DNA from: Cyanobacteriota bacterium | Lineage (GTDB): Bacteria; Cyanobacteriota; Cyanobacteriia; Thermostichales; Thermostichaceae | Assembly (NCBI GenBank): GCA_033764955.1 | Contig: JANRIL010000024.1 | Span: 153,621 to 217,620, forward strand | DNA: 64,000 bases | Direction: 5' to 3' | In this document: positions 1 through 64,000 of the stretch, piece by piece | How the letters are laid out: each line of letters starts with the position of its first letter | Position numbering within the stretch: position 1 is the first letter of the stretch | Notes under the pieces: model-generated | What the model was told of the DNA's origin: nothing | Database searches by the model: none | Seen by the model: only the letters and a program-made list of their open reading frames with translations | Made by a program: the position numbers and the translations under genes

Positions 1-231
1 TAGTGGCGGCATCGCATCATCTAACATTAGTTTTTTGCTTCACTCTGCTAGTTTTTATCATGGATGCAAAGTCAGACCAGGAGAACCCTTTGAGAATGTG
101 AATATGTGAACTTCCAAGCCCCATTGTTCGGAATCTGAACAAGGATAAACCAGCCTTAGGTATGGTTGCCCGTCGGAATTTTGGTTCACTTCAGCACTTG
201 AGTCATGCAATTTTTGAGATAGGAGATTTCG

Positions 232-1545
232 ATGCTCGGTAAACTTAATCGTCGCCAAGTCCTGAAAGCTGGTGCGGCCATGACCGCAGGAGCTGTGGCC
301 GGTACACTCGGTCCCCAGATCATCATCAAGCGGGCTTTACCTGCTTATGCTCAGGGAGAAACAGTCAAAATCGGGATTTTGCACTCCCTCAGCGGCACGA
401 TGGCGATCAGTGAGGTGTCTATTAAAGATGTCTGCGTCATGGCTGCCGAAGAAATCAATGCTGCTGGCGGGGTCTTGGGTAAGCAAATTGAATATGTGAT
501 CGAAGATGGAGCTTCTGACTGGCCTACTTTTGCTGAGAAAGCTCAGAAATTGATCGAGGTCGATAAGGTTGCCAGTATTTTTGGATGTTGGACCTCCGCT
601 AGCCGCAAAGCGGTGTTGCCCGTGTTTGAGCGGTTGGATCACATGCTTTGGTATCCTGTGCAGTACGAAGGTAATGAGTGCTCCAAAAACATCCTCTACA
701 CGCCTGCCGTGCCCAACCAGCAAACTAAACCCGCTCTCGACTACATGGTGAAAAAGTTGGGGGTGACCAAAATCTATCTGGAAGCCTCTGATTACGTTTA
801 TCCTAGAACCGCCAACCAAATTGCCAAAGCCCAAATCGAAGAGCTGAAAAAGGCGGGTGTGGATATTGAATTGGTGGGTGAAAACTATCAGCCTTTGGGT
901 GCCCAAGACTATGCCACTGCGGTTGCCAAAATCGTGGCTTCAGGTGCTAATGGTGTGCTGAACACCATCAACGGTGACAGTAACGTTGGCTTCTTCAAGC
1001 AATACAAGGCGCAAGGTCTGACTCCTGATATTTGCCCGGTGATGTCTTCTAGTTTGTCGGAAGATGACGTGCGGGGTATTGGGGCAGAAAACGTGGTAGG
1101 TCACTACGCCGTCTGGAACTACTTCCAATCTCAAGATCGCCCTCAAAACAAGAAATTTGTGGAAGCTTTCAAGGCCAAATATGGAGCGGATCGGGTGACT
1201 GGGGATCCCATTGAAAAGGGCTATATTGGCGTCAATATGTGGAAACTCGCCTGCGAAAAAGCCGGAACTTTTGATATTCCCAAAGTACGGGAAGCCGTGA
1301 TTGGGATCGAATTTGATGCTCCCGGTGGAAAGCATGTCATGCGGGGCAACCACCACACCCTCAAGCCAGTTTTGGTGGGCAAACACTTAGCGGATGGGCA
1401 GTTTGAGATCATCGATGATCTGGGCGTCGTGGAACCCCAAACCTGGGATCCCTTGATTGCTGGTAACAAGGTGTGTGACTGGTCGAAATATCCTGAAGGA
1501 ACCATCGAAGCGACGGAAGCGGTTGCTCCCGATGCTTTCCGCTAA
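232..1545 (+). CDS. urtA: Urea ABC transporter substrate-binding protein
   Basis: KIGILHSLSGTMAISE, EDGASDWPTFAEKA, FGCWTSASRKAVLPVFE, YPVQYEG and DYVYPRTAN motifs; twin-arginine signal NRRQVLK; first gene of a five-gene ABC cluster. Confidence 0.92.
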   Translation: MLGKLNRRQVLKAGAAMTAGAVAGTLGPQIIIKRALPAYAQGETVKIGILHSLSGTMAISEVSIKDVCVMAAEEINAAGGVLGKQIEYVIEDGASDWPTFAEKAQKLIEVDKVASIFGCWTSASRKAVLPVFERLDHMLWYPVQYEGNECSKNILYTPAVPNQQTKPALDYMVKKLGVTKIYLEASDYVYPRTANQIAKAQIEELKKAGVDIELVGENYQPLGAQDYATAVAKIVASGANGVLNTINGDSNVGFFKQYKAQGLTPDICPVMSSSLSEDDVRGIGAENVVGHYAVWNYFQSQDRPQNKKFVEAFKAKYGADRVTGDPIEKGYIGVNMWKLACEKAGTFDIPKVREAVIGIEFDAPGGKHVMRGNHHTLKPVLVGKHLADGQFEIIDDLGVVEPQTWDPLIAGNKVCDWSKYPEGTIEATEAVAPDAFR

Positions 1546-1610
1546 GGAGAAAAGACCTGAACCCTCTCAATTTCTGGTGAATCGAGAAGATTAGCTAGCT
1601 AGGCATGGGT

Positions 1611-1644
1611 GGTAGGGGTTCTCTCACTAAGAGGGATCCCTATC
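1611..1644 (+). promoter_or_regulatory. Stem-loop between urtA and urtB (possible mRNA-stabilising or attenuating hairpin)
   Basis: GGTAGGGGTTCTCT pairs with AGAGGGATCCCTATC using G-U pairs and one bulge; no U-tract follows. Confidence 0.35.
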
Positions 1645-1713
1645 CCCTCCTAAAGCACCATATTCTCCTCATATCCTAAAGTGAATTCCCTAGTAGTGTA
1701 GGATGACTGACTT

Positions 1714-2796
1714 ATGATTGGCATGTTGGATATATTCACCCACTCCACTCCACTTTTTGCTAAAGCAGAGCTTTTTATTGTAGAAAATGGTATTCAAGTT
1801 TTATTTGCCCGCAAAGGCTTTTTTCTGCTGACCCAGTTGTTTAACGCTGTCAGCACTAGCTCTATTTTTCTGCTAATTGGCTTGGGTCTAGCGATTACCT
1901 TTGGCCTGATGGGGGTAATCAATATGGCTCACGGGGAATTCATTATGTTGGGTTGCTACACTACCTATGTGATGCAGCAATATGTTTTTGGCCGATTGTT
2001 TTGCGGGGGAGGATGTGGGGGCAAGGAGGCATCTCAAATTACCGATTTCAGTCGAGCCTATTTTGAGGCTTATCCTCTTGCCTACAATCTCACCTATATC
2101 ATCACGATAGTCGGGGCTTTTGTGGTAGCGGGCTGCCTGGGGATCCTTCTAGAAAGAGTGATTGTTAAACGATTGTATGGTCGATCGTTGGATACCTTAA
2201 TGGCCACCTGGGGGTTTAGTTTGATCCTGCAACAGGCGGTCAGGATGATGTTTGGTGCTCAAAACGTGGATGTCAACAAACCCTCCTTCTTAGGAAATCA
2301 GTTTCGCATCCCTGGGACACTCGTGACCCTTCCATTTACCCGTATCTTTATTTTGGTGGTGGCCATTCTGGTGCTGCTGGGATTGTTTCTCTTCCTGAGT
2401 CGCTCTCGATTTGGCCTAAGAATTCGGGCAGTCACCCAAAACCGCGCTATGGCAGCTTGTATGGGGATCCCGACTCAGCAGGTAGATGCTCTATCCTTTG
2501 GCATTGGCTCTGGGTTGGCAGGCATTTGTGGAGCCTTGATTACCCTAATTGGTTCTGTAGGGCCATCCACAGGGCAAAACTTGATTGTTGATTCCTTCAT
2601 GGTGGTGGTGATTGGCGGTGTAGGCAAGTTGATTGGCACCCTAGCTGGAGCCACTATTTTAGGGTTTTTGACTACCTTTAATGAGTCTTTATTGAACGGC
2701 AGTCTAGGAAAAGCATTAACGTTTGCCATCGTTATTCTGGTGCTTCAGTTTAAGCCAGCAGGTTTATTTCCCCAAAAGGGGCGAGATGTTGAATAG
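1714..2796 (+). CDS. urtB: Urea ABC transporter permease
   Basis: GLAITFGLMGVINMAHGEFIMLG, GLRIRAVTQNRAMA, DSFMVVVIGGVG, KPAGLFPQKGR; operon position. Confidence 0.9.
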   Translation: MIGMLDIFTHSTPLFAKAELFIVENGIQVLFARKGFFLLTQLFNAVSTSSIFLLIGLGLAITFGLMGVINMAHGEFIMLGCYTTYVMQQYVFGRLFCGGGCGGKEASQITDFSRAYFEAYPLAYNLTYIITIVGAFVVAGCLGILLERVIVKRLYGRSLDTLMATWGFSLILQQAVRMMFGAQNVDVNKPSFLGNQFRIPGTLVTLPFTRIFILVVAILVLLGLFLFLSRSRFGLRIRAVTQNRAMAACMGIPTQQVDALSFGIGSGLAGICGALITLIGSVGPSTGQNLIVDSFMVVVIGGVGKLIGTLAGATILGFLTTFNESLLNGSLGKALTFAIVILVLQFKPAGLFPQKGRDVE

Positions 2797-2933
2797 ATAC
2801 CTCAAATCAGATAATGAGTGAACAGGAAAGTTTGTTCAGCCATAACTTTTCCTCTGGAGAATATTAAGACATAATGATCCCGTTGATGTTGAGTGGCGTA
2901 AGTTCAATTGTTTTGTAGGATGGGTAATCAGCA

Positions 2934-4061
2934 ATGACTAGCACTTTGCAAGAAAATGAGTCTCAATTGGCTCGTCAACGATCAAAACTGCAAGTAATAG
3001 AGATTGTTACTGTTGTATTTATTGCTGTCATCGCCATCTTTTTGCTCCCAGAAATTCTCAGCAACTTTCGCCTAAATCTTTTAGGGCGATGGATTGCACT
3101 AGCCATTGTGGCCGTTGGCATCGATTTGATATGGGGCTTTACAGGATTATTGAGTCTGGGGCATGGTGTTTACTTCGCCCTCGGAGGATATTGCCTGGGA
3201 ATGCACCTGAAATTAATGGCTCCTAACCTGACAGGAGCCAGCAACCCCTCTGGTGAAACGATCCCTGACTTCATGGCCTACGGTGGTTTGGAAGGGTTGC
3301 CGTGGTGGTGGGAACCATTTTATAACCCCTGGTTCGCTATGGCAGCCGTCATGTTTGTACCAGCAGTTCTTGCTTTCATTTTGGGTTATTTAATCTTCCG
3401 AAATCGTATCAAGGGGGTCTATTTTGCTATCATCTCTCAGGCTACCTCGCTAGTTCTAAGTGTTCTGCTAGTAGGATATCTAGAATACACGGCAGGAACC
3501 AACGGATTAACTGACTTTCAAACCTTTTTTGGAGCTGATATTAACACTCCAGAGACCCGTAGGGTTCTCTACATTGCTAGTTTCTTATTTCTGCTAGCAA
3601 CCTATATTTTTGGCCGTTGGCTAACTTCTGGTAAATTTGGACGGTTGATGGTTGCAATCCGTGACGATGAGTTTCGCGCTCGTTATGCTGGCTACCATGT
3701 GGATTTTTATAAGTTAGTCGTCTATGTTGTATCGGCAATTATTGCAGGAATTGGAGGTGCCTTATTTGTTCCACAAGTGTTGATCATCAACCCTAGTCAA
3801 GCAGGAATTGTTCAGTCGATCGATTTTGTTATTTGGGTCGCGGTAGGCGGAAGGGCTAGCTTAGTGGGAGCAATTGTGGGGGCATTGTTGGTCAATGGCC
3901 TGAAAACCGGATTGAGTGAACGCTTCCCAGAATTTTGGATTTTGGTACAAGGATTGATGCTGCTTCTAGTGGTTGTATTTTTGCCCAAAGGAGTGATGGG
4001 AATCATTCGAGATGGATTTAGAAAGTTAGTTTTGCCAAAACAACCAGAAGCTTCTGCTTGA
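2934..4061 (+). CDS. urtC: Urea ABC transporter permease
   Basis: IDLIWGFTGLLSLGHG, RIKGVYFAIISQA, GTNGLTDF, FGRLMVAIRDDE, IWVAVGGRASL. Confidence 0.9.
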   Translation: MTSTLQENESQLARQRSKLQVIEIVTVVFIAVIAIFLLPEILSNFRLNLLGRWIALAIVAVGIDLIWGFTGLLSLGHGVYFALGGYCLGMHLKLMAPNLTGASNPSGETIPDFMAYGGLEGLPWWWEPFYNPWFAMAAVMFVPAVLAFILGYLIFRNRIKGVYFAIISQATSLVLSVLLVGYLEYTAGTNGLTDFQTFFGADINTPETRRVLYIASFLFLLATYIFGRWLTSGKFGRLMVAIRDDEFRARYAGYHVDFYKLVVYVVSAIIAGIGGALFVPQVLIINPSQAGIVQSIDFVIWVAVGGRASLVGAIVGALLVNGLKTGLSERFPEFWILVQGLMLLLVVVFLPKGVMGIIRDGFRKLVLPKQPEASA

Positions 4062-4106
4062 GATTCAGCTAAAGATTCACGATGTCGCAACGTTTAACGG
4101 GGATTG

Positions 4107-4871
4107 ATGGTTATGTCACAGGATATTATTCGTTTAGAACAGATTACGGTTAGTTTTGACGGATTCAAAGCTATCAATGATCTAAATTTCTCGATGCAAG
4201 AGGGTGAGCTTCGGGTTGTAATTGGGCCAAACGGAGCTGGAAAAACGACATTGTGTGATGTTATTACTGGAAAGGTCAAACCCTCCCATGGCAAGGTATT
4301 TTTTCATGATAAAGAGATTACCAATATTCCCGAGTACAAGATAGCTAGGATGGGTATTGGCCGAAAGTTTCAAACTCCTCGTATCTTTCTTAATCTAACG
4401 GTCTTTGAAAATATTGAGTTGGCTTACAATCCTAATAAGGGTGTTCTCAGCACCCTATTTTCTAAGCGAACCAAAGCCGATCAAGAAAAGATTTTGAGTG
4501 TGATCGAAACCTGTGGTCTGACTCGCGTTGTTCACTGGCCTGCCGGTATTCTTTCCCACGGTCAAAAACAATGGTTAGAAATTGGCATGATGGTGGCTCA
4601 GGATCCTGATCTCTTGCTATTGGACGAATGTGTAGCCGGAATGACGGATAAAGAAACGGAGGCAACCGCCGAATTGATCCAAGTTTTATCGAAGGAACAT
4701 GCCATTTTGGTGATTGAGCATGATATGGTCTTTGTCCGACAAATTGCTCGCCAAGTAACGGTTCTTCACCAGGGTATGATGTTGTGTGAAGGTAGCTTTG
4801 ATGAAGTACAAAATGATAGTCGAGTCATCGAAGTGTATCTAGGTACTCACAAGGAAAAAGCTGTTGCCTAA
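4107..4871 (+). CDS. urtD: Urea ABC transporter ATP-binding protein
   Basis: TVSFDGFKA, Walker A GPNGAGKT, GIGRKFQTP, LSHGQKQWLEIGM. Confidence 0.9.
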   Translation: MVMSQDIIRLEQITVSFDGFKAINDLNFSMQEGELRVVIGPNGAGKTTLCDVITGKVKPSHGKVFFHDKEITNIPEYKIARMGIGRKFQTPRIFLNLTVFENIELAYNPNKGVLSTLFSKRTKADQEKILSVIETCGLTRVVHWPAGILSHGQKQWLEIGMMVAQDPDLLLLDECVAGMTDKETEATAELIQVLSKEHAILVIEHDMVFVRQIARQVTVLHQGMMLCEGSFDEVQNDSRVIEVYLGTHKEKAVA

Positions 4872-5031
4872 CCTCTCTGGCAACTCATTTTTTGCAAGTA
4901 AATTGATGAACCTGTGAACAGAACAATATCGGTGGAAGTCTGGCGGAAATAGATTGGTTCGATTTGGTCAGGCTGCTTTTTATGGGTGAATGGAAGGTAT
5001 TGGATTGACGTTGTGATTGAGGTTTTACACT

Positions 5032-5760
5032 ATGGTAGCGGCTCCTTCGATTGCCACAAAACCCCTCCTAGAGGTTCAGGATCTCAACATTTATTATGGG
5101 GGTAGCCATATTGTCAAAGACCTTTCCTTTAAGATTATGCCCGGTCAAGCCGTTTGCTTGTTAGGGCGGAATGGCATGGGCAAAACCACGACACTGAAAA
5201 CTATTATGGGATTGCTCAAACAGCGCAGTGGATCCCTAGTTTTGGACGGGGATCCCATTTCTGACTTTTTCCCCAATCAGAGAGCCTGTGCTGGTATTGG
5301 CTATGTTCCACAGGGGCGTGAAATTTTTCCTAAGTTAACGGTTGAGGAAAACCTGCTCGTCGGACTGGAAGCCGCGGCTGGTAATGTCAAAAAAATTCCT
5401 GATTTTGTCTATGAGCTTTTTCCTATCCTTAAGTCATTCCTCAAACGATTTGGTGGTGATTTGAGTGGAGGTCAGCAGCAACAACTGGCGATTGCCCGTG
5501 CCCTTGTAGCTAACCCCAAAGTATTGATTTTAGATGAACCGACAGAAGGGATCCAGCCCTCCATTATCATTGAGATTGAGGATGCTATTACCAAGATCAA
5601 GCAAGAGAAGGGGATAGCGGTTCTGCTGGTTGAACAGTATTTTCAGTTTGCCCAAAGCTTAGCAGATTACTTTTATCTAATTGAGAATGGCTCTCTTGTG
5701 ATGGAAGGACTGACTTCTGAGATGGATGTGGTTAAGGTTCAATCTTATTTATCCGTCTAG
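5032..5760 (+). CDS. urtE: Urea ABC transporter ATP-binding protein
   Basis: GRNGMGKTT, GYVPQGREIFP, LSGGQQQQLAIARAL, LDEPTEGIQPSII; ATG at 5032 preferred over upstream TTG. Confidence 0.9.
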   Translation: MVAAPSIATKPLLEVQDLNIYYGGSHIVKDLSFKIMPGQAVCLLGRNGMGKTTTLKTIMGLLKQRSGSLVLDGDPISDFFPNQRACAGIGYVPQGREIFPKLTVEENLLVGLEAAAGNVKKIPDFVYELFPILKSFLKRFGGDLSGGQQQQLAIARALVANPKVLILDEPTEGIQPSIIIEIEDAITKIKQEKGIAVLLVEQYFQFAQSLADYFYLIENGSLVMEGLTSEMDVVKVQSYLSV

Positions 5761-5787
5761 ATTCACCTGTCTGAATAGTCTGTCTTT

Positions 5788-6018
5788 GTGGCAAAATCAG
5801 TGAGGGTTTTTAGGAACAAAAAACTGATGAAAGTAGAGTTTAAGCCAATTGCGGCACGGGTTCTTCCCTATGCCTTTGTTTGTTTTAGTTGCTGGCTCTT
5901 GATCAGTGGGCAAATTAGTGATGATGCCTTCCTTTGGATATTTTTAGGCTTTGCCTTAGTCAGCTATTTTTCTAGACGCAAAGCCGAAAACTCTAGCGAA
6001 AAATCTTCTAAGGAGTAG
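5788..6018 (+). CDS. Small hypothetical membrane protein (2 TM)
   Basis: ORF with two hydrophobic stretches directly downstream of urtE. Confidence 0.4.
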   Translation: MAKSVRVFRNKKLMKVEFKPIAARVLPYAFVCFSCWLLISGQISDDAFLWIFLGFALVSYFSRRKAENSSEKSSKE

Positions 6019-6064
6019 GTTGAGTTGTTCAGGAGATGGTGTTGGCGGAATTAGAACAACCACC

Positions 6065-6457
6065 TTAAAACCCTTGACTACGCTCTCTTCTAATTTTTAG
6101 GTAATGTTGGGTTGTCAAAATTGAAGTGAGCACGAAAAATAGAGTAAGACCCTCAAAAATTAACCATGATTCCAGAGTGTTACTCTGATGGCTAAGTTCT
6201 TCACAGTTAGTGATCAAACAACTAATAGCTACTACATTCGAGGCAAGCAGAGGCAGGCTGAATAGACCTGCTAGGATGCCAGTACACAATAAATAGGACT
6301 CTGGCAGAATCAGAAAGGAAAAGAGTTTGGACTGTTTATTGATGACCTCATTCAAGCGATTGTTAGCATTTTCGGGCGAGGGAGAAGGGAAATCATTCAT
6401 AAGTTTGCTAGGAAAAATGAAGCAATAGGTTTCTGCAATAGCTTTTCTATTGAGCAA
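6065..6457 (-). CDS. Hypothetical membrane protein
   Basis: ORF with two hydrophobic segments, co-oriented with the MOSC gene; start uncertain. Confidence 0.4.
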   Translation of the reverse strand: MLNRKAIAETYCFIFPSKLMNDFPSPSPENANNRLNEVINKQSKLFSFLILPESYLLCTGILAGLFSLPLLASNVVAISCLITNCEELSHQSNTLESWLIFEGLTLFFVLTSILTTQHYLKIRRERSQGF

Positions 6458-6485
6458 AGTAATGATGGCTGATTATGGAACCAAA

Positions 6486-7313
6486 CTAGACACTTTTTTC
6501 AAGCCAAATGGGATCCCCCTGCTGGATGGTTCCTGCCTCTAGGACAGATGTCCGGATCCCGGCGATCACCTGATTATAGCGGGCAGTTGTTTTGAGAATG
6601 TTGATATCCTGAGGCAGATCTGACTGGGCTAGGGTAGTGACGACACAGCGAGGGCAGGCTGTATCAATACTAAGCTTGACCGATTCACCAATCGAGAGGA
6701 TCCCTCCCACCCAATCATTTTCTAGAAAGTCAGCGGTGGGGAAGAGCGGCTCAATTAAAATATTGGGACGAAAGCGGCTGACATGAAATTGCCCTTCAGG
6801 ATAGAGCGTTTGCAGGCGAGCAAGAGTGGCTGTGGTAATCAGATGGATAGAGCAGGAGTCAAAAAACGTCTGCGGGGGCATATAAAGCTGAGTGATTGTT
6901 TCTTGGTGAGCGGTTCCTTCTACATCTGGCCAATATTGATCAAGACTCGCCCCTTTCGGGACTGAGGAAAGGAGTTCTACGGAACAGCCCAACGCTTGAG
7001 AAAGGCGTGTATGGATCTCTGGGCTATCCGTATTGACCATCTGACCATCGGGGAGGGTAATGGTTACGGTTGTGGCCGGATTGGGAGGAGTAACGGTTTC
7101 GCTAAATTTGGCCTGAAAGTTGAGGAGTTTTGCCCATTTCTTGGGGTTTTTGGCACTGGCAACCCGTTGTCTCTCGGGATCCCAGAGGGCATAGAGGCGA
7201 TCCCCCCAGACTCCTTGGGCGGTAATAGCTGATACGGGAATAGCCTCCCCTAGCATTGACTTAACAGGATATCTCCAAAGGGAATGAACCGTTCCGACCT
7301 TCAGGTGAGCCAT
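6486..7313 (-). CDS. MOSC domain-containing protein
   Basis: LWRYPVKSM, GDRLYAL, RFRPNILI and CPRC motifs. Confidence 0.9.
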   Translation of the reverse strand: MAHLKVGTVHSLWRYPVKSMLGEAIPVSAITAQGVWGDRLYALWDPERQRVASAKNPKKWAKLLNFQAKFSETVTPPNPATTVTITLPDGQMVNTDSPEIHTRLSQALGCSVELLSSVPKGASLDQYWPDVEGTAHQETITQLYMPPQTFFDSCSIHLITTATLARLQTLYPEGQFHVSRFRPNILIEPLFPTADFLENDWVGGILSIGESVKLSIDTACPRCVVTTLAQSDLPQDINILKTTARYNQVIAGIRTSVLEAGTIQQGDPIWLEKSV

Positions 7314-7576
7314 GAGAATATGTCAAATTTTCCTTTCATCAAGCCACTGAACCCTATCATTGAGCTCGGTTAACAAGCGTATCTAACCATACGAAACGTT
7401 GACAGAGGTTTCCGCTTGATTGAGCTTTACCCCCTTGGGGAACTAGGGATCCCTAGAGTTTATACCCCAAAAAGCACGATAGAGTGGTGGCTGGTTATGA
7501 CCTTTTGGGGATCCCGCTCTTGCCATTGTTTATTGGTAGTAGTCCAGAGAAGGTCAGTTAGTCAGGAGAAGGTCAG

Positions 7577-8494
7577 TTGACTTTTTTGCCTCCATCATGG
7601 TCACGCCTCACCCTCTGGGGAGAGCAAGGGTTTTGGCGGCTCACCCAAGTAGCGGGCTTGGCAGTGGTGACCCTGTTGGTGGGCATCGTTGTCCAAATCG
7701 GTAGCCTCGCTTGGCCTGCTATCGAACGCTTTGGTTTTTCCTTTTGGCTAACCGTTATCTGGGATCCGGTGAGGGGGGAATACGGCGCTTTAGCACTTCT
7801 CTGGGGAACGGCGATCAGCTCCCTGCTGGCGTTGCTGATCGCGGTGCCGATGGGAGTGGGCACTGCCATCCTTCTGAGTGAAGATATTTTGCCCCTTTCC
7901 CTGCGTCGCGGGTTAACCCCCTGCGTGGATCTGTTGGCTGGGATCCCTAGCGTTGTCTATGGTTATTGGGGAGCCGTGGTGCTCAACCCCTGGCTGCATC
8001 AACTGGGGATCTGGCTGTCTGGGCAGGGATGGATCACCTTGCGGATTGGGACATCGGGAAGTTTATTAGCGGCGGGATGCCTACTGGGGATCATGATTGT
8101 GCCCATTATCAGTGCGGTGGGACGGCAATCGCTCCTGGCCTTACCCCCAGAATGGCGGGAAGCCTCTTTGGCGGTAGGCGCCAGTCGGTGGACGACCATC
8201 TGGCGCGTCTTATTGCCAGGGGCGAGGTCAGGAATAGGTGCCGGCATCTTGCTGGGATTAGCCAGGGCGATGGCAGAAGCGATGGCGGTAACGATGGTCA
8301 TCGGCAATGCTAACCGCTTGCCCCGCTCCCTTGGGGATCCGAGCAATACTCTGGCGGCGGTTTTAGCTAATCAGTTTGCTGAAGCCACGGGTCTGCAGGT
8401 AGCCGCGCTCATGTATGTGGGGTTGATCCTGTTTGGCTTGGTGTTGGTAGTGGGACTGGTGGCGGAAGGAATTCGGCCAGGATCCCCACACTAA
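7577..8494 (+). CDS. pstC: Phosphate ABC transporter permease PstC (stand-alone copy)
   Basis: WDPV..EYG..LLWGT, LLAGIPSVVYG, EASLAVGASRW, MAVTMVIGN, LANQFAEA; start uncertain. Confidence 0.85.
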   Translation: MTFLPPSWSRLTLWGEQGFWRLTQVAGLAVVTLLVGIVVQIGSLAWPAIERFGFSFWLTVIWDPVRGEYGALALLWGTAISSLLALLIAVPMGVGTAILLSEDILPLSLRRGLTPCVDLLAGIPSVVYGYWGAVVLNPWLHQLGIWLSGQGWITLRIGTSGSLLAAGCLLGIMIVPIISAVGRQSLLALPPEWREASLAVGASRWTTIWRVLLPGARSGIGAGILLGLARAMAEAMAVTMVIGNANRLPRSLGDPSNTLAAVLANQFAEATGLQVAALMYVGLILFGLVLVVGLVAEGIRPGSPH

Positions 8495-8641
8495 ATAACA
8501 GGGCAAATCGGCATCAAAAAAATTTCAGCAACAGGGCATGAACAAAATTCCAGCCCAAGTAAGAAACCCCCAAGACCAGCAGACAAAACAGAACCACGCT
8601 AAAGGTTGCCCGTAGTTTATTGACCCATTCGTTCGGCATGA

Positions 8642-9064
8642 CTAGCTACCCCGCTTCAGGTCAGCCTCAGCCCGATTCAACTGTGTCAAAACACGGGTGA
8701 CTTGTTCCGGCTTGAGGGGACGCTTGCCAGGACTGCGGTAGACCGACGCCAAGGTATTTGAAACCGTGCGGAGGGTTGTGAAAGAAGCCATTTTGTCAAA
8801 ACGTGCCCCATGATAGCGTCCGGCAAACGACTCAATCACCTGTTGGGCTTCGGCTTGGGAGGATTCCAGCCCACCCAAGCTATCGGAGTCGGTGAGGGCG
8901 GTACGCAACGTGTTCACCAACAGCAGACCATCTTCTGTATATTTGCCTGTTAATTGAGCAGCGTTTCCAGGCAACCCACCGATCAGCAAAACCATGACGA
9001 ACAAAAGGCCAAGCCCTTTAGCCAGCAGACGGCGATGGAGGGATCGGAATGCAGTCAAGCTCAT
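8642..9064 (-). CDS. psb27: Photosystem II assembly factor Psb27
   Basis: LTGKY..D...V..LR, A..VI..F..RY, SFTTLRT..N.LA.Y, RPL, RV..QL..AE..L.RG. Confidence 0.8.
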   Translation of the reverse strand: MSLTAFRSLHRRLLAKGLGLLFVMVLLIGGLPGNAAQLTGKYTEDGLLLVNTLRTALTDSDSLGGLESSQAEAQQVIESFAGRYHGARFDKMASFTTLRTVSNTLASVYRSPGKRPLKPEQVTRVLTQLNRAEADLKRGS

Positions 9065-9164
9065 GGAACGCCTCAAAAAGAATGCACTTTTAGCATAGGG
9101 CACTCAGGATCCCTTGGCATAGAGGAGAGCCGCCTGGGCTATGGCGAACTGGCGGGGGGATCCC

Positions 9165-10391
9165 CTAACGGCGGCGGCTGCCAAAATCAACGTTGGTGAC
9201 AACTTGCCCAGCCGCCAGGTTAATCGTGTAGAACCCTGCCGGAGCTTCTGGGGTGGATCCCGTAATACTTGTGACAAAGCTGACAAAGCTGGAAACCCTT
9301 GTGTAAATGCCCGGAAAATCGGGCTGGGCACAGCCAAAACCAAAGCTGGTGATGCCCGCTAGCAAAGCACTACTGCCGGAACCAACGATCAGAGGGCCGC
9401 CGCTATCCCCTTGGCAGGTATCCACCCCCCCTTCCAAAAAACCCGCACACAACATCGAGTCAATCAGAATGCCGTCATAGGAGCTGGGCGCATTACAGGT
9501 GGCGTTGGACTGAATGGGAACCTGAGCCTCCTGCAATTCAGTGGGAAAGCCTGAGGGGGGTAAAACCAGTCCTCTGGGATTGGTGGCTCCCCAGCCAATG
9601 ATGGTGGATTCGGTGCCGGGGGTGGTGCTGGCTTCGGAAGTAACCAAGGGAATCGGGGTTAAGGGGCTAGGAGTGACCAACTTTACCAGCGCTAAATCCG
9701 ATCCTCCTGCCTGGGAGTCAGATGGATCATAGTCGGGGTGAATGACAATCTCAGAGACCGCCAAACGGGTGCCAGAGTCATTTCCCAACGTATTCGTGCC
9801 CAGCAAGATCTCTAGGTCGTCAGGAAAGACATTTTGGCGGTCGGTGTCGGTGCTAAAAAAGCAGTGGGCAGCCGTCAACACCCACTCCGAGGTAATCAGG
9901 GATCCCGCACAAAACTGAGCCGTTAAGGTGTTGGGATCACTAGCAATGAGGAGCCCCGCCATCCAAGGAAAGGCTCCCTCGGCGGCATCAGCCCCCCCCA
10001 CAATCAAACCCGTTCGATCCGTCTCATCTGGTTGCGTCTGAATGCGGTCGGCGGGCACAACGGCGGCCACTCGATAGGATCCCGCACTCAAATTAAAAAA
10101 AGTGAAATTGCCTCCGCTGTCGCTGGTGGTGGATAGCTCTCCACTGTCCAGTTGACCATTTTGATTTTGGTCGAGGAAAGCTACAGCTCCTGCCAGTCCT
10201 GGTTCGCCACTATCACGCTCTCCATTCCCATTCAAATCATCGTAGTGGATCCCTTGGATCTGACCGAGGTTGGGAGGAGGAGCCGTCGTGGAATCTGAGG
10301 AGCCGCCGCAAGCAGTTAAGAGCATCACTAAGCCAGCGCAAGCCGCCCAACCGGGATAGCGAATAGGGAAAATCAGGCTGGTTTGAATCAT
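9165..10391 (-). CDS. Lipoprotein with a trypsin-like S1 serine protease and an SdrD-B-like domain
   Basis: Lipobox LLTAC; IVGG, LTAAHC, DLALVKL and GDSGGPL (triad intact); DxNGNG..D.GE repeats. Confidence 0.88.
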   Translation of the reverse strand: MIQTSLIFPIRYPGWAACAGLVMLLTACGGSSDSTTAPPPNLGQIQGIHYDDLNGNGERDSGEPGLAGAVAFLDQNQNGQLDSGELSTTSDSGGNFTFFNLSAGSYRVAAVVPADRIQTQPDETDRTGLIVGGADAAEGAFPWMAGLLIASDPNTLTAQFCAGSLITSEWVLTAAHCFFSTDTDRQNVFPDDLEILLGTNTLGNDSGTRLAVSEIVIHPDYDPSDSQAGGSDLALVKLVTPSPLTPIPLVTSEASTTPGTESTIIGWGATNPRGLVLPPSGFPTELQEAQVPIQSNATCNAPSSYDGILIDSMLCAGFLEGGVDTCQGDSGGPLIVGSGSSALLAGITSFGFGCAQPDFPGIYTRVSSFVSFVTSITGSTPEAPAGFYTINLAAGQVVTNVDFGSRRR

Positions 10392-10679
10392 AACGCTCCC
10401 TTTTCTTTTGAGACTCCGCATCCTTGCCACTTCACACCCATCAAGCACGGCACAAAACTCCTATCTAAGTAAAGGTTTAGCCGTTGTGTTCTCAGCATAG
10501 GAGAGAAGCGCTTGATTCGGTGAGTGCGGATCTTCCTAAAGTTTTCCGAAACATCCCCAGTGTGATTGGTGGCTTCAGCCGATGCCGTATTTGAATATAA
10601 AATACCGTTTGCTTCTGGGCGGCTATAGAGAGTTAAGGTTTTTAGCAGTGATGAATAAGTGTCTGGGAGATCTTGATTC

Positions 10680-13247
10680 ATGGCAATCCGCAGTAGGAAA
10701 GATGCTTTATGGTTCCCTCCCGTTGGGTTGCTAAGGATCTTGTCCAGCCTAGGATTGCTGAGTTTAAGCTGGCTAATGTCGGGTTGTGGTGGAACCAGCG
10801 ACTCCACAGCATTGCCATTCCCCGACTCCAGCCTGACTATCCTAGTGGATCCCGACAACGGTCCCCTCAAAACCCTGCAAGAGGCCATCAGCGAAGCGGA
10901 TCGCCAGCAAAATGCCACCCCTAACCTGAATGTCTTGATTGAGATTGTCGGCTCCGGTTCAGAGTCTCTTACTTCCACCCTCAGCCTGGATGGGGGCAAC
11001 GGCACCAACGGCGGTAAAGTCACCGTGCAAACCACAGAGGGATCCGTTCCGTCCTATCAAATCCTGACCGGACTGGCGGACTTAATCATTCCTGCCGAAA
11101 CCCAGCTGAATGACCTGAGTGTCAGCCTCAATAATGGGGGGCAACTGCAGGTCACCGGAGGACAAATTCAAAACTCCAAAATTACGGTAGCTTCTCAACA
11201 ATCCCAAATTCGGGTATCGGGATCCCCATTGAGTGGGTTGTTGGACTTGGTGATTGATTGCCAGCAATTTGCCGATAGTTGTTTATCACTTACAACAGAT
11301 GCCACGTTGCAACGGATCGAGTTGACCCATAGCTCTCAGCAAACGGGCAGCATCGGCATCAAAGTAGAGGCAGGCAGCCGTCCCAACATTTTGGATAGTT
11401 TAGTGGGGATCGTGGGAGCCGCCAATCAAGTCGGGATCCAGTTTGAGAGCAACACAGGTGGACAATTGGAGAATGTCGAGGTGGATGGGGCAAAAGAGGC
11501 TGGCGAAAACCGGAGTACAGACAAGTGGCCAGAAGGGAGAGTCAATGTTACCCAACCCACAACCGGAATGGTCTTAGCCGCAAGCGATGCCAACCCCACG
11601 ATTCGCCAGAGTCGTTTTCGGGTGGGGCAGTTTTCCAGCAGCGCCGGCATCCGCATTTTGGCGGGTACTCAGCCAGGGCAAATTAGTGAGAATGACTTTG
11701 TTTCCTCCCGTCCGGGATCTGGCATCGGCATTCGGGTGGCAGCCGGGACACCCAGCCTAGTCGTGAATGAATACCTTAACAGCAATACCTTCGATGACAA
11801 TTTGCTGATTGCCGTGGGATCCAATGCCGCCTCAGCCACCCCTTCCCCCCAGCCTGGTGCCACCCCGGTTAGCGACCCCGAACCGACCCCCACTGGCCCT
11901 CAACCCAACCCAACCCCCGATCCTACGGTGATCACCACCCTTGCTGACGAGGGAGAGGGATCCCTGCGGCAGGCCATCCTAACGGCCAATGGGTTGGGGC
12001 AACCAGTTGAAATTACCTTTGCTGCCGAATTAGTGTCCACCCCCATTACCATTGCCCTCACCGAGAGTTTGCCTACCATTGAAACGGTTTTAACCCTTAC
12101 CTCACCCGCCGCCGATTTGGTGACGATTGATGGGCAAGGGGCAACGCGACTATTTGCCGTTCAGCCGGGAGCGTCCCTGACCCTCAACAACTTGACCCTA
12201 ACCCGTGGATTTCACCCTGAACGGGGGGGATCCCTGCTCAATGAGGGGGGAAGCCTGACCTTGCAGGGAGTCGTGGTGCGAGAAAGCATCGCTCCTGTGG
12301 GGGGAGGAATTTATAATGCGGCGGGGTTTCTCACCATCCTAGGGGGATCCCTGTCAGCCAACCAAGCCACCGGCGTCGAAGCGATGGATGAAGCGGGCGG
12401 TGGTGCTATCGCCAGCAGTGGGGGCGGCATCGTTACCCTCGTGGGCACGACCCTGAGCAACAATACTGCCGTCGGAGATGGCGGGGCGGTGATGGCTCTA
12501 GAAGGATTCTTAACCGTTGTCAGCACCTTCCTGACAGGAAACACCACCACTGGAGCAACGCCGCAGGGATCCGATGGCGGAGCGATTTTTAGCCGGGACA
12601 GCCTGGTCACTCTAGAAACAGCAGAAATCACCGACAATGTTGCCGCCGATGATGGCGGGGGATTGTGGGTTCTGGGGGGTTCCACCAATATCTTGAATAC
12701 GCGGATTGTCAATAACCAAGCCGGAGATGCCTATGGTGGCCTAGGGATCCTCAACAATCCGGCCTTCTCGATTACCACTACCACCCTCTCTGGTAACTCA
12801 TCGGGAACTGGTCTTCCTGCCAGCGACAGTCAGGAGGGCTTGATTGGGGGAGGGGCAGGTATTTTGGGCAGTACGGGAGCTATTCTCAACAGTCAGATTG
12901 ACAACAATAGCACCGTCAGATTGGGGGGCGGGTTATGGATTGGCGAGAGAGCCAACGTCACCCTGACCAACATTAGCTTGACGGCCAATACCGCAGAGTA
13001 TGGCGGTGGCGTGTTTATGAATAATAGTCGGCTCACAATAGCGGGGAGCAGTTTTGTCAATAACTCAGCGACTTTCGATGGAGGAGCCATTTTCGACAAT
13101 CGCGGAGTATTGCTGCCTACCGGGATCCCCTTGACAGGAGATGGCATGTTTTTGGGGATTGAGTTTATGGGCAATACCCCCAACAACCTAAATAGCAGTC
13201 CCTTGCCCCTACTGCCCACCCCATCCCCCACCCCCCCCCAAGAGTAA
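10680..13247 (+). CDS. Large surface lipoprotein with parallel beta-helix and GGAI/FxxN (polymorphic membrane protein-like) repeats
   Basis: Lipobox LMSGC; GSLRQAI..AN motif; repeated GGGAI/GGAI/GGGL with N..A; Pro-Thr linkers. Confidence 0.75.
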   Translation: MAIRSRKDALWFPPVGLLRILSSLGLLSLSWLMSGCGGTSDSTALPFPDSSLTILVDPDNGPLKTLQEAISEADRQQNATPNLNVLIEIVGSGSESLTSTLSLDGGNGTNGGKVTVQTTEGSVPSYQILTGLADLIIPAETQLNDLSVSLNNGGQLQVTGGQIQNSKITVASQQSQIRVSGSPLSGLLDLVIDCQQFADSCLSLTTDATLQRIELTHSSQQTGSIGIKVEAGSRPNILDSLVGIVGAANQVGIQFESNTGGQLENVEVDGAKEAGENRSTDKWPEGRVNVTQPTTGMVLAASDANPTIRQSRFRVGQFSSSAGIRILAGTQPGQISENDFVSSRPGSGIGIRVAAGTPSLVVNEYLNSNTFDDNLLIAVGSNAASATPSPQPGATPVSDPEPTPTGPQPNPTPDPTVITTLADEGEGSLRQAILTANGLGQPVEITFAAELVSTPITIALTESLPTIETVLTLTSPAADLVTIDGQGATRLFAVQPGASLTLNNLTLTRGFHPERGGSLLNEGGSLTLQGVVVRESIAPVGGGIYNAAGFLTILGGSLSANQATGVEAMDEAGGGAIASSGGGIVTLVGTTLSNNTAVGDGGAVMALEGFLTVVSTFLTGNTTTGATPQGSDGGAIFSRDSLVTLETAEITDNVAADDGGGLWVLGGSTNILNTRIVNNQAGDAYGGLGILNNPAFSITTTTLSGNSSGTGLPASDSQEGLIGGGAGILGSTGAILNSQIDNNSTVRLGGGLWIGERANVTLTNISLTANTAEYGGGVFMNNSRLTIAGSSFVNNSATFDGGAIFDNRGVLLPTGIPLTGDGMFLGIEFMGNTPNNLNSSPLPLLPTPSPTPPQE

Positions 13248-13307
13248 GTTTGTGTTTTATCAGTGGGGAAGAAGGTTTTCCGAGGTTCCTGAACACTCAA
13301 GACAGGA

Positions 13308-14183
13308 TCAGGCGTCTTTCTCTTCCGGTTTGACGCGGGTTTTCCGCTCCAAGAGTTCTTTGGCAATCAGGGTGACAACGGCGAGTAGCGTTAACAAAAC
13401 AGCCGCCGAATAAGCGGACTCCGTTTGGTATTGTTTGTACGCATCTTCTACAAACAGAGGGAGGGTTTGGGTTTTACCGGCAATGTTGCCGGAGACCACC
13501 GCCACCGCCCCAAACTCCCCCATGGCGCGGGAGTTGGTCAAAATCACCCCATAGAGCAATCCCCAGCGAATATTCGGCAGGGTGACCCGCCAAAAGGTTT
13601 GCCAGCTATTCGCCCCCAGGGTTTGAGCCGCTTCTTCTTGATCGCTGCCCGCTTCCTCTAAAACCGGGATGACTTCCCGCGCCACAAAGGGCATGGTGAT
13701 AAAAGCAGTCGCCAGTAGGATCCCTGGCAAGGCAAAAATAATCTTGATATCCATGCTATTCAGCCAAGGACCTAACCAACCATTGCGGCCAAATAGTAAG
13801 ACAAACATTAACCCTGCCACTACCGGAGAGACGGAAAAAGGCAGGTCAATCAAGCTCAACAAAAATGTCCGTCCTGGAAATTGATGACGGGCAATCACCC
13901 AGGCGGCGCAAAGACCAAAAATGGTGTTGAGGGGAACTACGATCAACGCCACAATCAATGTCAACCGCACAGATGCCAAAAAGTTTCTCTCCAGCAAATT
14001 ATCCCAGAAAGCCCCAATTCCCTGGCTAAATGCCTGAATAAAGACATTAGCCATCGGTAAAATAAGCAAAACCCCCAAATAGAGGACAACGACGCTAATT
14101 AAAAGTGGCTTCACCCACACTGGACTAGTAGTGGATGGTGGGATCCGATCCGATGATGGAGCATTGGAAACATCATGACTCAT
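13308..14183 (-). CDS. cysW: Sulfate ABC transporter permease CysW
   Basis: IDLPFSVSPVVAGL, PFVAREVIP, TLPNIRWGLLYGV, RAMGEFGAV. Confidence 0.93.
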   Translation of the reverse strand: MSHDVSNAPSSDRIPPSTTSPVWVKPLLISVVVLYLGVLLILPMANVFIQAFSQGIGAFWDNLLERNFLASVRLTLIVALIVVPLNTIFGLCAAWVIARHQFPGRTFLLSLIDLPFSVSPVVAGLMFVLLFGRNGWLGPWLNSMDIKIIFALPGILLATAFITMPFVAREVIPVLEEAGSDQEEAAQTLGANSWQTFWRVTLPNIRWGLLYGVILTNSRAMGEFGAVAVVSGNIAGKTQTLPLFVEDAYKQYQTESAYSAAVLLTLLAVVTLIAKELLERKTRVKPEEKDA

Positions 14184-15024
14184 GGCGACGCCCCCATACT
14201 TGTAGAAAGTTAATGCCTAACAACGAAATCAGGGAAAAAATTAGCAAAACTGTACCAATCACCGTCGCTCCGGCATAGTCATATTGCTCAAGCTTTTGAA
14301 TAACTAATACCGCCGAAATCAAATCTTGAAAAGGGATCCCAGCCGCAATAATCACAATCGAGCCATATTCCCCCACCGCCCGTGAAAACCCTAGGGCAAC
14401 TCCCGTCAAAACGGCTGGCATCAATTGTGGCAAAACCACTTTATAAAAGGTTTGAAACGGGGAGGCTCCCAAACACCAGGCTGCCTCTTCAATATCTTTC
14501 TCCATTTCTTGCAGCACGGGCTGAACGGTTCGCACCACAAAAGGTAGGGCAATAAACAACATCGCCACCCCCACCCCTAAACGAGTAAAGGAGATGCGGA
14601 TCCCAAAGGGAGTAAATAGTGATCCGATCCAGCCGTTATCACTATAAACAGTGGCTAACGTCAAGCCAGCAACCGCAGTGGGCAGGGCAAACGGCAGATC
14701 AATCACACCCTCTAACAATCGCTTCAACGGAAAGTTATAGCGCACCAAAACCCAGGCCGTTATCAATCCAAACACACCATCAATTAAGGCAGCTATGAAA
14801 GCCGTAACGAAGGTAACTTCATAGCTAGAAACCGCCACTTCATCGGTGGCCACCTGCCAGAAGTTTACCGGGCCTTCTGTCAATGATTTCAGAATCATCG
14901 CTGTCATTGGGATCAGCAACATCAGGGTCAAGTAGCCCACAGTGATGCGCCAAGGCCAGGAAACTTGACCCCACCAGCGCAGAGGATTCCAGTTTTGGGA
15001 AGATTGTAAAGGTGTTGTTGTCAT
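14173..15024 (-). CDS. cysT: Sulfate ABC transporter permease CysT
   Basis: AWVLVRY.FP, DLPFALPTAVAG, LPFVVRTVQP, FSRAVGEYGS. Confidence 0.93.
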   Translation of the reverse strand: MTTTPLQSSQNWNPLRWWGQVSWPWRITVGYLTLMLLIPMTAMILKSLTEGPVNFWQVATDEVAVSSYEVTFVTAFIAALIDGVFGLITAWVLVRYNFPLKRLLEGVIDLPFALPTAVAGLTLATVYSDNGWIGSLFTPFGIRISFTRLGVGVAMLFIALPFVVRTVQPVLQEMEKDIEEAAWCLGASPFQTFYKVVLPQLMPAVLTGVALGFSRAVGEYGSIVIIAAGIPFQDLISAVLVIQKLEQYDYAGATVIGTVLLIFSLISLLGINFLQVWGRRHES

Positions 15025-15044
15025 AGAGCTTAGAGATGAATAAA

Positions 15045-16082
15045 CTAACTATCATTAGTGGAGATTTGAGCTTGAATTTGATCGAAAATAGCCCTCTGAT
15101 CAAACATTTTTTTCTGGATTGTTGACCAGTCTCCAATATCATGAGCACTAAATAGGCGTTTCACCTCAGGAAACGTGGCCTGAAACTCTGCGGCGACTGA
15201 AGGATTTACAGGGCGAAAGCCAACTTTGGCAAATTCCCTTTGAGCAGTGGGGGTATAGAGGAATTGCACAAAGGCTTCGGCTGCTTCTCGCGTATTATGC
15301 TTATCCACATTTTTATCGACAACAGCTATCGGATTATCAACGGATATATTGACCGCTGGTATCACATAAGGCAAATTTTCCCCATTGAGTTGGGCTAAAA
15401 TTACCTCGTTTTCATAAGTGATGAGAGCATCTCCCTGCTGTCGCTTAAAAAAGATATCCGTAGCCTCGCGGGCATCCCTGGGCAGAACCGGTACATTATC
15501 AAAAACTTGGCTGGCAAATGCAAAGGCGTCTGCTTCTCCACCCCCCTCTAACAATTGGGATCCCCAAAGCGCCAAAAAATTCCAGCGAGCGCTCCCCGAT
15601 GTTTTGGGATTGGGAGTGATCACATCCATATCGGGTCGGGTGAGATCAGCCCAATCCTCAATCTGTTTGGGATTGCCGGGTCGGGTCACAATCACACTCA
15701 CCGATTGGGTGAGAATACCATCGCCATTAGGAGTTTCCGCCGCCCAGCCAGGGGCAATCAACCCCGCCGCCTCAATTTTTTCCACGTCCAGGGCTAGGGC
15801 TAAATGCACCACATCCGCTTCTAAGCCGTCAATGACCGCCCGTGCTTGACTGCCGGATCCCCCATAGCTCTGATAAATCACCACCTCCTGCTGATGTTGC
15901 TGCCGCCAAGCTTCCTCAAACAAAGGAATGATCTCGTCATAGGCAGCTTTGGTAACGGCAAAAGAAGCCAATGTTAACTCAACGCGGGGCTGGGATCCGC
16001 ATCCCACCACCAACCCCCACAGGCTGAGCAGAGATCCGATAGTGGTCAAAAAAGCTGGCAGGTGAAGCCAATGGCTGGACAT
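15045..16082 (-). CDS. sbpA: Sulfate ABC transporter substrate-binding protein
   Basis: QSYGGSGSQARAVIDGLEADVV, PNPKTSG.ARWNFLA, GDALITYENE. Confidence 0.92.
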   Translation of the reverse strand: MSSHWLHLPAFLTTIGSLLSLWGLVVGCGSQPRVELTLASFAVTKAAYDEIIPLFEEAWRQQHQQEVVIYQSYGGSGSQARAVIDGLEADVVHLALALDVEKIEAAGLIAPGWAAETPNGDGILTQSVSVIVTRPGNPKQIEDWADLTRPDMDVITPNPKTSGSARWNFLALWGSQLLEGGGEADAFAFASQVFDNVPVLPRDAREATDIFFKRQQGDALITYENEVILAQLNGENLPYVIPAVNISVDNPIAVVDKNVDKHNTREAAEAFVQFLYTPTAQREFAKVGFRPVNPSVAAEFQATFPEVKRLFSAHDIGDWSTIQKKMFDQRAIFDQIQAQISTNDS

Positions 16083-16120
16083 AACGGGTTGGAGTGTAGA
16101 GATTCTGGATAAGCAAGATA

Positions 16121-16143
16121 CTACGGTAAGTTTATCGACTTAC
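16121..16143. promoter_or_regulatory. Candidate operator upstream of the sulfate uptake operon
   Basis: Perfect inverted repeat GTAAGT-N6-ACTTAC (16126-16143) about 45 bp upstream of sbpA. Confidence 0.35.
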
Positions 16144-16378
16144 GAGACTAACTAAAAGCATAGACAAATCTTAGCAGTACTCCAAAGCGATTACATTACA
16201 CTTGTACGCAAAACCTAGGCGAACCATAGGCAAACAAGTTGTCTGCCAAAAAAAATGTCTGGCAGAAAAGGAGCCGACAAAAACCGGGGATCCCTATGGA
16301 ATAGCGGCAGCCAGCAGACTTTGGTTGACGGGATCCCAGGGATCAGAGAGATTGAATGAGGTGGCTGAGGCTGGAAGG

Positions 16379-17623
16379 ATGGGCAGTTGGTTCCGTTCAT
16401 TGCGATTGTGGGTGGCGTTGCTGGTCACTCTATTGATGCTTTGGGGGGGAGATACACAGCTTAGTGCCACAGGAGAGACCCAAAGCCAAGTCACGACCTA
16501 TCTCAACCAACTGGCGGCACAAGGGATCCCAACAACCCAGCAGGGGATATGGATACAAGCCAACGATCAGGTGCTTGTTGATCACCAAGGGCGGATCCCT
16601 TTACCAGCGGCTTCCCTCACCAAAGTCGCCACCTCTCTCGCCAGTTTGGTCAGCCTGGGGTCAGACTACCGCTTTATCACCACTTTGTCCGCTAACGGAT
16701 CCGTAGCCAAGGGGGTTTTGCAGGGGGATCTGCTGGTGCAGGGATCCGCCGATCCATTTTTTGTTTGGGAAGATGCCATCGCCGTGGGTAACGCCCTGAA
16801 TCAACTGGGTATTCGTCAGGTCACAGGTAACCTGGTGGTGGTGGGATCCTTCTATATGAATTTTTTCCCCGATCCCAAAAAGTCGGGATCCCTACTGCAG
16901 CAAGGCTTAAATAGCCAGCTTTGGCCCCCCGAAGCCGCCGCCCAGTTTCAAACCCTGCCTAGCTCAACCCCCCGCCCGCAGGTGGAGATTTTAGGCTCGG
17001 TTCAATGGGCTGCCTCCCCCCAAAAAGCCGCTCGACCTCTCCTGCAACACGCCTCTCTGCCCCTGGTGGAACTGGTAAAACGGATGAATCTTTACAGCAA
17101 CAATCTGATGGCTGACATGCTGGCCGATCATCTGGGAGGAGCCGCCGCCGTTGCCCAAATCGTTGCCCAACAAACGGGTCTGCCAACGGACGAAATTCAA
17201 CTGGTGAATGGCTCTGGGTTAGGCGTCGATAATCGCCTCTCAGCTCGTGCAGCGGTGGCACTGTTTCTGGCGCTAGATCGCTATCTGACCGCTCACGATC
17301 TGACAGTGGCGGACGGGTTTGCTGTTGTTGGGCAGGATGAGGGGGTTTTGGAGAAACGCCTTTTACCAGCCCTGTTGGTGGCAAAATCTGGCACCCTCAA
17401 CGGGGTCAGTACCCTAGCAGGTGCTCTCCCCACCCAAAATCAAGGGATCCTCTGGTTTGCCATTCTCAATCAGGGAGCCGATTTAGTGGGATTGCGAACC
17501 GCCCAAGGACAACTGCTGCAAAATCTGCTCAAGGAATGGGGATCCCCAACCAGCTTGCCCGCCCAGCTCACCCCCCAATTTCCTGCCACCGACAAAACTA
17601 CTCGCCTACAAAACCTGGGCTAA
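16379..17623 (+). CDS. dacB: D-alanyl-D-alanine carboxypeptidase (peptidase S13, PBP4-like)
   Basis: PAASLTK (SxxK), YSNN (SxN), NGSGL, AKSGTL; ATG at 16379 precedes a signal peptide. Confidence 0.85.
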   Translation: MGSWFRSLRLWVALLVTLLMLWGGDTQLSATGETQSQVTTYLNQLAAQGIPTTQQGIWIQANDQVLVDHQGRIPLPAASLTKVATSLASLVSLGSDYRFITTLSANGSVAKGVLQGDLLVQGSADPFFVWEDAIAVGNALNQLGIRQVTGNLVVVGSFYMNFFPDPKKSGSLLQQGLNSQLWPPEAAAQFQTLPSSTPRPQVEILGSVQWAASPQKAARPLLQHASLPLVELVKRMNLYSNNLMADMLADHLGGAAAVAQIVAQQTGLPTDEIQLVNGSGLGVDNRLSARAAVALFLALDRYLTAHDLTVADGFAVVGQDEGVLEKRLLPALLVAKSGTLNGVSTLAGALPTQNQGILWFAILNQGADLVGLRTAQGQLLQNLLKEWGSPTSLPAQLTPQFPATDKTTRLQNLG

Positions 17624-17663
17624 AACGGAGGAGCAATTGACCAAGCGAGATGGCAGGTATGGA

Positions 17664-18827
17664 ATGACTGGGCATTGGCTTGAATGGGGACTGTGGATCA
17701 CGACAGGATCCCTGTTTTTTTTAAGTTTGTGGATCCTGATTCCGGCTCCTCTATTTAGCCTCTTGCCCTTGTCGGTGGGGGTTCCCGAACTCAGCCCCAT
17801 CTTATGGTTGATCAGTTGGGGGGTGATGGGGCTAGTGGGACTGGCTATCTACACTGGCTACATAACTGGCTCTGGGCCATTTTGGGTGGGGCTGGTAGCC
17901 TGGGGGATTTTCTCCATCCCCTTGGTCATGCTCCCCTCGACTATTCGCCATGCCGCAGACCTGCTCCAGCCGATGGCATCGGGATCCCAACCCTCTTTAT
18001 CCATTCGATATCGCCTGACTGGTATTCCCCTACCTGCGATTGCCCCGGTGCGGGAAGAAGTATTTGCTCGCCCAGAGGGGATCCCTCTCACTCTGCGAAT
18101 CTATCGTCCTGGGGATGAGGCTATCCATCCTGGGGTGCTGGTGATTTATGGAGGGGCTTGGCAACGGGGATCGTCGGCAGACAATGCTCAAGCCAACCAG
18201 TTTTTGGCCGGACAAGGTTACACGGTGATTGCCCTCGACTACCGTCATGCTCCCGCCTATCGGTTCCCGGCGGCACTTCAGGATGTCAAGAGAGGCTGGC
18301 AGTATGTCCAAGATCATGCGGTAGATCTCAAGGTCGATGTGCAGCGGATGGCTGTTATGGGTCGCTCAGCAGGGGGGCATCTGGCGATGCTCTTAGCCTA
18401 CCAAACCCACCCGTCACCATTTCGGGCGGTGGTTAATTTCTATGGCCCTGTGGATTTGGCAAGAGCCTATGCCCATCCTCCCCGTCCGGATCCCATCAAT
18501 ACCCGCGCCGTCCTGGAGGCATTCTTGGGGGGATCCCCAGCCGTCATGCCAGAGCGTTATCGACAGGCTTCTCCCATCCATAGCGTCGGATCCCAGAAAC
18601 CACCGACGTTGCTGATCTATGGCCGCCGCGATCACATTGTTCCCCCCCACTATGGCCGCCTGTTGGCACAACAGTTATCGGATCAAGGGAACTCAGCCTT
18701 CTTAGTTGAAATTCCCTGGGCGGATCATGCCTTTGATGCCGTATTTTCGGGACTCAGCTCCCAGCTCGCTCTGGAGACTACCCGTTATTTTCTCTCCTCC
18801 ACCCTTGTAGTGAACTACCCCTCCTGA
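17664..18827 (+). CDS. Membrane-anchored alpha/beta hydrolase (esterase/lipase)
   Basis: YGGAW, GRSAGGHLA nucleophile elbow, D.IVP, WADHAFD; N-terminal TM helices. Confidence 0.85.
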   Translation: MTGHWLEWGLWITTGSLFFLSLWILIPAPLFSLLPLSVGVPELSPILWLISWGVMGLVGLAIYTGYITGSGPFWVGLVAWGIFSIPLVMLPSTIRHAADLLQPMASGSQPSLSIRYRLTGIPLPAIAPVREEVFARPEGIPLTLRIYRPGDEAIHPGVLVIYGGAWQRGSSADNAQANQFLAGQGYTVIALDYRHAPAYRFPAALQDVKRGWQYVQDHAVDLKVDVQRMAVMGRSAGGHLAMLLAYQTHPSPFRAVVNFYGPVDLARAYAHPPRPDPINTRAVLEAFLGGSPAVMPERYRQASPIHSVGSQKPPTLLIYGRRDHIVPPHYGRLLAQQLSDQGNSAFLVEIPWADHAFDAVFSGLSSQLALETTRYFLSSTLVVNYPS

Positions 18828-18977
18828 TCGGCTCATCCACTAAAGGGGTGAGAGGGAATGAACGATGGAAAGAATGGAGTCAGAAGGACATGACGGCTTG
18901 AGGGCTGTAAGGGGTGAGTTGTAGGCAGCGGGATGCCTCTAGATAAAGACCCGCGAGGGATTCCCTTGGCTTATTCT

Positions 18978-19661
18978 TCACCCTTTCTGCACATCCAAAA
19001 TCCAGGCATAGTAAAAGCGGGCATTGACGGTGGCTTTTTGCTGAACCTGCCAGCCCAGTTGCGACAGTTTACCCACTAGGGCGGCTTCGCGGTGTTGATA
19101 GGCACGGGTGGCTTTGCTCGGCCCAGGAAAAAACTCCCCAATTTTTTTCAAGATCTTCAAGAGGGGGGTGCTGGGGGCAAAACTAAAAATCAAGCGAGAG
19201 CGGGATAATCCCACCAATTTCTCTAACATTCGCAGGGAATCCGCCTCTGGGTAGTGAATCATCACATCCAGGCACACTACCGTATCAAAAGAACCCTGAA
19301 TCGCCTCCAGATCGACAACACTGAACTGCGGATTGTCGGTTTGCCCCAAAACTTCTGATTGACGACGGCGAGCTTCCCCCACCATCTGCTCAGAAATATC
19401 GCTGGCTACTACCCGCGCCCCCCGTGCCGCTAGAGGAATGCTCAGGCTGCCCACCCCACACCCAGCATCGGCAATGGATTGACCCTGTAGATTCTCTCCC
19501 AACCAACCCAAAACAATCTCCACCGTTTGGGCATGTCCCTGGCGAATCGACTGCTGTACCCAGTTGACGGGATCCTCCCCATAAATGCGTCGCCACCGCT
19601 CAAAGCCGAGGGAATTGAAATAGTTGCGAACGACCGCTTTTTCTTCCATGCGTCCTTCCAT
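18978..19661 (-). CDS. chlM: Magnesium-protoporphyrin IX methyltransferase
   Basis: YFN..GFERWRRIYG, DAGCGVGSLSIPLA, CLDVMIHYP, FSFAP, GEFFPGPSKATRAY. Confidence 0.95.
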   Translation of the reverse strand: MEGRMEEKAVVRNYFNSLGFERWRRIYGEDPVNWVQQSIRQGHAQTVEIVLGWLGENLQGQSIADAGCGVGSLSIPLAARGARVVASDISEQMVGEARRRQSEVLGQTDNPQFSVVDLEAIQGSFDTVVCLDVMIHYPEADSLRMLEKLVGLSRSRLIFSFAPSTPLLKILKKIGEFFPGPSKATRAYQHREAALVGKLSQLGWQVQQKATVNARFYYAWILDVQKG

Positions 19662-19724
19662 GCGCTAACCAGGGATTCCCCCCCTCCACCAACCATGCGG
19701 GTCATTCTATCAGTCAATCGCCCG

Positions 19725-20000
19725 TCAATAGGATTTGGCCTGTTGATCAATCTGGCACCACAACCATTGTTCTCCCAGTTCAGCGGAGCTAATTACCGGA
19801 TGTCCGGTGGCTTGGTAGTGATGGCGGGCGTGTTGGTGGGGAGACGAATCACAACAAAGCATCTTGCCGCAGCTTTGACAAATGCGGAGATGCACCCAGC
19901 GCCCGTTAATCGGCAAACAATCTTCACAGCGAAAGCTGGCAAAGTTGGACTTGGGGATGATGGTTTCGGCGGTTAAGCCATTCAGATGTTGACAGCTCAT
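19725..20000 (-). CDS. UBP-type zinc finger protein
   Basis: CQHL..CEDC..WVHLRICQSCG...CCDSSPHQHARHH..TGHP..E.W.WC. Confidence 0.85.
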   Translation of the reverse strand: MSCQHLNGLTAETIIPKSNFASFRCEDCLPINGRWVHLRICQSCGKMLCCDSSPHQHARHHYQATGHPVISSAELGEQWLWCQIDQQAKSY

Positions 20001-20252
20001 AGAGACCTTCAGAAATAGGGATTTGCCAAATATAAGCGGCTGACCAAAGAAAGTGAGTGGGCACAATAGGTAAAGTTGCTGAAGGAGAGAAAGATCCTAT
20101 ACCATCCTTTTAAGGGAGATTGCTGAGGGATCCCCTTCCCGTCTCTATTCAAAAAGCTATTTGAACCCGTTCACTCTCCCCCAGGTGTAGACTGAAGCAA
20201 AGTGATTTTGTCCTGGTGTGCTAGCCCTACTTTCGCCAATCCAGAGTATCTC

Positions 20253-20879
20253 ATGACCGAAACTGAAATCACTCAAGTCCTCCAGAAAGACCTTTCCGGC
20301 TTCAGCATTAAACCTGCTGTTAAGCAACGCCAGAAGCACCTGCATGTGTTACTGATTCGTCCTGATGGATCCCAAGTTGACTACCCTGGCCTGACGCAAC
20401 GGGTACAAACCAGCCTGCAAAGTTTGCCATTGACTGCCGTGGAGCGGGTAACGGTCTATGGTCGGCTGGTGGGGGGCAAAGACTATGAATGGGAGAACTC
20501 CTTCAATTTAGGAGGTTCGAGAGGCGATGGGGGGGAATCCACGGTTTTTTATGATGATCGCACTTTGGCCTACGGCAATCGTTTTGATGGGGGCCAAACT
20601 CTGATGGCGGATGACGATGATTCGCCCACCCAGGTTTATCAACCCTCGATGCCCATGTCCAGGGGAGTAGACCCTTCCGATCACACCCTCGTGGCTCCTG
20701 ATCCGCAAAGACCGGCTCCGGGCATCAGCATCCCCCAAGTTGTCCAGCCAGAGGTTCCTTCCCGTTCTGGGAATCGCTCCTCCAAAGGGGGACGCAACCA
20801 GCAGATGATGATCATGATAGGGGTAGGGATCGCGGCGGCTGTGCTGGTTTTGGTCTTGTTTTTGGTGTTGAGAGGCTAA
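20253..20879 (+). CDS. Hypothetical protein with C-terminal TM anchor
   Basis: N-terminal domain with V.VYGR..G..Y.W motif, low-complexity linker, C-terminal hydrophobic helix. Confidence 0.65.
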   Translation: MTETEITQVLQKDLSGFSIKPAVKQRQKHLHVLLIRPDGSQVDYPGLTQRVQTSLQSLPLTAVERVTVYGRLVGGKDYEWENSFNLGGSRGDGGESTVFYDDRTLAYGNRFDGGQTLMADDDDSPTQVYQPSMPMSRGVDPSDHTLVAPDPQRPAPGISIPQVVQPEVPSRSGNRSSKGGRNQQMMIMIGVGIAAAVLVLVLFLVLRG

Positions 20880-20935
20880 CTGGGATCCGGATCCCTACCG
20901 GAATCAAGACATGCCCCCACAACAAGGTTTTGCCC

Positions 20936-22078
20936 TTATCCCCAGGGGATCTGCGCCATGATTTGGTTGGGATGGAGGGGAGAAGGCAGGTGGCTGGGAT
21001 CCCCCATCAGCAGGCAGCGGTCGCTGGGTTGGATCTGCCAATGGACAGGCGAGGGATCCCCTACGTAATCGGGATCCCCATGAAAACGTAGGCGAGCCAG
21101 CACCTCCAGGAGGCGGTCTAGGTGGGCGGCTCCGCTGCCAAAAGGGGTGCGTCCATCCAAGGTGACTAAGGCTAGCGGATAGCCCTGCTGCACAAGACTT
21201 TGGGCAATGCCCGCTGCCACGGAAATTCCCTGTTCTAGCCGTTGACGATACTGGCTCGGATCGCGGCGGGCGGCTAAAGAATCCCACTGGTTGAGCAAAC
21301 AGAGGGTAATAGCTTGACTATCCTGTTGCTCCAGTTCGCGGGCAATCAGTTGATCCCGTTTGGCGGAAATCTTCCAATGGACGGCACGGATGTCTTCGTG
21401 GCTGCGATGTTCCCGCAGTCCCCAAAAATCTCCCTCTTTTCCGGCCAGCGGGCGAGATTGGGATCCCTGACTCCAACGGCTCAAGAGGGGTAGGGGGGGC
21501 GGGGGGGCGGCTTGGGGATAGACGACGACTTCCACAGGTTGATCAATGCCGATACGCTTGCGAAATAGTTCAAACGGAAAGGAAGTGGACAGCAAAAAAC
21601 CTTCCACAGACCAAACCCCCCGCTGAGGAAAGGTATGGGAGTAATAGGCAGTGGCGGCGCTGTTGGCATTCACCTGCAAAAAATACACCCCCGGCCAATC
21701 AGCTTCGGCGAGAGGGGAAATGCGGTCATTCACCCCCACCGAAAAGCTGGGAAAGTGGCGTTTCCGGTTGTAGAGGGTAATGGCCACCAAAATAGGCTGA
21801 CCGGCGACGATGCGGTTAGGCCATTGTCGTTCTACATGCAGGTGGCGCAAGACGGTTTCCGAGACCATGCCGCTCAAAACAATCAGGCTGAGCATCATGC
21901 CAAATAACAAGTAGAGGGGATTGTTGCCCGTATTAAAAGCCGCAATACTGACCAGGATGGTGATGCCCGTAAAAATTTTCCCCACCCGCGTATAGCGAGG
22001 CACCCGAAAGCGCCCCCGTTGGGGTTGAGGGAGCCGTTTAGCCGGGGACTGGGTATGGAGGGATCCCTCTGCCCTCAT
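20936..22078 (-). CDS. DUF58 domain protein (MoxR-associated)
   Basis: AAFNTGNN.LY, FPFELF, GDFWGLRE...DIRAVHWKISAK; overlaps the MoxR stop codon. Confidence 0.88.
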   Translation of the reverse strand: MRAEGSLHTQSPAKRLPQPQRGRFRVPRYTRVGKIFTGITILVSIAAFNTGNNPLYLLFGMMLSLIVLSGMVSETVLRHLHVERQWPNRIVAGQPILVAITLYNRKRHFPSFSVGVNDRISPLAEADWPGVYFLQVNANSAATAYYSHTFPQRGVWSVEGFLLSTSFPFELFRKRIGIDQPVEVVVYPQAAPPPPLPLLSRWSQGSQSRPLAGKEGDFWGLREHRSHEDIRAVHWKISAKRDQLIARELEQQDSQAITLCLLNQWDSLAARRDPSQYRQRLEQGISVAAGIAQSLVQQGYPLALVTLDGRTPFGSGAAHLDRLLEVLARLRFHGDPDYVGDPSPVHWQIQPSDRCLLMGDPSHLPSPLHPNQIMAQIPWG

Positions 22079-23082
22079 ACAGGCACCTCAATACTGGCCA
22101 CAATATCTTGAATCACCGCTTCGGCATCCGCACGGCCACTCGGCAAGCCATTGCCAGATCCGGTCAGAGCAAGGCGGTGAGCTAACACCGGAACCAGTAA
22201 GACCGTGACATCATCGGGAATGCAATAGTTTCTACCCATAACCAGAGCGTGGGCACGAGCCGCCCTCGCTAGAGCTAACGCCCCCCGTGTAGAAACCCCC
22301 GCCCGCAGAAGGGGAGAAAGACGGGTAGCCTGAACGACCTGCAACAGATAGTCTGCTAGCGAATCATCTAGGCGGATCTGATCCACTAATGCCTGAATGG
22401 CGCGCAGGCTGGCTAGAGATAACACGGGTTGCAGAGACTCCACAGGTTCCGCCTGTTTACGCTCCAGCAGGAGGGTGCGCTCAATCGCCAGATCGGGATA
22501 GCCAATCGAGAGCCGCAACAAAAATCGATCCAACTGACTTTCGGGTAGGGGATAGGTGCCGTGATACTCCAACGGATTTTGGGTGGCTAACACCATAAAC
22601 GGATCCGGCAAGGGATGGGTCTGATCATCAATCGACACGCGACTTTCTGCCATAGCCTCTAGCAACGCGCTTTGGGTGCGGGGGGAGGTACGGTTGATTT
22701 CGTCCGCCAAGATGACGTGGGCAAAGATCGGACCGGGCCGAAAGGTAAACTGGCGAGTGTCTTTGTCGTAAAGGGTGATGCCCAAAATATCGGTGGGCAA
22801 CAGATCGCTGGTAAATTGGATACGCTGAAAGTCGGCTCCTAAACTGCGGGCGAGGGCTTGAGCCAGGGTGGTTTTGCCGACTCCGGGGACATCTTCCAAC
22901 AACAGATGACCACGAGCCATCAAAGCGGTCACCACCAAACGCACCACCTGCGGCTTGCCCAAAAAAACGGATTCGATATTGGCGATCAGTTGCTGAATGT
23001 GCAGGTTGATCGACTCAGGCGTTGTGGGCAATGCCTCCTTGAGGGGAGAAGCCAAATCGAGTGGAGAAACATCACCAGGCAT
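22075..23082 (-). CDS. MoxR family AAA+ ATPase
   Basis: HLLLEDVPGVGKT, RIQFTSDLLPTD, ADEINR..PRTQSALLEAM, ATQNP, LPESQLDRF. Confidence 0.93.
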   Translation of the reverse strand: MPGDVSPLDLASPLKEALPTTPESINLHIQQLIANIESVFLGKPQVVRLVVTALMARGHLLLEDVPGVGKTTLAQALARSLGADFQRIQFTSDLLPTDILGITLYDKDTRQFTFRPGPIFAHVILADEINRTSPRTQSALLEAMAESRVSIDDQTHPLPDPFMVLATQNPLEYHGTYPLPESQLDRFLLRLSIGYPDLAIERTLLLERKQAEPVESLQPVLSLASLRAIQALVDQIRLDDSLADYLLQVVQATRLSPLLRAGVSTRGALALARAARAHALVMGRNYCIPDDVTVLLVPVLAHRLALTGSGNGLPSGRADAEAVIQDIVASIEVPV

Positions 23083-23337
23083 GGGATCCAAACCAGAAGC
23101 ACTGCCTACACGATACTAAAGAATCCTCCTCAGCATTGCCAATCTGCTTAGCTTTTGGATCGGTATCCCTTTAGGATCCCCAGCCGCAGCGGTTAAGGTT
23201 AGGATCAATATCCTGCCGCAAGTATCAGGATAGGGTGGAAAAAGGGATCCCATTCCCCTCCCCAGCCCTATTTGCCGAAGGGAAGCCATCTTTAGTTATT
23301 TGTCAACCTGTCTATCCACATCTTTACAGAGAACCGA

Positions 23338-24132
23338 ATGTTGAAGCGAATTTTTGGGAATCGGCGGCGGATTGCCCGCATTGAGGTGATTGGGCCTATC
23401 GACAGCAAGATGCGCCAGAAGGTTCTCAAGTCCCTCAAGGATATTGAGAAGGAAGAATTTCCCGCGTTAGTGTTGCGGATTGATAGTCCTGGCGGAACGG
23501 TGGCGGACTCGCAGGAAATTCATCAAGCCCTCAAACACCTACAAAGTAAAGGCATTAAAGTCTTAGCCAGCTTTGGCAACATCTCCGCCTCCGGTGGAAT
23601 TTATATTGCGATGGGAGCCGAAAAAATTGTCTCTAACCCTGGCACGATTACGGGCAGTATTGGCGTGATTATTCGCGGCAACAATATCGAGAAGCTATTA
23701 GAAAAAGTGGGGATTTCCTTTAAGGTGATTAAATCAGGCCCCTATAAAGATATTCTTTCTTTTGATCGAGAGCTAAGTGCCGAAGAACAATCGATTTTGC
23801 AGGAGTTAATTGATATTACCTACAGTCAGTTTGTCCAGACGGTGGCCGAAGCCCGCCATCTGACGATCAATGGGGTCAAAACCTTCGCGGATGGGCGTAT
23901 TTTTAGCGGAGAGCAGGCTCTCGCTATGGGCATTGTGGATCGCTTGGGCAGCGAAGAAGATACCCGTCTCTGGGCTGCGGAATTAGCCGGATTGGATCCC
24001 GACACCAAATTTGTGGATATCATGCCAAAGTCTGGTCCTTTTTCTCGTTTTCTGCCTGCTCAAGCCTTCTTTGATCGCTGTCAGTTTGAGATCTCTACCA
24101 GTGGCATTCCCCTTTGGCTCTATCAGGGGTAA
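23338..24132 (+). CDS. sppA: Signal peptide peptidase SppA (S49)
   Basis: LRIDSPGG, ISASGGIY, TITGSIGVI, KSGPYKD, ADGRIFSG. Confidence 0.92.
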   Translation: MLKRIFGNRRRIARIEVIGPIDSKMRQKVLKSLKDIEKEEFPALVLRIDSPGGTVADSQEIHQALKHLQSKGIKVLASFGNISASGGIYIAMGAEKIVSNPGTITGSIGVIIRGNNIEKLLEKVGISFKVIKSGPYKDILSFDRELSAEEQSILQELIDITYSQFVQTVAEARHLTINGVKTFADGRIFSGEQALAMGIVDRLGSEEDTRLWAAELAGLDPDTKFVDIMPKSGPFSRFLPAQAFFDRCQFEISTSGIPLWLYQG

Positions 24133-24173
24133 CTGTCAACTTGAACGGGTTCTCACCAGAGGGATCCCCTATC

Positions 24174-24316
24174 CATGAAGACTTCTATTCATGAAGACTT
24201 CTAACATTTTTTGAGGAGATGAAGAGAGTCCCTGGAATGTTCAGATGGCACTAAGTTAGCCTAGGGTTGTAGATAGCTAATTGCATAACCATGATCAATA
24301 ACCATGATCCATGATC
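24174..24316. repeat. Two short tandem duplications in an intergenic region
   Basis: CATGAAGACTTCTA at 24174-24187 and 24190-24203; ATAACCATGATC at 24285-24296 and 24298-24309, then CATGATC. Confidence 0.6.
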
Positions 24317-24415
24317 ATCTGTATGGGAGCGTGTTTTATGAGCATTTATCTGCATTGGCAACGCCATGATGGACATTTTTGGGATGCCGGGATCCCCTTT
24401 TTAGAGGCATTGGTG

Positions 24416-24640
24416 ATGAAATCGGAAGACTCGGTTTCCCCCAATGAACAGCCCACTCATTCCGAAGTGCTGGCGTCATTGGGCGAGATTTCGGAATGGA
24501 AATTGCAGGATCATCTAACCTGTGCCTGGTTTTGGCACAAAGCCCATGATCGGCTGGATCGGCTGGCTCTCGACCAAGAAACCACTAGCAAGCTGGTTAC
24601 CGAGATGGCTCATACGGTTCCCTACACAGGACGCTGCTAA
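24416..24640 (+). CDS. Small hypothetical protein
   Basis: ORF with GAGG upstream of GTG/ATG; no recognisable domain. Confidence 0.4.
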   Translation: MKSEDSVSPNEQPTHSEVLASLGEISEWKLQDHLTCAWFWHKAHDRLDRLALDQETTSKLVTEMAHTVPYTGRC

Positions 24641-24843
24641 GTTGGATCCCATCTGCCGTCCCTGGCATCCACACCCAAGCCTAAGGTATTCTGGGTGCCA
24701 GACCTAGCGAGTGCTGGTAGGCGGAAGGGATGCGAACCCCGTCAGTTAGGATACACACGACGATGCCGATATCGTCACCTATATCCTTTCCCTCCGGCAA
24801 CCCACAGGCTGTTAGGTGATCACCGGTTGCAGGAGCAGTTGGC

Positions 24844-25926
24844 TTGCTAGATCTTTCCTTACCCCCGCTTTGGCGAGATGGCTTCACCCTATTTCTTAGT
24901 TTGGTGGTGCAGGCTCTCCCCTTTTTATTGTTGGGGGTGTTTGTCTCTGGGGTATTGGCGGTCTTTGTCAACGAACAAAAACTGATGCGTTGGCTGCCCC
25001 AGGGGAGGTGGAGTAGTTCCTTGTTGGGGGGATCCCTCGGCTTTTTCTTTCCGGTTTGTGAGTGTGGCAACCTGCCTGTGGCGCGGCGACTGGTCATGAA
25101 AGGGATCCCGCCCCATTTTGCGATTGCGTTTTTGCTGGCGGCTCCTGTTTTTAATCCGGTGGTGATCGCGGCCACTTGGATTGCTTTTCGTGCTACTCCC
25201 GAAATGGTGGTCTATCGAGTCGGCCTGTCGTTTGCGATTGCTGTGGTGGTGGGATGGATTTTTAGTTTTCAGAAAGATCTAGAGCCACTGCTTCACCCTG
25301 ATGTCTGGCAGGAACGTCAGCGCACTCAGCAGACTCAATCCTCAAATGAAACTCGTAATCTCTTGGCGGGCGGCACTTTCCTGATCCCATCAACCTCTTC
25401 CCTCTCTGGCTCATTCTCGGCTCAATCCACCACCACTACCCTACAAACGGCTGAAGAGGTGTATCGAACAGCCCTCGATCAGGGGGATCCCTGGCAGGCT
25501 GGGCAACAGTTTGGGGGGGGATGGGCAGCTTGGCGGTTGCTACTGGATACCTGGAGCCGCGAGATTCAAGAATTGGGATCCGTGTTGGTGGTGGGAGCAG
25601 CGGTGGCCGCTCTCATCCAGACGGTGCTGCCGCGTGCCTTTTTGTTGAACTATGGACAAGGGCCGATTGTCTCGGTGGTGGTCATGCTGGGCTTAGCGGT
25701 GGTGGTGTCCATTTGCTCGACGGTGGATGCTTTTTTTGCCCTAGCTTTTGCCGCCACCTTTACCCCCGGATCGTTGCTAGCCTTTATGGTTTTTGGCCCA
25801 ATGATCGACCTGAAGGCGGTGGGGTTATTGCTAACGTTGTTTCGACCCCGCACCGTGTTTTATTTGATTGTGTTAACCCTGCAATTTACGTTGATTGGCG
25901 CGCTTGCCCTCAACTTTTACGGCTAG
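24844..25926 (+). CDS. Permease (DUF318 family)
   Basis: ALPFLLLG, FPVCECG.LPVARRL, LLAAPVFNP, SICSTVDAF, FGPMIDLK. Confidence 0.88.
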   Translation: MLDLSLPPLWRDGFTLFLSLVVQALPFLLLGVFVSGVLAVFVNEQKLMRWLPQGRWSSSLLGGSLGFFFPVCECGNLPVARRLVMKGIPPHFAIAFLLAAPVFNPVVIAATWIAFRATPEMVVYRVGLSFAIAVVVGWIFSFQKDLEPLLHPDVWQERQRTQQTQSSNETRNLLAGGTFLIPSTSSLSGSFSAQSTTTTLQTAEEVYRTALDQGDPWQAGQQFGGGWAAWRLLLDTWSREIQELGSVLVVGAAVAALIQTVLPRAFLLNYGQGPIVSVVVMLGLAVVVSICSTVDAFFALAFAATFTPGSLLAFMVFGPMIDLKAVGLLLTLFRPRTVFYLIVLTLQFTLIGALALNFYG

Positions 25927-25989
25927 GTTCCGGCTAGGCTAGAGGACGTTAACCAGGTTCTACCCATCACCCAAAGAGAGGGATCCCTT

Positions 25990-26670
25990 ATGCAGCAACG
26001 AGTGGGCTGGGCTTTACTATGGCTAGGATTTGTGGTCTATGCTTTCTTCTTGGCTCCGGCGGATGATCTGGCGGCGACCGGGGAGTTAATTCGGCGGTTG
26101 GTGCAGGGAGACATCGCGGGCATCAATCCCTGGATTGTGGCAGAGTTTAACCTGATGGGGGTCTTGCCGCTGGCCTATACTTCTTTATTATTGGTGGATG
26201 GACACCGCCAAAAAGCCCTGGGACAAAAGGTTCCGGCTTGGCCGTTTGCCCTCCTAATGATGGGGGTGGGAGCATTTGCCCTGTTGCCCTACCTAATGCT
26301 GCGGCGACCCCTACAAGGGCAAGAAGGGATCCCTCCCCTGAATAGCTATTTGCGGGTCTGGACTAGTCGCTGGGTGGGTTGGGGATTGTTGGTGACAAGT
26401 CTCGGTTTGTTGGGATTTGCTGGCTGGCGGGGAGATTGGGCAGATTTTTGGCAGCAGTGGCAAACCAGTCGGTTTATTCATGTCATGACCCTCGATTTTT
26501 GTCTGTTGACCAGCGTTTTGCCCTTCCTGGTCAATGAAGATCGGGTGGGGCGAGCCGCTTTACCCCCGTTGGGCATCGGCATGATCAATAGCCTTCCCTT
26601 GCTGGGAGCCTTGGGCTATTTGTGTCTGCGACCTGCCCCCTTGCCGGAGGTGCTTCAGCCCCCAGATTGA
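25990..26670 (+). CDS. Conserved cyanobacterial membrane protein
   Basis: Multi-TM; FNLMG, GAFALLPY, SRFIHVM.LDF, YL.LRP motifs. Confidence 0.75.
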   Translation: MQQRVGWALLWLGFVVYAFFLAPADDLAATGELIRRLVQGDIAGINPWIVAEFNLMGVLPLAYTSLLLVDGHRQKALGQKVPAWPFALLMMGVGAFALLPYLMLRRPLQGQEGIPPLNSYLRVWTSRWVGWGLLVTSLGLLGFAGWRGDWADFWQQWQTSRFIHVMTLDFCLLTSVLPFLVNEDRVGRAALPPLGIGMINSLPLLGALGYLCLRPAPLPEVLQPPD

Positions 26671-26700
26671 TCTTCTCAGAAGGAATGTCGGGCATTTTTC

Positions 26701-27328
26701 GGTTGTGCATCAGATAATAGTGGGACAAGTTAAAAGGACATGCCAAGTCCAAGGTCGAGTTGCTAACCCAGCACGTTGGGCTGCTGTTGTCTTCAGGCGA
26801 CTATGCGGCCAAATCCAATTGAAGCCGCTCACGACTAATCGGGTCGTTACCTTCGTTTGTTCCCACACCTTGCCAAACGTATTCTGCCTACGATGCCATC
26901 TTCCCGTTTGTTGCCGCACAATTCCATTGGTGCGTTCCAATCGTTGCGTCTTGTCCTTGCCGATGTAGTGCACGATTTCGGGCGGCAAGACTCGCTCGTA
27001 GCCCCCCCAGTCATCGCTATTCCACTGCTTACAATTGGTTTTTCCCTGGCTACTAACGACTAAAGATTCAATTCAGACTACTGCCTTCGCTATGGGCTTG
27101 CAGGACTTGACGGATGTGTTCAGCACTGACTTGACGGTGGTAGTACATTGTGTCAGATCACTCATTGAATGTTTGCTGGCAATGGGGTCAGAAATAGCGT
27201 TGACTCCCATTCTGGAGCTTTGCCATGTTTATGGGTACTAGGATGACCGCAGAGCCGACATGCCATGATTTCTCTGTAAAAGCGCCACGCTCTACTTTAC
27301 TTTACCCACCATCCTTTGACGCACCACC
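26701..27328 (-). mobile_element. Degenerate IS1-family insertion sequence
   Basis: Imperfect terminal inverted repeats GGTTGTGCATCAGA / GGTGGTGCGTCAAA; InsA-like zinc-finger start and InsB-like C-terminus; no flanking target duplication visible. Confidence 0.8.
26710..27266 (-). pseudogene. IS1-family transposase pseudogene
   Basis: MACRLCGHPSTHKHGK..NGSQRYF*PHCQQTF with frameshift and stops; W.SDDWGGY.RVL and TQRLERTNGIVRQQTGRWHRR downstream; middle part missing. Confidence 0.85.
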
Positions 27329-27380
27329 CGATAGCGGTCAATGCAAGTTTCCAAATATTCCTTCAAGAACATCAATCACT

Positions 27381-27567
27381 TCATTCGGAATCGTTGTCTC
27401 GCTGTCGTTGCGGTGCGGAATAGCCGAGTCAACCGCCGATCCCCACTTTGGCAATATCAGCGAACACTGAATCTATACTCCGGATCCACAATCGCTAGCC
27501 CCAGGGATCCGCCTGCCAGCATCAGCACCAGGAGCATCTGGGGGATATGGTGTTTTATGGTTGGCAC
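27381..27567 (-). pseudogene. Small 2-TM membrane protein pseudogene (holin candidate)
   Basis: MPTIKHHIPQMLLVLMLAGGSLGLAIVDPEYR, then after a 1-nt shift SVFADIAKVGIGG*LGYSAPQ; lies downstream of the endolysin. Confidence 0.4.
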
Positions 27568-27740
27568 CGTTGTTCTAATTGCTCTAAGGGGATGGAGATA
27601 GATTTCAGTCGAGCAGACAGGATCCCAATCTCATGCCATTTGGTAGCGGCGGATCCGACTAACATCAACAGCAATCCAGAGGAGAGCAAACTGAGGAAGT
27701 CGCGCCAAAATCCAGGGTGGGATCCATTTCCGTAACTCAT
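27555..27740 (-). CDS. Small single-TM protein of the lysis-like module
   Basis: ATGA overlap with the GH108 stop codon; hydrophobic helix FLSLLSSGLLLMLVGSAA followed by a short coiled-coil-like tail. Confidence 0.5.
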   Translation of the reverse strand: MSYGNGSHPGFWRDFLSLLSSGLLLMLVGSAATKWHEIGILSARLKSISIPLEQLEQRCQP

Positions 27741-28270
27741 CGCGTAATCACCCCCATGAGCGCGTTGTCACGATTCAGCCAGCCTTGTAGGAAAACTCGT
27801 TGTGTGGGATTTTCTGTGACTCGTTGATGGCGGTATCGGATCCGAGCTTCCACAATGGCGATTGCGGTTTGGCGGGAGTTGTTTTTCTCAAAGGCAGCTT
27901 GAGTGATGGATCCCCAGATGCCATCCACCCCCACCTTGAGCACAGATTGCAGGAATTTGACGGATCCCATCACGCCAAAATTGACTGCTGTATCAAACTG
28001 AGCAATTGCCAGGGGCAAGATCATCTGAACACAACGAGCGGGAGTCCAGTAGTTTTCCCAATAGATCCACTTCACCTCTTGCGGCTGGATCCGTTTCACA
28101 TCTTGGGGAACCAGGTTCTTGCTTTTGCGCCAGTGATCATAGGTGGCCTGGGTGATGCCGAAGTTGGTGCGTCCACCTGGATCCGCAGGATGATCCACAA
28201 AGCCACCTTCCCAGCGTTGGGTGAAGGCCAAGGCTTTTTCAAAATTCTGAGTATTCCTAGCAGCGGTCAT
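27737..28270 (-). CDS. Glycoside hydrolase family 108 muramidase (endolysin-like)
   Basis: EGGFVDHPADPGGRTNFGIT, Y...YW, FDTAVNFG, VDGIWGSIT, FLQGWLNR. Confidence 0.92.
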   Translation of the reverse strand: MTAARNTQNFEKALAFTQRWEGGFVDHPADPGGRTNFGITQATYDHWRKSKNLVPQDVKRIQPQEVKWIYWENYWTPARCVQMILPLAIAQFDTAVNFGVMGSVKFLQSVLKVGVDGIWGSITQAAFEKNNSRQTAIAIVEARIRYRHQRVTENPTQRVFLQGWLNRDNALMGVITR

Positions 28271-28392
28271 AGTGAAATCTCAATAGCACACCTGCTAACC
28301 TAACGAACCAGATCCGGTCACCTGATGCACAGTGCAGCAAGTTAGATCTAGGGGTTTGCCAGGATGGATTCAACTGTTGTTGAGGTGTCAAA

Positions 28393-28653
28393 ATGCGTGT
28401 TGCAGATTTTCAATCCACTCTGCCGATTCCGGCTCCTGAGCTGCCTGCCAGCGTGGATCCCAATGATGCGATTGGTGTGGAGAAGTACATTTTCTCATTG
28501 CTCATTCACAGTGCCCATGTGGAGACCAAGCTCAATGAGAGCCTGCCCCGTACTCAGCGAGAGAATCGATTTGGGTTGACCATCTCTGAGGATGGATCGT
28601 TGAAGGCCAGCATTGCTGGGCAAACCCAGTTGTCTGATTTGCAGATCAGTTGA
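28393..28653 (+). CDS. Hypothetical protein
   Basis: ORF with GAGGTG Shine-Dalgarno just upstream of ATG; no recognisable domain. Confidence 0.5.
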   Translation: MRVADFQSTLPIPAPELPASVDPNDAIGVEKYIFSLLIHSAHVETKLNESLPRTQRENRFGLTISEDGSLKASIAGQTQLSDLQIS

Positions 28654-28699
28654 TCTTGATTGTGAAAATGGTGCCTGCCCTAGTTGTCTGGGGCAGGTT

Positions 28700-29146
28700 T
28701 TATTCTTGTCTGGGATCCTTCAGGGGTGGATGCCAGCCTGCACTCACCCAGAATTGACGGACTTGGAGAATCGCACCTTCATCGTGTTCATCATCATTGA
28801 GATCCAATCGATTACAGGTAGCGCGTCCTGTTGAAGTGGTTCCCAGGATTCTGAGAGCATCTTTAGTCCAGACAAAATGCTCTGACCATTGTTGTTGGCG
28901 AGGTTGAAATAAGGGAGCCGTCTTCTGGAATTCAGGATCTATGCCATCTCTAAAATTGTAGTGGCGATTGTTGCAACGACGACAAGCTAAAGCCAGGTTA
29001 TCCAGTTCGTCGGATCCGCCCAATGACTGAGGATGAATGTGATCAATCGTAAAAAGATCAGGACTCAGATATTCGGGGGAGTGGCAGTATTCACATAAGA
29101 ATCCGGCTCGTTTTCGTACATATCTTCTAAGTGAGTCGGACACCAT
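28700..29146 (-). CDS. HNH endonuclease
   Basis: VR.RA...CEYC, IDHI.P...GG.....NLALACRRCN, LF.PR...W.EHF.W. Confidence 0.9.
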   Translation of the reverse strand: MVSDSLRRYVRKRAGFLCEYCHSPEYLSPDLFTIDHIHPQSLGGSDELDNLALACRRCNNRHYNFRDGIDPEFQKTAPLFQPRQQQWSEHFVWTKDALRILGTTSTGRATCNRLDLNDDEHDEGAILQVRQFWVSAGWHPPLKDPRQE

Positions 29147-29385
29147 TTTGCAGCAGCCGCTAGTTGAGCGTTGATAAAGGTAAATATTCTGGAGAGATCA
29201 GAGATCCCAGCCAGTTCAGCTTCTTCATCAGGAGTTAGGGATCCCGTTTTGTGACGGTCTAACAACTCGTCCGAGCGGGATTGCAAGGATGAGCTGAACC
29301 GAAACAGCTTGATATTGCCTGCACTAACAACCCCAATTCCTTGGGGCAAAAGAGATGAGGGCTGAACCATGACTTGTGGCGACAT
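29065..29385 (-). CDS. Small protein upstream of HNH (putative antitoxin partner)
   Basis: F.FS..LQ.R..ELL.R.K.G.LT..E.AEL motif, which I recognise from small genes preceding this HNH type; overlaps the HNH start. Confidence 0.6.
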   Translation of the reverse strand: MSPQVMVQPSSLLPQGIGVVSAGNIKLFRFSSSLQSRSDELLDRHKTGSLTPDEEAELAGISDLSRIFTFINAQLAAAAKWCPTHLEDMYENEPDSYVNTATPPNI

Positions 29386-29443
29386 ATCACGTTAAAAGTA
29401 GCATTATCAGCATTCTAGCTTTTCATACCCTTGCCCTGTATTG

Positions 29444-29797
29444 TCATGAGACTATCAGGGAACTTGTTTCCAAAACCAGGCTATCTGAAATGATAAAAAT
29501 TGCCTGCTCAGATCCCCCCACCCGCAACACCTGGATCCCAGACTCCAATTTCTGCAGGATCCGCCATAATCTTGACCAGTAAGGATCCAATAACAACGGC
29601 TCAAAAAACTCTTCCCCAGATTGGACAATAACCGGATCCCCCTGCGCCATTCGAGCACACACTTTGCTCACCACCAACGGATAGGGAGCTAACTGCACAG
29701 GTTCATCTGCATCGGAGATGTAGCAGAGTTTCGGCACCAGTCGCCGCACCTGATCCTTGAGTTTGCTGCGCTTCGATTTGCGGTAGCGTACCTTCAT
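29444..29797 (-). CDS. Nuclease A inhibitor (NuiA)-like protein
   Basis: LCYISDADEP, EEFFEP, W..L...L......I.V.RVG..E..IFII, V.ET resemble NuiA-family motifs. Confidence 0.6.
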   Translation of the reverse strand: MKVRYRKSKRSKLKDQVRRLVPKLCYISDADEPVQLAPYPLVVSKVCARMAQGDPVIVQSGEEFFEPLLLDPYWSRLWRILQKLESGIQVLRVGGSEQAIFIISDSLVLETSSLIVS

Positions 29798-29800
29798 ACC

Positions 29801-30931
29801 TCACCAGGGTAATTCCTCAAATTCCAGACTTTCTTGATCCGATGCTTTTGAGGTCACACTCAGCAATCGTCTTTTGAGATCCGCCTCTTTTACCTTCAGA
29901 AGTTGGGCGGCTTGAGAGAGTGAAATCGGGGATGATTCCAGACTCTCTTTGACAATTTCTAAGACTGATGAGGGATAAGCATCGATCTTTTCAACATCAA
30001 AAATAGCGGGCACTTCAAACCACTGGGGATCCAGCTTCAATTGCACAGCCAAACTGCGGGGACTGCATTCCTTCCATTCTTCTCGTTGGGTAATCGAGAT
30101 CAGTCTTTCTTCCCACAATCGCATCAACATCGTGGCGTAACTGACTCGCATTCTTACTGCCAACAACATCACCCGAATTGGATCCAAGTGATGAAACACA
30201 AAGCATTCTTGTACTAGATATCTCAGAGCTTTTCCTGGTACTAAAAAGTGGGCGGCAAAAACGTTGGCAAAGCGTTCTTTTGGGTCGGATCCGTGACTAC
30301 TGACACTGGTAATCCCTTTGGCGGAATAGTGATAAAAGGCATGAGCTAATTCGTGAGCCAGAGTAAAAACTTGACGGCCTGGGGTGGTGTCGGAATTAAC
30401 CAGGATGCAACTGCCTAAGCGGGGATGATTGTAATAGGCTCCTGAGATTTGACTGGATCCCATCTGACGAAAACTACCTAATGGTGCTCGATAGACCAGT
30501 ACCCCAATACTGTCGAGAAACCCAGCCAGATCTGAAATGGCATCCAGTCCGAGATCGTAATGTGCCCGCACCTCAACCGCCAAAGTAGGAGCGCGGCGGA
30601 TGTCTTCTTCTAAGCCCCGATCTAATTTCTTGGGGGTTTTGAAAGTCTGGATCTCACGTCCTTGACTGGTGAGAAAATCTGCCCAGGCATCCAGAAAATC
30701 CAGCCAACCATCGATCTCGATCCGCACCTCACCGTTTTGCGGGATCCCGCGATAGAGCACTTCTCGCTCTTGATCTTCCGCCAGATCGATTTCCCCCAGT
30801 AGGTACGCCACAGGCACCTGATAAAACTTGGCCAGTTTCTGCAATGCACTGGCTTGAGGACGACGTTTGCCGTTTTCCCAAGTGGAGATCGTCTCGAGGG
30901 GAATCTTGATAGCTTTATCCGTATGAGACAA
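29801..30931 (-). CDS. XRE-HTH / ImmA-IrrE family metallopeptidase fusion (N-terminus apparently truncated)
   Basis: ETISTWENGKRRP..L.KLA.FY.V HTH; RQVFTLAHELAH (HExxH); ERFANVFAAHFLVP; in-frame stop just upstream and first HTH helix missing. Confidence 0.85.
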   Translation of the reverse strand: MSHTDKAIKIPLETISTWENGKRRPQASALQKLAKFYQVPVAYLLGEIDLAEDQEREVLYRGIPQNGEVRIEIDGWLDFLDAWADFLTSQGREIQTFKTPKKLDRGLEEDIRRAPTLAVEVRAHYDLGLDAISDLAGFLDSIGVLVYRAPLGSFRQMGSSQISGAYYNHPRLGSCILVNSDTTPGRQVFTLAHELAHAFYHYSAKGITSVSSHGSDPKERFANVFAAHFLVPGKALRYLVQECFVFHHLDPIRVMLLAVRMRVSYATMLMRLWEERLISITQREEWKECSPRSLAVQLKLDPQWFEVPAIFDVEKIDAYPSSVLEIVKESLESSPISLSQAAQLLKVKEADLKRRLLSVTSKASDQESLEFEELPW

Positions 30932-30983
30932 GTTATCCTAGAGCGGGAAAACACTTAAATCGATCCACAAGCATTGCAAGACC

Positions 30984-32418
30984 ATGGAATTGAATGATAT
31001 TCAAGCCAGGATCAATACATTGATGACAGCTTTTGTTACAGAGATAAAAGGATCTTCTGCGATGGGCAGAAATGACATTAATAAAGTTTCTGAACTTGTT
31101 TTGATTCCTATTTTCAAAGAAATATATGGCTATAGAAATTTGCAGAACTTGAATCATCAATACTCAATCAACTATCCTTCCATAGACCTAGGGGATGAAG
31201 TAAGTAAAGTTGCAATACAAGTCACGGCAACTCAAGATATAGAAAAGATTAAAGATACACTAAAAAAGTTTATCGAAAACAAACTAAATCAGAAATTCAA
31301 CAGATTAATTATATATATTCTTACCGAAAAACAGAGATCCTACTCTAGTAAATCAATAGAAAAGATAATCAATAGCACATTTGATTTTTCTCCGGAAAAT
31401 GACATTCTCGACTATCGAGATATCCTAAAAGAGGTTTCATCATTTCAAGTTGACAAAGCAAGAAAGATTAGAGAAATTCTTGAGTCAAACTTTAGCAGTT
31501 ACAGATTTAATGGCAATCAAGAACCTATTGATTTAGCTACTCAATCTATCTATCTAAATCTATTGGAACTAAAATTCCCTGAGAATATGTATTTAGCTGA
31601 AATTGCTCATAATATATCAACATCCACTAAGGATGCACCAAGAAAAAATAAAGCCCCCAGAGACATCGTAAAGATTTTACTTGAGGATTTGGGTTTAAAA
31701 TCTAGCTCGGATTGGGTTATCTCAGGAAATAAAATTATTACATTTAACGATCTCGAAAACAATTCAATTCCTTTATCTAATATTACTCGAAAAGATACAA
31801 TAAATATTGTTAATTCAATAAAATATTGCAGTGCTAGTATGGATAACGAGTCAATTTTTAAATCCCTATTAGATCGCTGTATGCAACAAAAGCTATATCA
31901 CCGTGGAGTTCAATGGCAAAACGAAGAAAAACTATTCATTTTCACTTCAATACAAAATCAGCCTAAACGTACTGAGAAATGGAAAGGAGAAAAGGAAAGT
32001 GTAAGAACAGTATATGAGCGCAAGATGAAAAAAAACAAGCCTGAGGAGATATTGTGTTATAAGCACCTAGGATTCAGAATTCAGTATTGACAGTAAGTGG
32101 TATTGCATAGTAAAACCCGATTGGTTCTTTAGCCATGATGGATATAAGAGGTCATACTATCATGCTCAATCAGTCCAATGGCTCAAAAAACAAGAAAATG
32201 ACACACAAGTCTTTAATCATCTAAGATTTATCGTGTATTTCCTCTCCAACGAGCCAGAGGCAAGTTTATTTGATATGAAGCGATCTTATCCATTCCTGTC
32301 TTTTGGAAATTTATTAAGCTTTGATTGTGCTCCAATTCTAAAGGATGAGGATTGGAATCCATCAGATCAACTTCAGCCAGATCAACTAGAGTCAGATCAG
32401 TTAACTATAGATTTATGA
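30984..32418 (+). pseudogene. SMEK-APAZ effector of a short Argonaute system, frameshifted near 32088
   Basis: N-terminal SMEK signature (DINKVSE..I.KEIY.Y.NL.NLN..NYPSIDLGD..AIQVT..KIKDTL.KF); APAZ-like region from IYLNLLEL to YKHLGFRIQY*; +1 frame continues IDSKWYCIVKPDWFFSHDG..KKQEND..V.NHL.F..YPFLSFG to the stop at 32418. Confidence 0.8.
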
Positions 32419-33839
32419 GATCACATTTTCTTCAGGAACCTTTTCTTGAGTTTGGCTGCGGGCAGCATATTTGTCCTAGGGCTGGAATCTCCGAATATAA
32501 GGTATATGATACAAGGTTTTCTGCAAGACGTGAGAAGATTTTGGTCGGAGCAATTGGAACAAGTCAGAATTTGACTGAATTTAGTTTATGGCTTGATAAA
32601 TGCTCAAAGGTTATACCAGGAAAATCTGAATCAAGACATAGTAACCTTTATCCTTCATTTTGTGGATTTAATTTGGAATCTGGCTATAAAGCAAGGTTTA
32701 TATTTAATGAGGAGATAACAAGGAAAATAAATAATTCAGACATAAAGAATTTGCTTAAAATTGAAAACTGGAATGATAGAGTAAATGAGACATCAGAATT
32801 ATACTACCAGCTTACTAAATTTCTAGCTCAAAATAGGTCTGTTGATGTTATTGTGTGTATTATCCCAGACGAATTATATAGTAAAATATCTCAAAAGGAA
32901 AAGACCCCTATCGAAGAATCAATTGACGAAGCTGCTTCTGTTGATATTTTAGAGAATAATTTTCGAAGACTTATTAAAGCAAAAAGCATGCATCTTGGTA
33001 AGCCTATACAGTTATTGCGTAGCTCATCATTGCAGTCTAATTCTACAATGCAACAGGATGATGCAACCAAGGCTTGGAACTTTTCCACTGCTTTATATTA
33101 TAAAGCTAATCAAACAGTTCCCTGGAAGCTAATAACAAATATCAATAGACCATCTATTTGTTTTGTAGGAATTAGTTTTTATCGTAGTCGCGACAGAAAA
33201 ATATTGCATACAAGTCTTGCCCAATTGTTTGATGAATTAGGCAATAGTGTAATTCTTAGAGGCACACCAGTAGCCATTGGCAAAGATGATCGTCAGCCAC
33301 ACTTGACAGCTTATCAAGCTCATGCACTACTAAAAGAATCACTATCTGAGTATGCGCTCGCTCTTGGTAACTTTCCCGCAAGGTTAGTTATTCATAAATC
33401 ATCAAAATTCAATGATCAAGAGATTGATGGTTTTAGAAGTGCTGCCTCAGAAGCGAGAGTCAATTCTATCGACTTTGTCTCCATCCTTGATACTGATATT
33501 CGACTATTTCGAGGGCAGACTTACCCACCGTACAGAGGTACTCTCATTGAGTTGGATTCTAAAACTAATTTGTTGTATACTAAAGGTTCAGTTAATTACT
33601 ATAAAACTTATACAGGGAAATACATACCACATCCATTAGAAATTAGGGTGGCTGATGCTGACGAGTCTCCTAAGGTAATATGTGAAGAGATTCTCGCACT
33701 AACAAAAATGAACTGGAATAATACACAGTTTGACGGTAGGCTTCCTATCACAATCCAGTGTTCTAGGAAAGTTGGTGAGATTATGAAATACTTGAGTGAA
33801 CATGATAATCCTCAAGTTCGTTATTGTTATTACATGTAG
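32415..33839 (+). CDS. ago: Short prokaryotic Argonaute (MID-PIWI only, catalytically inactive)
   Basis: 474 aa; EPFLEFG..PRAGI, FRRLIKAK..PIQL, QDDATKAWNF.TALYYKA..PWKL, CFVGISFY, RLVIHK, YRGT, LYTKG, EILALTKMNWN, LPITI, YYM C-terminus; ATGA overlap with the APAZ stop. Confidence 0.93.
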   Translation: MRSHFLQEPFLEFGCGQHICPRAGISEYKVYDTRFSARREKILVGAIGTSQNLTEFSLWLDKCSKVIPGKSESRHSNLYPSFCGFNLESGYKARFIFNEEITRKINNSDIKNLLKIENWNDRVNETSELYYQLTKFLAQNRSVDVIVCIIPDELYSKISQKEKTPIEESIDEAASVDILENNFRRLIKAKSMHLGKPIQLLRSSSLQSNSTMQQDDATKAWNFSTALYYKANQTVPWKLITNINRPSICFVGISFYRSRDRKILHTSLAQLFDELGNSVILRGTPVAIGKDDRQPHLTAYQAHALLKESLSEYALALGNFPARLVIHKSSKFNDQEIDGFRSAASEARVNSIDFVSILDTDIRLFRGQTYPPYRGTLIELDSKTNLLYTKGSVNYYKTYTGKYIPHPLEIRVADADESPKVICEEILALTKMNWNNTQFDGRLPITIQCSRKVGEIMKYLSEHDNPQVRYCYYM

Positions 33840-33924
33840 TTGAAGACTTGTTTTAAAGTTGCAAATTTAATTGTAAAAGAGCGAATTTATTACCTGACCC
33901 ACTTTGCCTTAGCCTAATGGTTGA

Positions 33925-35910
33925 ATGGCTGTTTATAAAAGGGATCCCCACCCTCTGCAAGAGCTACTGCAAACCCTGCGCGAGTCTTACACCCCAGAAC
34001 AAAAACAGCAGATCTGGTCAACCTTCTCACCTCAGTTACGCAGTCGGATCCATGCCCTGCTCAAAGACCAAGATCCTCGCCAAGCCATTACCCGCGAGAA
34101 GGGATCATTAGAGGTGGATCTTGAGAAGTTGGATCTCAACTACCACTCTCCCGTTCCTATCCCAGAATGGAAACCTACTCTGCAACTTAAGCCCTACGAG
34201 CAACTGAGTAAGCTCTATCTGGATATTGACGCTTCAGGACTGGATCCAGCCTATGACCGCGTTTTGATGGTAGGGTTCATGGATCATTTCGGTTCTGTAA
34301 CTCTGTTAACGGATCCGGATGAACGCCAAATCCTGATCCAAACCCTGGAATTTCTCAGATCTCATCCCCATGAATTGCTGATCGGTCACAACCTCTTCCA
34401 GTTCGATTTACCCTTCTTGATGACCCGCTGGGATTTGCATGGGATCCCTCATCTCTTTAGTTACAAAAAAGATCATCACGGACAGCAAATCACCCAAACC
34501 ATTACTGCCTCAAGCTTTCACAGCAAGCCGATCCAATTTCACCCCATTACCTGTTCAGGGATCCAGATCCTCGATACTTTCCACCAGATCTGTATCTGGG
34601 ATAAAAGTGCTGCCAAACTTGAAAGCTACAATCTCAAATCCTGTGTTCTCACTTTGGGATTACGGGATACTCAACGGCTGGATCTTTCCCCTGATCAGAT
34701 CCAAAACTGTTGGGCAAATGGAGATCTACAAACCCTCTCTCAATATCTACACTTTGATCTGGAAGACACCCAACGACTGGCAGATTTTCTCTTGCCTGTG
34801 GTCTATTACCAACTTGCAGTAGTCCCCCAGATCTCCTTCCAAGACTTAGCCGTAGCTTCTCCTGCTCTGAAAGCCCAACGGATCCATCAATCTCTCTTAC
34901 CTAACCTCAAGCCAGAGGCGGATCCACCCGTTCACTATGGTGGTGGAACAGTAGAGTGCATCACCCCTGGATTGCACCGCAATGTTGCCAAAATCGACAT
35001 CAGCTCCCTCTATCCCAGCATCATGCTCAGGTTTGGGATCTGTTCTCGCAAGGATCCAGAACATAAATTCTTGGGCGTGATGCAATACATGACTCAGGAA
35101 CGTCTGCACCTGAAACAATTAGCCAAAGAGGGAAATATCCAAGCTCATCACGAACAGAATGCGCTCAAGATCTTGATCAACGGATCCTATGGCTTTTTAG
35201 GCACAGGCGGTTACACTTTCAACGACTACGAAGCGGCAGCTCTAGTCACTGCCTATGGTCGAAAGATCCTGCAACAGATGAAAGAGGTAGTGGAAGAGAA
35301 CAACGGGATCCTGATTGAGTTAGACACTGATGGGATCTTCTTTTCTCATCCCCAACCTCAAGACATTGTTGAGAAAGTGCAGCACGCTTTACCCGATGGG
35401 ATCATGGCTGAATTGGAGCTATCAAGCTGTGGGATGTATGTCCCCAAGGCTAAGAGTTATGTGATCATTCATCCCAACGGCAAGACCACGATTAAGGGGA
35501 TCTTTCGCAAACGAAATCGCTATCCTCTGGAGCGGATCTTCCCCGTTGAGTTCCTGAAACGGTATTTTCTGGAATCAGAGGAAGTTGCCTTTGCTTATTA
35601 CCAAAAGGTGAGAGAGTCAATTCAACAGCGACGGATCTCTATCGAGGAGTTGACTATTACTCACAAGATTGGATCCGCTGAGAAACAACTCCTCAAATTG
35701 GGTAAACCTGGTGAAGTGGTCAGCTATTTTTATGTTGAGCAGAAACGGATCCATCCCAAAAGTCGGAAGCTATTGTCATCTGTCGCTGCAGAATCCACTA
35801 CTGGGGATTACTGGATCGATTGGTATCTGAACCGATTGGATCAGCAAGTCCAAGAAATGACAGGGATCCAGGTAAATGAAGAATCCCAGCTCCCGATAAG
35901 TCTTGTATAA
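33925..35910 (+). CDS. Family B DNA polymerase with 3'-5' exonuclease domain
   Basis: Exo motifs LDIDASGL, GHN..FDLPFL, YL.FD; polymerase motifs DISSLYPS, KILINGSYG, DTDG, K.Y, IKG. Confidence 0.9.
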   Translation: MAVYKRDPHPLQELLQTLRESYTPEQKQQIWSTFSPQLRSRIHALLKDQDPRQAITREKGSLEVDLEKLDLNYHSPVPIPEWKPTLQLKPYEQLSKLYLDIDASGLDPAYDRVLMVGFMDHFGSVTLLTDPDERQILIQTLEFLRSHPHELLIGHNLFQFDLPFLMTRWDLHGIPHLFSYKKDHHGQQITQTITASSFHSKPIQFHPITCSGIQILDTFHQICIWDKSAAKLESYNLKSCVLTLGLRDTQRLDLSPDQIQNCWANGDLQTLSQYLHFDLEDTQRLADFLLPVVYYQLAVVPQISFQDLAVASPALKAQRIHQSLLPNLKPEADPPVHYGGGTVECITPGLHRNVAKIDISSLYPSIMLRFGICSRKDPEHKFLGVMQYMTQERLHLKQLAKEGNIQAHHEQNALKILINGSYGFLGTGGYTFNDYEAAALVTAYGRKILQQMKEVVEENNGILIELDTDGIFFSHPQPQDIVEKVQHALPDGIMAELELSSCGMYVPKAKSYVIIHPNGKTTIKGIFRKRNRYPLERIFPVEFLKRYFLESEEVAFAYYQKVRESIQQRRISIEELTITHKIGSAEKQLLKLGKPGEVVSYFYVEQKRIHPKSRKLLSSVAAESTTGDYWIDWYLNRLDQQVQEMTGIQVNEESQLPISLV

Positions 35911-35934
35911 TCAATGTATAAACTCAATGTCTTA
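35904..35934 (+). promoter_or_regulatory. Putative mazEF promoter/operator
   Basis: TATAAT at 35906-35911; repeats TGTATAA (35904, 35915) and TCAATGT (35911, 35924) just before the antitoxin start. Confidence 0.45.
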
Positions 35935-35936
35935 CC

Positions 35937-36179
35937 ATGATTACTCAAAAAGTCAGATTCTGGGGCAATTCGCTGGGGATCCGTATCCCTCAAGCTATCC
36001 TGCAGCAGATTGGTATCACAGAAGGATCTACGGTTTCTCTCTCCATCGAAGGCAATCGAGTCATTATCTCCCCTACCCGTCTCAAGTACACCCTGGAAGA
36101 ACTTCTGAAGGATGTGGATCCGGTTTCGCAGCACAATGAAGTGGAATGGGGAGATCCGGTAGGAGAAGAGCAGTGGTAA
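35937..36179 (+). CDS. mazE: AbrB/MazE-family antitoxin
   Basis: WGNSLGIRIP, YTLEELL, H.E.EWG.P.G.E.W C-terminus. Confidence 0.92.
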   Translation: MITQKVRFWGNSLGIRIPQAILQQIGITEGSTVSLSIEGNRVIISPTRLKYTLEELLKDVDPVSQHNEVEWGDPVGEEQW

Positions 36180-36517
36180 AAATTGATGGACAAGTTCCAG
36201 AACGAGGTGACATCATCCGCTTACAATTCAATCCGAGAATCGGCAGTGAGCAAGCAGGTTTTCGCCCCGCTATTGTGATTTCTCCATCACCTTATAACCG
36301 GATCTCAAAGCTGATTTTGGTTTGCCCGATTACCAGCCAGGAGAAAGGTTGGCCTTTTGAGGTGAAACTCCCACCTGAGATGCAAATTCAGGGAGTGGTT
36401 TTAGTAGACCAAATCCGCACGGTTGACTGTGCTGCCAGAGGATCTAGCTTTGTCGAGAAAGCGCCTGCTGAAGTATTAGATGAGATCTTAGCCAGACTAG
36501 AGCCCCTTGTAGGCTAA
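36173..36517 (+). CDS. mazF: MazF/PemK family endoribonuclease toxin
   Basis: P.RGDII.LQFNP..G.EQAG.RPAIVIS..YN, CPITSQ.KG.PFEV, GVVL.DQ; GTG at 36173 with AGGAG, overlapping the mazE stop. Confidence 0.92.
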   Translation: MVKIDGQVPERGDIIRLQFNPRIGSEQAGFRPAIVISPSPYNRISKLILVCPITSQEKGWPFEVKLPPEMQIQGVVLVDQIRTVDCAARGSSFVEKAPAEVLDEILARLEPLVG

Positions 36518-37602
36518 TCCTCTACACCATACAACTCCGGTAGTTCAACACGGCGAATACTGGATGCATAAAAATCGTAGAGGGTTTCTACTCGATGCCC
36601 TGCCATCTCTGCCATTGTGGTCGGATCCACCCCTGCTTCTAGAGCATGGGAGATCACGGTATGTCGAGTTTTGTACTGAGTTGTCAAGTGGGGTTGCCAT
36701 TCGATCCCAGCAGCATTCAAACAAGCCCGCCAACAGCGATTGACAAAATTATGGCTGTCAATAAATCCCCCTTTGGGTGCAGGAAAAACTAAAGCTTTGC
36801 AGTCTAACTTTTCTGGTTGACGATCCTTGAGTAATGCGACCAACGTTGGGTTCATCGGGAAAACCCGCTCTTCTTCCGTTTTGGTCGTCTTGACCCGAAC
36901 TTCTCCAGCATCACCTCGCCATAGAGAACGGTCAAACTGGATTTCCCGCCGATCAAAATCGATTTGCTCCCAGCTCAAAGCCACCGCTTCCCCAGTGCGG
37001 CAACCTGTCAGCAAGAGGAATTTTACGAAGTCGAAGTAGTGGCTGTAGTAACGATCCTGCTGAAGAAATTGCAGTATTGCTTTAACCTGCTGAGCAGAAT
37101 AAGCACGACGACTGCGGCGACGCGGCAGGGCAATATGGATCCCCCCGAAATGTTCAGGATCCAGCTTTTTGAGCGTCGCCACATAGCGCCGTAGACTGGC
37201 AGGCTTCAGCTCTTGCTTGGATCCTTTCTGTAACCAAGCCACCAGCTCCTCAGCCTCGACTGTGGAGCGGATAGGTTTATGCCACTGCCTAAGACGACTC
37301 AGCAAGGCGTTGTCAGCTCGATTGAAGTTTTTCGCTAATTGCTTTTCCAACAACGAGATCAACTCAATCCCTTCTACTTGTCGCTCCCGCTGCGGCTTGT
37401 AGGTCTTCAGCGTCGGATCCAGATGCCCACTGGCCATATCCAGTTCAATCTGAGTTGCTTTCCCAATCGCAGCCGTCCGATTTACTTTACTGTCGGGCAA
37501 TCCCAAAGCAAAACAGTAGCGTTTGCCCAGATGGGTGAACCGGATCCGTAAGCGGCCATTATCGGTTTCGATTTTGACAGATCCGTTGGGGGATGTGGCC
37601 AC
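36514..37602 (-). CDS. Tyrosine integrase with N-terminal arm-binding domain
   Basis: GRLRIRF..GKRY..LGL arm domain; TGCRTGE, KT, YKTRHT, AGH and catalytic Tyr (FYA); start uncertain (37602 to 37737). Confidence 0.9.
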   Translation of the reverse strand: MATSPNGSVKIETDNGRLRIRFTHLGKRYCFALGLPDSKVNRTAAIGKATQIELDMASGHLDPTLKTYKPQRERQVEGIELISLLEKQLAKNFNRADNALLSRLRQWHKPIRSTVEAEELVAWLQKGSKQELKPASLRRYVATLKKLDPEHFGGIHIALPRRRSRRAYSAQQVKAILQFLQQDRYYSHYFDFVKFLLLTGCRTGEAVALSWEQIDFDRREIQFDRSLWRGDAGEVRVKTTKTEEERVFPMNPTLVALLKDRQPEKLDCKALVFPAPKGGFIDSHNFVNRCWRACLNAAGIEWQPHLTTQYKTRHTVISHALEAGVDPTTMAEMAGHRVETLYDFYASSIRRVELPELYGVED

Positions 37603-37632
37603 AAGGGTAGATTTCTGCTGGTCTGCACCCTC

Positions 37633-37747
37633 AGTGGTAGAAAGTGGTAGGATTTCCGCTTCGTTCCTACCACTCGCCTCTTTTTCGTGTGAGATCCTTA
37701 CCCTGGGCACGTTATAGGCTGCAAAACTTCCTACCAAAATCCTACCA
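37633..37747. repeat. Five CTACCA/TGGTAG repeats (candidate integrase arm-type sites)
   Basis: AGTGGTAG at 37633 and 37643; CCTACCA at 37666, 37730 and 37741. Confidence 0.55.
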
Positions 37748-37826
37748 TTTTTCGACCTAAAGCCCCCGAAAATAACCCAATCTACACCCGCTTATAGAGA
37801 ATGAGCCACCGGATCTCAGATTTCAG

Positions 37827-37857
37827 AAACAATAAAACCCGCTCCAGAAGCAGGTTT
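37827..37857 (-). terminator. Rho-independent terminator downstream of tRNA-Thr
   Basis: Minus strand reads AAACCTGCT-TCTGG-AGCGGGTTT followed by TATTGTTT. Confidence 0.6.
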
Positions 37858-37864
37858 GAGAGGA

Positions 37865-37937
37865 AGCTGATGATCGGACTCGAACCGACGACCTGCTCAT
37901 TACGAGTGAGCTGCTCTACCAACTGAGCTACATCAGC
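37865..37937 (-). tRNA. trnT: tRNA-Thr (CGT)
   Basis: GCTGATG acceptor, GCTC-AGTTGGTA-GAGC D arm, GCTCA-CTCGTAA-TGAGC anticodon arm, GTCGG-TTCGAGT-CCGAT T arm; CCA not encoded. Confidence 0.97.
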
Positions 37938-38055
37938 CTATTGAGTTTGGCGAAACCTATCGTAGCTTTTCCCCTTGAGATTCTACAACTATCCGATTCA
38001 TCCAAGTTTTTTCTCTGAGACCGGGATCCCTATGTCACTCAGACCGACTTCTCCC

Positions 38056-38313
38056 TCAAAAACGGCTACGGATGGTGAACGAGTATTGGCTGCCTGGTTC
38101 TAAGTAGTAGTCTGATTTTTCTAGGAAACGACTGAGGGGTTCGCGGATGAGGGCGCGCCCAACGGATGGCTCTACCCGCAATTCACCCCGCCGAAAACTC
38201 CAGCAAAAGTGCCAAGCCCAGCCGTTCGCACTGACTTCTCCCTCTATAGCTCCCTCTGACCAGGAGTAGCGGGTGACCGAAACATGGGCAATCGTTTGGG
38301 GCAAGCGACTCAT
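38056..38313 (-). CDS. DUF3146 family protein
   Basis: LP.T.AHV.VTR.SW..G.IEGEV.A..W.W.F.W.F..GEL.VEPS.GRALI.EPL.RFLEK.DY.LEPG. Confidence 0.85.
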
Positions 38314-38374
38314 GGTAGGCTGCAATTTTTATCCCATAATGATAGAGCAGAGTCTTGTCGGAGTTGTCATTTTC

Positions 38375-38578
38375 ATGAGTACCCCTTCGATTCTTCCTGG
38401 TATGGCCGTCAAAGTGACCAATCCTGATGATATTTACTTTCAATTTGAGGGGCAAGTGCAGCGGGTGGCCGATAACTATGCGGCGGTTTTGTTTGAGGGG
38501 GGAAACTGGGACAAACTGGTGAGCTTCCGTTTCCAAGAACTAGCGGTGGTGGATAAAGCCAAAGTAAAAGGTAAATAG
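38375..38578 (+). CDS. ndhS: NDH-1 complex subunit NdhS
   Basis: ILPG..V.V.NP..IY..F.G.VQRV....[15 protein letters not shown]. Confidence 0.92.
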
Positions 38579-38741
38579 GCAGGAATATCTCCCTGGCTGA
38601 CCGGGATCCCCCCTAGTCGTTTGTCTAGCTTGGGATCCCCTCGATAGGCTGATGAAACGGGAGGCAGGTCTGGCGGATGCTGAGGATAAGCCGATCGTGA
38701 AGCGATCGTGGCTAGAGAATTCTCTCCGCAAGGCAGACTTT

Positions 38742-39683
38742 ATGACATCATCAGAACGTACAGAATCGCTATTTTCCCAACCCTGGCTGGGGTTATCCGA
38801 TCATTTGCGGGAGGTCATTAAAACCGCTGGCTCCAGCGTGGTGGCGGTTATGGGGCGGCGTCATTATGCTTCCAGTGGGCTGTATTGGCAGGACGGTATC
38901 ATTGTGACCGCTAGCCATACCCTGGAGCGGGAGGAAGAAATTGCGGTACAGGGGGCTGATCTGCGTTCCCAAGAGGCCGTCTTGATCGGACGGGATCCCA
39001 CCACCGACTTGGCTATATTGCGAGTAGAGTCTACCGATTGGCCTCGCTTGCCACGGGCGGAAGACCCTCAGGTGGGGGAGTTAGTGCTAGCGGTGGCGCG
39101 TTCTCCCGAAATGGGGGTGAATGCCAGTTTGGGCATGATGAGCGCTGTGGCTGGCAGTTGGCATACCCGCCGAGGTGGGCAGGTGGATCAATGGTTGCGG
39201 CCTGATCTGCGGTTTTATAGCGGATTTTCTGGGGGCGCTTTGCTGGATTGGCAAGGGAAGTTGCTGGGAATGAATACGGCTGGGTTATTCCGCCGGCTGG
39301 AGGTCACCCTGCCCGTAACTACCCTCGAACGGGTCGTGACCCAACTCCTGGAAAAAGGGCATATTGTGCGGGGCTATCTGGGTGTGGGGATGCAGGCGGT
39401 GCGCTTGCCTACGGGTTTGGTGAGTGGGCTAAATTTGCCCAGTAGTGGCGGGGTGATCATCGTTAGCTTAGAAACGGCTGGCCCTGCCGATCAAGCCGGG
39501 ATCCTGATTGGGGATGTGATGGTGAGTTTTGCGGGCATCCCTGTGGCGGATAGCTATGAGGTGGTCAGCCTACTCACAGCGGAGCGAGTGGGACACCATA
39601 TACCGATGCAGGTGGTGCGAGGGGGATCCCTGATCAACCTGGCCGTAACAGTGGCGGAACGACCCCGCCACGCCGATAGCTAA
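38742..39683 (+). CDS. S1C (HtrA-like) serine protease with PDZ domain
   Basis: TASH, GRDPTTDLA, GFSGG.L, RGYLGV, PADQAGI..GD. Confidence 0.88.
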   Translation: MTSSERTESLFSQPWLGLSDHLREVIKTAGSSVVAVMGRRHYASSGLYWQDGIIVTASHTLEREEEIAVQGADLRSQEAVLIGRDPTTDLAILRVESTDWPRLPRAEDPQVGELVLAVARSPEMGVNASLGMMSAVAGSWHTRRGGQVDQWLRPDLRFYSGFSGGALLDWQGKLLGMNTAGLFRRLEVTLPVTTLERVVTQLLEKGHIVRGYLGVGMQAVRLPTGLVSGLNLPSSGGVIIVSLETAGPADQAGILIGDVMVSFAGIPVADSYEVVSLLTAERVGHHIPMQVVRGGSLINLAVTVAERPRHADS

Positions 39684-39705
39684 GTTACCCCGCAGCCAAC
39701 CAACG

Positions 39706-40374
39706 ATGGCAATCAAGCGGGTCATGGTGGGGGCTTCCACAGGGGTGGGGCGGGCGGGCTTAGTGGCTCTCATCAGTGGCCATCCCCACCTAGAGGTGAT
39801 TGGCAGTCAGGTGATAGGCCGGACGGATCCTTCTCCTCCGTTTTGGCAACAGGTGGCCGAACAGCAGCCGGAGTTGGTGGTGTTGGATGTAGATACGGCA
39901 GGGTGGCGGGCTTGGCTGACTTGGCTAGAGGTCGGATCGATGGAGGTGAATTGGTTGCTGTTGACGGAGGAGTTGCTGCCTGAGGAGGTGAGTGATGGGG
40001 TGGCTTGGGGGCTACGCGGCCACTTACCACGGGATATTAGTGGGGAGGAGTTGGTGGCCGCCTGTTTGGCCGCGGCTCAGGGCTTGTGGGTGATGCTGCC
40101 AGAAATGGTAGAGGGGTGGTTAACCGCTCGCTCCCTACTACCCACTCGTCAAGCTAGTTTTGCCGAGGAGGGATCCCCACCCCTGACGGCACGGGAAATG
40201 GAAGTGTTGAGTATGCTGGCGGAAGGATTGGGGAACAAAACCATCGCTAAGCAACTACACATCTCAGAACATACCGTTAAATTTCATGTTGGATCGATTT
40301 TGAGCAAATTATCGGCCAGCAGCCGCACCGAAGCCGTGACTCTAGGGGTGAAACAGGGCTTGATCATGCTTTGA
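39706..40374 (+). CDS. LuxR/NarL-family response regulator
   Basis: LTAREMEVL..LAEG..NK.IA..L.ISEHTVKFHV..I..KL...SRTEAV. Confidence 0.9.
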   Translation: MAIKRVMVGASTGVGRAGLVALISGHPHLEVIGSQVIGRTDPSPPFWQQVAEQQPELVVLDVDTAGWRAWLTWLEVGSMEVNWLLLTEELLPEEVSDGVAWGLRGHLPRDISGEELVAACLAAAQGLWVMLPEMVEGWLTARSLLPTRQASFAEEGSPPLTAREMEVLSMLAEGLGNKTIAKQLHISEHTVKFHVGSILSKLSASSRTEAVTLGVKQGLIML

Positions 40375-40924
40375 GGCGACGTTGCACCTGTGCCCATACC
40401 CACTCACTAATTTGTTGGGGGGAGGCGGCTTCCGTAATTTGCACATGCACATCCGCCTGAGCATAGAAGGGCTGTCGTTGTTGCATAAGTTGTTGCAGAG
40501 TAGCCAAGGGATCCGCCGTTTGCAAGAGGGGTCGTCCCTGCGGATCCGATTGTAGACGCAGCCACAGTTGATCTAAAGCCACATCCAGCCAAATCACAAT
40601 ACCGTGATGCAGATAGCTCCAATTTTGTGGTCGTTGGACGATGCCGCCCCCCGTGGCTACCACCAGCCGCCCAAAGGCCGCCAGTTCTGCTAACACCTGG
40701 GTTTCCATCTCTCGAAAGACGGCCTCTCCCTGGCGGGCAAATAGGCTAGGGATCCCCTCGCCGGTGAGTTGTTCGATCACCCGATCCGTATCAAAAAACT
40801 GGTAGCCCAGCTTCTCCGCCAGCAACGCACCGACGGTTGTTTTGCCGGATCCCATCATCCCCACCAGGTAGAGATTGGCTCCTTTGAGAGGGATCCCCAG
40901 TTGCTGCCTTGCCGTTACATCCAT
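40364..40924 (-). CDS. aroK: Shikimate kinase
   Basis: NLYLVGMMGSGKTTVG, FFDTD, GE..FR..E, VATGGG, RPLL. Confidence 0.93.
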   Translation of the reverse strand: MDVTARQQLGIPLKGANLYLVGMMGSGKTTVGALLAEKLGYQFFDTDRVIEQLTGEGIPSLFARQGEAVFREMETQVLAELAAFGRLVVATGGGIVQRPQNWSYLHHGIVIWLDVALDQLWLRLQSDPQGRPLLQTADPLATLQQLMQQRQPFYAQADVHVQITEAASPQQISEWVWAQVQRRLKA

Positions 40925-40999
40925 CCGGAAAACATCATGAACAACATGGACGAGTGTTGAGAATTACTTTTCTAGGCTACCGACAGCAGAGAACCCACC

Positions 41000-41443
41000 T
41001 CAGGATTGATTTGCCCTAGGAGGCTGATCTGCCAGTAGGCAGCGCCGTAGCGGATGTTGATGGGGCAATTGCAGCAGCCAGCGCGTCTGCATTTCCAACA
41101 AATCCCGCTCTGACTTGAGCAAACCGATCAATTGATAGCGGCTTTCAGAAATCATCACCGTTAACGAATAAGCCAGACAAAACAGCAGCCCAACATTGGG
41201 AAGACGGGGTTCATAAAATAGGGAATATCGCAAGCCTGCCCAGGTGAAATATTCCCACAGCCGCCCTATTTCTACCCGCAAGCCCCACAAACTAGGAATC
41301 CCGATCCCCAACCAGACCACCCCTAGACTCCAGAGGGATAACTTCTGATAAAACGCCAGTAGTTTTTCAGCGTCACGGGAAAGGGAGTGCATGGTGGGCT
41401 TATCCTGCCGAGTCAGCATCGGGGGCAGGGGAATCGACGGCAT
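41000..41443 (-). CDS. Hypothetical membrane protein
   Basis: SLW.LR.EI.....YFTWA.LRY motif and two TM segments; start uncertain. Confidence 0.6.
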   Translation of the reverse strand: MPSIPLPPMLTRQDKPTMHSLSRDAEKLLAFYQKLSLWSLGVVWLGIGIPSLWGLRVEIGRLWEYFTWAGLRYSLFYEPRLPNVGLLFCLAYSLTVMISESRYQLIGLLKSERDLLEMQTRWLLQLPHQHPLRRCLLADQPPRANQS

Positions 41444-42422
41444 CGGTCTCCGCCGCCAAGCTAGAGACCAGAAGGGGGGGCTGCCGCTGCCGCCACCAGA
41501 CTAACATCGGGCTAGCAATAAAGATACTGGAGTAAACCCCCAACCCAAACCCCACTAACAGGGCGATGGCAAAACCCTTGAGGGTGGATCCCCCCAAGAG
41601 AACGATAGCGATCAAGGGCAGCATGGTGGTCAAGGTGGTATTGATGGAGCGAGCAAAGGTTTGGTTGAGGGACAGGTTGACCACATCAGCAAACTTGACC
41701 TTACGGCTAATCAGGCGATAGTTTTCACGGATGCGGTCGTAGATCACCACCGTATCATTCACCGAAAAACCAATGATGGTCAGCAACGCCACCATAAAGA
41801 GGCTGTCCACCTCCATGCCGACGGTGAGACCCAACAAGGCAAACAGGCCAATCGTCAAGACAACATCGTGCAGCAGAGCCAGAATCGCAAAAACGGCATA
41901 ATCGACCTGAAAACGAACGGTCAAATAGACCACTATCAAGCCAAAGGAGAGCAACACCGCCACAATACCTGTGTTCAAAAGGCTGCGCCCCACGGTTGGC
42001 CCGACGGTTTCCACCCGTTGCCGCTCAAAGGATCCGACCTCAGTTTTCAGGGTAGCTTCGGCAGCTAGTCGGGCGCTTTCCGAAAGGGGGGGGGTACGGA
42101 TGAGAGCGGTTTGTGAGGTGGTGGTATCGAGTTGAATGACACTGCCCCCCAGATCGTGCTGGGCAAGCGCCTGCCGAATTTCTTGGCTAGTGACGGCCTC
42201 TTCAAAGCGTAGCTCCAAGAGGGTGCCCCCGGAAAAATCTAAGCCCAAGCGCAGGGGGGTGCCATAGGAGGCTAAAGAAAAGGCCATGCTGATCAGCCCG
42301 ATCATCAATACGCCTAAGGAGAGGGAAAACCAAAGGCGACTGCGTCCAATCACATCGAATCCCGGCGGCGGTTCAGCCCCGATCCCAGGGTGTTGAGGAG
42401 TAGTCATTGCGGTTGTCTTCAT
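41400..42422 (-). CDS. secF: Protein translocase subunit SecF
   Basis: GLDFSGGT, VGPTVG, LHDV, GFSVNDTVVIYDRIRE, RSINT, YSSIFIA; ATGA overlap with secD. Confidence 0.93.
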   Translation of the reverse strand: MKTTAMTTPQHPGIGAEPPPGFDVIGRSRLWFSLSLGVLMIGLISMAFSLASYGTPLRLGLDFSGGTLLELRFEEAVTSQEIRQALAQHDLGGSVIQLDTTTSQTALIRTPPLSESARLAAEATLKTEVGSFERQRVETVGPTVGRSLLNTGIVAVLLSFGLIVVYLTVRFQVDYAVFAILALLHDVVLTIGLFALLGLTVGMEVDSLFMVALLTIIGFSVNDTVVIYDRIRENYRLISRKVKFADVVNLSLNQTFARSINTTLTTMLPLIAIVLLGGSTLKGFAIALLVGFGLGVYSSIFIASPMLVWWRQRQPPLLVSSLAAETDAVDSPAPDADSAG

Positions 42423-43720
42423 GATTGGGAAACTCCATACAAGGCGGGGCGGCGGAGTGCCGGGATCCCGATCACCAAAAAGAGGAAGGTGCGGGTGCAG
42501 GTCAGTGCCGTGAAAAAGCTGACCAGAATACCAATCGCCAAGGTGAGGGCAAAACCCTTGATCAAACCTGCCCCCAGCCAAAATAAGACACCACAGACCA
42601 GCAGAGTGGTGACATTGCTGTCGAGAATGCTGCTGAAGGCACGGTCAAATCCTTCGTCAATCGACTTGTAGAGGGACTTGCCCGCCCGTAACTCTTCGCG
42701 GATCCGCTCAAAAATCAGCACGTTGGCATCCACCGCCATGCCGATGCTCAAAATAAACCCGGCAATCGCGGGCAACGTCATGGTCACACCAAACAACTTG
42801 AAGGCGGCAAAGGTACAAACGGCATAGATGGCCAGGGCAACATCCGCAATCGTGCCTGGTAATTTGTAGTAGATGACCATGAATAAAAAGACCAAGACAA
42901 TGCCACCAATGCCAGCATAAAGACTGCTGCGGATACTTTCTGCCCCCAGGGTGGCTCCCACCGTGCGGTTTTCAATTACCTGGACGGGAACGGGCAAAGC
43001 TCCGGCTTTGAGTTTGATGGCGAGATCGGTAGCACTCTCCACATCAAAGGTACCCGTGATCACCGCGCTGCCCCCTGTGATACCGGTGCGAGCAAACTCC
43101 GCCCCCACTACGGGCGCACTAATCAACTGGGTATCCAGAAAAATGCCGATGGAGCGTCCGGTGCCTGCCAATTCTTTGGTGAGTTGGGTAAACTTCTCGC
43201 CCCCTTCCGGCTTAAACTCAATCACCACCTGCCAGGTACCCACCCCTCGCTGGGGAGCCTGCGGATAGGCGTTTTGCAGGAGATCTCCAGTCAAGCCTAC
43301 CTTTTCAAAGATTTGATCGGGATTCTCTCCTGCTGTCACCTGCCCTGAGGGATCCCGTGGGATCTCAGTGGCAATGCGTTGTTTGCGAAAATCTAATTGG
43401 GCGGTGTCCCCCAAGATGGCGACGGCTCGGTCGGGATCCGCCACACCCGGAAGCTGCACAAACAGTTGATCCTGCCCACTGATTTGCACCAAGGGTTCCG
43501 TCACCCCCAGACCATCAATCCGTTGCCGGATCACCGCCTGTACTCCCGCCATAATGTCGGGGGTAATTTCGGGAACATCCGTGGTGGGGGAAGCTTGCAG
43601 GGTGAGCTGCGTCCCCCCTTGCAGGTCAAGACCAAGGCGAGTGGGCTGTGCCCAAATCCAGTAGATGGCAGCTACCACGACAGCCACGATAAGAAGGAGG
43701 GCACCGGCTTGTTTATTCAT
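42419..43720 (-). CDS. secD: Protein translocase subunit SecD
   Basis: LGLDLQGG, RIDGLGVTEP, GALPVP, GMAVDANVLIFERIREE, DSNVTT. Confidence 0.95.
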   Translation of the reverse strand: MNKQAGALLLIVAVVVAAIYWIWAQPTRLGLDLQGGTQLTLQASPTTDVPEITPDIMAGVQAVIRQRIDGLGVTEPLVQISGQDQLFVQLPGVADPDRAVAILGDTAQLDFRKQRIATEIPRDPSGQVTAGENPDQIFEKVGLTGDLLQNAYPQAPQRGVGTWQVVIEFKPEGGEKFTQLTKELAGTGRSIGIFLDTQLISAPVVGAEFARTGITGGSAVITGTFDVESATDLAIKLKAGALPVPVQVIENRTVGATLGAESIRSSLYAGIGGIVLVFLFMVIYYKLPGTIADVALAIYAVCTFAAFKLFGVTMTLPAIAGFILSIGMAVDANVLIFERIREELRAGKSLYKSIDEGFDRAFSSILDSNVTTLLVCGVLFWLGAGLIKGFALTLAIGILVSFFTALTCTRTFLFLVIGIPALRRPALYGVSQS

Positions 43721-43852
43721 GAAGGCCAGATAAGGAATGCAGAAAGGAATGGAGTAATCAACAAACAGGAACTATAACCGTAACCCGGAAAGACAGGCCA
43801 CAGACTTTGATCCTATCGCATCTGTACAGCCCAAGAACCCGCTGGCCTCTGC

Positions 43853-45178
43853 CTAGCCCACCTCCGCCAATCGACTGGGTTGGGGCTGGGATCCCAACAC
43901 TCGAAAGCCGATGTCGGGACGGAAATAAGCTCCCTCAAACTGAATATGCGCTACGGCTCGATAGGCTTGTTGTAAAGCTGCTGCCAGTGAGTCTCCACAA
44001 CCCGTGATACACAAAACCCTCCCCCCATCCGTGACGATGGTCGGGGATCCCCCTTTGGCAGGGGTGAGCAAGCGCGTTCCTGCATGAAAGACCAGGGCTT
44101 CCTGGGTGGCGGCTGCCAGTCCACTGATCGGTTTGCCCCGTTCGTAGTGGTCGGGATAACCGGCGGAGGCCATCACCACACAGGCGGCGGTTTGTGACCA
44201 CCATTCCAGGGTGATTTCCGCCAAACGTCCCTCCAGACAAGCCTGCATAATCGCTAAAAGAGGGGTTTTGAGCAGGGGCAGCAACACCTGGGTTTCGGGA
44301 TCCCCAAAGCGGCAATTATATTCGAGGACATAGGGATCCCCGGAGGGGCTAATCATCAATCCGGCATAGAGGATCCCCTGATAGAGAATGCCTTTTTGCC
44401 GTAGGGCGCTGAGGGTGGGTAACAGGATCTCGGTTTGGATGCGCTGCATCAGAACAGGGGTGACAATCCCATCCACCGGACAATAGGCACCCATCCCCCC
44501 CGTATTGGGACCGGTATCCCCGACCCCAATGGGTTTGTGATCTTGGGCTGCCAGCAGGGGCAAACAGGTCTGGCCATCGGTAAAGGCTAGGACAGAAACC
44601 TCTTGTCCCCGTAAAAATTGCTCAATCACCAGGGTCTTTCCCGCTTCTTGTAGGGATCCCCCCAGGAAACTTTGAATGGCCTCGGCGGCTTGTCCATAAC
44701 TTTGCGCCACGATCACCCCCTTGCCGGCGGCGAGTCCATCCGCCTTGACAACAATGGGTAAGGGCTGTTGATAGACATAGGCTAAAGCGGCTTCCCGCTC
44801 GGTAAAGATGGCAGCCTCGGCGGTGGCAATCCCCGCCTGCCGCAGGAGATCTTTAGTCCAGGCTTTACTACCCTCTAACTGAGCTGCCGCTTGACTGGGG
44901 CCAAACAAAGCCAGCCCCGCCGCTGCAAAAGTATCGCGGATCCCTTCCACCAACGGCACTTCGGATCCCACCACAGTTAGGCCAATCCCCTGCACTGTGG
45001 CAAAGCGCAGCAATCCTTCAATATCGTTGGCGGCTAGAGGAACCGTCTGACACTTCGGAACCAGCCGGATCCCGGCGTTACCAGGCGCACAATAAATCTG
45101 AGTGATCTCGGTAGACTGAGCGAGTTTCCAGGCTAGGGCGTGTTCTCGTCCTCCAGAGCCGACAATCAAAACTTGCAT
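43853..45178 (-). CDS. purD: Phosphoribosylamine--glycine ligase
   Basis: GSGGREHALAW, KADGLAAGKGV, QDHK..GDTGPNTGGMGAY, EYNCRFGDPE. Confidence 0.96.
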   Translation of the reverse strand: MQVLIVGSGGREHALAWKLAQSTEITQIYCAPGNAGIRLVPKCQTVPLAANDIEGLLRFATVQGIGLTVVGSEVPLVEGIRDTFAAAGLALFGPSQAAAQLEGSKAWTKDLLRQAGIATAEAAIFTEREAALAYVYQQPLPIVVKADGLAAGKGVIVAQSYGQAAEAIQSFLGGSLQEAGKTLVIEQFLRGQEVSVLAFTDGQTCLPLLAAQDHKPIGVGDTGPNTGGMGAYCPVDGIVTPVLMQRIQTEILLPTLSALRQKGILYQGILYAGLMISPSGDPYVLEYNCRFGDPETQVLLPLLKTPLLAIMQACLEGRLAEITLEWWSQTAACVVMASAGYPDHYERGKPISGLAAATQEALVFHAGTRLLTPAKGGSPTIVTDGGRVLCITGCGDSLAAALQQAYRAVAHIQFEGAYFRPDIGFRVLGSQPQPSRLAEVG

Positions 45179-45683
45179 AGGGTGAATGGGACTGAAGGGT
45201 CATGGCACATCATCGCACGGATAGCCAACCCATACCCAATGTTCGAATGGCCAATAGTCAGCGGATTCGCTACCCCATTCCCTTAGAATCGAATCTGTGG
45301 GATCCCACCCTATTGCGACGATCAATCATTGATATTCAGATGGCTTAGCACCCCTGGCTCAGTCTAATTTTTTAGGATTCAGCCTCAAATATCTCAACGG
45401 GGAAAATACTTTTATAAATTAAGCCAATAAAGCGATAAAAATATACTTGACAGAGTTTTTTTGAATGTTTTTTGTGAATGGCAATCGTATCAGAGTCCAA
45501 CCGCCCATTTTGAAAAAAATTTAGCCGGAAGTCAGCGAATTTGTTTTGCATAGATTGGCTCTCTCTTTAGGCTCCAATAGCTAACTTTAATAAAAGACCA
45601 TCGACAGCGAGATCAAAATCTAATGAATTTGGTTTAGGATAGAGTACATTAAGCTCCCCTTAGTATGTGGCTTCCCTCACTCT

Positions 45684-46349
45684 ATGGATAAATTCTCCGC
45701 TCAGCTTGCGGCTTTTCTGGCTAGTGATGATTCTACCCATTCACCAGATAGGGATCCGTCCGCTCCCGATTCTGCGGAGGAGATCACCTTGGCTCAACTT
45801 CTGGAGCTGAGTGAGCAGCGGGTGTTTGGGGTGCTGTTTGTGGTTTTGTCCTTGCCGATGGCCTTGCCGATTCCCCACATGGGCTTGTCCTTTCCTTTTT
45901 CGCTGGCGCTCACATGGCTGGCAGGGCAATGGATGCTCGGATCCTCCTTCCCTTGGATCCCGCAACGTCTGCTGCGTTTTTCGGTAAAACGGCGGCAGGC
46001 TCAGCACTTCTTGCAGATGGGGATCCCGTGGTTGCAACGGCTGGAGTCCTTTACGCAGCCTCGCTACCCTTGGTTTTGTGAACATCCGCTTGCCCGTTTT
46101 CTGTTGGGGGGAGCAATCATTTTAAGCGCGGTTTTGATGGCTTTACCCGTACCGGGCACTCATTTATTACCCGCCATCGGTATTTTGATTACAGGCATTG
46201 GGGTTTTACAAAAAGATGGCGTGGTCAGCTTAATGGGTCTAGGGTTTTGTGGAGTAGCCAGCGCCATTTCAGCGTTGGTTCTGAGAGCAATTGTGGCGGG
46301 GGGATCCTTCCTGTTTCAGCATTCACCCATCCTACAGTTTTGGCATTAA
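45684..46349 (+). CDS. exoD: ExoD-family exopolysaccharide synthesis membrane protein
   Basis: FG.L..VLSLP.ALPIP, PWIP.RL, E..T.PR, LPVPGT..LP, DG. Confidence 0.82.
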   Translation: MDKFSAQLAAFLASDDSTHSPDRDPSAPDSAEEITLAQLLELSEQRVFGVLFVVLSLPMALPIPHMGLSFPFSLALTWLAGQWMLGSSFPWIPQRLLRFSVKRRQAQHFLQMGIPWLQRLESFTQPRYPWFCEHPLARFLLGGAIILSAVLMALPVPGTHLLPAIGILITGIGVLQKDGVVSLMGLGFCGVASAISALVLRAIVAGGSFLFQHSPILQFWH

Positions 46350-46376
46350 ATACTCGACACTAAACACTCGCTAGTC

Positions 46377-47216
46377 ATGGCTTCCTCTGTTGTTTTAATT
46401 TCGGGTTGTTCTAGTGGATTTGGACTGCTCAGTGCTGTTCATTTGGCAGTGTTGGGTCACCGAGTTTTCGCGACTCTTCGCAATCTAGACAAGCAAGAAA
46501 ATCTCCAAGCAGCTTTGGCTGAGAAACAGGTTTCGGCTGATATTTTGCAACTAGATGTTACCGATGATCACTCGATTCAAGGGGCGGTTGCCCATCTTCA
46601 AGAACAAGTTGGCTATTTGGATGTGTTGATTAACAACGCAGGGTTTGCCTTGGGAGGAGCATTTGAAGATGTGAGTGAAGCGCAAATCCGCACTCAGATG
46701 GAAACTAACTTTTTTGGTGTGCTAAAGCTAACTCGCGCTTGCCTCCCTCTGCTACGGAAATCAGCGGCGGGCAAAATTATTAACATCTCTAGTTTTGCCG
46801 GAGTGAGTGGGATCCCTGGCATCAGTTTGTATAGCGCCAGTAAATTTGCTTTGGAAGGATTTTCGGAGGCGCTCAGCTATGAACTGGCATCCTTCGGCAT
46901 TTCCGTCAGTCTCATTGAGCCAGGATCCTACCCCACTCTAGTCCAGTCCAATCGCTTGATGGCCGAAAATTTTGATAATCCTGAGAGTCCCTACTATGAG
47001 CAGTCTCAAACCATGCTCAAAGCAAATGATCAGAGGGTTGGACGACGTCAATCGGATCCTCAGGAGGTCATTAACGTAATCGCCGAGGTGGTACATACGG
47101 CAAAACCACGGCTGCGCTATTTGGTGGGAAGGGATGCCAAGGTAGGAGCATTTTTAAGGCGGATGCTTCCTTTTCGCCTTTATAGCCGGATCCTGCGGCG
47201 GGCTTTGTTGCGTTAG
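46377..47216 (+). CDS. Short-chain dehydrogenase/reductase
   Basis: SGCSSGFG, LDVT, NNAG, YSASK. Confidence 0.92.
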   Translation: MASSVVLISGCSSGFGLLSAVHLAVLGHRVFATLRNLDKQENLQAALAEKQVSADILQLDVTDDHSIQGAVAHLQEQVGYLDVLINNAGFALGGAFEDVSEAQIRTQMETNFFGVLKLTRACLPLLRKSAAGKIINISSFAGVSGIPGISLYSASKFALEGFSEALSYELASFGISVSLIEPGSYPTLVQSNRLMAENFDNPESPYYEQSQTMLKANDQRVGRRQSDPQEVINVIAEVVHTAKPRLRYLVGRDAKVGAFLRRMLPFRLYSRILRRALLR

Positions 47217-47258
47217 ATCAAGAGACGGGAAAAGATTGGTTCAGTTTTCCGGAGCAAT

Positions 47259-48113
47259 TCAGGTGGGGAGGGGTTGGTTTTGTATCCAATCGAGAATGGC
47301 TTGCTGAACGGCTGGAGCCTCTTGATCATGCAACAAATCATGGCGGGATCCGGGATAGGTTTTGACGGTGAGGGGCACTGACAAAGCCGATAATTTTTCT
47401 GCAAAAGCTTGGCTACCCGCAGGGTTCACTACAGAATCGCTGGGGGTATAGAGCAAGAGAATCGGCAGGGAGAGACGAGTTGCCGCCGTCAGACAAAAAT
47501 CTCCACTGCGTTCTAACTCCGCCACAAAACGGGCACGGGTCAAGCCAGTAACATAGGGATCCTCAGCCAGTTGTCGTTGTCTCTCGGGTAGGGCGGTCAC
47601 TTTAGCGGGGTTATAGCGGCGAGCCACAATCGTTTGGGGAAGGAAGCGGTCGGCAACCGACAGCAAACGGCGGGTGAGTGGGGTGAAATTATTATCAATG
47701 CGAAAGGCAGGAGAAATCAGGATCAATCCCTGCACTTGCTGGGGATGACGGAGAGCATATTCCACCACCCAGTTGGCTCCGGTGCTGTAGCCTAACCAAA
47801 AGTGGGGAGTCAAAGCCGATTGAATAAATTCCAAGTCAGCTAGGTAGTCGGCAAAGCGGTTGACGCCACAACGGGATCCCGGAGATCGGCCAAAGCCGCG
47901 CATATCGGGGGCATAACTGCTCCATCGGCGGGATTGTAAGAGAGTGGCTAATTCTTGAAATCGTCCCCCATAATCGCCTTTTCCATGCAGCATCAAGATT
48001 CGCCCAAGCGGTTGAGGAGCCATCCAGCTATGCAAGTGCAGGTGTGTACCATCCGGTAGACCAAGACCCGAAGCCAATGGGGCAGAAGAGGCAGAGGATA
48101 AAGAAGCAGCCAT
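47259..48113 (-). CDS. Alpha/beta hydrolase (lysophospholipase-like)
   Basis: LHG.GD..GRF, DMRGFG.S.G, GYSTG, D.VV, HDL. Confidence 0.85.
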   Translation of the reverse strand: MAASLSSASSAPLASGLGLPDGTHLHLHSWMAPQPLGRILMLHGKGDYGGRFQELATLLQSRRWSSYAPDMRGFGRSPGSRCGVNRFADYLADLEFIQSALTPHFWLGYSTGANWVVEYALRHPQQVQGLILISPAFRIDNNFTPLTRRLLSVADRFLPQTIVARRYNPAKVTALPERQRQLAEDPYVTGLTRARFVAELERSGDFCLTAATRLSLPILLLYTPSDSVVNPAGSQAFAEKLSALSVPLTVKTYPGSRHDLLHDQEAPAVQQAILDWIQNQPLPT

Positions 48114-48531
48114 CAACACTAAGGATCCCAACCCAATAGTCTAATAGTCTATCGAATCAGCCCACGCTCTTAACCCAAAATCAGTGTCGTCAATCATCAA
48201 CGAACTCAGGCTGGCCGACAAGAAAGCAATCAACAACAGGGATAGCTAAACTCTCAGGTATCAATCAGCATTCAGAAACAACAATCAAAATACACAGTAG
48301 AAACACTTAAATAATGCAACAAAAGATACAGTTATCCTACTGATAGAATTTTTATGACTTTGTAAAATGTTATCCAGCTAACTTGCTTTTTTTAGGTTGC
48401 TCAATTATCTTGGAGGCAAGAAATTTTATACATTTCCCCTTCCGATTTTCTCTGATATTCTCTACTTCTTAAGATATTCCTCAATAGACTCTCTCGGATC
48501 TAAAGCAATCTTTATAAGACACCGCTAATTT

Positions 48532-50889
48532 ATGATCCAAAATCAAAAAAGATCCATAGTTCTAAATCCTCCACTGATTATTAGTATTGCCTTAGCAATA
48601 AGCTGGATGATCGTGTTTCTGTCAGCTTTGTCTAATTATGAACCTTGGACAAAACAAAGCTTAGTAAACGTGGTCATGAATCTTTGTTTTTTCCTGACTG
48701 GATGGGCTATTCTTCACTATGGTCAGTCTAAGATTCAGCAACTAAAGACAAAGAAACAGCCCCCAGACAATCAACAGTTTTCAAATATTTTATCTGCCAT
48801 AACCGATGCATTTATCTCATTGGATAAAAACTGGTGTTTTGTCTACCTCAATCCACAGGCAGAAAAGTTATTGCAACGTTCCCGCGATAGCCTTTTGGGT
48901 AAAAATGTTTGGCAGGAGTTTCCCGAAGCAGCAGGGTCAATCTTTCAATTCAACTATGAGAGAGCTATGCAGGAACAAGTTATTGTGAAGTTTGACTCTT
49001 ATTATGAACCACTCAAGACCTGGTTTGAGGTTGATGCTTACCCTAGCCCTGAGCAGCTAGTTATTTATTTCAGAGATGTTAGTCACCGCAAGCAATTGGA
49101 AGATTTGTTAAAGCAGCAGATAGAACGTGAAAAAACAGTTTGCCAGGTTATTCAAGCAATTCGGGGATCCCATGAGTTATCCACCGCTTTTAGTGTAACT
49201 ATCTCAGCAATGGCGCAGGTTTTTGAAGTGGATTTGGTTAGCATCGTCAAATACGATAGTGGAATCAAATACTGGGAATCAGTTGTTGATTACATTAAAC
49301 AAGCTGACGAGAGCAATTCATCAAGCTATATCTTGAGCGAGCAGCCGATTATATTTGGTTATGATAACCCTCTGGCTGAGCAAATCAAACGATTTGAAAC
49401 TCTTTATCTGCCGGATCTGAGTCAGCAAAAGGATTCGGTCAATCAATTTTTAGCTCAACGATTTCCGGGATCCTGGCTGATCATTCCTCTACAAGTTGAG
49501 GGATCCCTTTGGGGATCATTAAGTATGAGTCGTTCCAAAACCAATGCGTGGTCAGAGGAAGATATCGTACTATCAAAAACATTTGCTCAACAATTAAGTA
49601 TTACTATTGACTATGCTCAGGTTTATGAAAGGCTACAAAGAGCTAATGATGAATTGAGATATCAAGTGGAAGAGCGTAATGCTTCTTTACGGCGTGCCCT
49701 TGATTTTGAAATGCTATCACAGGTAATCTCGGACGAAATTCGCAACACCTTAGATGAGAATCAAATTTTAGAAACAGTGGTTAAAGAATTGGCGCTTAGT
49801 TTAGGCTTAAATAGCTGTGGGATTGCCATACCCAATTGGGATCAGCAAACTTATCAAATTAGTCATGAATACGCCCAACGCCCTCCAGCACTTCTGGGTG
49901 GTGAGCTGCCGCTTGAGTTAATTCCTTTCAAGCAAATTCAGAGGGGAGAATCAGTGATTTATACCCTCAATCATCCCCATCATGGCTGGATCACAAAACT
50001 AAGTTGTCCTATTCAAGATGAAAAGCAACTTTTAGCGGTTCTCTGTCTAGCCAGAAATTGTGACAGCACTTTTAATGAGCAAGAATTTCGATTGGCACAA
50101 CAGATTGGCACCCAATGCGGTATTGCCATTCGACAAGCACGACTTTATCAAGCTTCACAAAACCAGGTGAGTCAATTGCAAAAGCTCAATCAACTGAAAG
50201 ATGACTTTTTGAGCATGGGATCCCATGAATTGCGCGGTCCTCTTACCAATATGCAAATGGCACTCAAAATGATGCAACTTGCCAATACGGACGAGAAGAA
50301 ACAGACGTATTACGGCATGGCATTGAAGGAGTGTAGCCGTCAGATCGAACTGATTAACGATCTCTTAGATCTGAATAAATTGGAATCAGATAGTTATGAA
50401 CTTAATATACAACCCGTTGATATTGCGGATTGGATCCAACCCATTCTAGATGGTGCAATGCTGCTAGGTTCCTCAAAACAACTACGATTTACCACCCATC
50501 TCGCGGAGAATTTACCCTCTATCTATACGGATAGTTCAGGACTCAACCGCATACTGAAAGAACTATTAAATAACGCCGTCAAGTATACGCCTCCTGATGG
50601 TGAAATCAAGCTGGAAGTGCTCCTGACTGAGCCAAATATTCAATTTATTGTTCGCAATAGCTCAGCAATTGAAGCTAAGCTGCTCAACCGAATTTTTGAG
50701 CGGTTTTATCGGATTCCCAATTCGGATCCCCAGCGGCAAGGGGGGACAGGTCTGGGCTTACCCCTGGTCAAAGAACTGGTGAAGCAATTACAGGGATCCC
50801 TAGAAGTCTTTAGCAACTCTGGCTGGACAAGCTTTGTTGTAAAATTGCCGATCGGACAGCCCGCCCCTGAGAATTTTGACCAAGAATGA
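48532..50889 (+). CDS. Sensor histidine kinase (2 TM, PAS, 2 GAF, HisKA, HATPase)
   Basis: YLN..AE.L...R..LLGK..W, SHELRGPL, ELLNNAVKY, GGTGLGL. Confidence 0.9.
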   Translation: MIQNQKRSIVLNPPLIISIALAISWMIVFLSALSNYEPWTKQSLVNVVMNLCFFLTGWAILHYGQSKIQQLKTKKQPPDNQQFSNILSAITDAFISLDKNWCFVYLNPQAEKLLQRSRDSLLGKNVWQEFPEAAGSIFQFNYERAMQEQVIVKFDSYYEPLKTWFEVDAYPSPEQLVIYFRDVSHRKQLEDLLKQQIEREKTVCQVIQAIRGSHELSTAFSVTISAMAQVFEVDLVSIVKYDSGIKYWESVVDYIKQADESNSSSYILSEQPIIFGYDNPLAEQIKRFETLYLPDLSQQKDSVNQFLAQRFPGSWLIIPLQVEGSLWGSLSMSRSKTNAWSEEDIVLSKTFAQQLSITIDYAQVYERLQRANDELRYQVEERNASLRRALDFEMLSQVISDEIRNTLDENQILETVVKELALSLGLNSCGIAIPNWDQQTYQISHEYAQRPPALLGGELPLELIPFKQIQRGESVIYTLNHPHHGWITKLSCPIQDEKQLLAVLCLARNCDSTFNEQEFRLAQQIGTQCGIAIRQARLYQASQNQVSQLQKLNQLKDDFLSMGSHELRGPLTNMQMALKMMQLANTDEKKQTYYGMALKECSRQIELINDLLDLNKLESDSYELNIQPVDIADWIQPILDGAMLLGSSKQLRFTTHLAENLPSIYTDSSGLNRILKELLNNAVKYTPPDGEIKLEVLLTEPNIQFIVRNSSAIEAKLLNRIFERFYRIPNSDPQRQGGTGLGLPLVKELVKQLQGSLEVFSNSGWTSFVVKLPIGQPAPENFDQE

Positions 50890-50892
50890 TGA

Positions 50893-52023
50893 TCATAAAC
50901 TGAGATTTTTGGGCAACATCACATGAAAGCTCGTACCATGACCCAGATTGCTTTCCACCTCGATTTTGCCTTGATGCTGATCAACAATCGCTTTGACAAT
51001 CGAAAGCCCCAAACCAGTTCCCTCTACCTGGGCATGTTTCTCTGAATTAACACGGTAAAACTTTTCAAAAATATGGGGAAGATCGCGCTCCGGGATCCCT
51101 AAGCCCGTATCTTGAATAGTCATCCTCACCCAGTCCGCATCCGCGAGAATTTTGATAGTGATGCTTCCTTGCTCTGGAGTATATTTAATGGCATTTGACA
51201 AAAGATTGTTAATAACCTGCTCAAGTTGTTGGGGATCCCCTTGAATAGTGGCTTCAGGCTCAGGACAATCTAGGATGAGTGTCAGAAATTTTTGCGTTAC
51301 TAGCTCCTGTACATTACTAATTTGTTGATCCACCAATTGATATAAGCAGACTGATTGCAATACCAATGGCATACCCCGCTCAATTCGAGAAAGATCCAGG
51401 AGATCACTCACCAAGCGAAACATCTTTTCAGCATTCCGATGAATCGATTCCAACAGTTCTCGTGATTTGATTGGGTCATTCACCAAACCCTCCAACGATA
51501 AAAGCAAACGAGACATCCCCAAGATCACACCAATTGGATTTTTTAGATCATGAGAAAGCGTGCTAATCAGTTGATCTTTGAGTTGGCTGAGTGACTCAAT
51601 TTCTTGCTTTTGTTTAATGAGTTGTTGGCGCTGCTGACTAAGGGTTAAATGCAACTCAATACGAGCCAATACTTCTTCAATCTGAAAAGGTTTAGTAATA
51701 TAGTCAATTCCTCCCAGATCAAATGCTTTGACTTTATCATTAGCATCATCTAAAGCACTGATAAAGATAATTGGGATCCCGCTGGTTTGAGGATTACCTT
51801 TCAGTTGCCGACACACCTCATAACCACTCATCTGAGGCATGTTGATATCCAATAAAATCAAGTCAGGGGGAAGCGCTTGAGCCGCTTTGAGAGCCAAGTC
51901 CCCCCGCAAAGCTGGACGCACTTTATAGCCGTGTTGATTGAGGATTGAAGACAAAATACTCAGATTGTCTGGTGTATCATCCACAATCAAAATGTTGGCT
52001 GGGGTCAAAGCCGGGAAATTCAT
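50893..52023 (-). CDS. Hybrid response regulator-histidine kinase (REC-HisKA-HATPase)
   Basis: ILIVDD, ILLDINMP, DYITKPF, SHDLKNP, NAIKY, GTGLGL; ATGA overlap with the upstream gene. Confidence 0.92.
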   Translation of the reverse strand: MNFPALTPANILIVDDTPDNLSILSSILNQHGYKVRPALRGDLALKAAQALPPDLILLDINMPQMSGYEVCRQLKGNPQTSGIPIIFISALDDANDKVKAFDLGGIDYITKPFQIEEVLARIELHLTLSQQRQQLIKQKQEIESLSQLKDQLISTLSHDLKNPIGVILGMSRLLLSLEGLVNDPIKSRELLESIHRNAEKMFRLVSDLLDLSRIERGMPLVLQSVCLYQLVDQQISNVQELVTQKFLTLILDCPEPEATIQGDPQQLEQVINNLLSNAIKYTPEQGSITIKILADADWVRMTIQDTGLGIPERDLPHIFEKFYRVNSEKHAQVEGTGLGLSIVKAIVDQHQGKIEVESNLGHGTSFHVMLPKNLSL

Positions 52024-55000
52024 TGGCACCGCGCCTGCTCAATAAAGGTTTGTAGCTGATCGAATTGATAGTGACTGATCCACATTTGTAATTGTTCCGA
52101 CAAGTCAGGGTAGCTTGTGTGTAATTCTTGCACAATTAACTGAAGGGCTTCCAGATCAAGAGCTAACGCCGCTTGTTCTAGACGAGCTATCCACTCAGAG
52201 GAGAAGCCTGCTAACACATTTTGCAAATTAACCGCATCACCTTGCAACCTCTTTACATCAAAAGTCTCTGCCACTTCATAGCGGTAGACCACACCCAAAT
52301 GTTCTGCCATTTTGGAAAAAATCTGGCCAACTTGTAGCGGTTTAGCCACAAAATCATCACAACCAGCCTCCAACATTAGGCGGCGATGATGATCAAATGC
52401 ATTCGCACTCAAGGCAATAATGATCGGTTGCCAGGTTCGACTGGGATCCGCTTGGCAACCTTGGCGAATCTTTTGAGTTGCTTGATAACCATCCATCACA
52501 GGCATCCGCATATCCATCCAAATCAGGTGAGGATCCCAATCCTGCCAGCACTCCACCGCCGCTTGCCCGTGTTCAGCCGTCCGCACATCAAAACCAACAT
52601 GACTGAGCAGTTGCACCAACAACTCCCGATTATCCGGCTTATCGTCGGCGATCAAAATGCGGTAGTGGGGTTGCCCACTAGCCAGACCCACCACTTGGCC
52701 AGATTGACTTTGCATAGCTGGCAGCTCGGCTAAATTTGTCCGTTGCATTTTTACCCAAAAACTAAACGTTGAGCCACTAGCGGGTTGGCTTTTTACCTGA
52801 ATTTCTCCCCCCATGAGCCGGATAAACTGCCGGCTGATCGCTAAGCCTAAGCCCGTACCTGTGGGCATTCCTGATTCGACATCTGGATGATGAACCTGCA
52901 CAAACGGCTGAAATAATTGCGAGATGGCTTCACAGCTCATCCCAATTCCAGTATCTTCCACCTCACAGTAAAGCAATAAATTACTCCCTTGATCCTGGTG
53001 AGTAAGACGTAAAATGACTTGACCTTGTTGGGTAAACTTAATAGCATTACTCAATAGATTCAGCAGAATTTGTCGAAGCTTTACGGCGTCTCCTCGAACT
53101 CCTTGAGGCAAGTCGGGCTGATATTCGATTCGCAAGATAAGACCTTTTTGAATAGCCCGCTCCGCAACAATTTCCTGGATATTTTGAATGAGTGCGTGTA
53201 AATCAAAACCATCAAAATTGAGGATAACTCGCCCCGCTTCAATCTTCGACATTTCTAAAACATCGTTGATCAAACTCAACAAATGCTCTCCACTACGATT
53301 GATGGATGAAACTGGACTACGTAAGGCGATCGGTAAACCGGGATCCCTAGCCATGATCTGAGCAAATCCCAGAATGGCATTGAGGGGAGTTCGCAATTCA
53401 TGGCTCATATTCGCCAGAAAAATACTCTTGGCTTGGTTGGCCGCCTGAGCTTGGTTAGCCGCTTGATCCGCCGCTTCTTTGGCTAGACGGAGCTGTTCTT
53501 CTGCCCGTTTTCGCTCCGTAATTTCCCTTACCAAAACCAAAACCTCATCGCTACCACAGGCAACCATACGGGATTCTCGGTAAACGGTTTTCCCCTCATC
53601 CTCCAATGGATATTCATAAACTTGCACTTCGCCCGTTTGTAAAACTTTTTGAATATAGTCCAGCTCTAGATCTGCCAACTCAGAGGAAACCACCTCTCGT
53701 AAGTGTTTGCCTACAAACTCATGGGGGTTCAAAATGGGCTTAAAGGCTGTGGGATATTGTACCAGCTCTAGAAAGATCCCCCCCCGACTAATCCGAAACA
53801 TCAAGTCAGGTACAGCATTTAAGATAGCGCGCACCTTTGCTTCACTGGATCGCAACGCTAATTCAGCCCGTTTCCGCTCGTCAATATCCTGAACAAATCC
53901 CTCATAATATAAGCTATTTCCTTCCGTGTCTTTAACAATCCAACTGCTTTGAGAAATCCATAGTTTAGAACCATCCCGTCGATAGATCTCTGACTCATGA
54001 TTGTGAACTTCTCCCTGCTGATTAAGCAGTTTGATTAGATCATGTCGCCGCTCAGGAAAAACATAACGACGCTCCGGCTCCTGTAGGTTATAGGAGCTTT
54101 TTAGGAAGGCCTCAGGAGAATCAAACCCAGAAATTTTAGCTAACGCGGGGTTAATATTCATGTGGAAACCTGCCGTCGCATTCTGAAAAATCCCAAACGG
54201 AGCATTCTCAAATAGTCGGCGATATTTCTCTTCGCTAAGGCGTCGTTCTTCCTCCAGTTGTTTAGCACGAGTGATATTTTCAATAATGCTAAAGATGGAA
54301 ACGGGATCCCCATGCTCATCCCGCAGCAAAGATACGGCTAAACGCGCCCAGACGATTTGGCCATTTTTGTGAATAAATCGCTTTTCATAATGATAGCAAC
54401 TACGCTCTCCCGCCAACAATTCTCTATGAAACTGAACCGAGATGTCCAGATCCTCTGGGTGGGTTAGAGCACGAAAATCAACTTGATTTAACTCTTCTAG
54501 AGTATAACCTAAGAGATTCAACGAAGCGGGGTTAGCGGCGATAATTGTACCTGTTAAGTCAATGATATTGATGGCATGAGCGGCTGTCTCAAAAATAGCC
54601 CGAAATCGGTATTCACTGACTCGCAACGCCGCTTCAATTTGCTCATATTCTTTTAGTTTTTCTTGAAGTATTATGTTCTCTAGTTGCCGAGCCTCCATCT
54701 GTTTTTTACTGATCGCTAATTGGTGACCAAGCTCAAGCATAGTTAAGGAATATTGATTCCGTTGTTGGAAAATCTGCTCCTTAATTCGATAAAACTGCTC
54801 ATGATGAAATAGCGCTTTCTCAAAATGAGCCATGCGTTTATAAGTTTGAGAAAGAAGTAAGTGGCAATGACTTGCTTCCGTCTTGGCTGAAATCGCCTCC
54901 GCTAACCCTAAAGCCTCCAGCCAATAGGAGATGGCTTGTGTCGATTGATTGGAATAGGCGGTTAGCTCCGCTTGAGCCAACAATCCTTGCAGTTTTGCCA

Positions 55001-55781
55001 AGGGAGAAGGCACAAACTCTGTGAGTTGCAGAGCCTGCTGAATATAGGCTGCCGCTTGCTCACGATCCCCAATAGCTAGATAAATTTGCCCCACTACCGA
55101 TACCATAACCGCTTCATGGCGGGTCAAGTTGATGCTGCGCATCAGATTGATACTGCTTAATCCATACTCAAGCGCCTGGTGAAAATTGCCTAATTCCTTG
55201 TGAAGTCTGGCTAGGTTGGCGTGAATCTGGCTTTTACCCTTGGGATCTCCTAACTGTTCAAAAATTTGTAGGCTTTGTTGCCACCAATCCCAGCAAGCCT
55301 CAAAATGCTCTAAGTGTTGATAGCTCAACCCCACCGCGTTCAAGACCTGCGCCTGCATGGACAAATCGGGGATCCCTTGGGCAATCCGCAATCCTGCCAA
55401 GCTGTAGGTGAGGGCTTGTGAATAATTGGCTTGGGCAAGAGCCGCCATAGCCAAACCATAATAGGCTCTGGCTTCTCCAGATAGGCAATGTAACCGTTGA
55501 TAGCTAGCGAGCGCCTGGGATCCCAAGGTCTCTCCCAGGTTGGCATGGGCAAGGTAGGTATGGGCTAGGCTGGCAATGCCATAACTATCGGCTAACCCCT
55601 GCTCATCCTCTAGGGTGATCGCCCAAGCTTGCACCTGTTCAGTGATCTGGAGAGCCTGTTGGGGATCCCAATCCAGCAGTTCCCAGGCTTGTCGGATCTG
55701 CTCAGCCATAGCCCCCTGCCTGGGTGGAGTCAGATGGCCCTCCCCCAAAGCTTGGTTAGGATTCGACAAAGCCCTCACCAT
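52020..55781 (-). CDS. Hybrid histidine kinase (TPR, 3 PAS, HisKA, HATPase, REC)
   Basis: N-terminal TPR-like helices; PAS motifs; FLANMSHELRTPLN, NAIKFT, DTGIG, GTGLGL; WMDMRMP receiver. Confidence 0.92.
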   Translation of the reverse strand: MVRALSNPNQALGEGHLTPPRQGAMAEQIRQAWELLDWDPQQALQITEQVQAWAITLEDEQGLADSYGIASLAHTYLAHANLGETLGSQALASYQRLHCLSGEARAYYGLAMAALAQANYSQALTYSLAGLRIAQGIPDLSMQAQVLNAVGLSYQHLEHFEACWDWWQQSLQIFEQLGDPKGKSQIHANLARLHKELGNFHQALEYGLSSINLMRSINLTRHEAVMVSVVGQIYLAIGDREQAAAYIQQALQLTEFVPSPLAKLQGLLAQAELTAYSNQSTQAISYWLEALGLAEAISAKTEASHCHLLLSQTYKRMAHFEKALFHHEQFYRIKEQIFQQRNQYSLTMLELGHQLAISKKQMEARQLENIILQEKLKEYEQIEAALRVSEYRFRAIFETAAHAINIIDLTGTIIAANPASLNLLGYTLEELNQVDFRALTHPEDLDISVQFHRELLAGERSCYHYEKRFIHKNGQIVWARLAVSLLRDEHGDPVSIFSIIENITRAKQLEEERRLSEEKYRRLFENAPFGIFQNATAGFHMNINPALAKISGFDSPEAFLKSSYNLQEPERRYVFPERRHDLIKLLNQQGEVHNHESEIYRRDGSKLWISQSSWIVKDTEGNSLYYEGFVQDIDERKRAELALRSSEAKVRAILNAVPDLMFRISRGGIFLELVQYPTAFKPILNPHEFVGKHLREVVSSELADLELDYIQKVLQTGEVQVYEYPLEDEGKTVYRESRMVACGSDEVLVLVREITERKRAEEQLRLAKEAADQAANQAQAANQAKSIFLANMSHELRTPLNAILGFAQIMARDPGLPIALRSPVSSINRSGEHLLSLINDVLEMSKIEAGRVILNFDGFDLHALIQNIQEIVAERAIQKGLILRIEYQPDLPQGVRGDAVKLRQILLNLLSNAIKFTQQGQVILRLTHQDQGSNLLLYCEVEDTGIGMSCEAISQLFQPFVQVHHPDVESGMPTGTGLGLAISRQFIRLMGGEIQVKSQPASGSTFSFWVKMQRTNLAELPAMQSQSGQVVGLASGQPHYRILIADDKPDNRELLVQLLSHVGFDVRTAEHGQAAVECWQDWDPHLIWMDMRMPVMDGYQATQKIRQGCQADPSRTWQPIIIALSANAFDHHRRLMLEAGCDDFVAKPLQVGQIFSKMAEHLGVVYRYEVAETFDVKRLQGDAVNLQNVLAGFSSEWIARLEQAALALDLEALQLIVQELHTSYPDLSEQLQMWISHYQFDQLQTFIEQARCQ

Positions 55782-56010
55782 AAATTCAGTTGGATCCTCT
55801 GCTCACGGACACTTACGTACTGAGATGGTTACCATTATCGTCAGCCCATCCGGAAATAGCCTAGGCGGGATCCCGTAAATCCCTGTCTTGTTTCTGGGAA
55901 TAGTGGATTCCCTCGCGCCATATTGCAAAGGATTATGCCCGTTCCCTAAGTTTTGCCCGATATTTGTAAACCGTCTTGGGGTTGGCGAAGTCGAGTGATA
56001 GAATCTCGTC

Positions 56011-58704
<2,694 letters not shown>

Positions 58705-58737
58705 TGGGATCCCTCATCAATCATGGGGTTGCTTGGG

Positions 58738-59244
58738 TCACTCCATTTTCTCTCCGGCGGCACTCCCCTCCAACCAGGCCGGATGGTTGAGTAATGCCGC
58801 CATGACTTGCACTCCCCGCAATTGATTGGACAGGGGTAAATGCCCTTTGGGAGCGCTGGGATCCCAGGTGAACTCCTGTGGGTAACGAGTCCAATGATTG
58901 CCTTGTTTCCAGCCGATGATCGGCCAGAGTTTGTCCCAATCTTTGTTGACGGCTAACCACAATTGCCGTTGCACCGAGAATCCGAATTTACCATTAGCTG
59001 ATTTCAGCCACAGTTGGTCAAGGGTTCGCAGATCCTCGGCTGGGATCCCCTCCACCTCGGTGAAATAGAGCCAACCCCGTTTTGCCGCTAGGGATCCCGC
59101 CGCTTGGCAGAGCAGTTGTAGGGTGAGTTGATCGGCGGCTTGAAATTGCTGCTGGGCTAACTGCTGCCGTAACAGGCGATAGTCCAGACCACAGGCGGAG
59201 GCGAGAACCACCGCATCCAAAGATGAATCCGTGCTGCTGGGCAT
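58738..59244 (-). CDS. gun4: GUN4 porphyrin-binding protein (core domain)
   Basis: DY..L...L....[31 protein letters not shown]...[13 protein letters not shown]. Confidence 0.88.
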
Positions 59245-59280
59245 GATCAATCACAAACAAGATGCTTCTGATCCTAAAGC

Positions 59281-59820
59281 TTAGCGGGACTCTGGATCCT
59301 GCTGGTTATAGTCGGGGGGATCCCCCATCAGCCGTCGATAACCCAGGTACGCCACCCCCAGCAAGCCGGCTAAAATCCACAAAAAGGCGGAAAAGGGCAT
59401 GTAGGAAAAAAAGATGATGTGAATGCGCCGCCCCAACCAAGACAACACCAAATAAGCTCCCACCATGATGGCCACTCCTTGCAGAGTGCGAAAGGCAGGC
59501 AGTTGGCTGAGGGGCATTCGCTGGCGAGCCACCCAAAGGGAGGTGAAGACATAGTAGGGAGGGATCCCTAAAAGCAGGATATTGGCCTCTTTCACCACCT
59601 GCTGCCACCCGCCCGTGTTGCTAGCATAGGCCAGATAGCCCGCCCAAAGCGCCAAACTCAACACCGCCAAAGCCAGATTAAGGCTGAGGAGAAACGGCTC
59701 CTCCCGTTGCCCAGGGATCCAGCTACACAAAATCCACACCAACCAGGGAGCGGCCACGATCAGCAGCGTAATGGGAATGCTGTTTTCATTGAGGAGAATG
59801 AAAAACGTTTCCAGGGTCAT
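59281..59820 (-). CDS. Hypothetical membrane protein
   Basis: ORF with several TM segments, co-oriented with gun4. Confidence 0.65.
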   Translation of the reverse strand: MTLETFFILLNENSIPITLLIVAAPWLVWILCSWIPGQREEPFLLSLNLALAVLSLALWAGYLAYASNTGGWQQVVKEANILLLGIPPYYVFTSLWVARQRMPLSQLPAFRTLQGVAIMVGAYLVLSWLGRRIHIIFFSYMPFSAFLWILAGLLGVAYLGYRRLMGDPPDYNQQDPESR

Positions 59821-59879
59821 GGCTGGCTAAAAAAGGGGGATGCCTTAGTTTAGAGTAGAGGACATAGGGTGGCTAGAGG

Positions 59880-61217
59880 ATGATTGTGAATTGGCTGATC
59901 AAACCGTGGCTGAGTCATATTCAGACCCATATTCAACAACACCCCTTTCGCTTTTTGCTCTATTTGGAATGGGTGATTTTAGGCTTAGTGGCTCTGATTG
60001 AGATATTGCCGATCCTACCCACGGCTAATTCCTTTCCCGTTTTAAGTTTGTCGAGCATCCTCATCCTGAGTTTGATGGGATTGCGCCTCCCCCCCCAGCG
60101 GCAAGCCCTAAAAATCCTCTATACCTTTTTAGAAATTAGCCTCGTAGCCCTTTCCACATTGATTGGCAACCTTAGACTTTTTCCATTCTTTTATTTGTTG
60201 ATTGTTATTCGGAGCTGTTTAATCTTTGATCTGCCGGGGCGAATTGTTGTGGCGGTCATGACTTTTGTTCTGTTTCAGGTCACCCTTAACTATCGATTTG
60301 CGGAGGGAGCCACACGGCTGTTATCACCTGTTTTACCCAAACAGATCACGTTGATCAGCCTCAGTTTTAGTGCCGTCTTTGGGGTGAGTTTGGTATTCGC
60401 GTTGTTGCTGATGCACACCCTGCTGGCGGAACGCGCCAACCGTCAACAACTGGCAGAAGCCAATAGCCAACTGCGAGATTTTGCCCTCAAAGCGGAGGTG
60501 ACGGCAGCCTTGGAAGAACGCAACCGTATCGCCCGCGAGATTCACGACTCCCTCGGTCATGCCCTCACTGCCCTCAATCTGCAACTGGAAGGGGCTTTGC
60601 GGCTGTGGTCAACCAATCCCGCCGCCGCTCGAGACTTTCTGACGGAGGCCAAAAAACTGGGATCCACAGCCCTCAAGGAGGTGCGTCAATCGGTGGCCGC
60701 TCTCCGCCGCGATCCGATGGAGGGGTTGAGCCTATCGGATGGCATTCTCAGCTTGGTGAGGGATGTGCAATCGGTAATGCCGTTACGGCCTACCTGTGCG
60801 ATTGACATCGATGCCAACCTCAATCTGCCCCAGGAGGTGAAGACCTCCCTCTATCGCATTATTCAAGAAGCGCTCACCAATATCTGCAAATATGCCGCCG
60901 CCAGTCAAGTAGCCATTGTTTTGCAGAGCAAGGGATCCCGTCTACATCTGACCATCCAAGACGACGGCAAGGGATTTGATGTGCAGCAAAATCGCATGGG
61001 ATTTGGATTGCAGGGTATGCGGGAACGGGCAACAGCTCTGGGGGGATGGTTAAAAGTGGACAGTCAACCCGGATCCGGCTGTCGCATTGAGGCCGAGATC
61101 CCCTTGTCCGCCTCATCAGCTACATTCCAGGCAGAGTATGGGCATAAACTTGAGGGAAATAGCCTGGGATCCCAGATTGGAAATGACGGAGAGGGATCCT
61201 CAACAATCCATTCCTAG
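59880..61217 (+). CDS. Membrane sensor histidine kinase (HisKA_3)
   Basis: ERNRIAREIHDSLGH.LT, YRIIQEALTN, DDGKGF, GFGLQGMRER. Confidence 0.92.
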   Translation: MIVNWLIKPWLSHIQTHIQQHPFRFLLYLEWVILGLVALIEILPILPTANSFPVLSLSSILILSLMGLRLPPQRQALKILYTFLEISLVALSTLIGNLRLFPFFYLLIVIRSCLIFDLPGRIVVAVMTFVLFQVTLNYRFAEGATRLLSPVLPKQITLISLSFSAVFGVSLVFALLLMHTLLAERANRQQLAEANSQLRDFALKAEVTAALEERNRIAREIHDSLGHALTALNLQLEGALRLWSTNPAAARDFLTEAKKLGSTALKEVRQSVAALRRDPMEGLSLSDGILSLVRDVQSVMPLRPTCAIDIDANLNLPQEVKTSLYRIIQEALTNICKYAAASQVAIVLQSKGSRLHLTIQDDGKGFDVQQNRMGFGLQGMRERATALGGWLKVDSQPGSGCRIEAEIPLSASSATFQAEYGHKLEGNSLGSQIGNDGEGSSTIHS

Positions 61218-61234
61218 GAAGGTGAGGGCGAACG

Positions 61235-61915
61235 ATGGCAACGGAAAAGATTCGGGTTTTGTTGGCGGATGATCAGCATCTCTTGCGGCAAGGATTTCGC
61301 GCCCTCCTCAATTTGGAACCGGATATTGAAGTGGTGGGAGAGGCCGAAAATGGTCAGATGGCGGTGGAACAGGTGGCCGCGTTGCAGCCAGACGTTGTGT
61401 TGATGGATATTCGGATGCCCACGATGGATGGTGTGGCGGCCACCCGCCTGATCAAAGAACGCTTCCGTCAAACCCATGTGCTGATGCTGACCACCTTTGA
61501 TGATGAACAATATGTCAGCGAAGCCCTGCGGGTAGGGGCTTTGGGCTACTTACTCAAAGACACCCCGATTGAAGAGTTGGCACAGGTGATCCGTTCCATT
61601 GCCAAAGGCTACAGTCAATTTGGCCCAGGTTTGCTGCAAAAAGCTTTTTCTAGGGTGACCGCTCCCCCACAACCGCTCCCGCCACTCCCCCCCGGCTTTG
61701 AGGAATTGACCAGCCGTGAAAAAGAGGTGCTGCGCCTGATTGCGGCGGGATCCAGCAACCGCGAAATCGCCCAAACCCTTTATATTTCTGAGGGCACTGT
61801 CAAAAATCATGTAACCAGTATTTTGGGACGCTTGCAACTGCGGGATCGCACCCAGGCCGCCATTTTTGCCAACTCAGTTCTAGCATTGCTACAAGCCGAT
61901 TCCCCCCATTCTTAA
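61235..61915 (+). CDS. NarL-family response regulator
   Basis: LLADDQ, LMDIRMP, LTTFDD, YLLKD, LTSREKEVL, TVKNHV. Confidence 0.93.
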   Translation: MATEKIRVLLADDQHLLRQGFRALLNLEPDIEVVGEAENGQMAVEQVAALQPDVVLMDIRMPTMDGVAATRLIKERFRQTHVLMLTTFDDEQYVSEALRVGALGYLLKDTPIEELAQVIRSIAKGYSQFGPGLLQKAFSRVTAPPQPLPPLPPGFEELTSREKEVLRLIAAGSSNREIAQTLYISEGTVKNHVTSILGRLQLRDRTQAAIFANSVLALLQADSPHS

Positions 61916-61959
61916 ATCCTCCTCATACCTAATCCTCAGACCACCATGAGATCACCCCT

Positions 61960-62754
61960 ATGCAACAACGGATCCCTTTAGCGCTACGGTTAGTCAGCTA
62001 TGGCATTTATGGCTTTCTTTATTTGCCGATTTTGCTGATTGTAATTTATTCCTTTAATAAGGCTCGCTTTGGCCTAGTCTGGACTGGTTTTACCCTAGAT
62101 TGGTACGCCAAATTGTTTCAAAACGAGCTATCTTTAGCCGCTACTCAAAATACGGTGATCTTGGCGGTGGTCAGCACTTTCATTAGCACCCTATTGGGAT
62201 CCCTATTGGGTTATGGATTGCACCGTTATCACTTTCCCGGCAAACAGATCTTTCAGGTGGTGATGTACCTACCCGTGGTGATTCCTGATATTGTCATGGC
62301 GATTGCCCTGCTCTTGTTTTATAAGTTTGTTCGTTACTATACGGGTTTGTTTGAGTTGGGCATGAGTACGATGATTTTGGCGCATGTGACCTTTCAGATT
62401 TCCTTTGTGGCGATTGTGGTACGCAGCCGTCTTTTAGCCCTCGATCCGGCGCTAGAAGAAGCCGCCCACGATCTCTATGCCAACAGTTGGGATACGCTGC
62501 GTTTTGTTACTTTGCCTCTGATCATGCCGGGAGTGGTGGCGGGGGCGCTGCTGGCTTTTACGCTGTCGGTGGATGATTTTGTCATCTCGTTTTTTACCAG
62601 TGGTCCCCAAAGTACGACATTGCCGATTTTGATCTATAGCAGTGTGCGGCGCGGGGTCACCCCCGAAATTAACGCCCTCTCGACATTGATTGTCTTGGTA
62701 ACGATTGTGGCGGTGGTGGGAAGTACCTGGCTGAGTCAGAAGAAACAAGCGTAA
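61960..62754 (+). CDS. potC: Polyamine ABC transporter permease (PotC-like)
   Basis: FLYLPI..YSFN, GFTLDWY, PDIV, AH.TF, LEEAA.DL.A, FTLS.DDFVISFF, TPEINALST. Confidence 0.88.
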   Translation: MQQRIPLALRLVSYGIYGFLYLPILLIVIYSFNKARFGLVWTGFTLDWYAKLFQNELSLAATQNTVILAVVSTFISTLLGSLLGYGLHRYHFPGKQIFQVVMYLPVVIPDIVMAIALLLFYKFVRYYTGLFELGMSTMILAHVTFQISFVAIVVRSRLLALDPALEEAAHDLYANSWDTLRFVTLPLIMPGVVAGALLAFTLSVDDFVISFFTSGPQSTTLPILIYSSVRRGVTPEINALSTLIVLVTIVAVVGSTWLSQKKQA

Positions 62755-64000
62755 ACTACCCGACGCTCATGCTAGGCATAGGGCGCGCGGGCTTTCAATA
62801 GCCCTGCATCATCCCTGTCCAAGGAACAGAAAAGACGCGAACCTTCAGGCTGGTTTACAGCAGCCCCCCATTTTGCAATATTGACCGCACCATTATAGTC
62901 AGCGTCACCATGCCAGCCACAGTTACCACACTTAAAACCCTTACCTTGTCTGTCTCCCAAATAGTTGCAAACATGGCAAGTCTTGCTGGTGTAGGCAGGT
63001 GGAATCAGAATCACTTGGACTCCATCTCGCCGTGCTTTGTAATCAATAAACTGGCGCAGTTGGTAAAAGCTCCAGCTATTGCTACGCCGCCTCTCTGTAC
63101 TACTTCTAGGCTGTTGGTTAGTGCGCTCTCTTATTCCCGTCAACTCTTCCAGAGCAACAGACTCTCCAGATTGCTTGGCTCTTTTGACGATACGATGCGA
63201 GACGGTGTGATTGACCCAAGCTGCAAATCTCCGCTCTCTACCAGACAGCCGTTGCAAGATTTGACGGCATCTACGCCGACTAGATCTTGTGCCCTTACTG
63301 GCCCTTTTCTGGAGCGACCTTCTCAGCTTGGCGTGATTTTCTCTCACGCGGTTGATGTTTTGGTTGGCGTGTTTTTCCCCTTCAGAAGTAACCGCAATAT
63401 CGGTTCTACCCAAATCCACTCCCAAAACATTTGGATTTACCAGAGGGTCAGGAGTTTCTTGTTCCCAACAGATTTGCAGATAGTAGTCTCCATTCGTTCT
63501 TTTGACCAAGGTGGCTCCAGTAGGCTTAGAGCCTTTGAGCATCCCTCGTTGGTAGTTGCCAATGTCCAAAGGCATTCTTTCTCTCCCCCCAATCAGGGTA
63601 AGGCTCACACTCCAATCCTTCTCAAAGAAGGAAAAAATTCGAGCGTCGTATCCGGCACTGGTAGCCTTGAATGCCTTAACGGGACGATTTTTCTGTTTGG
63701 CAGTTTTACGGTTGGCTGCGACACGCCGACATACCTGTTGAGCAAGGTTGCTCGACAGGTTAAAGCGGTTGCGAACTTCGTAATAGACCAGGCTTTGCAA
63801 TTTCACCGAGTTCATGACCTTGGCTGGCGTATTCTGGTTTACCCAGTTACACGCTTCCGCAAACGAGTGCAAAGTGACCTCAAGTTTTTGAGCTTGTGTC
63901 TCGCTAGGCTTGAGTTTGCAGGATATAGTCAGGACTTGATTCATAGCCCCATTCTACTTCATGAGAATCTGTGGTGATGCCTAGAGACTTATTGCTCGTC
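62751..64000 (-). mobile_element. IS200/IS605-family element carrying tnpB (left end not resolved)
   Basis: tnpB gene; right-end hairpin and terminal GGGTAGTTTAC ending at 62751; no tnpA within the window. Confidence 0.75.
62772..63944 (-). CDS. tnpB: RNA-guided endonuclease TnpB
   Basis: RuvC I GVDLG, RuvC II ALEEL, WSFYQL..I.YKA, P.YTSK.CHVC..CGNC zinc finger, RuvC III DAD.NGA.NI. Confidence 0.94.
   Translation of the reverse strand: MNQVLTISCKLKPSETQAQKLEVTLHSFAEACNWVNQNTPAKVMNSVKLQSLVYYEVRNRFNLSSNLAQQVCRRVAANRKTAKQKNRPVKAFKATSAGYDARIFSFFEKDWSVSLTLIGGRERMPLDIGNYQRGMLKGSKPTGATLVKRTNGDYYLQICWEQETPDPLVNPNVLGVDLGRTDIAVTSEGEKHANQNINRVRENHAKLRRSLQKRASKGTRSSRRRCRQILQRLSGRERRFAAWVNHTVSHRIVKRAKQSGESVALEELTGIRERTNQQPRSSTERRRSNSWSFYQLRQFIDYKARRDGVQVILIPPAYTSKTCHVCNYLGDRQGKGFKCGNCGWHGDADYNGAVNIAKWGAAVNQPEGSRLFCSLDRDDAGLLKARAPYA

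Follow-up and report, generated by a model that had tools for sequence, protein, structure and literature searches.

The window, by which is meant the whole 64,000-nt stretch of DNA that was analysed, contains a low-GC two-gene cassette in which the gene for an effector with SMEK and APAZ domains is followed by the gene for a short prokaryotic Argonaute (pAgo), and which lies inside an integrative element next to a tRNA gene (Table 1). The co-orientation of the two genes and the ATGA stop/start overlap that joins them at 32415-32418, both recorded in the initial annotation, are borne out in the sequence. Chance cannot account for the PADLOC matches to the two pieces of the effector and to the pAgo. 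A scan of positions 30700-34100 for promoters and terminators found such sites to be no commoner than in shuffled sequences.

Table 1. Features of the cassette and of the surrounding element, with positions in the window
Feature	Position	Strand	Evidence
Low-GC two-gene cassette	30935..33925	.	Composition profile and comparison with the related G006 element; borders approximate
SMEK(Mrr-like)-APAZ effector gene, 5' piece	30984..32090	+	ORF list; PADLOC PDLC02399; homologues
SMEK_N domain, aa 9-151	31008..31436	+	Pfam PF21941; PDB 26bh_D; alignment A1
Frameshift junction TAT TGA	32085..32090	+	Three-frame translation; alignment with 13 homologues; 40 relatives
Effector gene 3' piece, APAZ C-terminus, +1 frame	32089..32418	+	PADLOC PDLC02399; ORF list; invariant columns
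Short pAgo (MID-PIWI, 474 aa), intact	32415..33839	+	PADLOC pAgo_I PDLC02376; PDB short pAgos
HTH-Peptidase_M78 (RmrA-like) regulator of the island	29801..30931	-	Pfam HTH_3; PADLOC RmrA, E 7e-28
PolB-like fragment	33925..35910	+	70% identity over 656 aa to the related-element replicase
MazE/MazF-like toxin-antitoxin pair of the island	35937..36517	+	Pfam MazE_antitoxin, E 1.2e-11; PemK_toxin, E 3.9e-27
Tyrosine integrase beside the tRNA	36517..37737	-	Pfam Phage_integrase, Arm-DNA-bind_2; PHROG 1 integrase, E 5.5e-38
tRNA-Thr(CGT)	37862..37938	-	ARAGORN

The pAgo gene is intact, running from an ATG at 32415 to a stop at 33837-33839, and its 474-aa product, described at the outset as a MID-PIWI-only Argonaute, matches the PADLOC model pAgo_I PDLC02376 from end to end (1-455 of 455, E 9.9e-179). 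It consists of MID and PIWI domains that align over their full length with short pAgos of known structure, 471-485 aa in length, among them 9qbp_B (E 2.2e-77) and 9jsb_A (E 1.1e-74), and it keeps 87 of the 89 columns that are invariant in 43 relatives. The motifs GISFY, VIHKSS and FRRLIKAK were all located in this gene; the first two have VGISFYR and FILKTSRF as their aligned counterparts in NbaAgo, and they also line up with the equivalent motifs in other solved short pAgos. Short pAgos of this kind are described in the available text of PMC12205087 as being without the catalytic DEDX tetrad, and by analogy the present protein is predicted to be catalytically dead. The counterparts of NbaAgo N181, F182, R183, K187, Q224, N232 and K240, residues named there as guide-binding (PMC12205087), are identical here, and NbaAgo W159 and W201 of the base pocket are unconserved; the residues that are kept predict a MID pocket fit for the 5' end of a guide.

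The effector carries SMEK_N (Pfam PF21941) at residues 9-151, with an E-value of 1.1e-44. PDB chain 26bh_D, which is the Mrr domain from the Mrr-APAZ pAgo system of Kordia jejudonensis, matches both the effector itself (E 1.3e-23) and the effector family profile (E 2.1e-44), with D-I-N...E, IDL.D and Q.T as common motifs; these matches uphold the early assignment of an N-terminal SMEK domain of PD-(D/E)xK, Mrr-like type. Residues D31, N33, E37, D68, D71, Q79, T81 and K88 of the SMEK domain are invariant in an alignment of 23 sequences (A1). The possibility, raised beforehand, that the N-terminal domain is an ordinary DUF4365/DREN member is contradicted by the Pfam scan, which at E-values up to 0.1 found no DUF4365 in the effector and reported SMEK_N alone, and in the PDB search DUF4365/DREN chains matched the family profile only across APAZ, at positions 230-478. 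The presence of a C-terminal APAZ region was confirmed by profile comparison, in which positions 235-477 of the family profile A1 match the DREN-APAZ chain 9jsb_D (E 2.3e-25) and the HNH-APAZ chain 9om4_A shows weaker homology to the family profile (E 8.9e-9). All of the motifs attributed to this gene (IYLNLL, KWYCIVKPDWFFSHDG, YPFLSFG, IDLGD and IQVT) were found in it.

The effector is not encoded in a single frame. The initial annotation had treated it as one gene, 30984-32418, and had hinted at a break only with the words "frame-corrected" and "repaired"; frame 0 ends at 32090, after 368 codons, with a TGA at 32088-32090 and Y368 as the last in-frame residue. Reading resumes in the +1 frame at the GAC at 32089 and continues for about 109 codons to the TGA at 32416-32418, so that the motif beginning KWYC, YPFLSFG and the ATGA overlap all lie in the +1 frame. 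The PADLOC model PDLC02399 (Aga_REase-PNTD1-PNTD2) matches the 5' piece over model positions 1-365 of 463 (E 6.6e-117) and the 3' piece over positions 368-459 (E 3.9e-27), and the 5' piece is 49-51% identical to homologues of about 470-500 aa. The distance from the Y368 codon to the codon aligned with Ser (32092-32094) is 4 nt, compared with 12 nt in 40/40 relatives, which means that 8 nt are missing. The 3' piece retains 16/16 columns that are invariant in 13 homologues and contains no further stop in its roughly 109 codons. A 7-nt tandem duplication, ATTCAGA/ATTCAGT, was considered as the cause of the shift and rejected, because the frame-0 sequence RIQY matches the RTQY of the family and frame 0 is therefore valid up to Y368. 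Near-identical sequences were sought among metagenome contigs with the 30-mer just upstream of the break, which gave 0 matches. The sole match of the 20-mer just downstream, locus L084, shares those 20 bases only and was set aside as a chance hit.

Related stretches are common, 395 of them having been found in species-representative genomes, and the pair architecture was compared across 41 full-length SMEK-APAZ loci. The C-terminal piece is read in one frame in every locus where it is present (40/40), and a pAgo stands directly downstream of SMEK-APAZ in 39 of the 41, the remaining two being cut off where their contig ends; 33 of the 39 share the ATGA overlap. The intact pairs that the initial annotation had proposed to look for in other genomes thus exist, and the pAgo phylogeny that it had also proposed, made as a quick tree, places the present protein within a clade of 26 rows, of which all but four are associated with SMEK; the clade has an SH-aLRT value of 100.

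The composition profile gives a GC content of 31-38% for the cassette, compared with 48-50% for the island and about 53% for the cyanobacterial genome, and the 22 further genomes examined from this family all lack the pAgo; on these two grounds the cassette would have arrived by horizontal transfer into an integrative element associated with tRNA-Thr that has itself decayed. The island probably integrated at the tRNA-Thr(CGT) gene; an att repeat was not found by repeat search, by comparison with the tRNA 3' end (up to 3 mismatches) or by short blastn. Where the cassette stands, the related element has the 5' end of its regulator gene and also the first ~900 replicase codons, and both neighbours of the cassette are damaged. 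Compared with its homologue in G006, the regulator is shorter by about 15 residues at the N-terminus (residues 6-376 correspond to G006 21-391, 56% identity), its HTH_3 match begins at profile position 17, and there is an in-frame stop 3 codons upstream of its TTG start. The related element encodes a PriCT_2-DUF3987-PolB replicase of 1571 aa, of which the PolB-like fragment represents residues 901-1556; the primase-helicase part is missing here.

The interpretation that we consider likely is that the locus is a clade-S2B short-pAgo system, with a fusion of a SMEK (Mrr-like PD-(D/E)xK) nuclease and APAZ as its effector, which has been inactivated by an 8-nt deletion. A deletion at about 32088 would shift the frame and stop the effector after residue 368, at the cost of roughly the last 110 APAZ residues, including the most conserved motif, W..PxWFFSxDGY; given this loss of the APAZ C-terminus, the nuclease would probably be uncoupled from the pAgo and the system would be off. 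Judged from its sequence, the copy is an ordinary one, probably inactive owing to the effector frameshift. The break is called recent because no other decay is seen, with 16/16, 70/75 and 87/89 invariant columns retained. The mechanism proposed for intact members is drawn from relatives, and its activation step is borrowed from the DREN and HNH systems, for which filament activation is reported in the published text available. The pAgo and the APAZ part would form a heterodimer in which a small, 5'-phosphorylated RNA guide is held in the MID pocket; pairing of the guide with invader DNA would lead to oligomerisation, which would switch on the N-terminal nuclease, and the resulting collateral cutting of DNA would end in plasmid loss or abortive infection.

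A conserved out-of-frame piece and an intact pAgo suit an error of assembly or sequencing as well as they suit a recent mutation, and the organism may in that case possess an intact, working SMEK-APAZ/pAgo system of known kind. The genome is draft- or metagenome-like, with 48 contigs and 89% completeness, and the preservation of the 3' piece and of the pAgo noted above is what such an error would leave behind. However, the gap is one of 8 nt at a non-repetitive site, TAT|TGAC, and not a homopolymer slip; no other split gene was noticed in an unsystematic Pfam inspection of the 55 ORFs of the window, the island's own fragments aside; and the damage to both neighbours of the cassette indicates that the island is decaying anyway. 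An artefact is accordingly regarded as unlikely, though it keeps some weight. Far less credible is the proposal that the break is bypassed or put to use, either by +1 ribosomal frameshifting at UAU-UGA-C that throttles the toxic effector, or by a truncated SMEK-APAZ whose joint action with the pAgo takes a new form. The junction site does end in UGA-C, the context in which the stop codon of the classical prfB +1 site stands, and the downstream frame is fully conserved, but in 40/40 relatives the frame runs on without interruption and has three more codons here, so that the junction is the scar of a deletion rather than a conserved signal. In addition, re-pairing of tRNA-Tyr from UAU onto AUU should be impossible, and the sole AGGA lies about 14 nt upstream, off the prfB spacing. 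The earliest ATG, GTG or TTG in the +1 frame of the 3' piece is the GTG at 32233, and the conserved motif therefore could not be made separately. A naturally attenuated system, in which a low-frequency +1 shift gives trace amounts of effector or truncated SMEK-APAZ cooperates with the intact pAgo, is for these reasons highly improbable.

The initial annotation had also proposed that the pair is a new, uncharacterised SPARDA-like system with SMEK as a novel effector. In favour of this proposal are the difference between the N-terminal domain and DUF4365/DREN and the statement, in the portion of the literature at hand, that SMEK-type systems are "not studied in detail". Against it stand the full-length PADLOC models for both effector and pAgo, the PDB entry 26bh for the Mrr (SMEK) domain from Kordia, the KjAgo study, which several papers cite, the 175 SMEK proteins counted among the catalogued APAZ proteins of one preprint (bioRxiv 10.1101/2023.06.08.544223), and the 395 related stretches; the claim of novelty, to which almost no probability could be assigned, is already refuted. 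According to PMC10810196 and PMC12205087, as far as their available text goes, the biochemistry of the Kordia jejudonensis SMEK-APAZ/KjAgo heterodimer was reported by Kim et al. 2020, and the pair is directed by guide RNA to DNA targets and shows a weak collateral nuclease activity. One 2025 preprint, in its available part, names the SMEK/Mrr-APAZ type "SPARMA".

Because the SMEK/Mrr-APAZ type has been catalogued and modelled in a defence database, and because its effector domain has been solved and its biochemistry addressed in a first study, the locus has little discovery value. It offers instead what appears to be a clear-cut case of a newly acquired pAgo cassette of low GC content, with a single lesion in the toxic effector and an untouched sensor gene, an outcome that would be expected after transfer from selection against a costly abortive-infection system, and it shows that such cassettes travel in tRNA-linked integrative elements of cyanobacteria. 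Intact relatives, such as those of Pseudanabaena sp. SR411 and Phormidesmis priestleyi BC1401, are better material for in vivo study of the subtype.

Among known systems, the Kordia SMEK(Mrr)-APAZ and KjAgo pair has an effector of the same SMEK_N family, the likeness being measured on the Mrr domain 26bh, and likewise consists of an APAZ fusion with a short pAgo immediately 3'; the present locus differs from it in that a frameshift interrupts the effector gene after codon 368 and in that the host is a cyanobacterium with the cassette inside a decayed integrative element. SPARDA (DREN/DUF4365-APAZ; NbaSPARDA 9JSB and the DUF4365 complexes 9qbp/9qbl) shares clade S2B, a nuclease effector, a pAgo that matches over its full length (E 1e-74 to 2e-77), a homologous APAZ (9jsb_D, E 2.3e-25) and the MID residues for the guide 5' end, with differences at NbaAgo W159 and W201. 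The SMEK domain, in contrast, is Mrr-like, with a PD-(D/E)xK topology unlike that of DREN (bioRxiv 10.1101/2023.06.08.544223, in the part available), and the N-terminal DUF4365 (DREN) domain by which SPARDA is strictly defined is replaced here by SMEK. SPARHA (HNH-APAZ; PDB 9om4), which the text at hand of PMC12738770 describes as a filament-activated collateral nuclease, is more distant, with a pAgo match of E 1.2e-61 and a weakly homologous APAZ (E 8.9e-9), and it has an HNH nuclease as its effector, whereas the effector here is SMEK. SPARTA and SPARSA (TIR- or SIR2-APAZ) have the sensor module of short pAgo and APAZ in common with the locus, their chains 8qlo_B and 8ifk_B matching the pAgo at about E 1e-34 to 1e-35, but their effectors are NADases rather than nucleases and they belong to other clades (S2A, S1).

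Three open reading frames, rather than two, appear in the ORF list on the + strand at 30984-33839: two pieces of the effector gene and the short prokaryotic Argonaute (pAgo) gene, whose start overlaps the stop of the +1-frame effector piece in the ATGA at 32415-32418. The +1-frame piece contains no ATG, GTG or TTG before 32233. The motif strings quoted in the initial annotation are all found in the sequence, and the ATGA overlap and the 474-codon second gene are as it described them, but its first gene is spread over two of the three open frames.

Features of the cassette, its surroundings and related loci (window positions unless another locus is named)
Feature	Position	Strand	Remark
Frame 1, effector 5' piece	ATG 30984 to TGA 32088-32090	+	368 codons
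Frame 2, effector 3' piece, +1 frame	open 32071 to TGA 32416-32418	+	KWYCIVKPDWFFSHDG and YPFLSFG inside
Frame 3, pAgo gene	ATG 32415 to 33839	+	474 codons
PolB-like ORF beside pAgo	33925-35910		661 aa; residues 901-1556 (656 residues) of G006 replicase, 70% identity
Integrase of island	36517-37737
tRNA-Thr	37862-37938		adjoined by the island with the SMEK-APAZ/pAgo pair
HTH-Peptidase_M78 regulator and 117-aa ORF	29447-30931	-	PADLOC RmrA models, best E 7e-28
GH108 endolysin gene region	27740-28270	-
855-aa ORF	10680-13244	+	without a Pfam family match (E up to 1e-5)
BrxC/BrxD-like ATPase beside GUN4 gene	57526-58704	-	Pfam E 2.1e-28; PADLOC BrxD E 1.9e-24
TnpB-like ORF at window end	62775-63944	-	Cas12f1-like TNB domain and OrfB_IS605
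Intact PriCT_2-DUF3987-PolB replicase	L083 (G006:C20) 7345-12060		1571 aa
APAZ with non-SMEK N-terminus	L042 (Nostoc carneum NIES-2107 plasmid2) 3620-4900		EAD8 (PF19961) E 9.7e-5, below Pfam's cut-off
APAZ with non-SMEK N-terminus	L081 3656-4981		EAD8 (Effector-associated domain 8, PF19961) E 5.9e-27
SMEK_N then STAND-type NTPase domains	L018 3974-8569; L033 3998-8362; L049 3989-8512		three scanned

The two effector pieces are parts of one Argonaute-associated effector gene, because the PADLOC model PDLC02399 (Aga_REase-PNTD1-PNTD2, 463 positions) covers them in succession, its positions 1-365 matching the 368-aa piece (E 6.6e-117) and its positions 368-459 the +1-frame piece (E 3.9e-27). Pfam places SMEK_N (PF21941) at residues 9-151 of the 368-aa piece (E 1.1e-44) and reports no other family there at E up to 0.1. 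In a search of PDB sequences with a profile built from 23 members of the family, the N-terminal part matched 26bh_D (E 2.1e-44), titled "the Mrr domain from Kordia jejudonensis Mrr-APAZ pAgo", which the single effector protein also matches (E 1.3e-23), with D-I-N...E, IDL.D and Q.T motifs in common. Profile positions 230-478 match the APAZ of the DREN-APAZ protein 9jsb_D (E 2.3e-25), the APAZ parts of the DUF4365 proteins 9qbp_A, 9qbl_A and 9qbq_A, and the APAZ of the HNH effector 9om4_A (E 8.9e-9); the C-terminal two-thirds of the effector is therefore APAZ, and both this region and the N-terminal SMEK signature had been correctly recognized in the initial annotation. Family-invariant residues in the alignment include E37, D68, D71, Q79, T81 and K88, which form a candidate active site with putative individual roles. 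Effector homologues are mostly 470-500 aa long, with 49-51% identity at best.

PADLOC pAgo_I aligns with the 474-aa protein from end to end (E 9.9e-179), and solved short pAgos align with almost all of it (9qbp_B, 2.2e-77; 9jsb_A, 1.1e-74; 9om4_B, 1.2e-61); a Pfam scan of the protein reported no family. PMC12205087 reports that R183, K187, K240, N181, F182, Q224 and N232 of NbaAgo, the NbaSPARDA pAgo, hold the 5' phosphate of the guide and its first bases, and all seven positions are identical in the aligned window protein, where FRRLIKAK, previously proposed as the MID pocket, corresponds to F182-R183...K187. GISFY is identical within NbaAgo VGISFYR, and VIHKSS aligns with ILKTSR; the PIWI catalytic tetrad appears to be replaced, by homology to pAgos which the literature calls inactive.

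Species-representative genomes were scanned with the family alignment, and the best 80 of 395 related stretches, sorted by script, comprise 41 full-length SMEK-APAZ loci, 33 with the SMEK domain only, 5 with APAZ behind another N-terminus and 1 cut by a contig end. The C-terminal piece is present in 40 of the 41 full-length loci (the remaining one ends first), and in 40/40 a single open frame covers both it and the N-terminal piece. Homologues read ...AFRTQYK.F..RWY..., and the window reads ...GFRIQY, a stop, and then (I)DSKWY... in the +1 frame. From the codon aligned with Y368 to the codon aligned with Ser 32092-32094 the distance is exactly 12 nt in 40/40 loci, as against 4 nt in the window. 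The window is therefore 8 nt short at about 32087/32088, where the sequence is non-repetitive. As the cause, duplication of 7 nt in tandem (ATTCAGA/ATTCAGT) was considered and rejected, because frame-0 RIQY matches the family's RTQY.

Conservation is high on both sides of the break: the +1-frame piece keeps 16/16 columns invariant in 13 homologues, the 368-aa piece 70/75 invariant columns, and pAgo 87/89 columns invariant in 43 relatives (intact pAgo relatives break 0-6 in the same leave-one-out count). With the rest of the cassette conserved, the gene was either broken recently or is not truly broken. An assembly artefact is unlikely, because an 8-nt gap is atypical of homopolymer error and genes neighbouring the cassette are damaged too; the source genome, 89% complete, has 48 contigs totalling 3.8 Mb, and two scans of metagenome contigs gave no usable match. 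A +1 ribosomal frameshift at UAU-UGA-C, which would restore a single product from the two pieces, is conceivable but unsupported and highly improbable, since the site is the scar of a deletion specific to this lineage and offers no slippery re-pairing codon. The deficit is likely to be a real mutation.

By gene content (Psb27, GUN4, Mg-protoporphyrin methyltransferase) the host is a cyanobacterium, and the island also carries a MazEF pair, the PolB-like ORF, an HTH-Peptidase_M78 regulator, an HNH endonuclease and a GH108 endolysin. GC content falls to 31-38% exactly across 31000-34000, against 48-50% on both sides and about 53% in the genome. The window pAgo is absent from the same-family genomes other than the host (0/22; high-quality ones 0/19), and in a DNA search of same-family genomes 30842-33966 is uncovered among the matches listed, which rank above 102 weaker ones. 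A related element in the relative G006 carries a 56% identical regulator (window residues 6-376, G006 21-391), followed by a 211-aa ORF and then the intact replicase, whose primase-helicase part is missing in the window. The window regulator lacks about 15 N-terminal residues relative to G006, and an in-frame stop precedes its TTG start by 3 codons. The position of the low-GC cassette is thus that taken up in G006 by the regulator 5' end, the 211-aa ORF and roughly the first 900 replicase codons, and the island element is decayed; an att repeat of the tRNA-Thr island was looked for and not found.

The 117-aa ORF lies 3 nt downstream of the regulator on the same strand and has no family match; in G006 a low-GC DUF900 hydrolase gene takes the place of this ORF after the homologous regulator. 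The regulator may thus have a variable partner, as in a RosmerTA-like pair. Copies of the GH108 region, ~77% identical, occur on contigs C25 and C14 of the same genome and also in relatives, which points to several remnants of related prophages or islands. Within the window, no BREX genes were seen besides the BrxC/BrxD-like ATPase.

For intact members of the family we infer a mechanism in which pAgo and APAZ would form a heterodimer (this is reported for KjAgo, the Kordia jejudonensis pAgo, and DREN and HNH relatives have structures), a 5'-phosphorylated RNA guide would be bound in the MID pocket, whose residues are conserved in the window pAgo, pairing with target DNA would lead to oligomerisation, by analogy with SPARDA and SPARHA, where it has been demonstrated, and the Mrr-like nuclease would then be switched on and degrade DNA collaterally. 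The window effector stops at residue 368 and therefore lacks ~40% of APAZ, including the most conserved block; with APAZ cut short and no early start codon in the +1-frame piece, no functional complex is expected from this copy.

Related loci show other domain combinations. SMEK_N without APAZ occurs in 33 of the best 80 of 395 loci (47-58% identical to the window SMEK_N; hosts include Coleofasciculus, Rivularia and Poribacteria), many of these domains forming the N-terminus of 1,200-1,550-aa ORFs. In the three scanned, NACHT, AAA_16 and NPHP3_N domains follow, then TPR repeats in L018 and L033, and SMEK is therefore also an effector head of STAND-type proteins. Five cyanobacterial loci (L042, L081, L043, L045, L048) encode an APAZ protein of ~430 aa with an N-terminus other than SMEK, assigned to EAD8 in the two scanned, directly followed by a pAgo 56-62% identical to that of the window. 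The four complete ones nest within the SMEK-associated cyanobacterial pAgo clade in a quick tree, which suggests that an adaptor-type domain took the place of the nuclease; a literature search for an effector-associated domain together with Argonaute found no paper.

The search for further pairs and the phylogenetic placement proposed in the initial annotation both yielded relatives: a pAgo 48-66% identical lies directly downstream in 39/41 full-length SMEK-APAZ loci (the other 2 end at a contig end), with the same 4-nt overlap in 33/39, and a quick tree with 44 pAgos places the window protein inside a 26-row clade (SH-aLRT 100) spanning Cyanobacteriota, Chloroflexota, Acidobacteriota and other phyla. 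The anatomy in that annotation's interpretation holds, but the novelty claimed for it does not, as the type is already described in these pairs and in the literature. In the literature, 175 SMEK proteins have been counted among the APAZ proteins of one preprint (bioRxiv 10.1101/2023.06.08.544223), Kordia jejudonensis SMEK-APAZ/KjAgo is reported to form a heterodimer which uses guide RNA against DNA and has weak collateral nuclease activity (PMC10810196 and PMC12205087, both citing Kim et al. 2020), and the Kordia system has been named SPARMA (bioRxiv 10.1101/2025.04.08.647717). The locus belongs to this known SMEK-APAZ/pAgo type, probably as an inactivated member.
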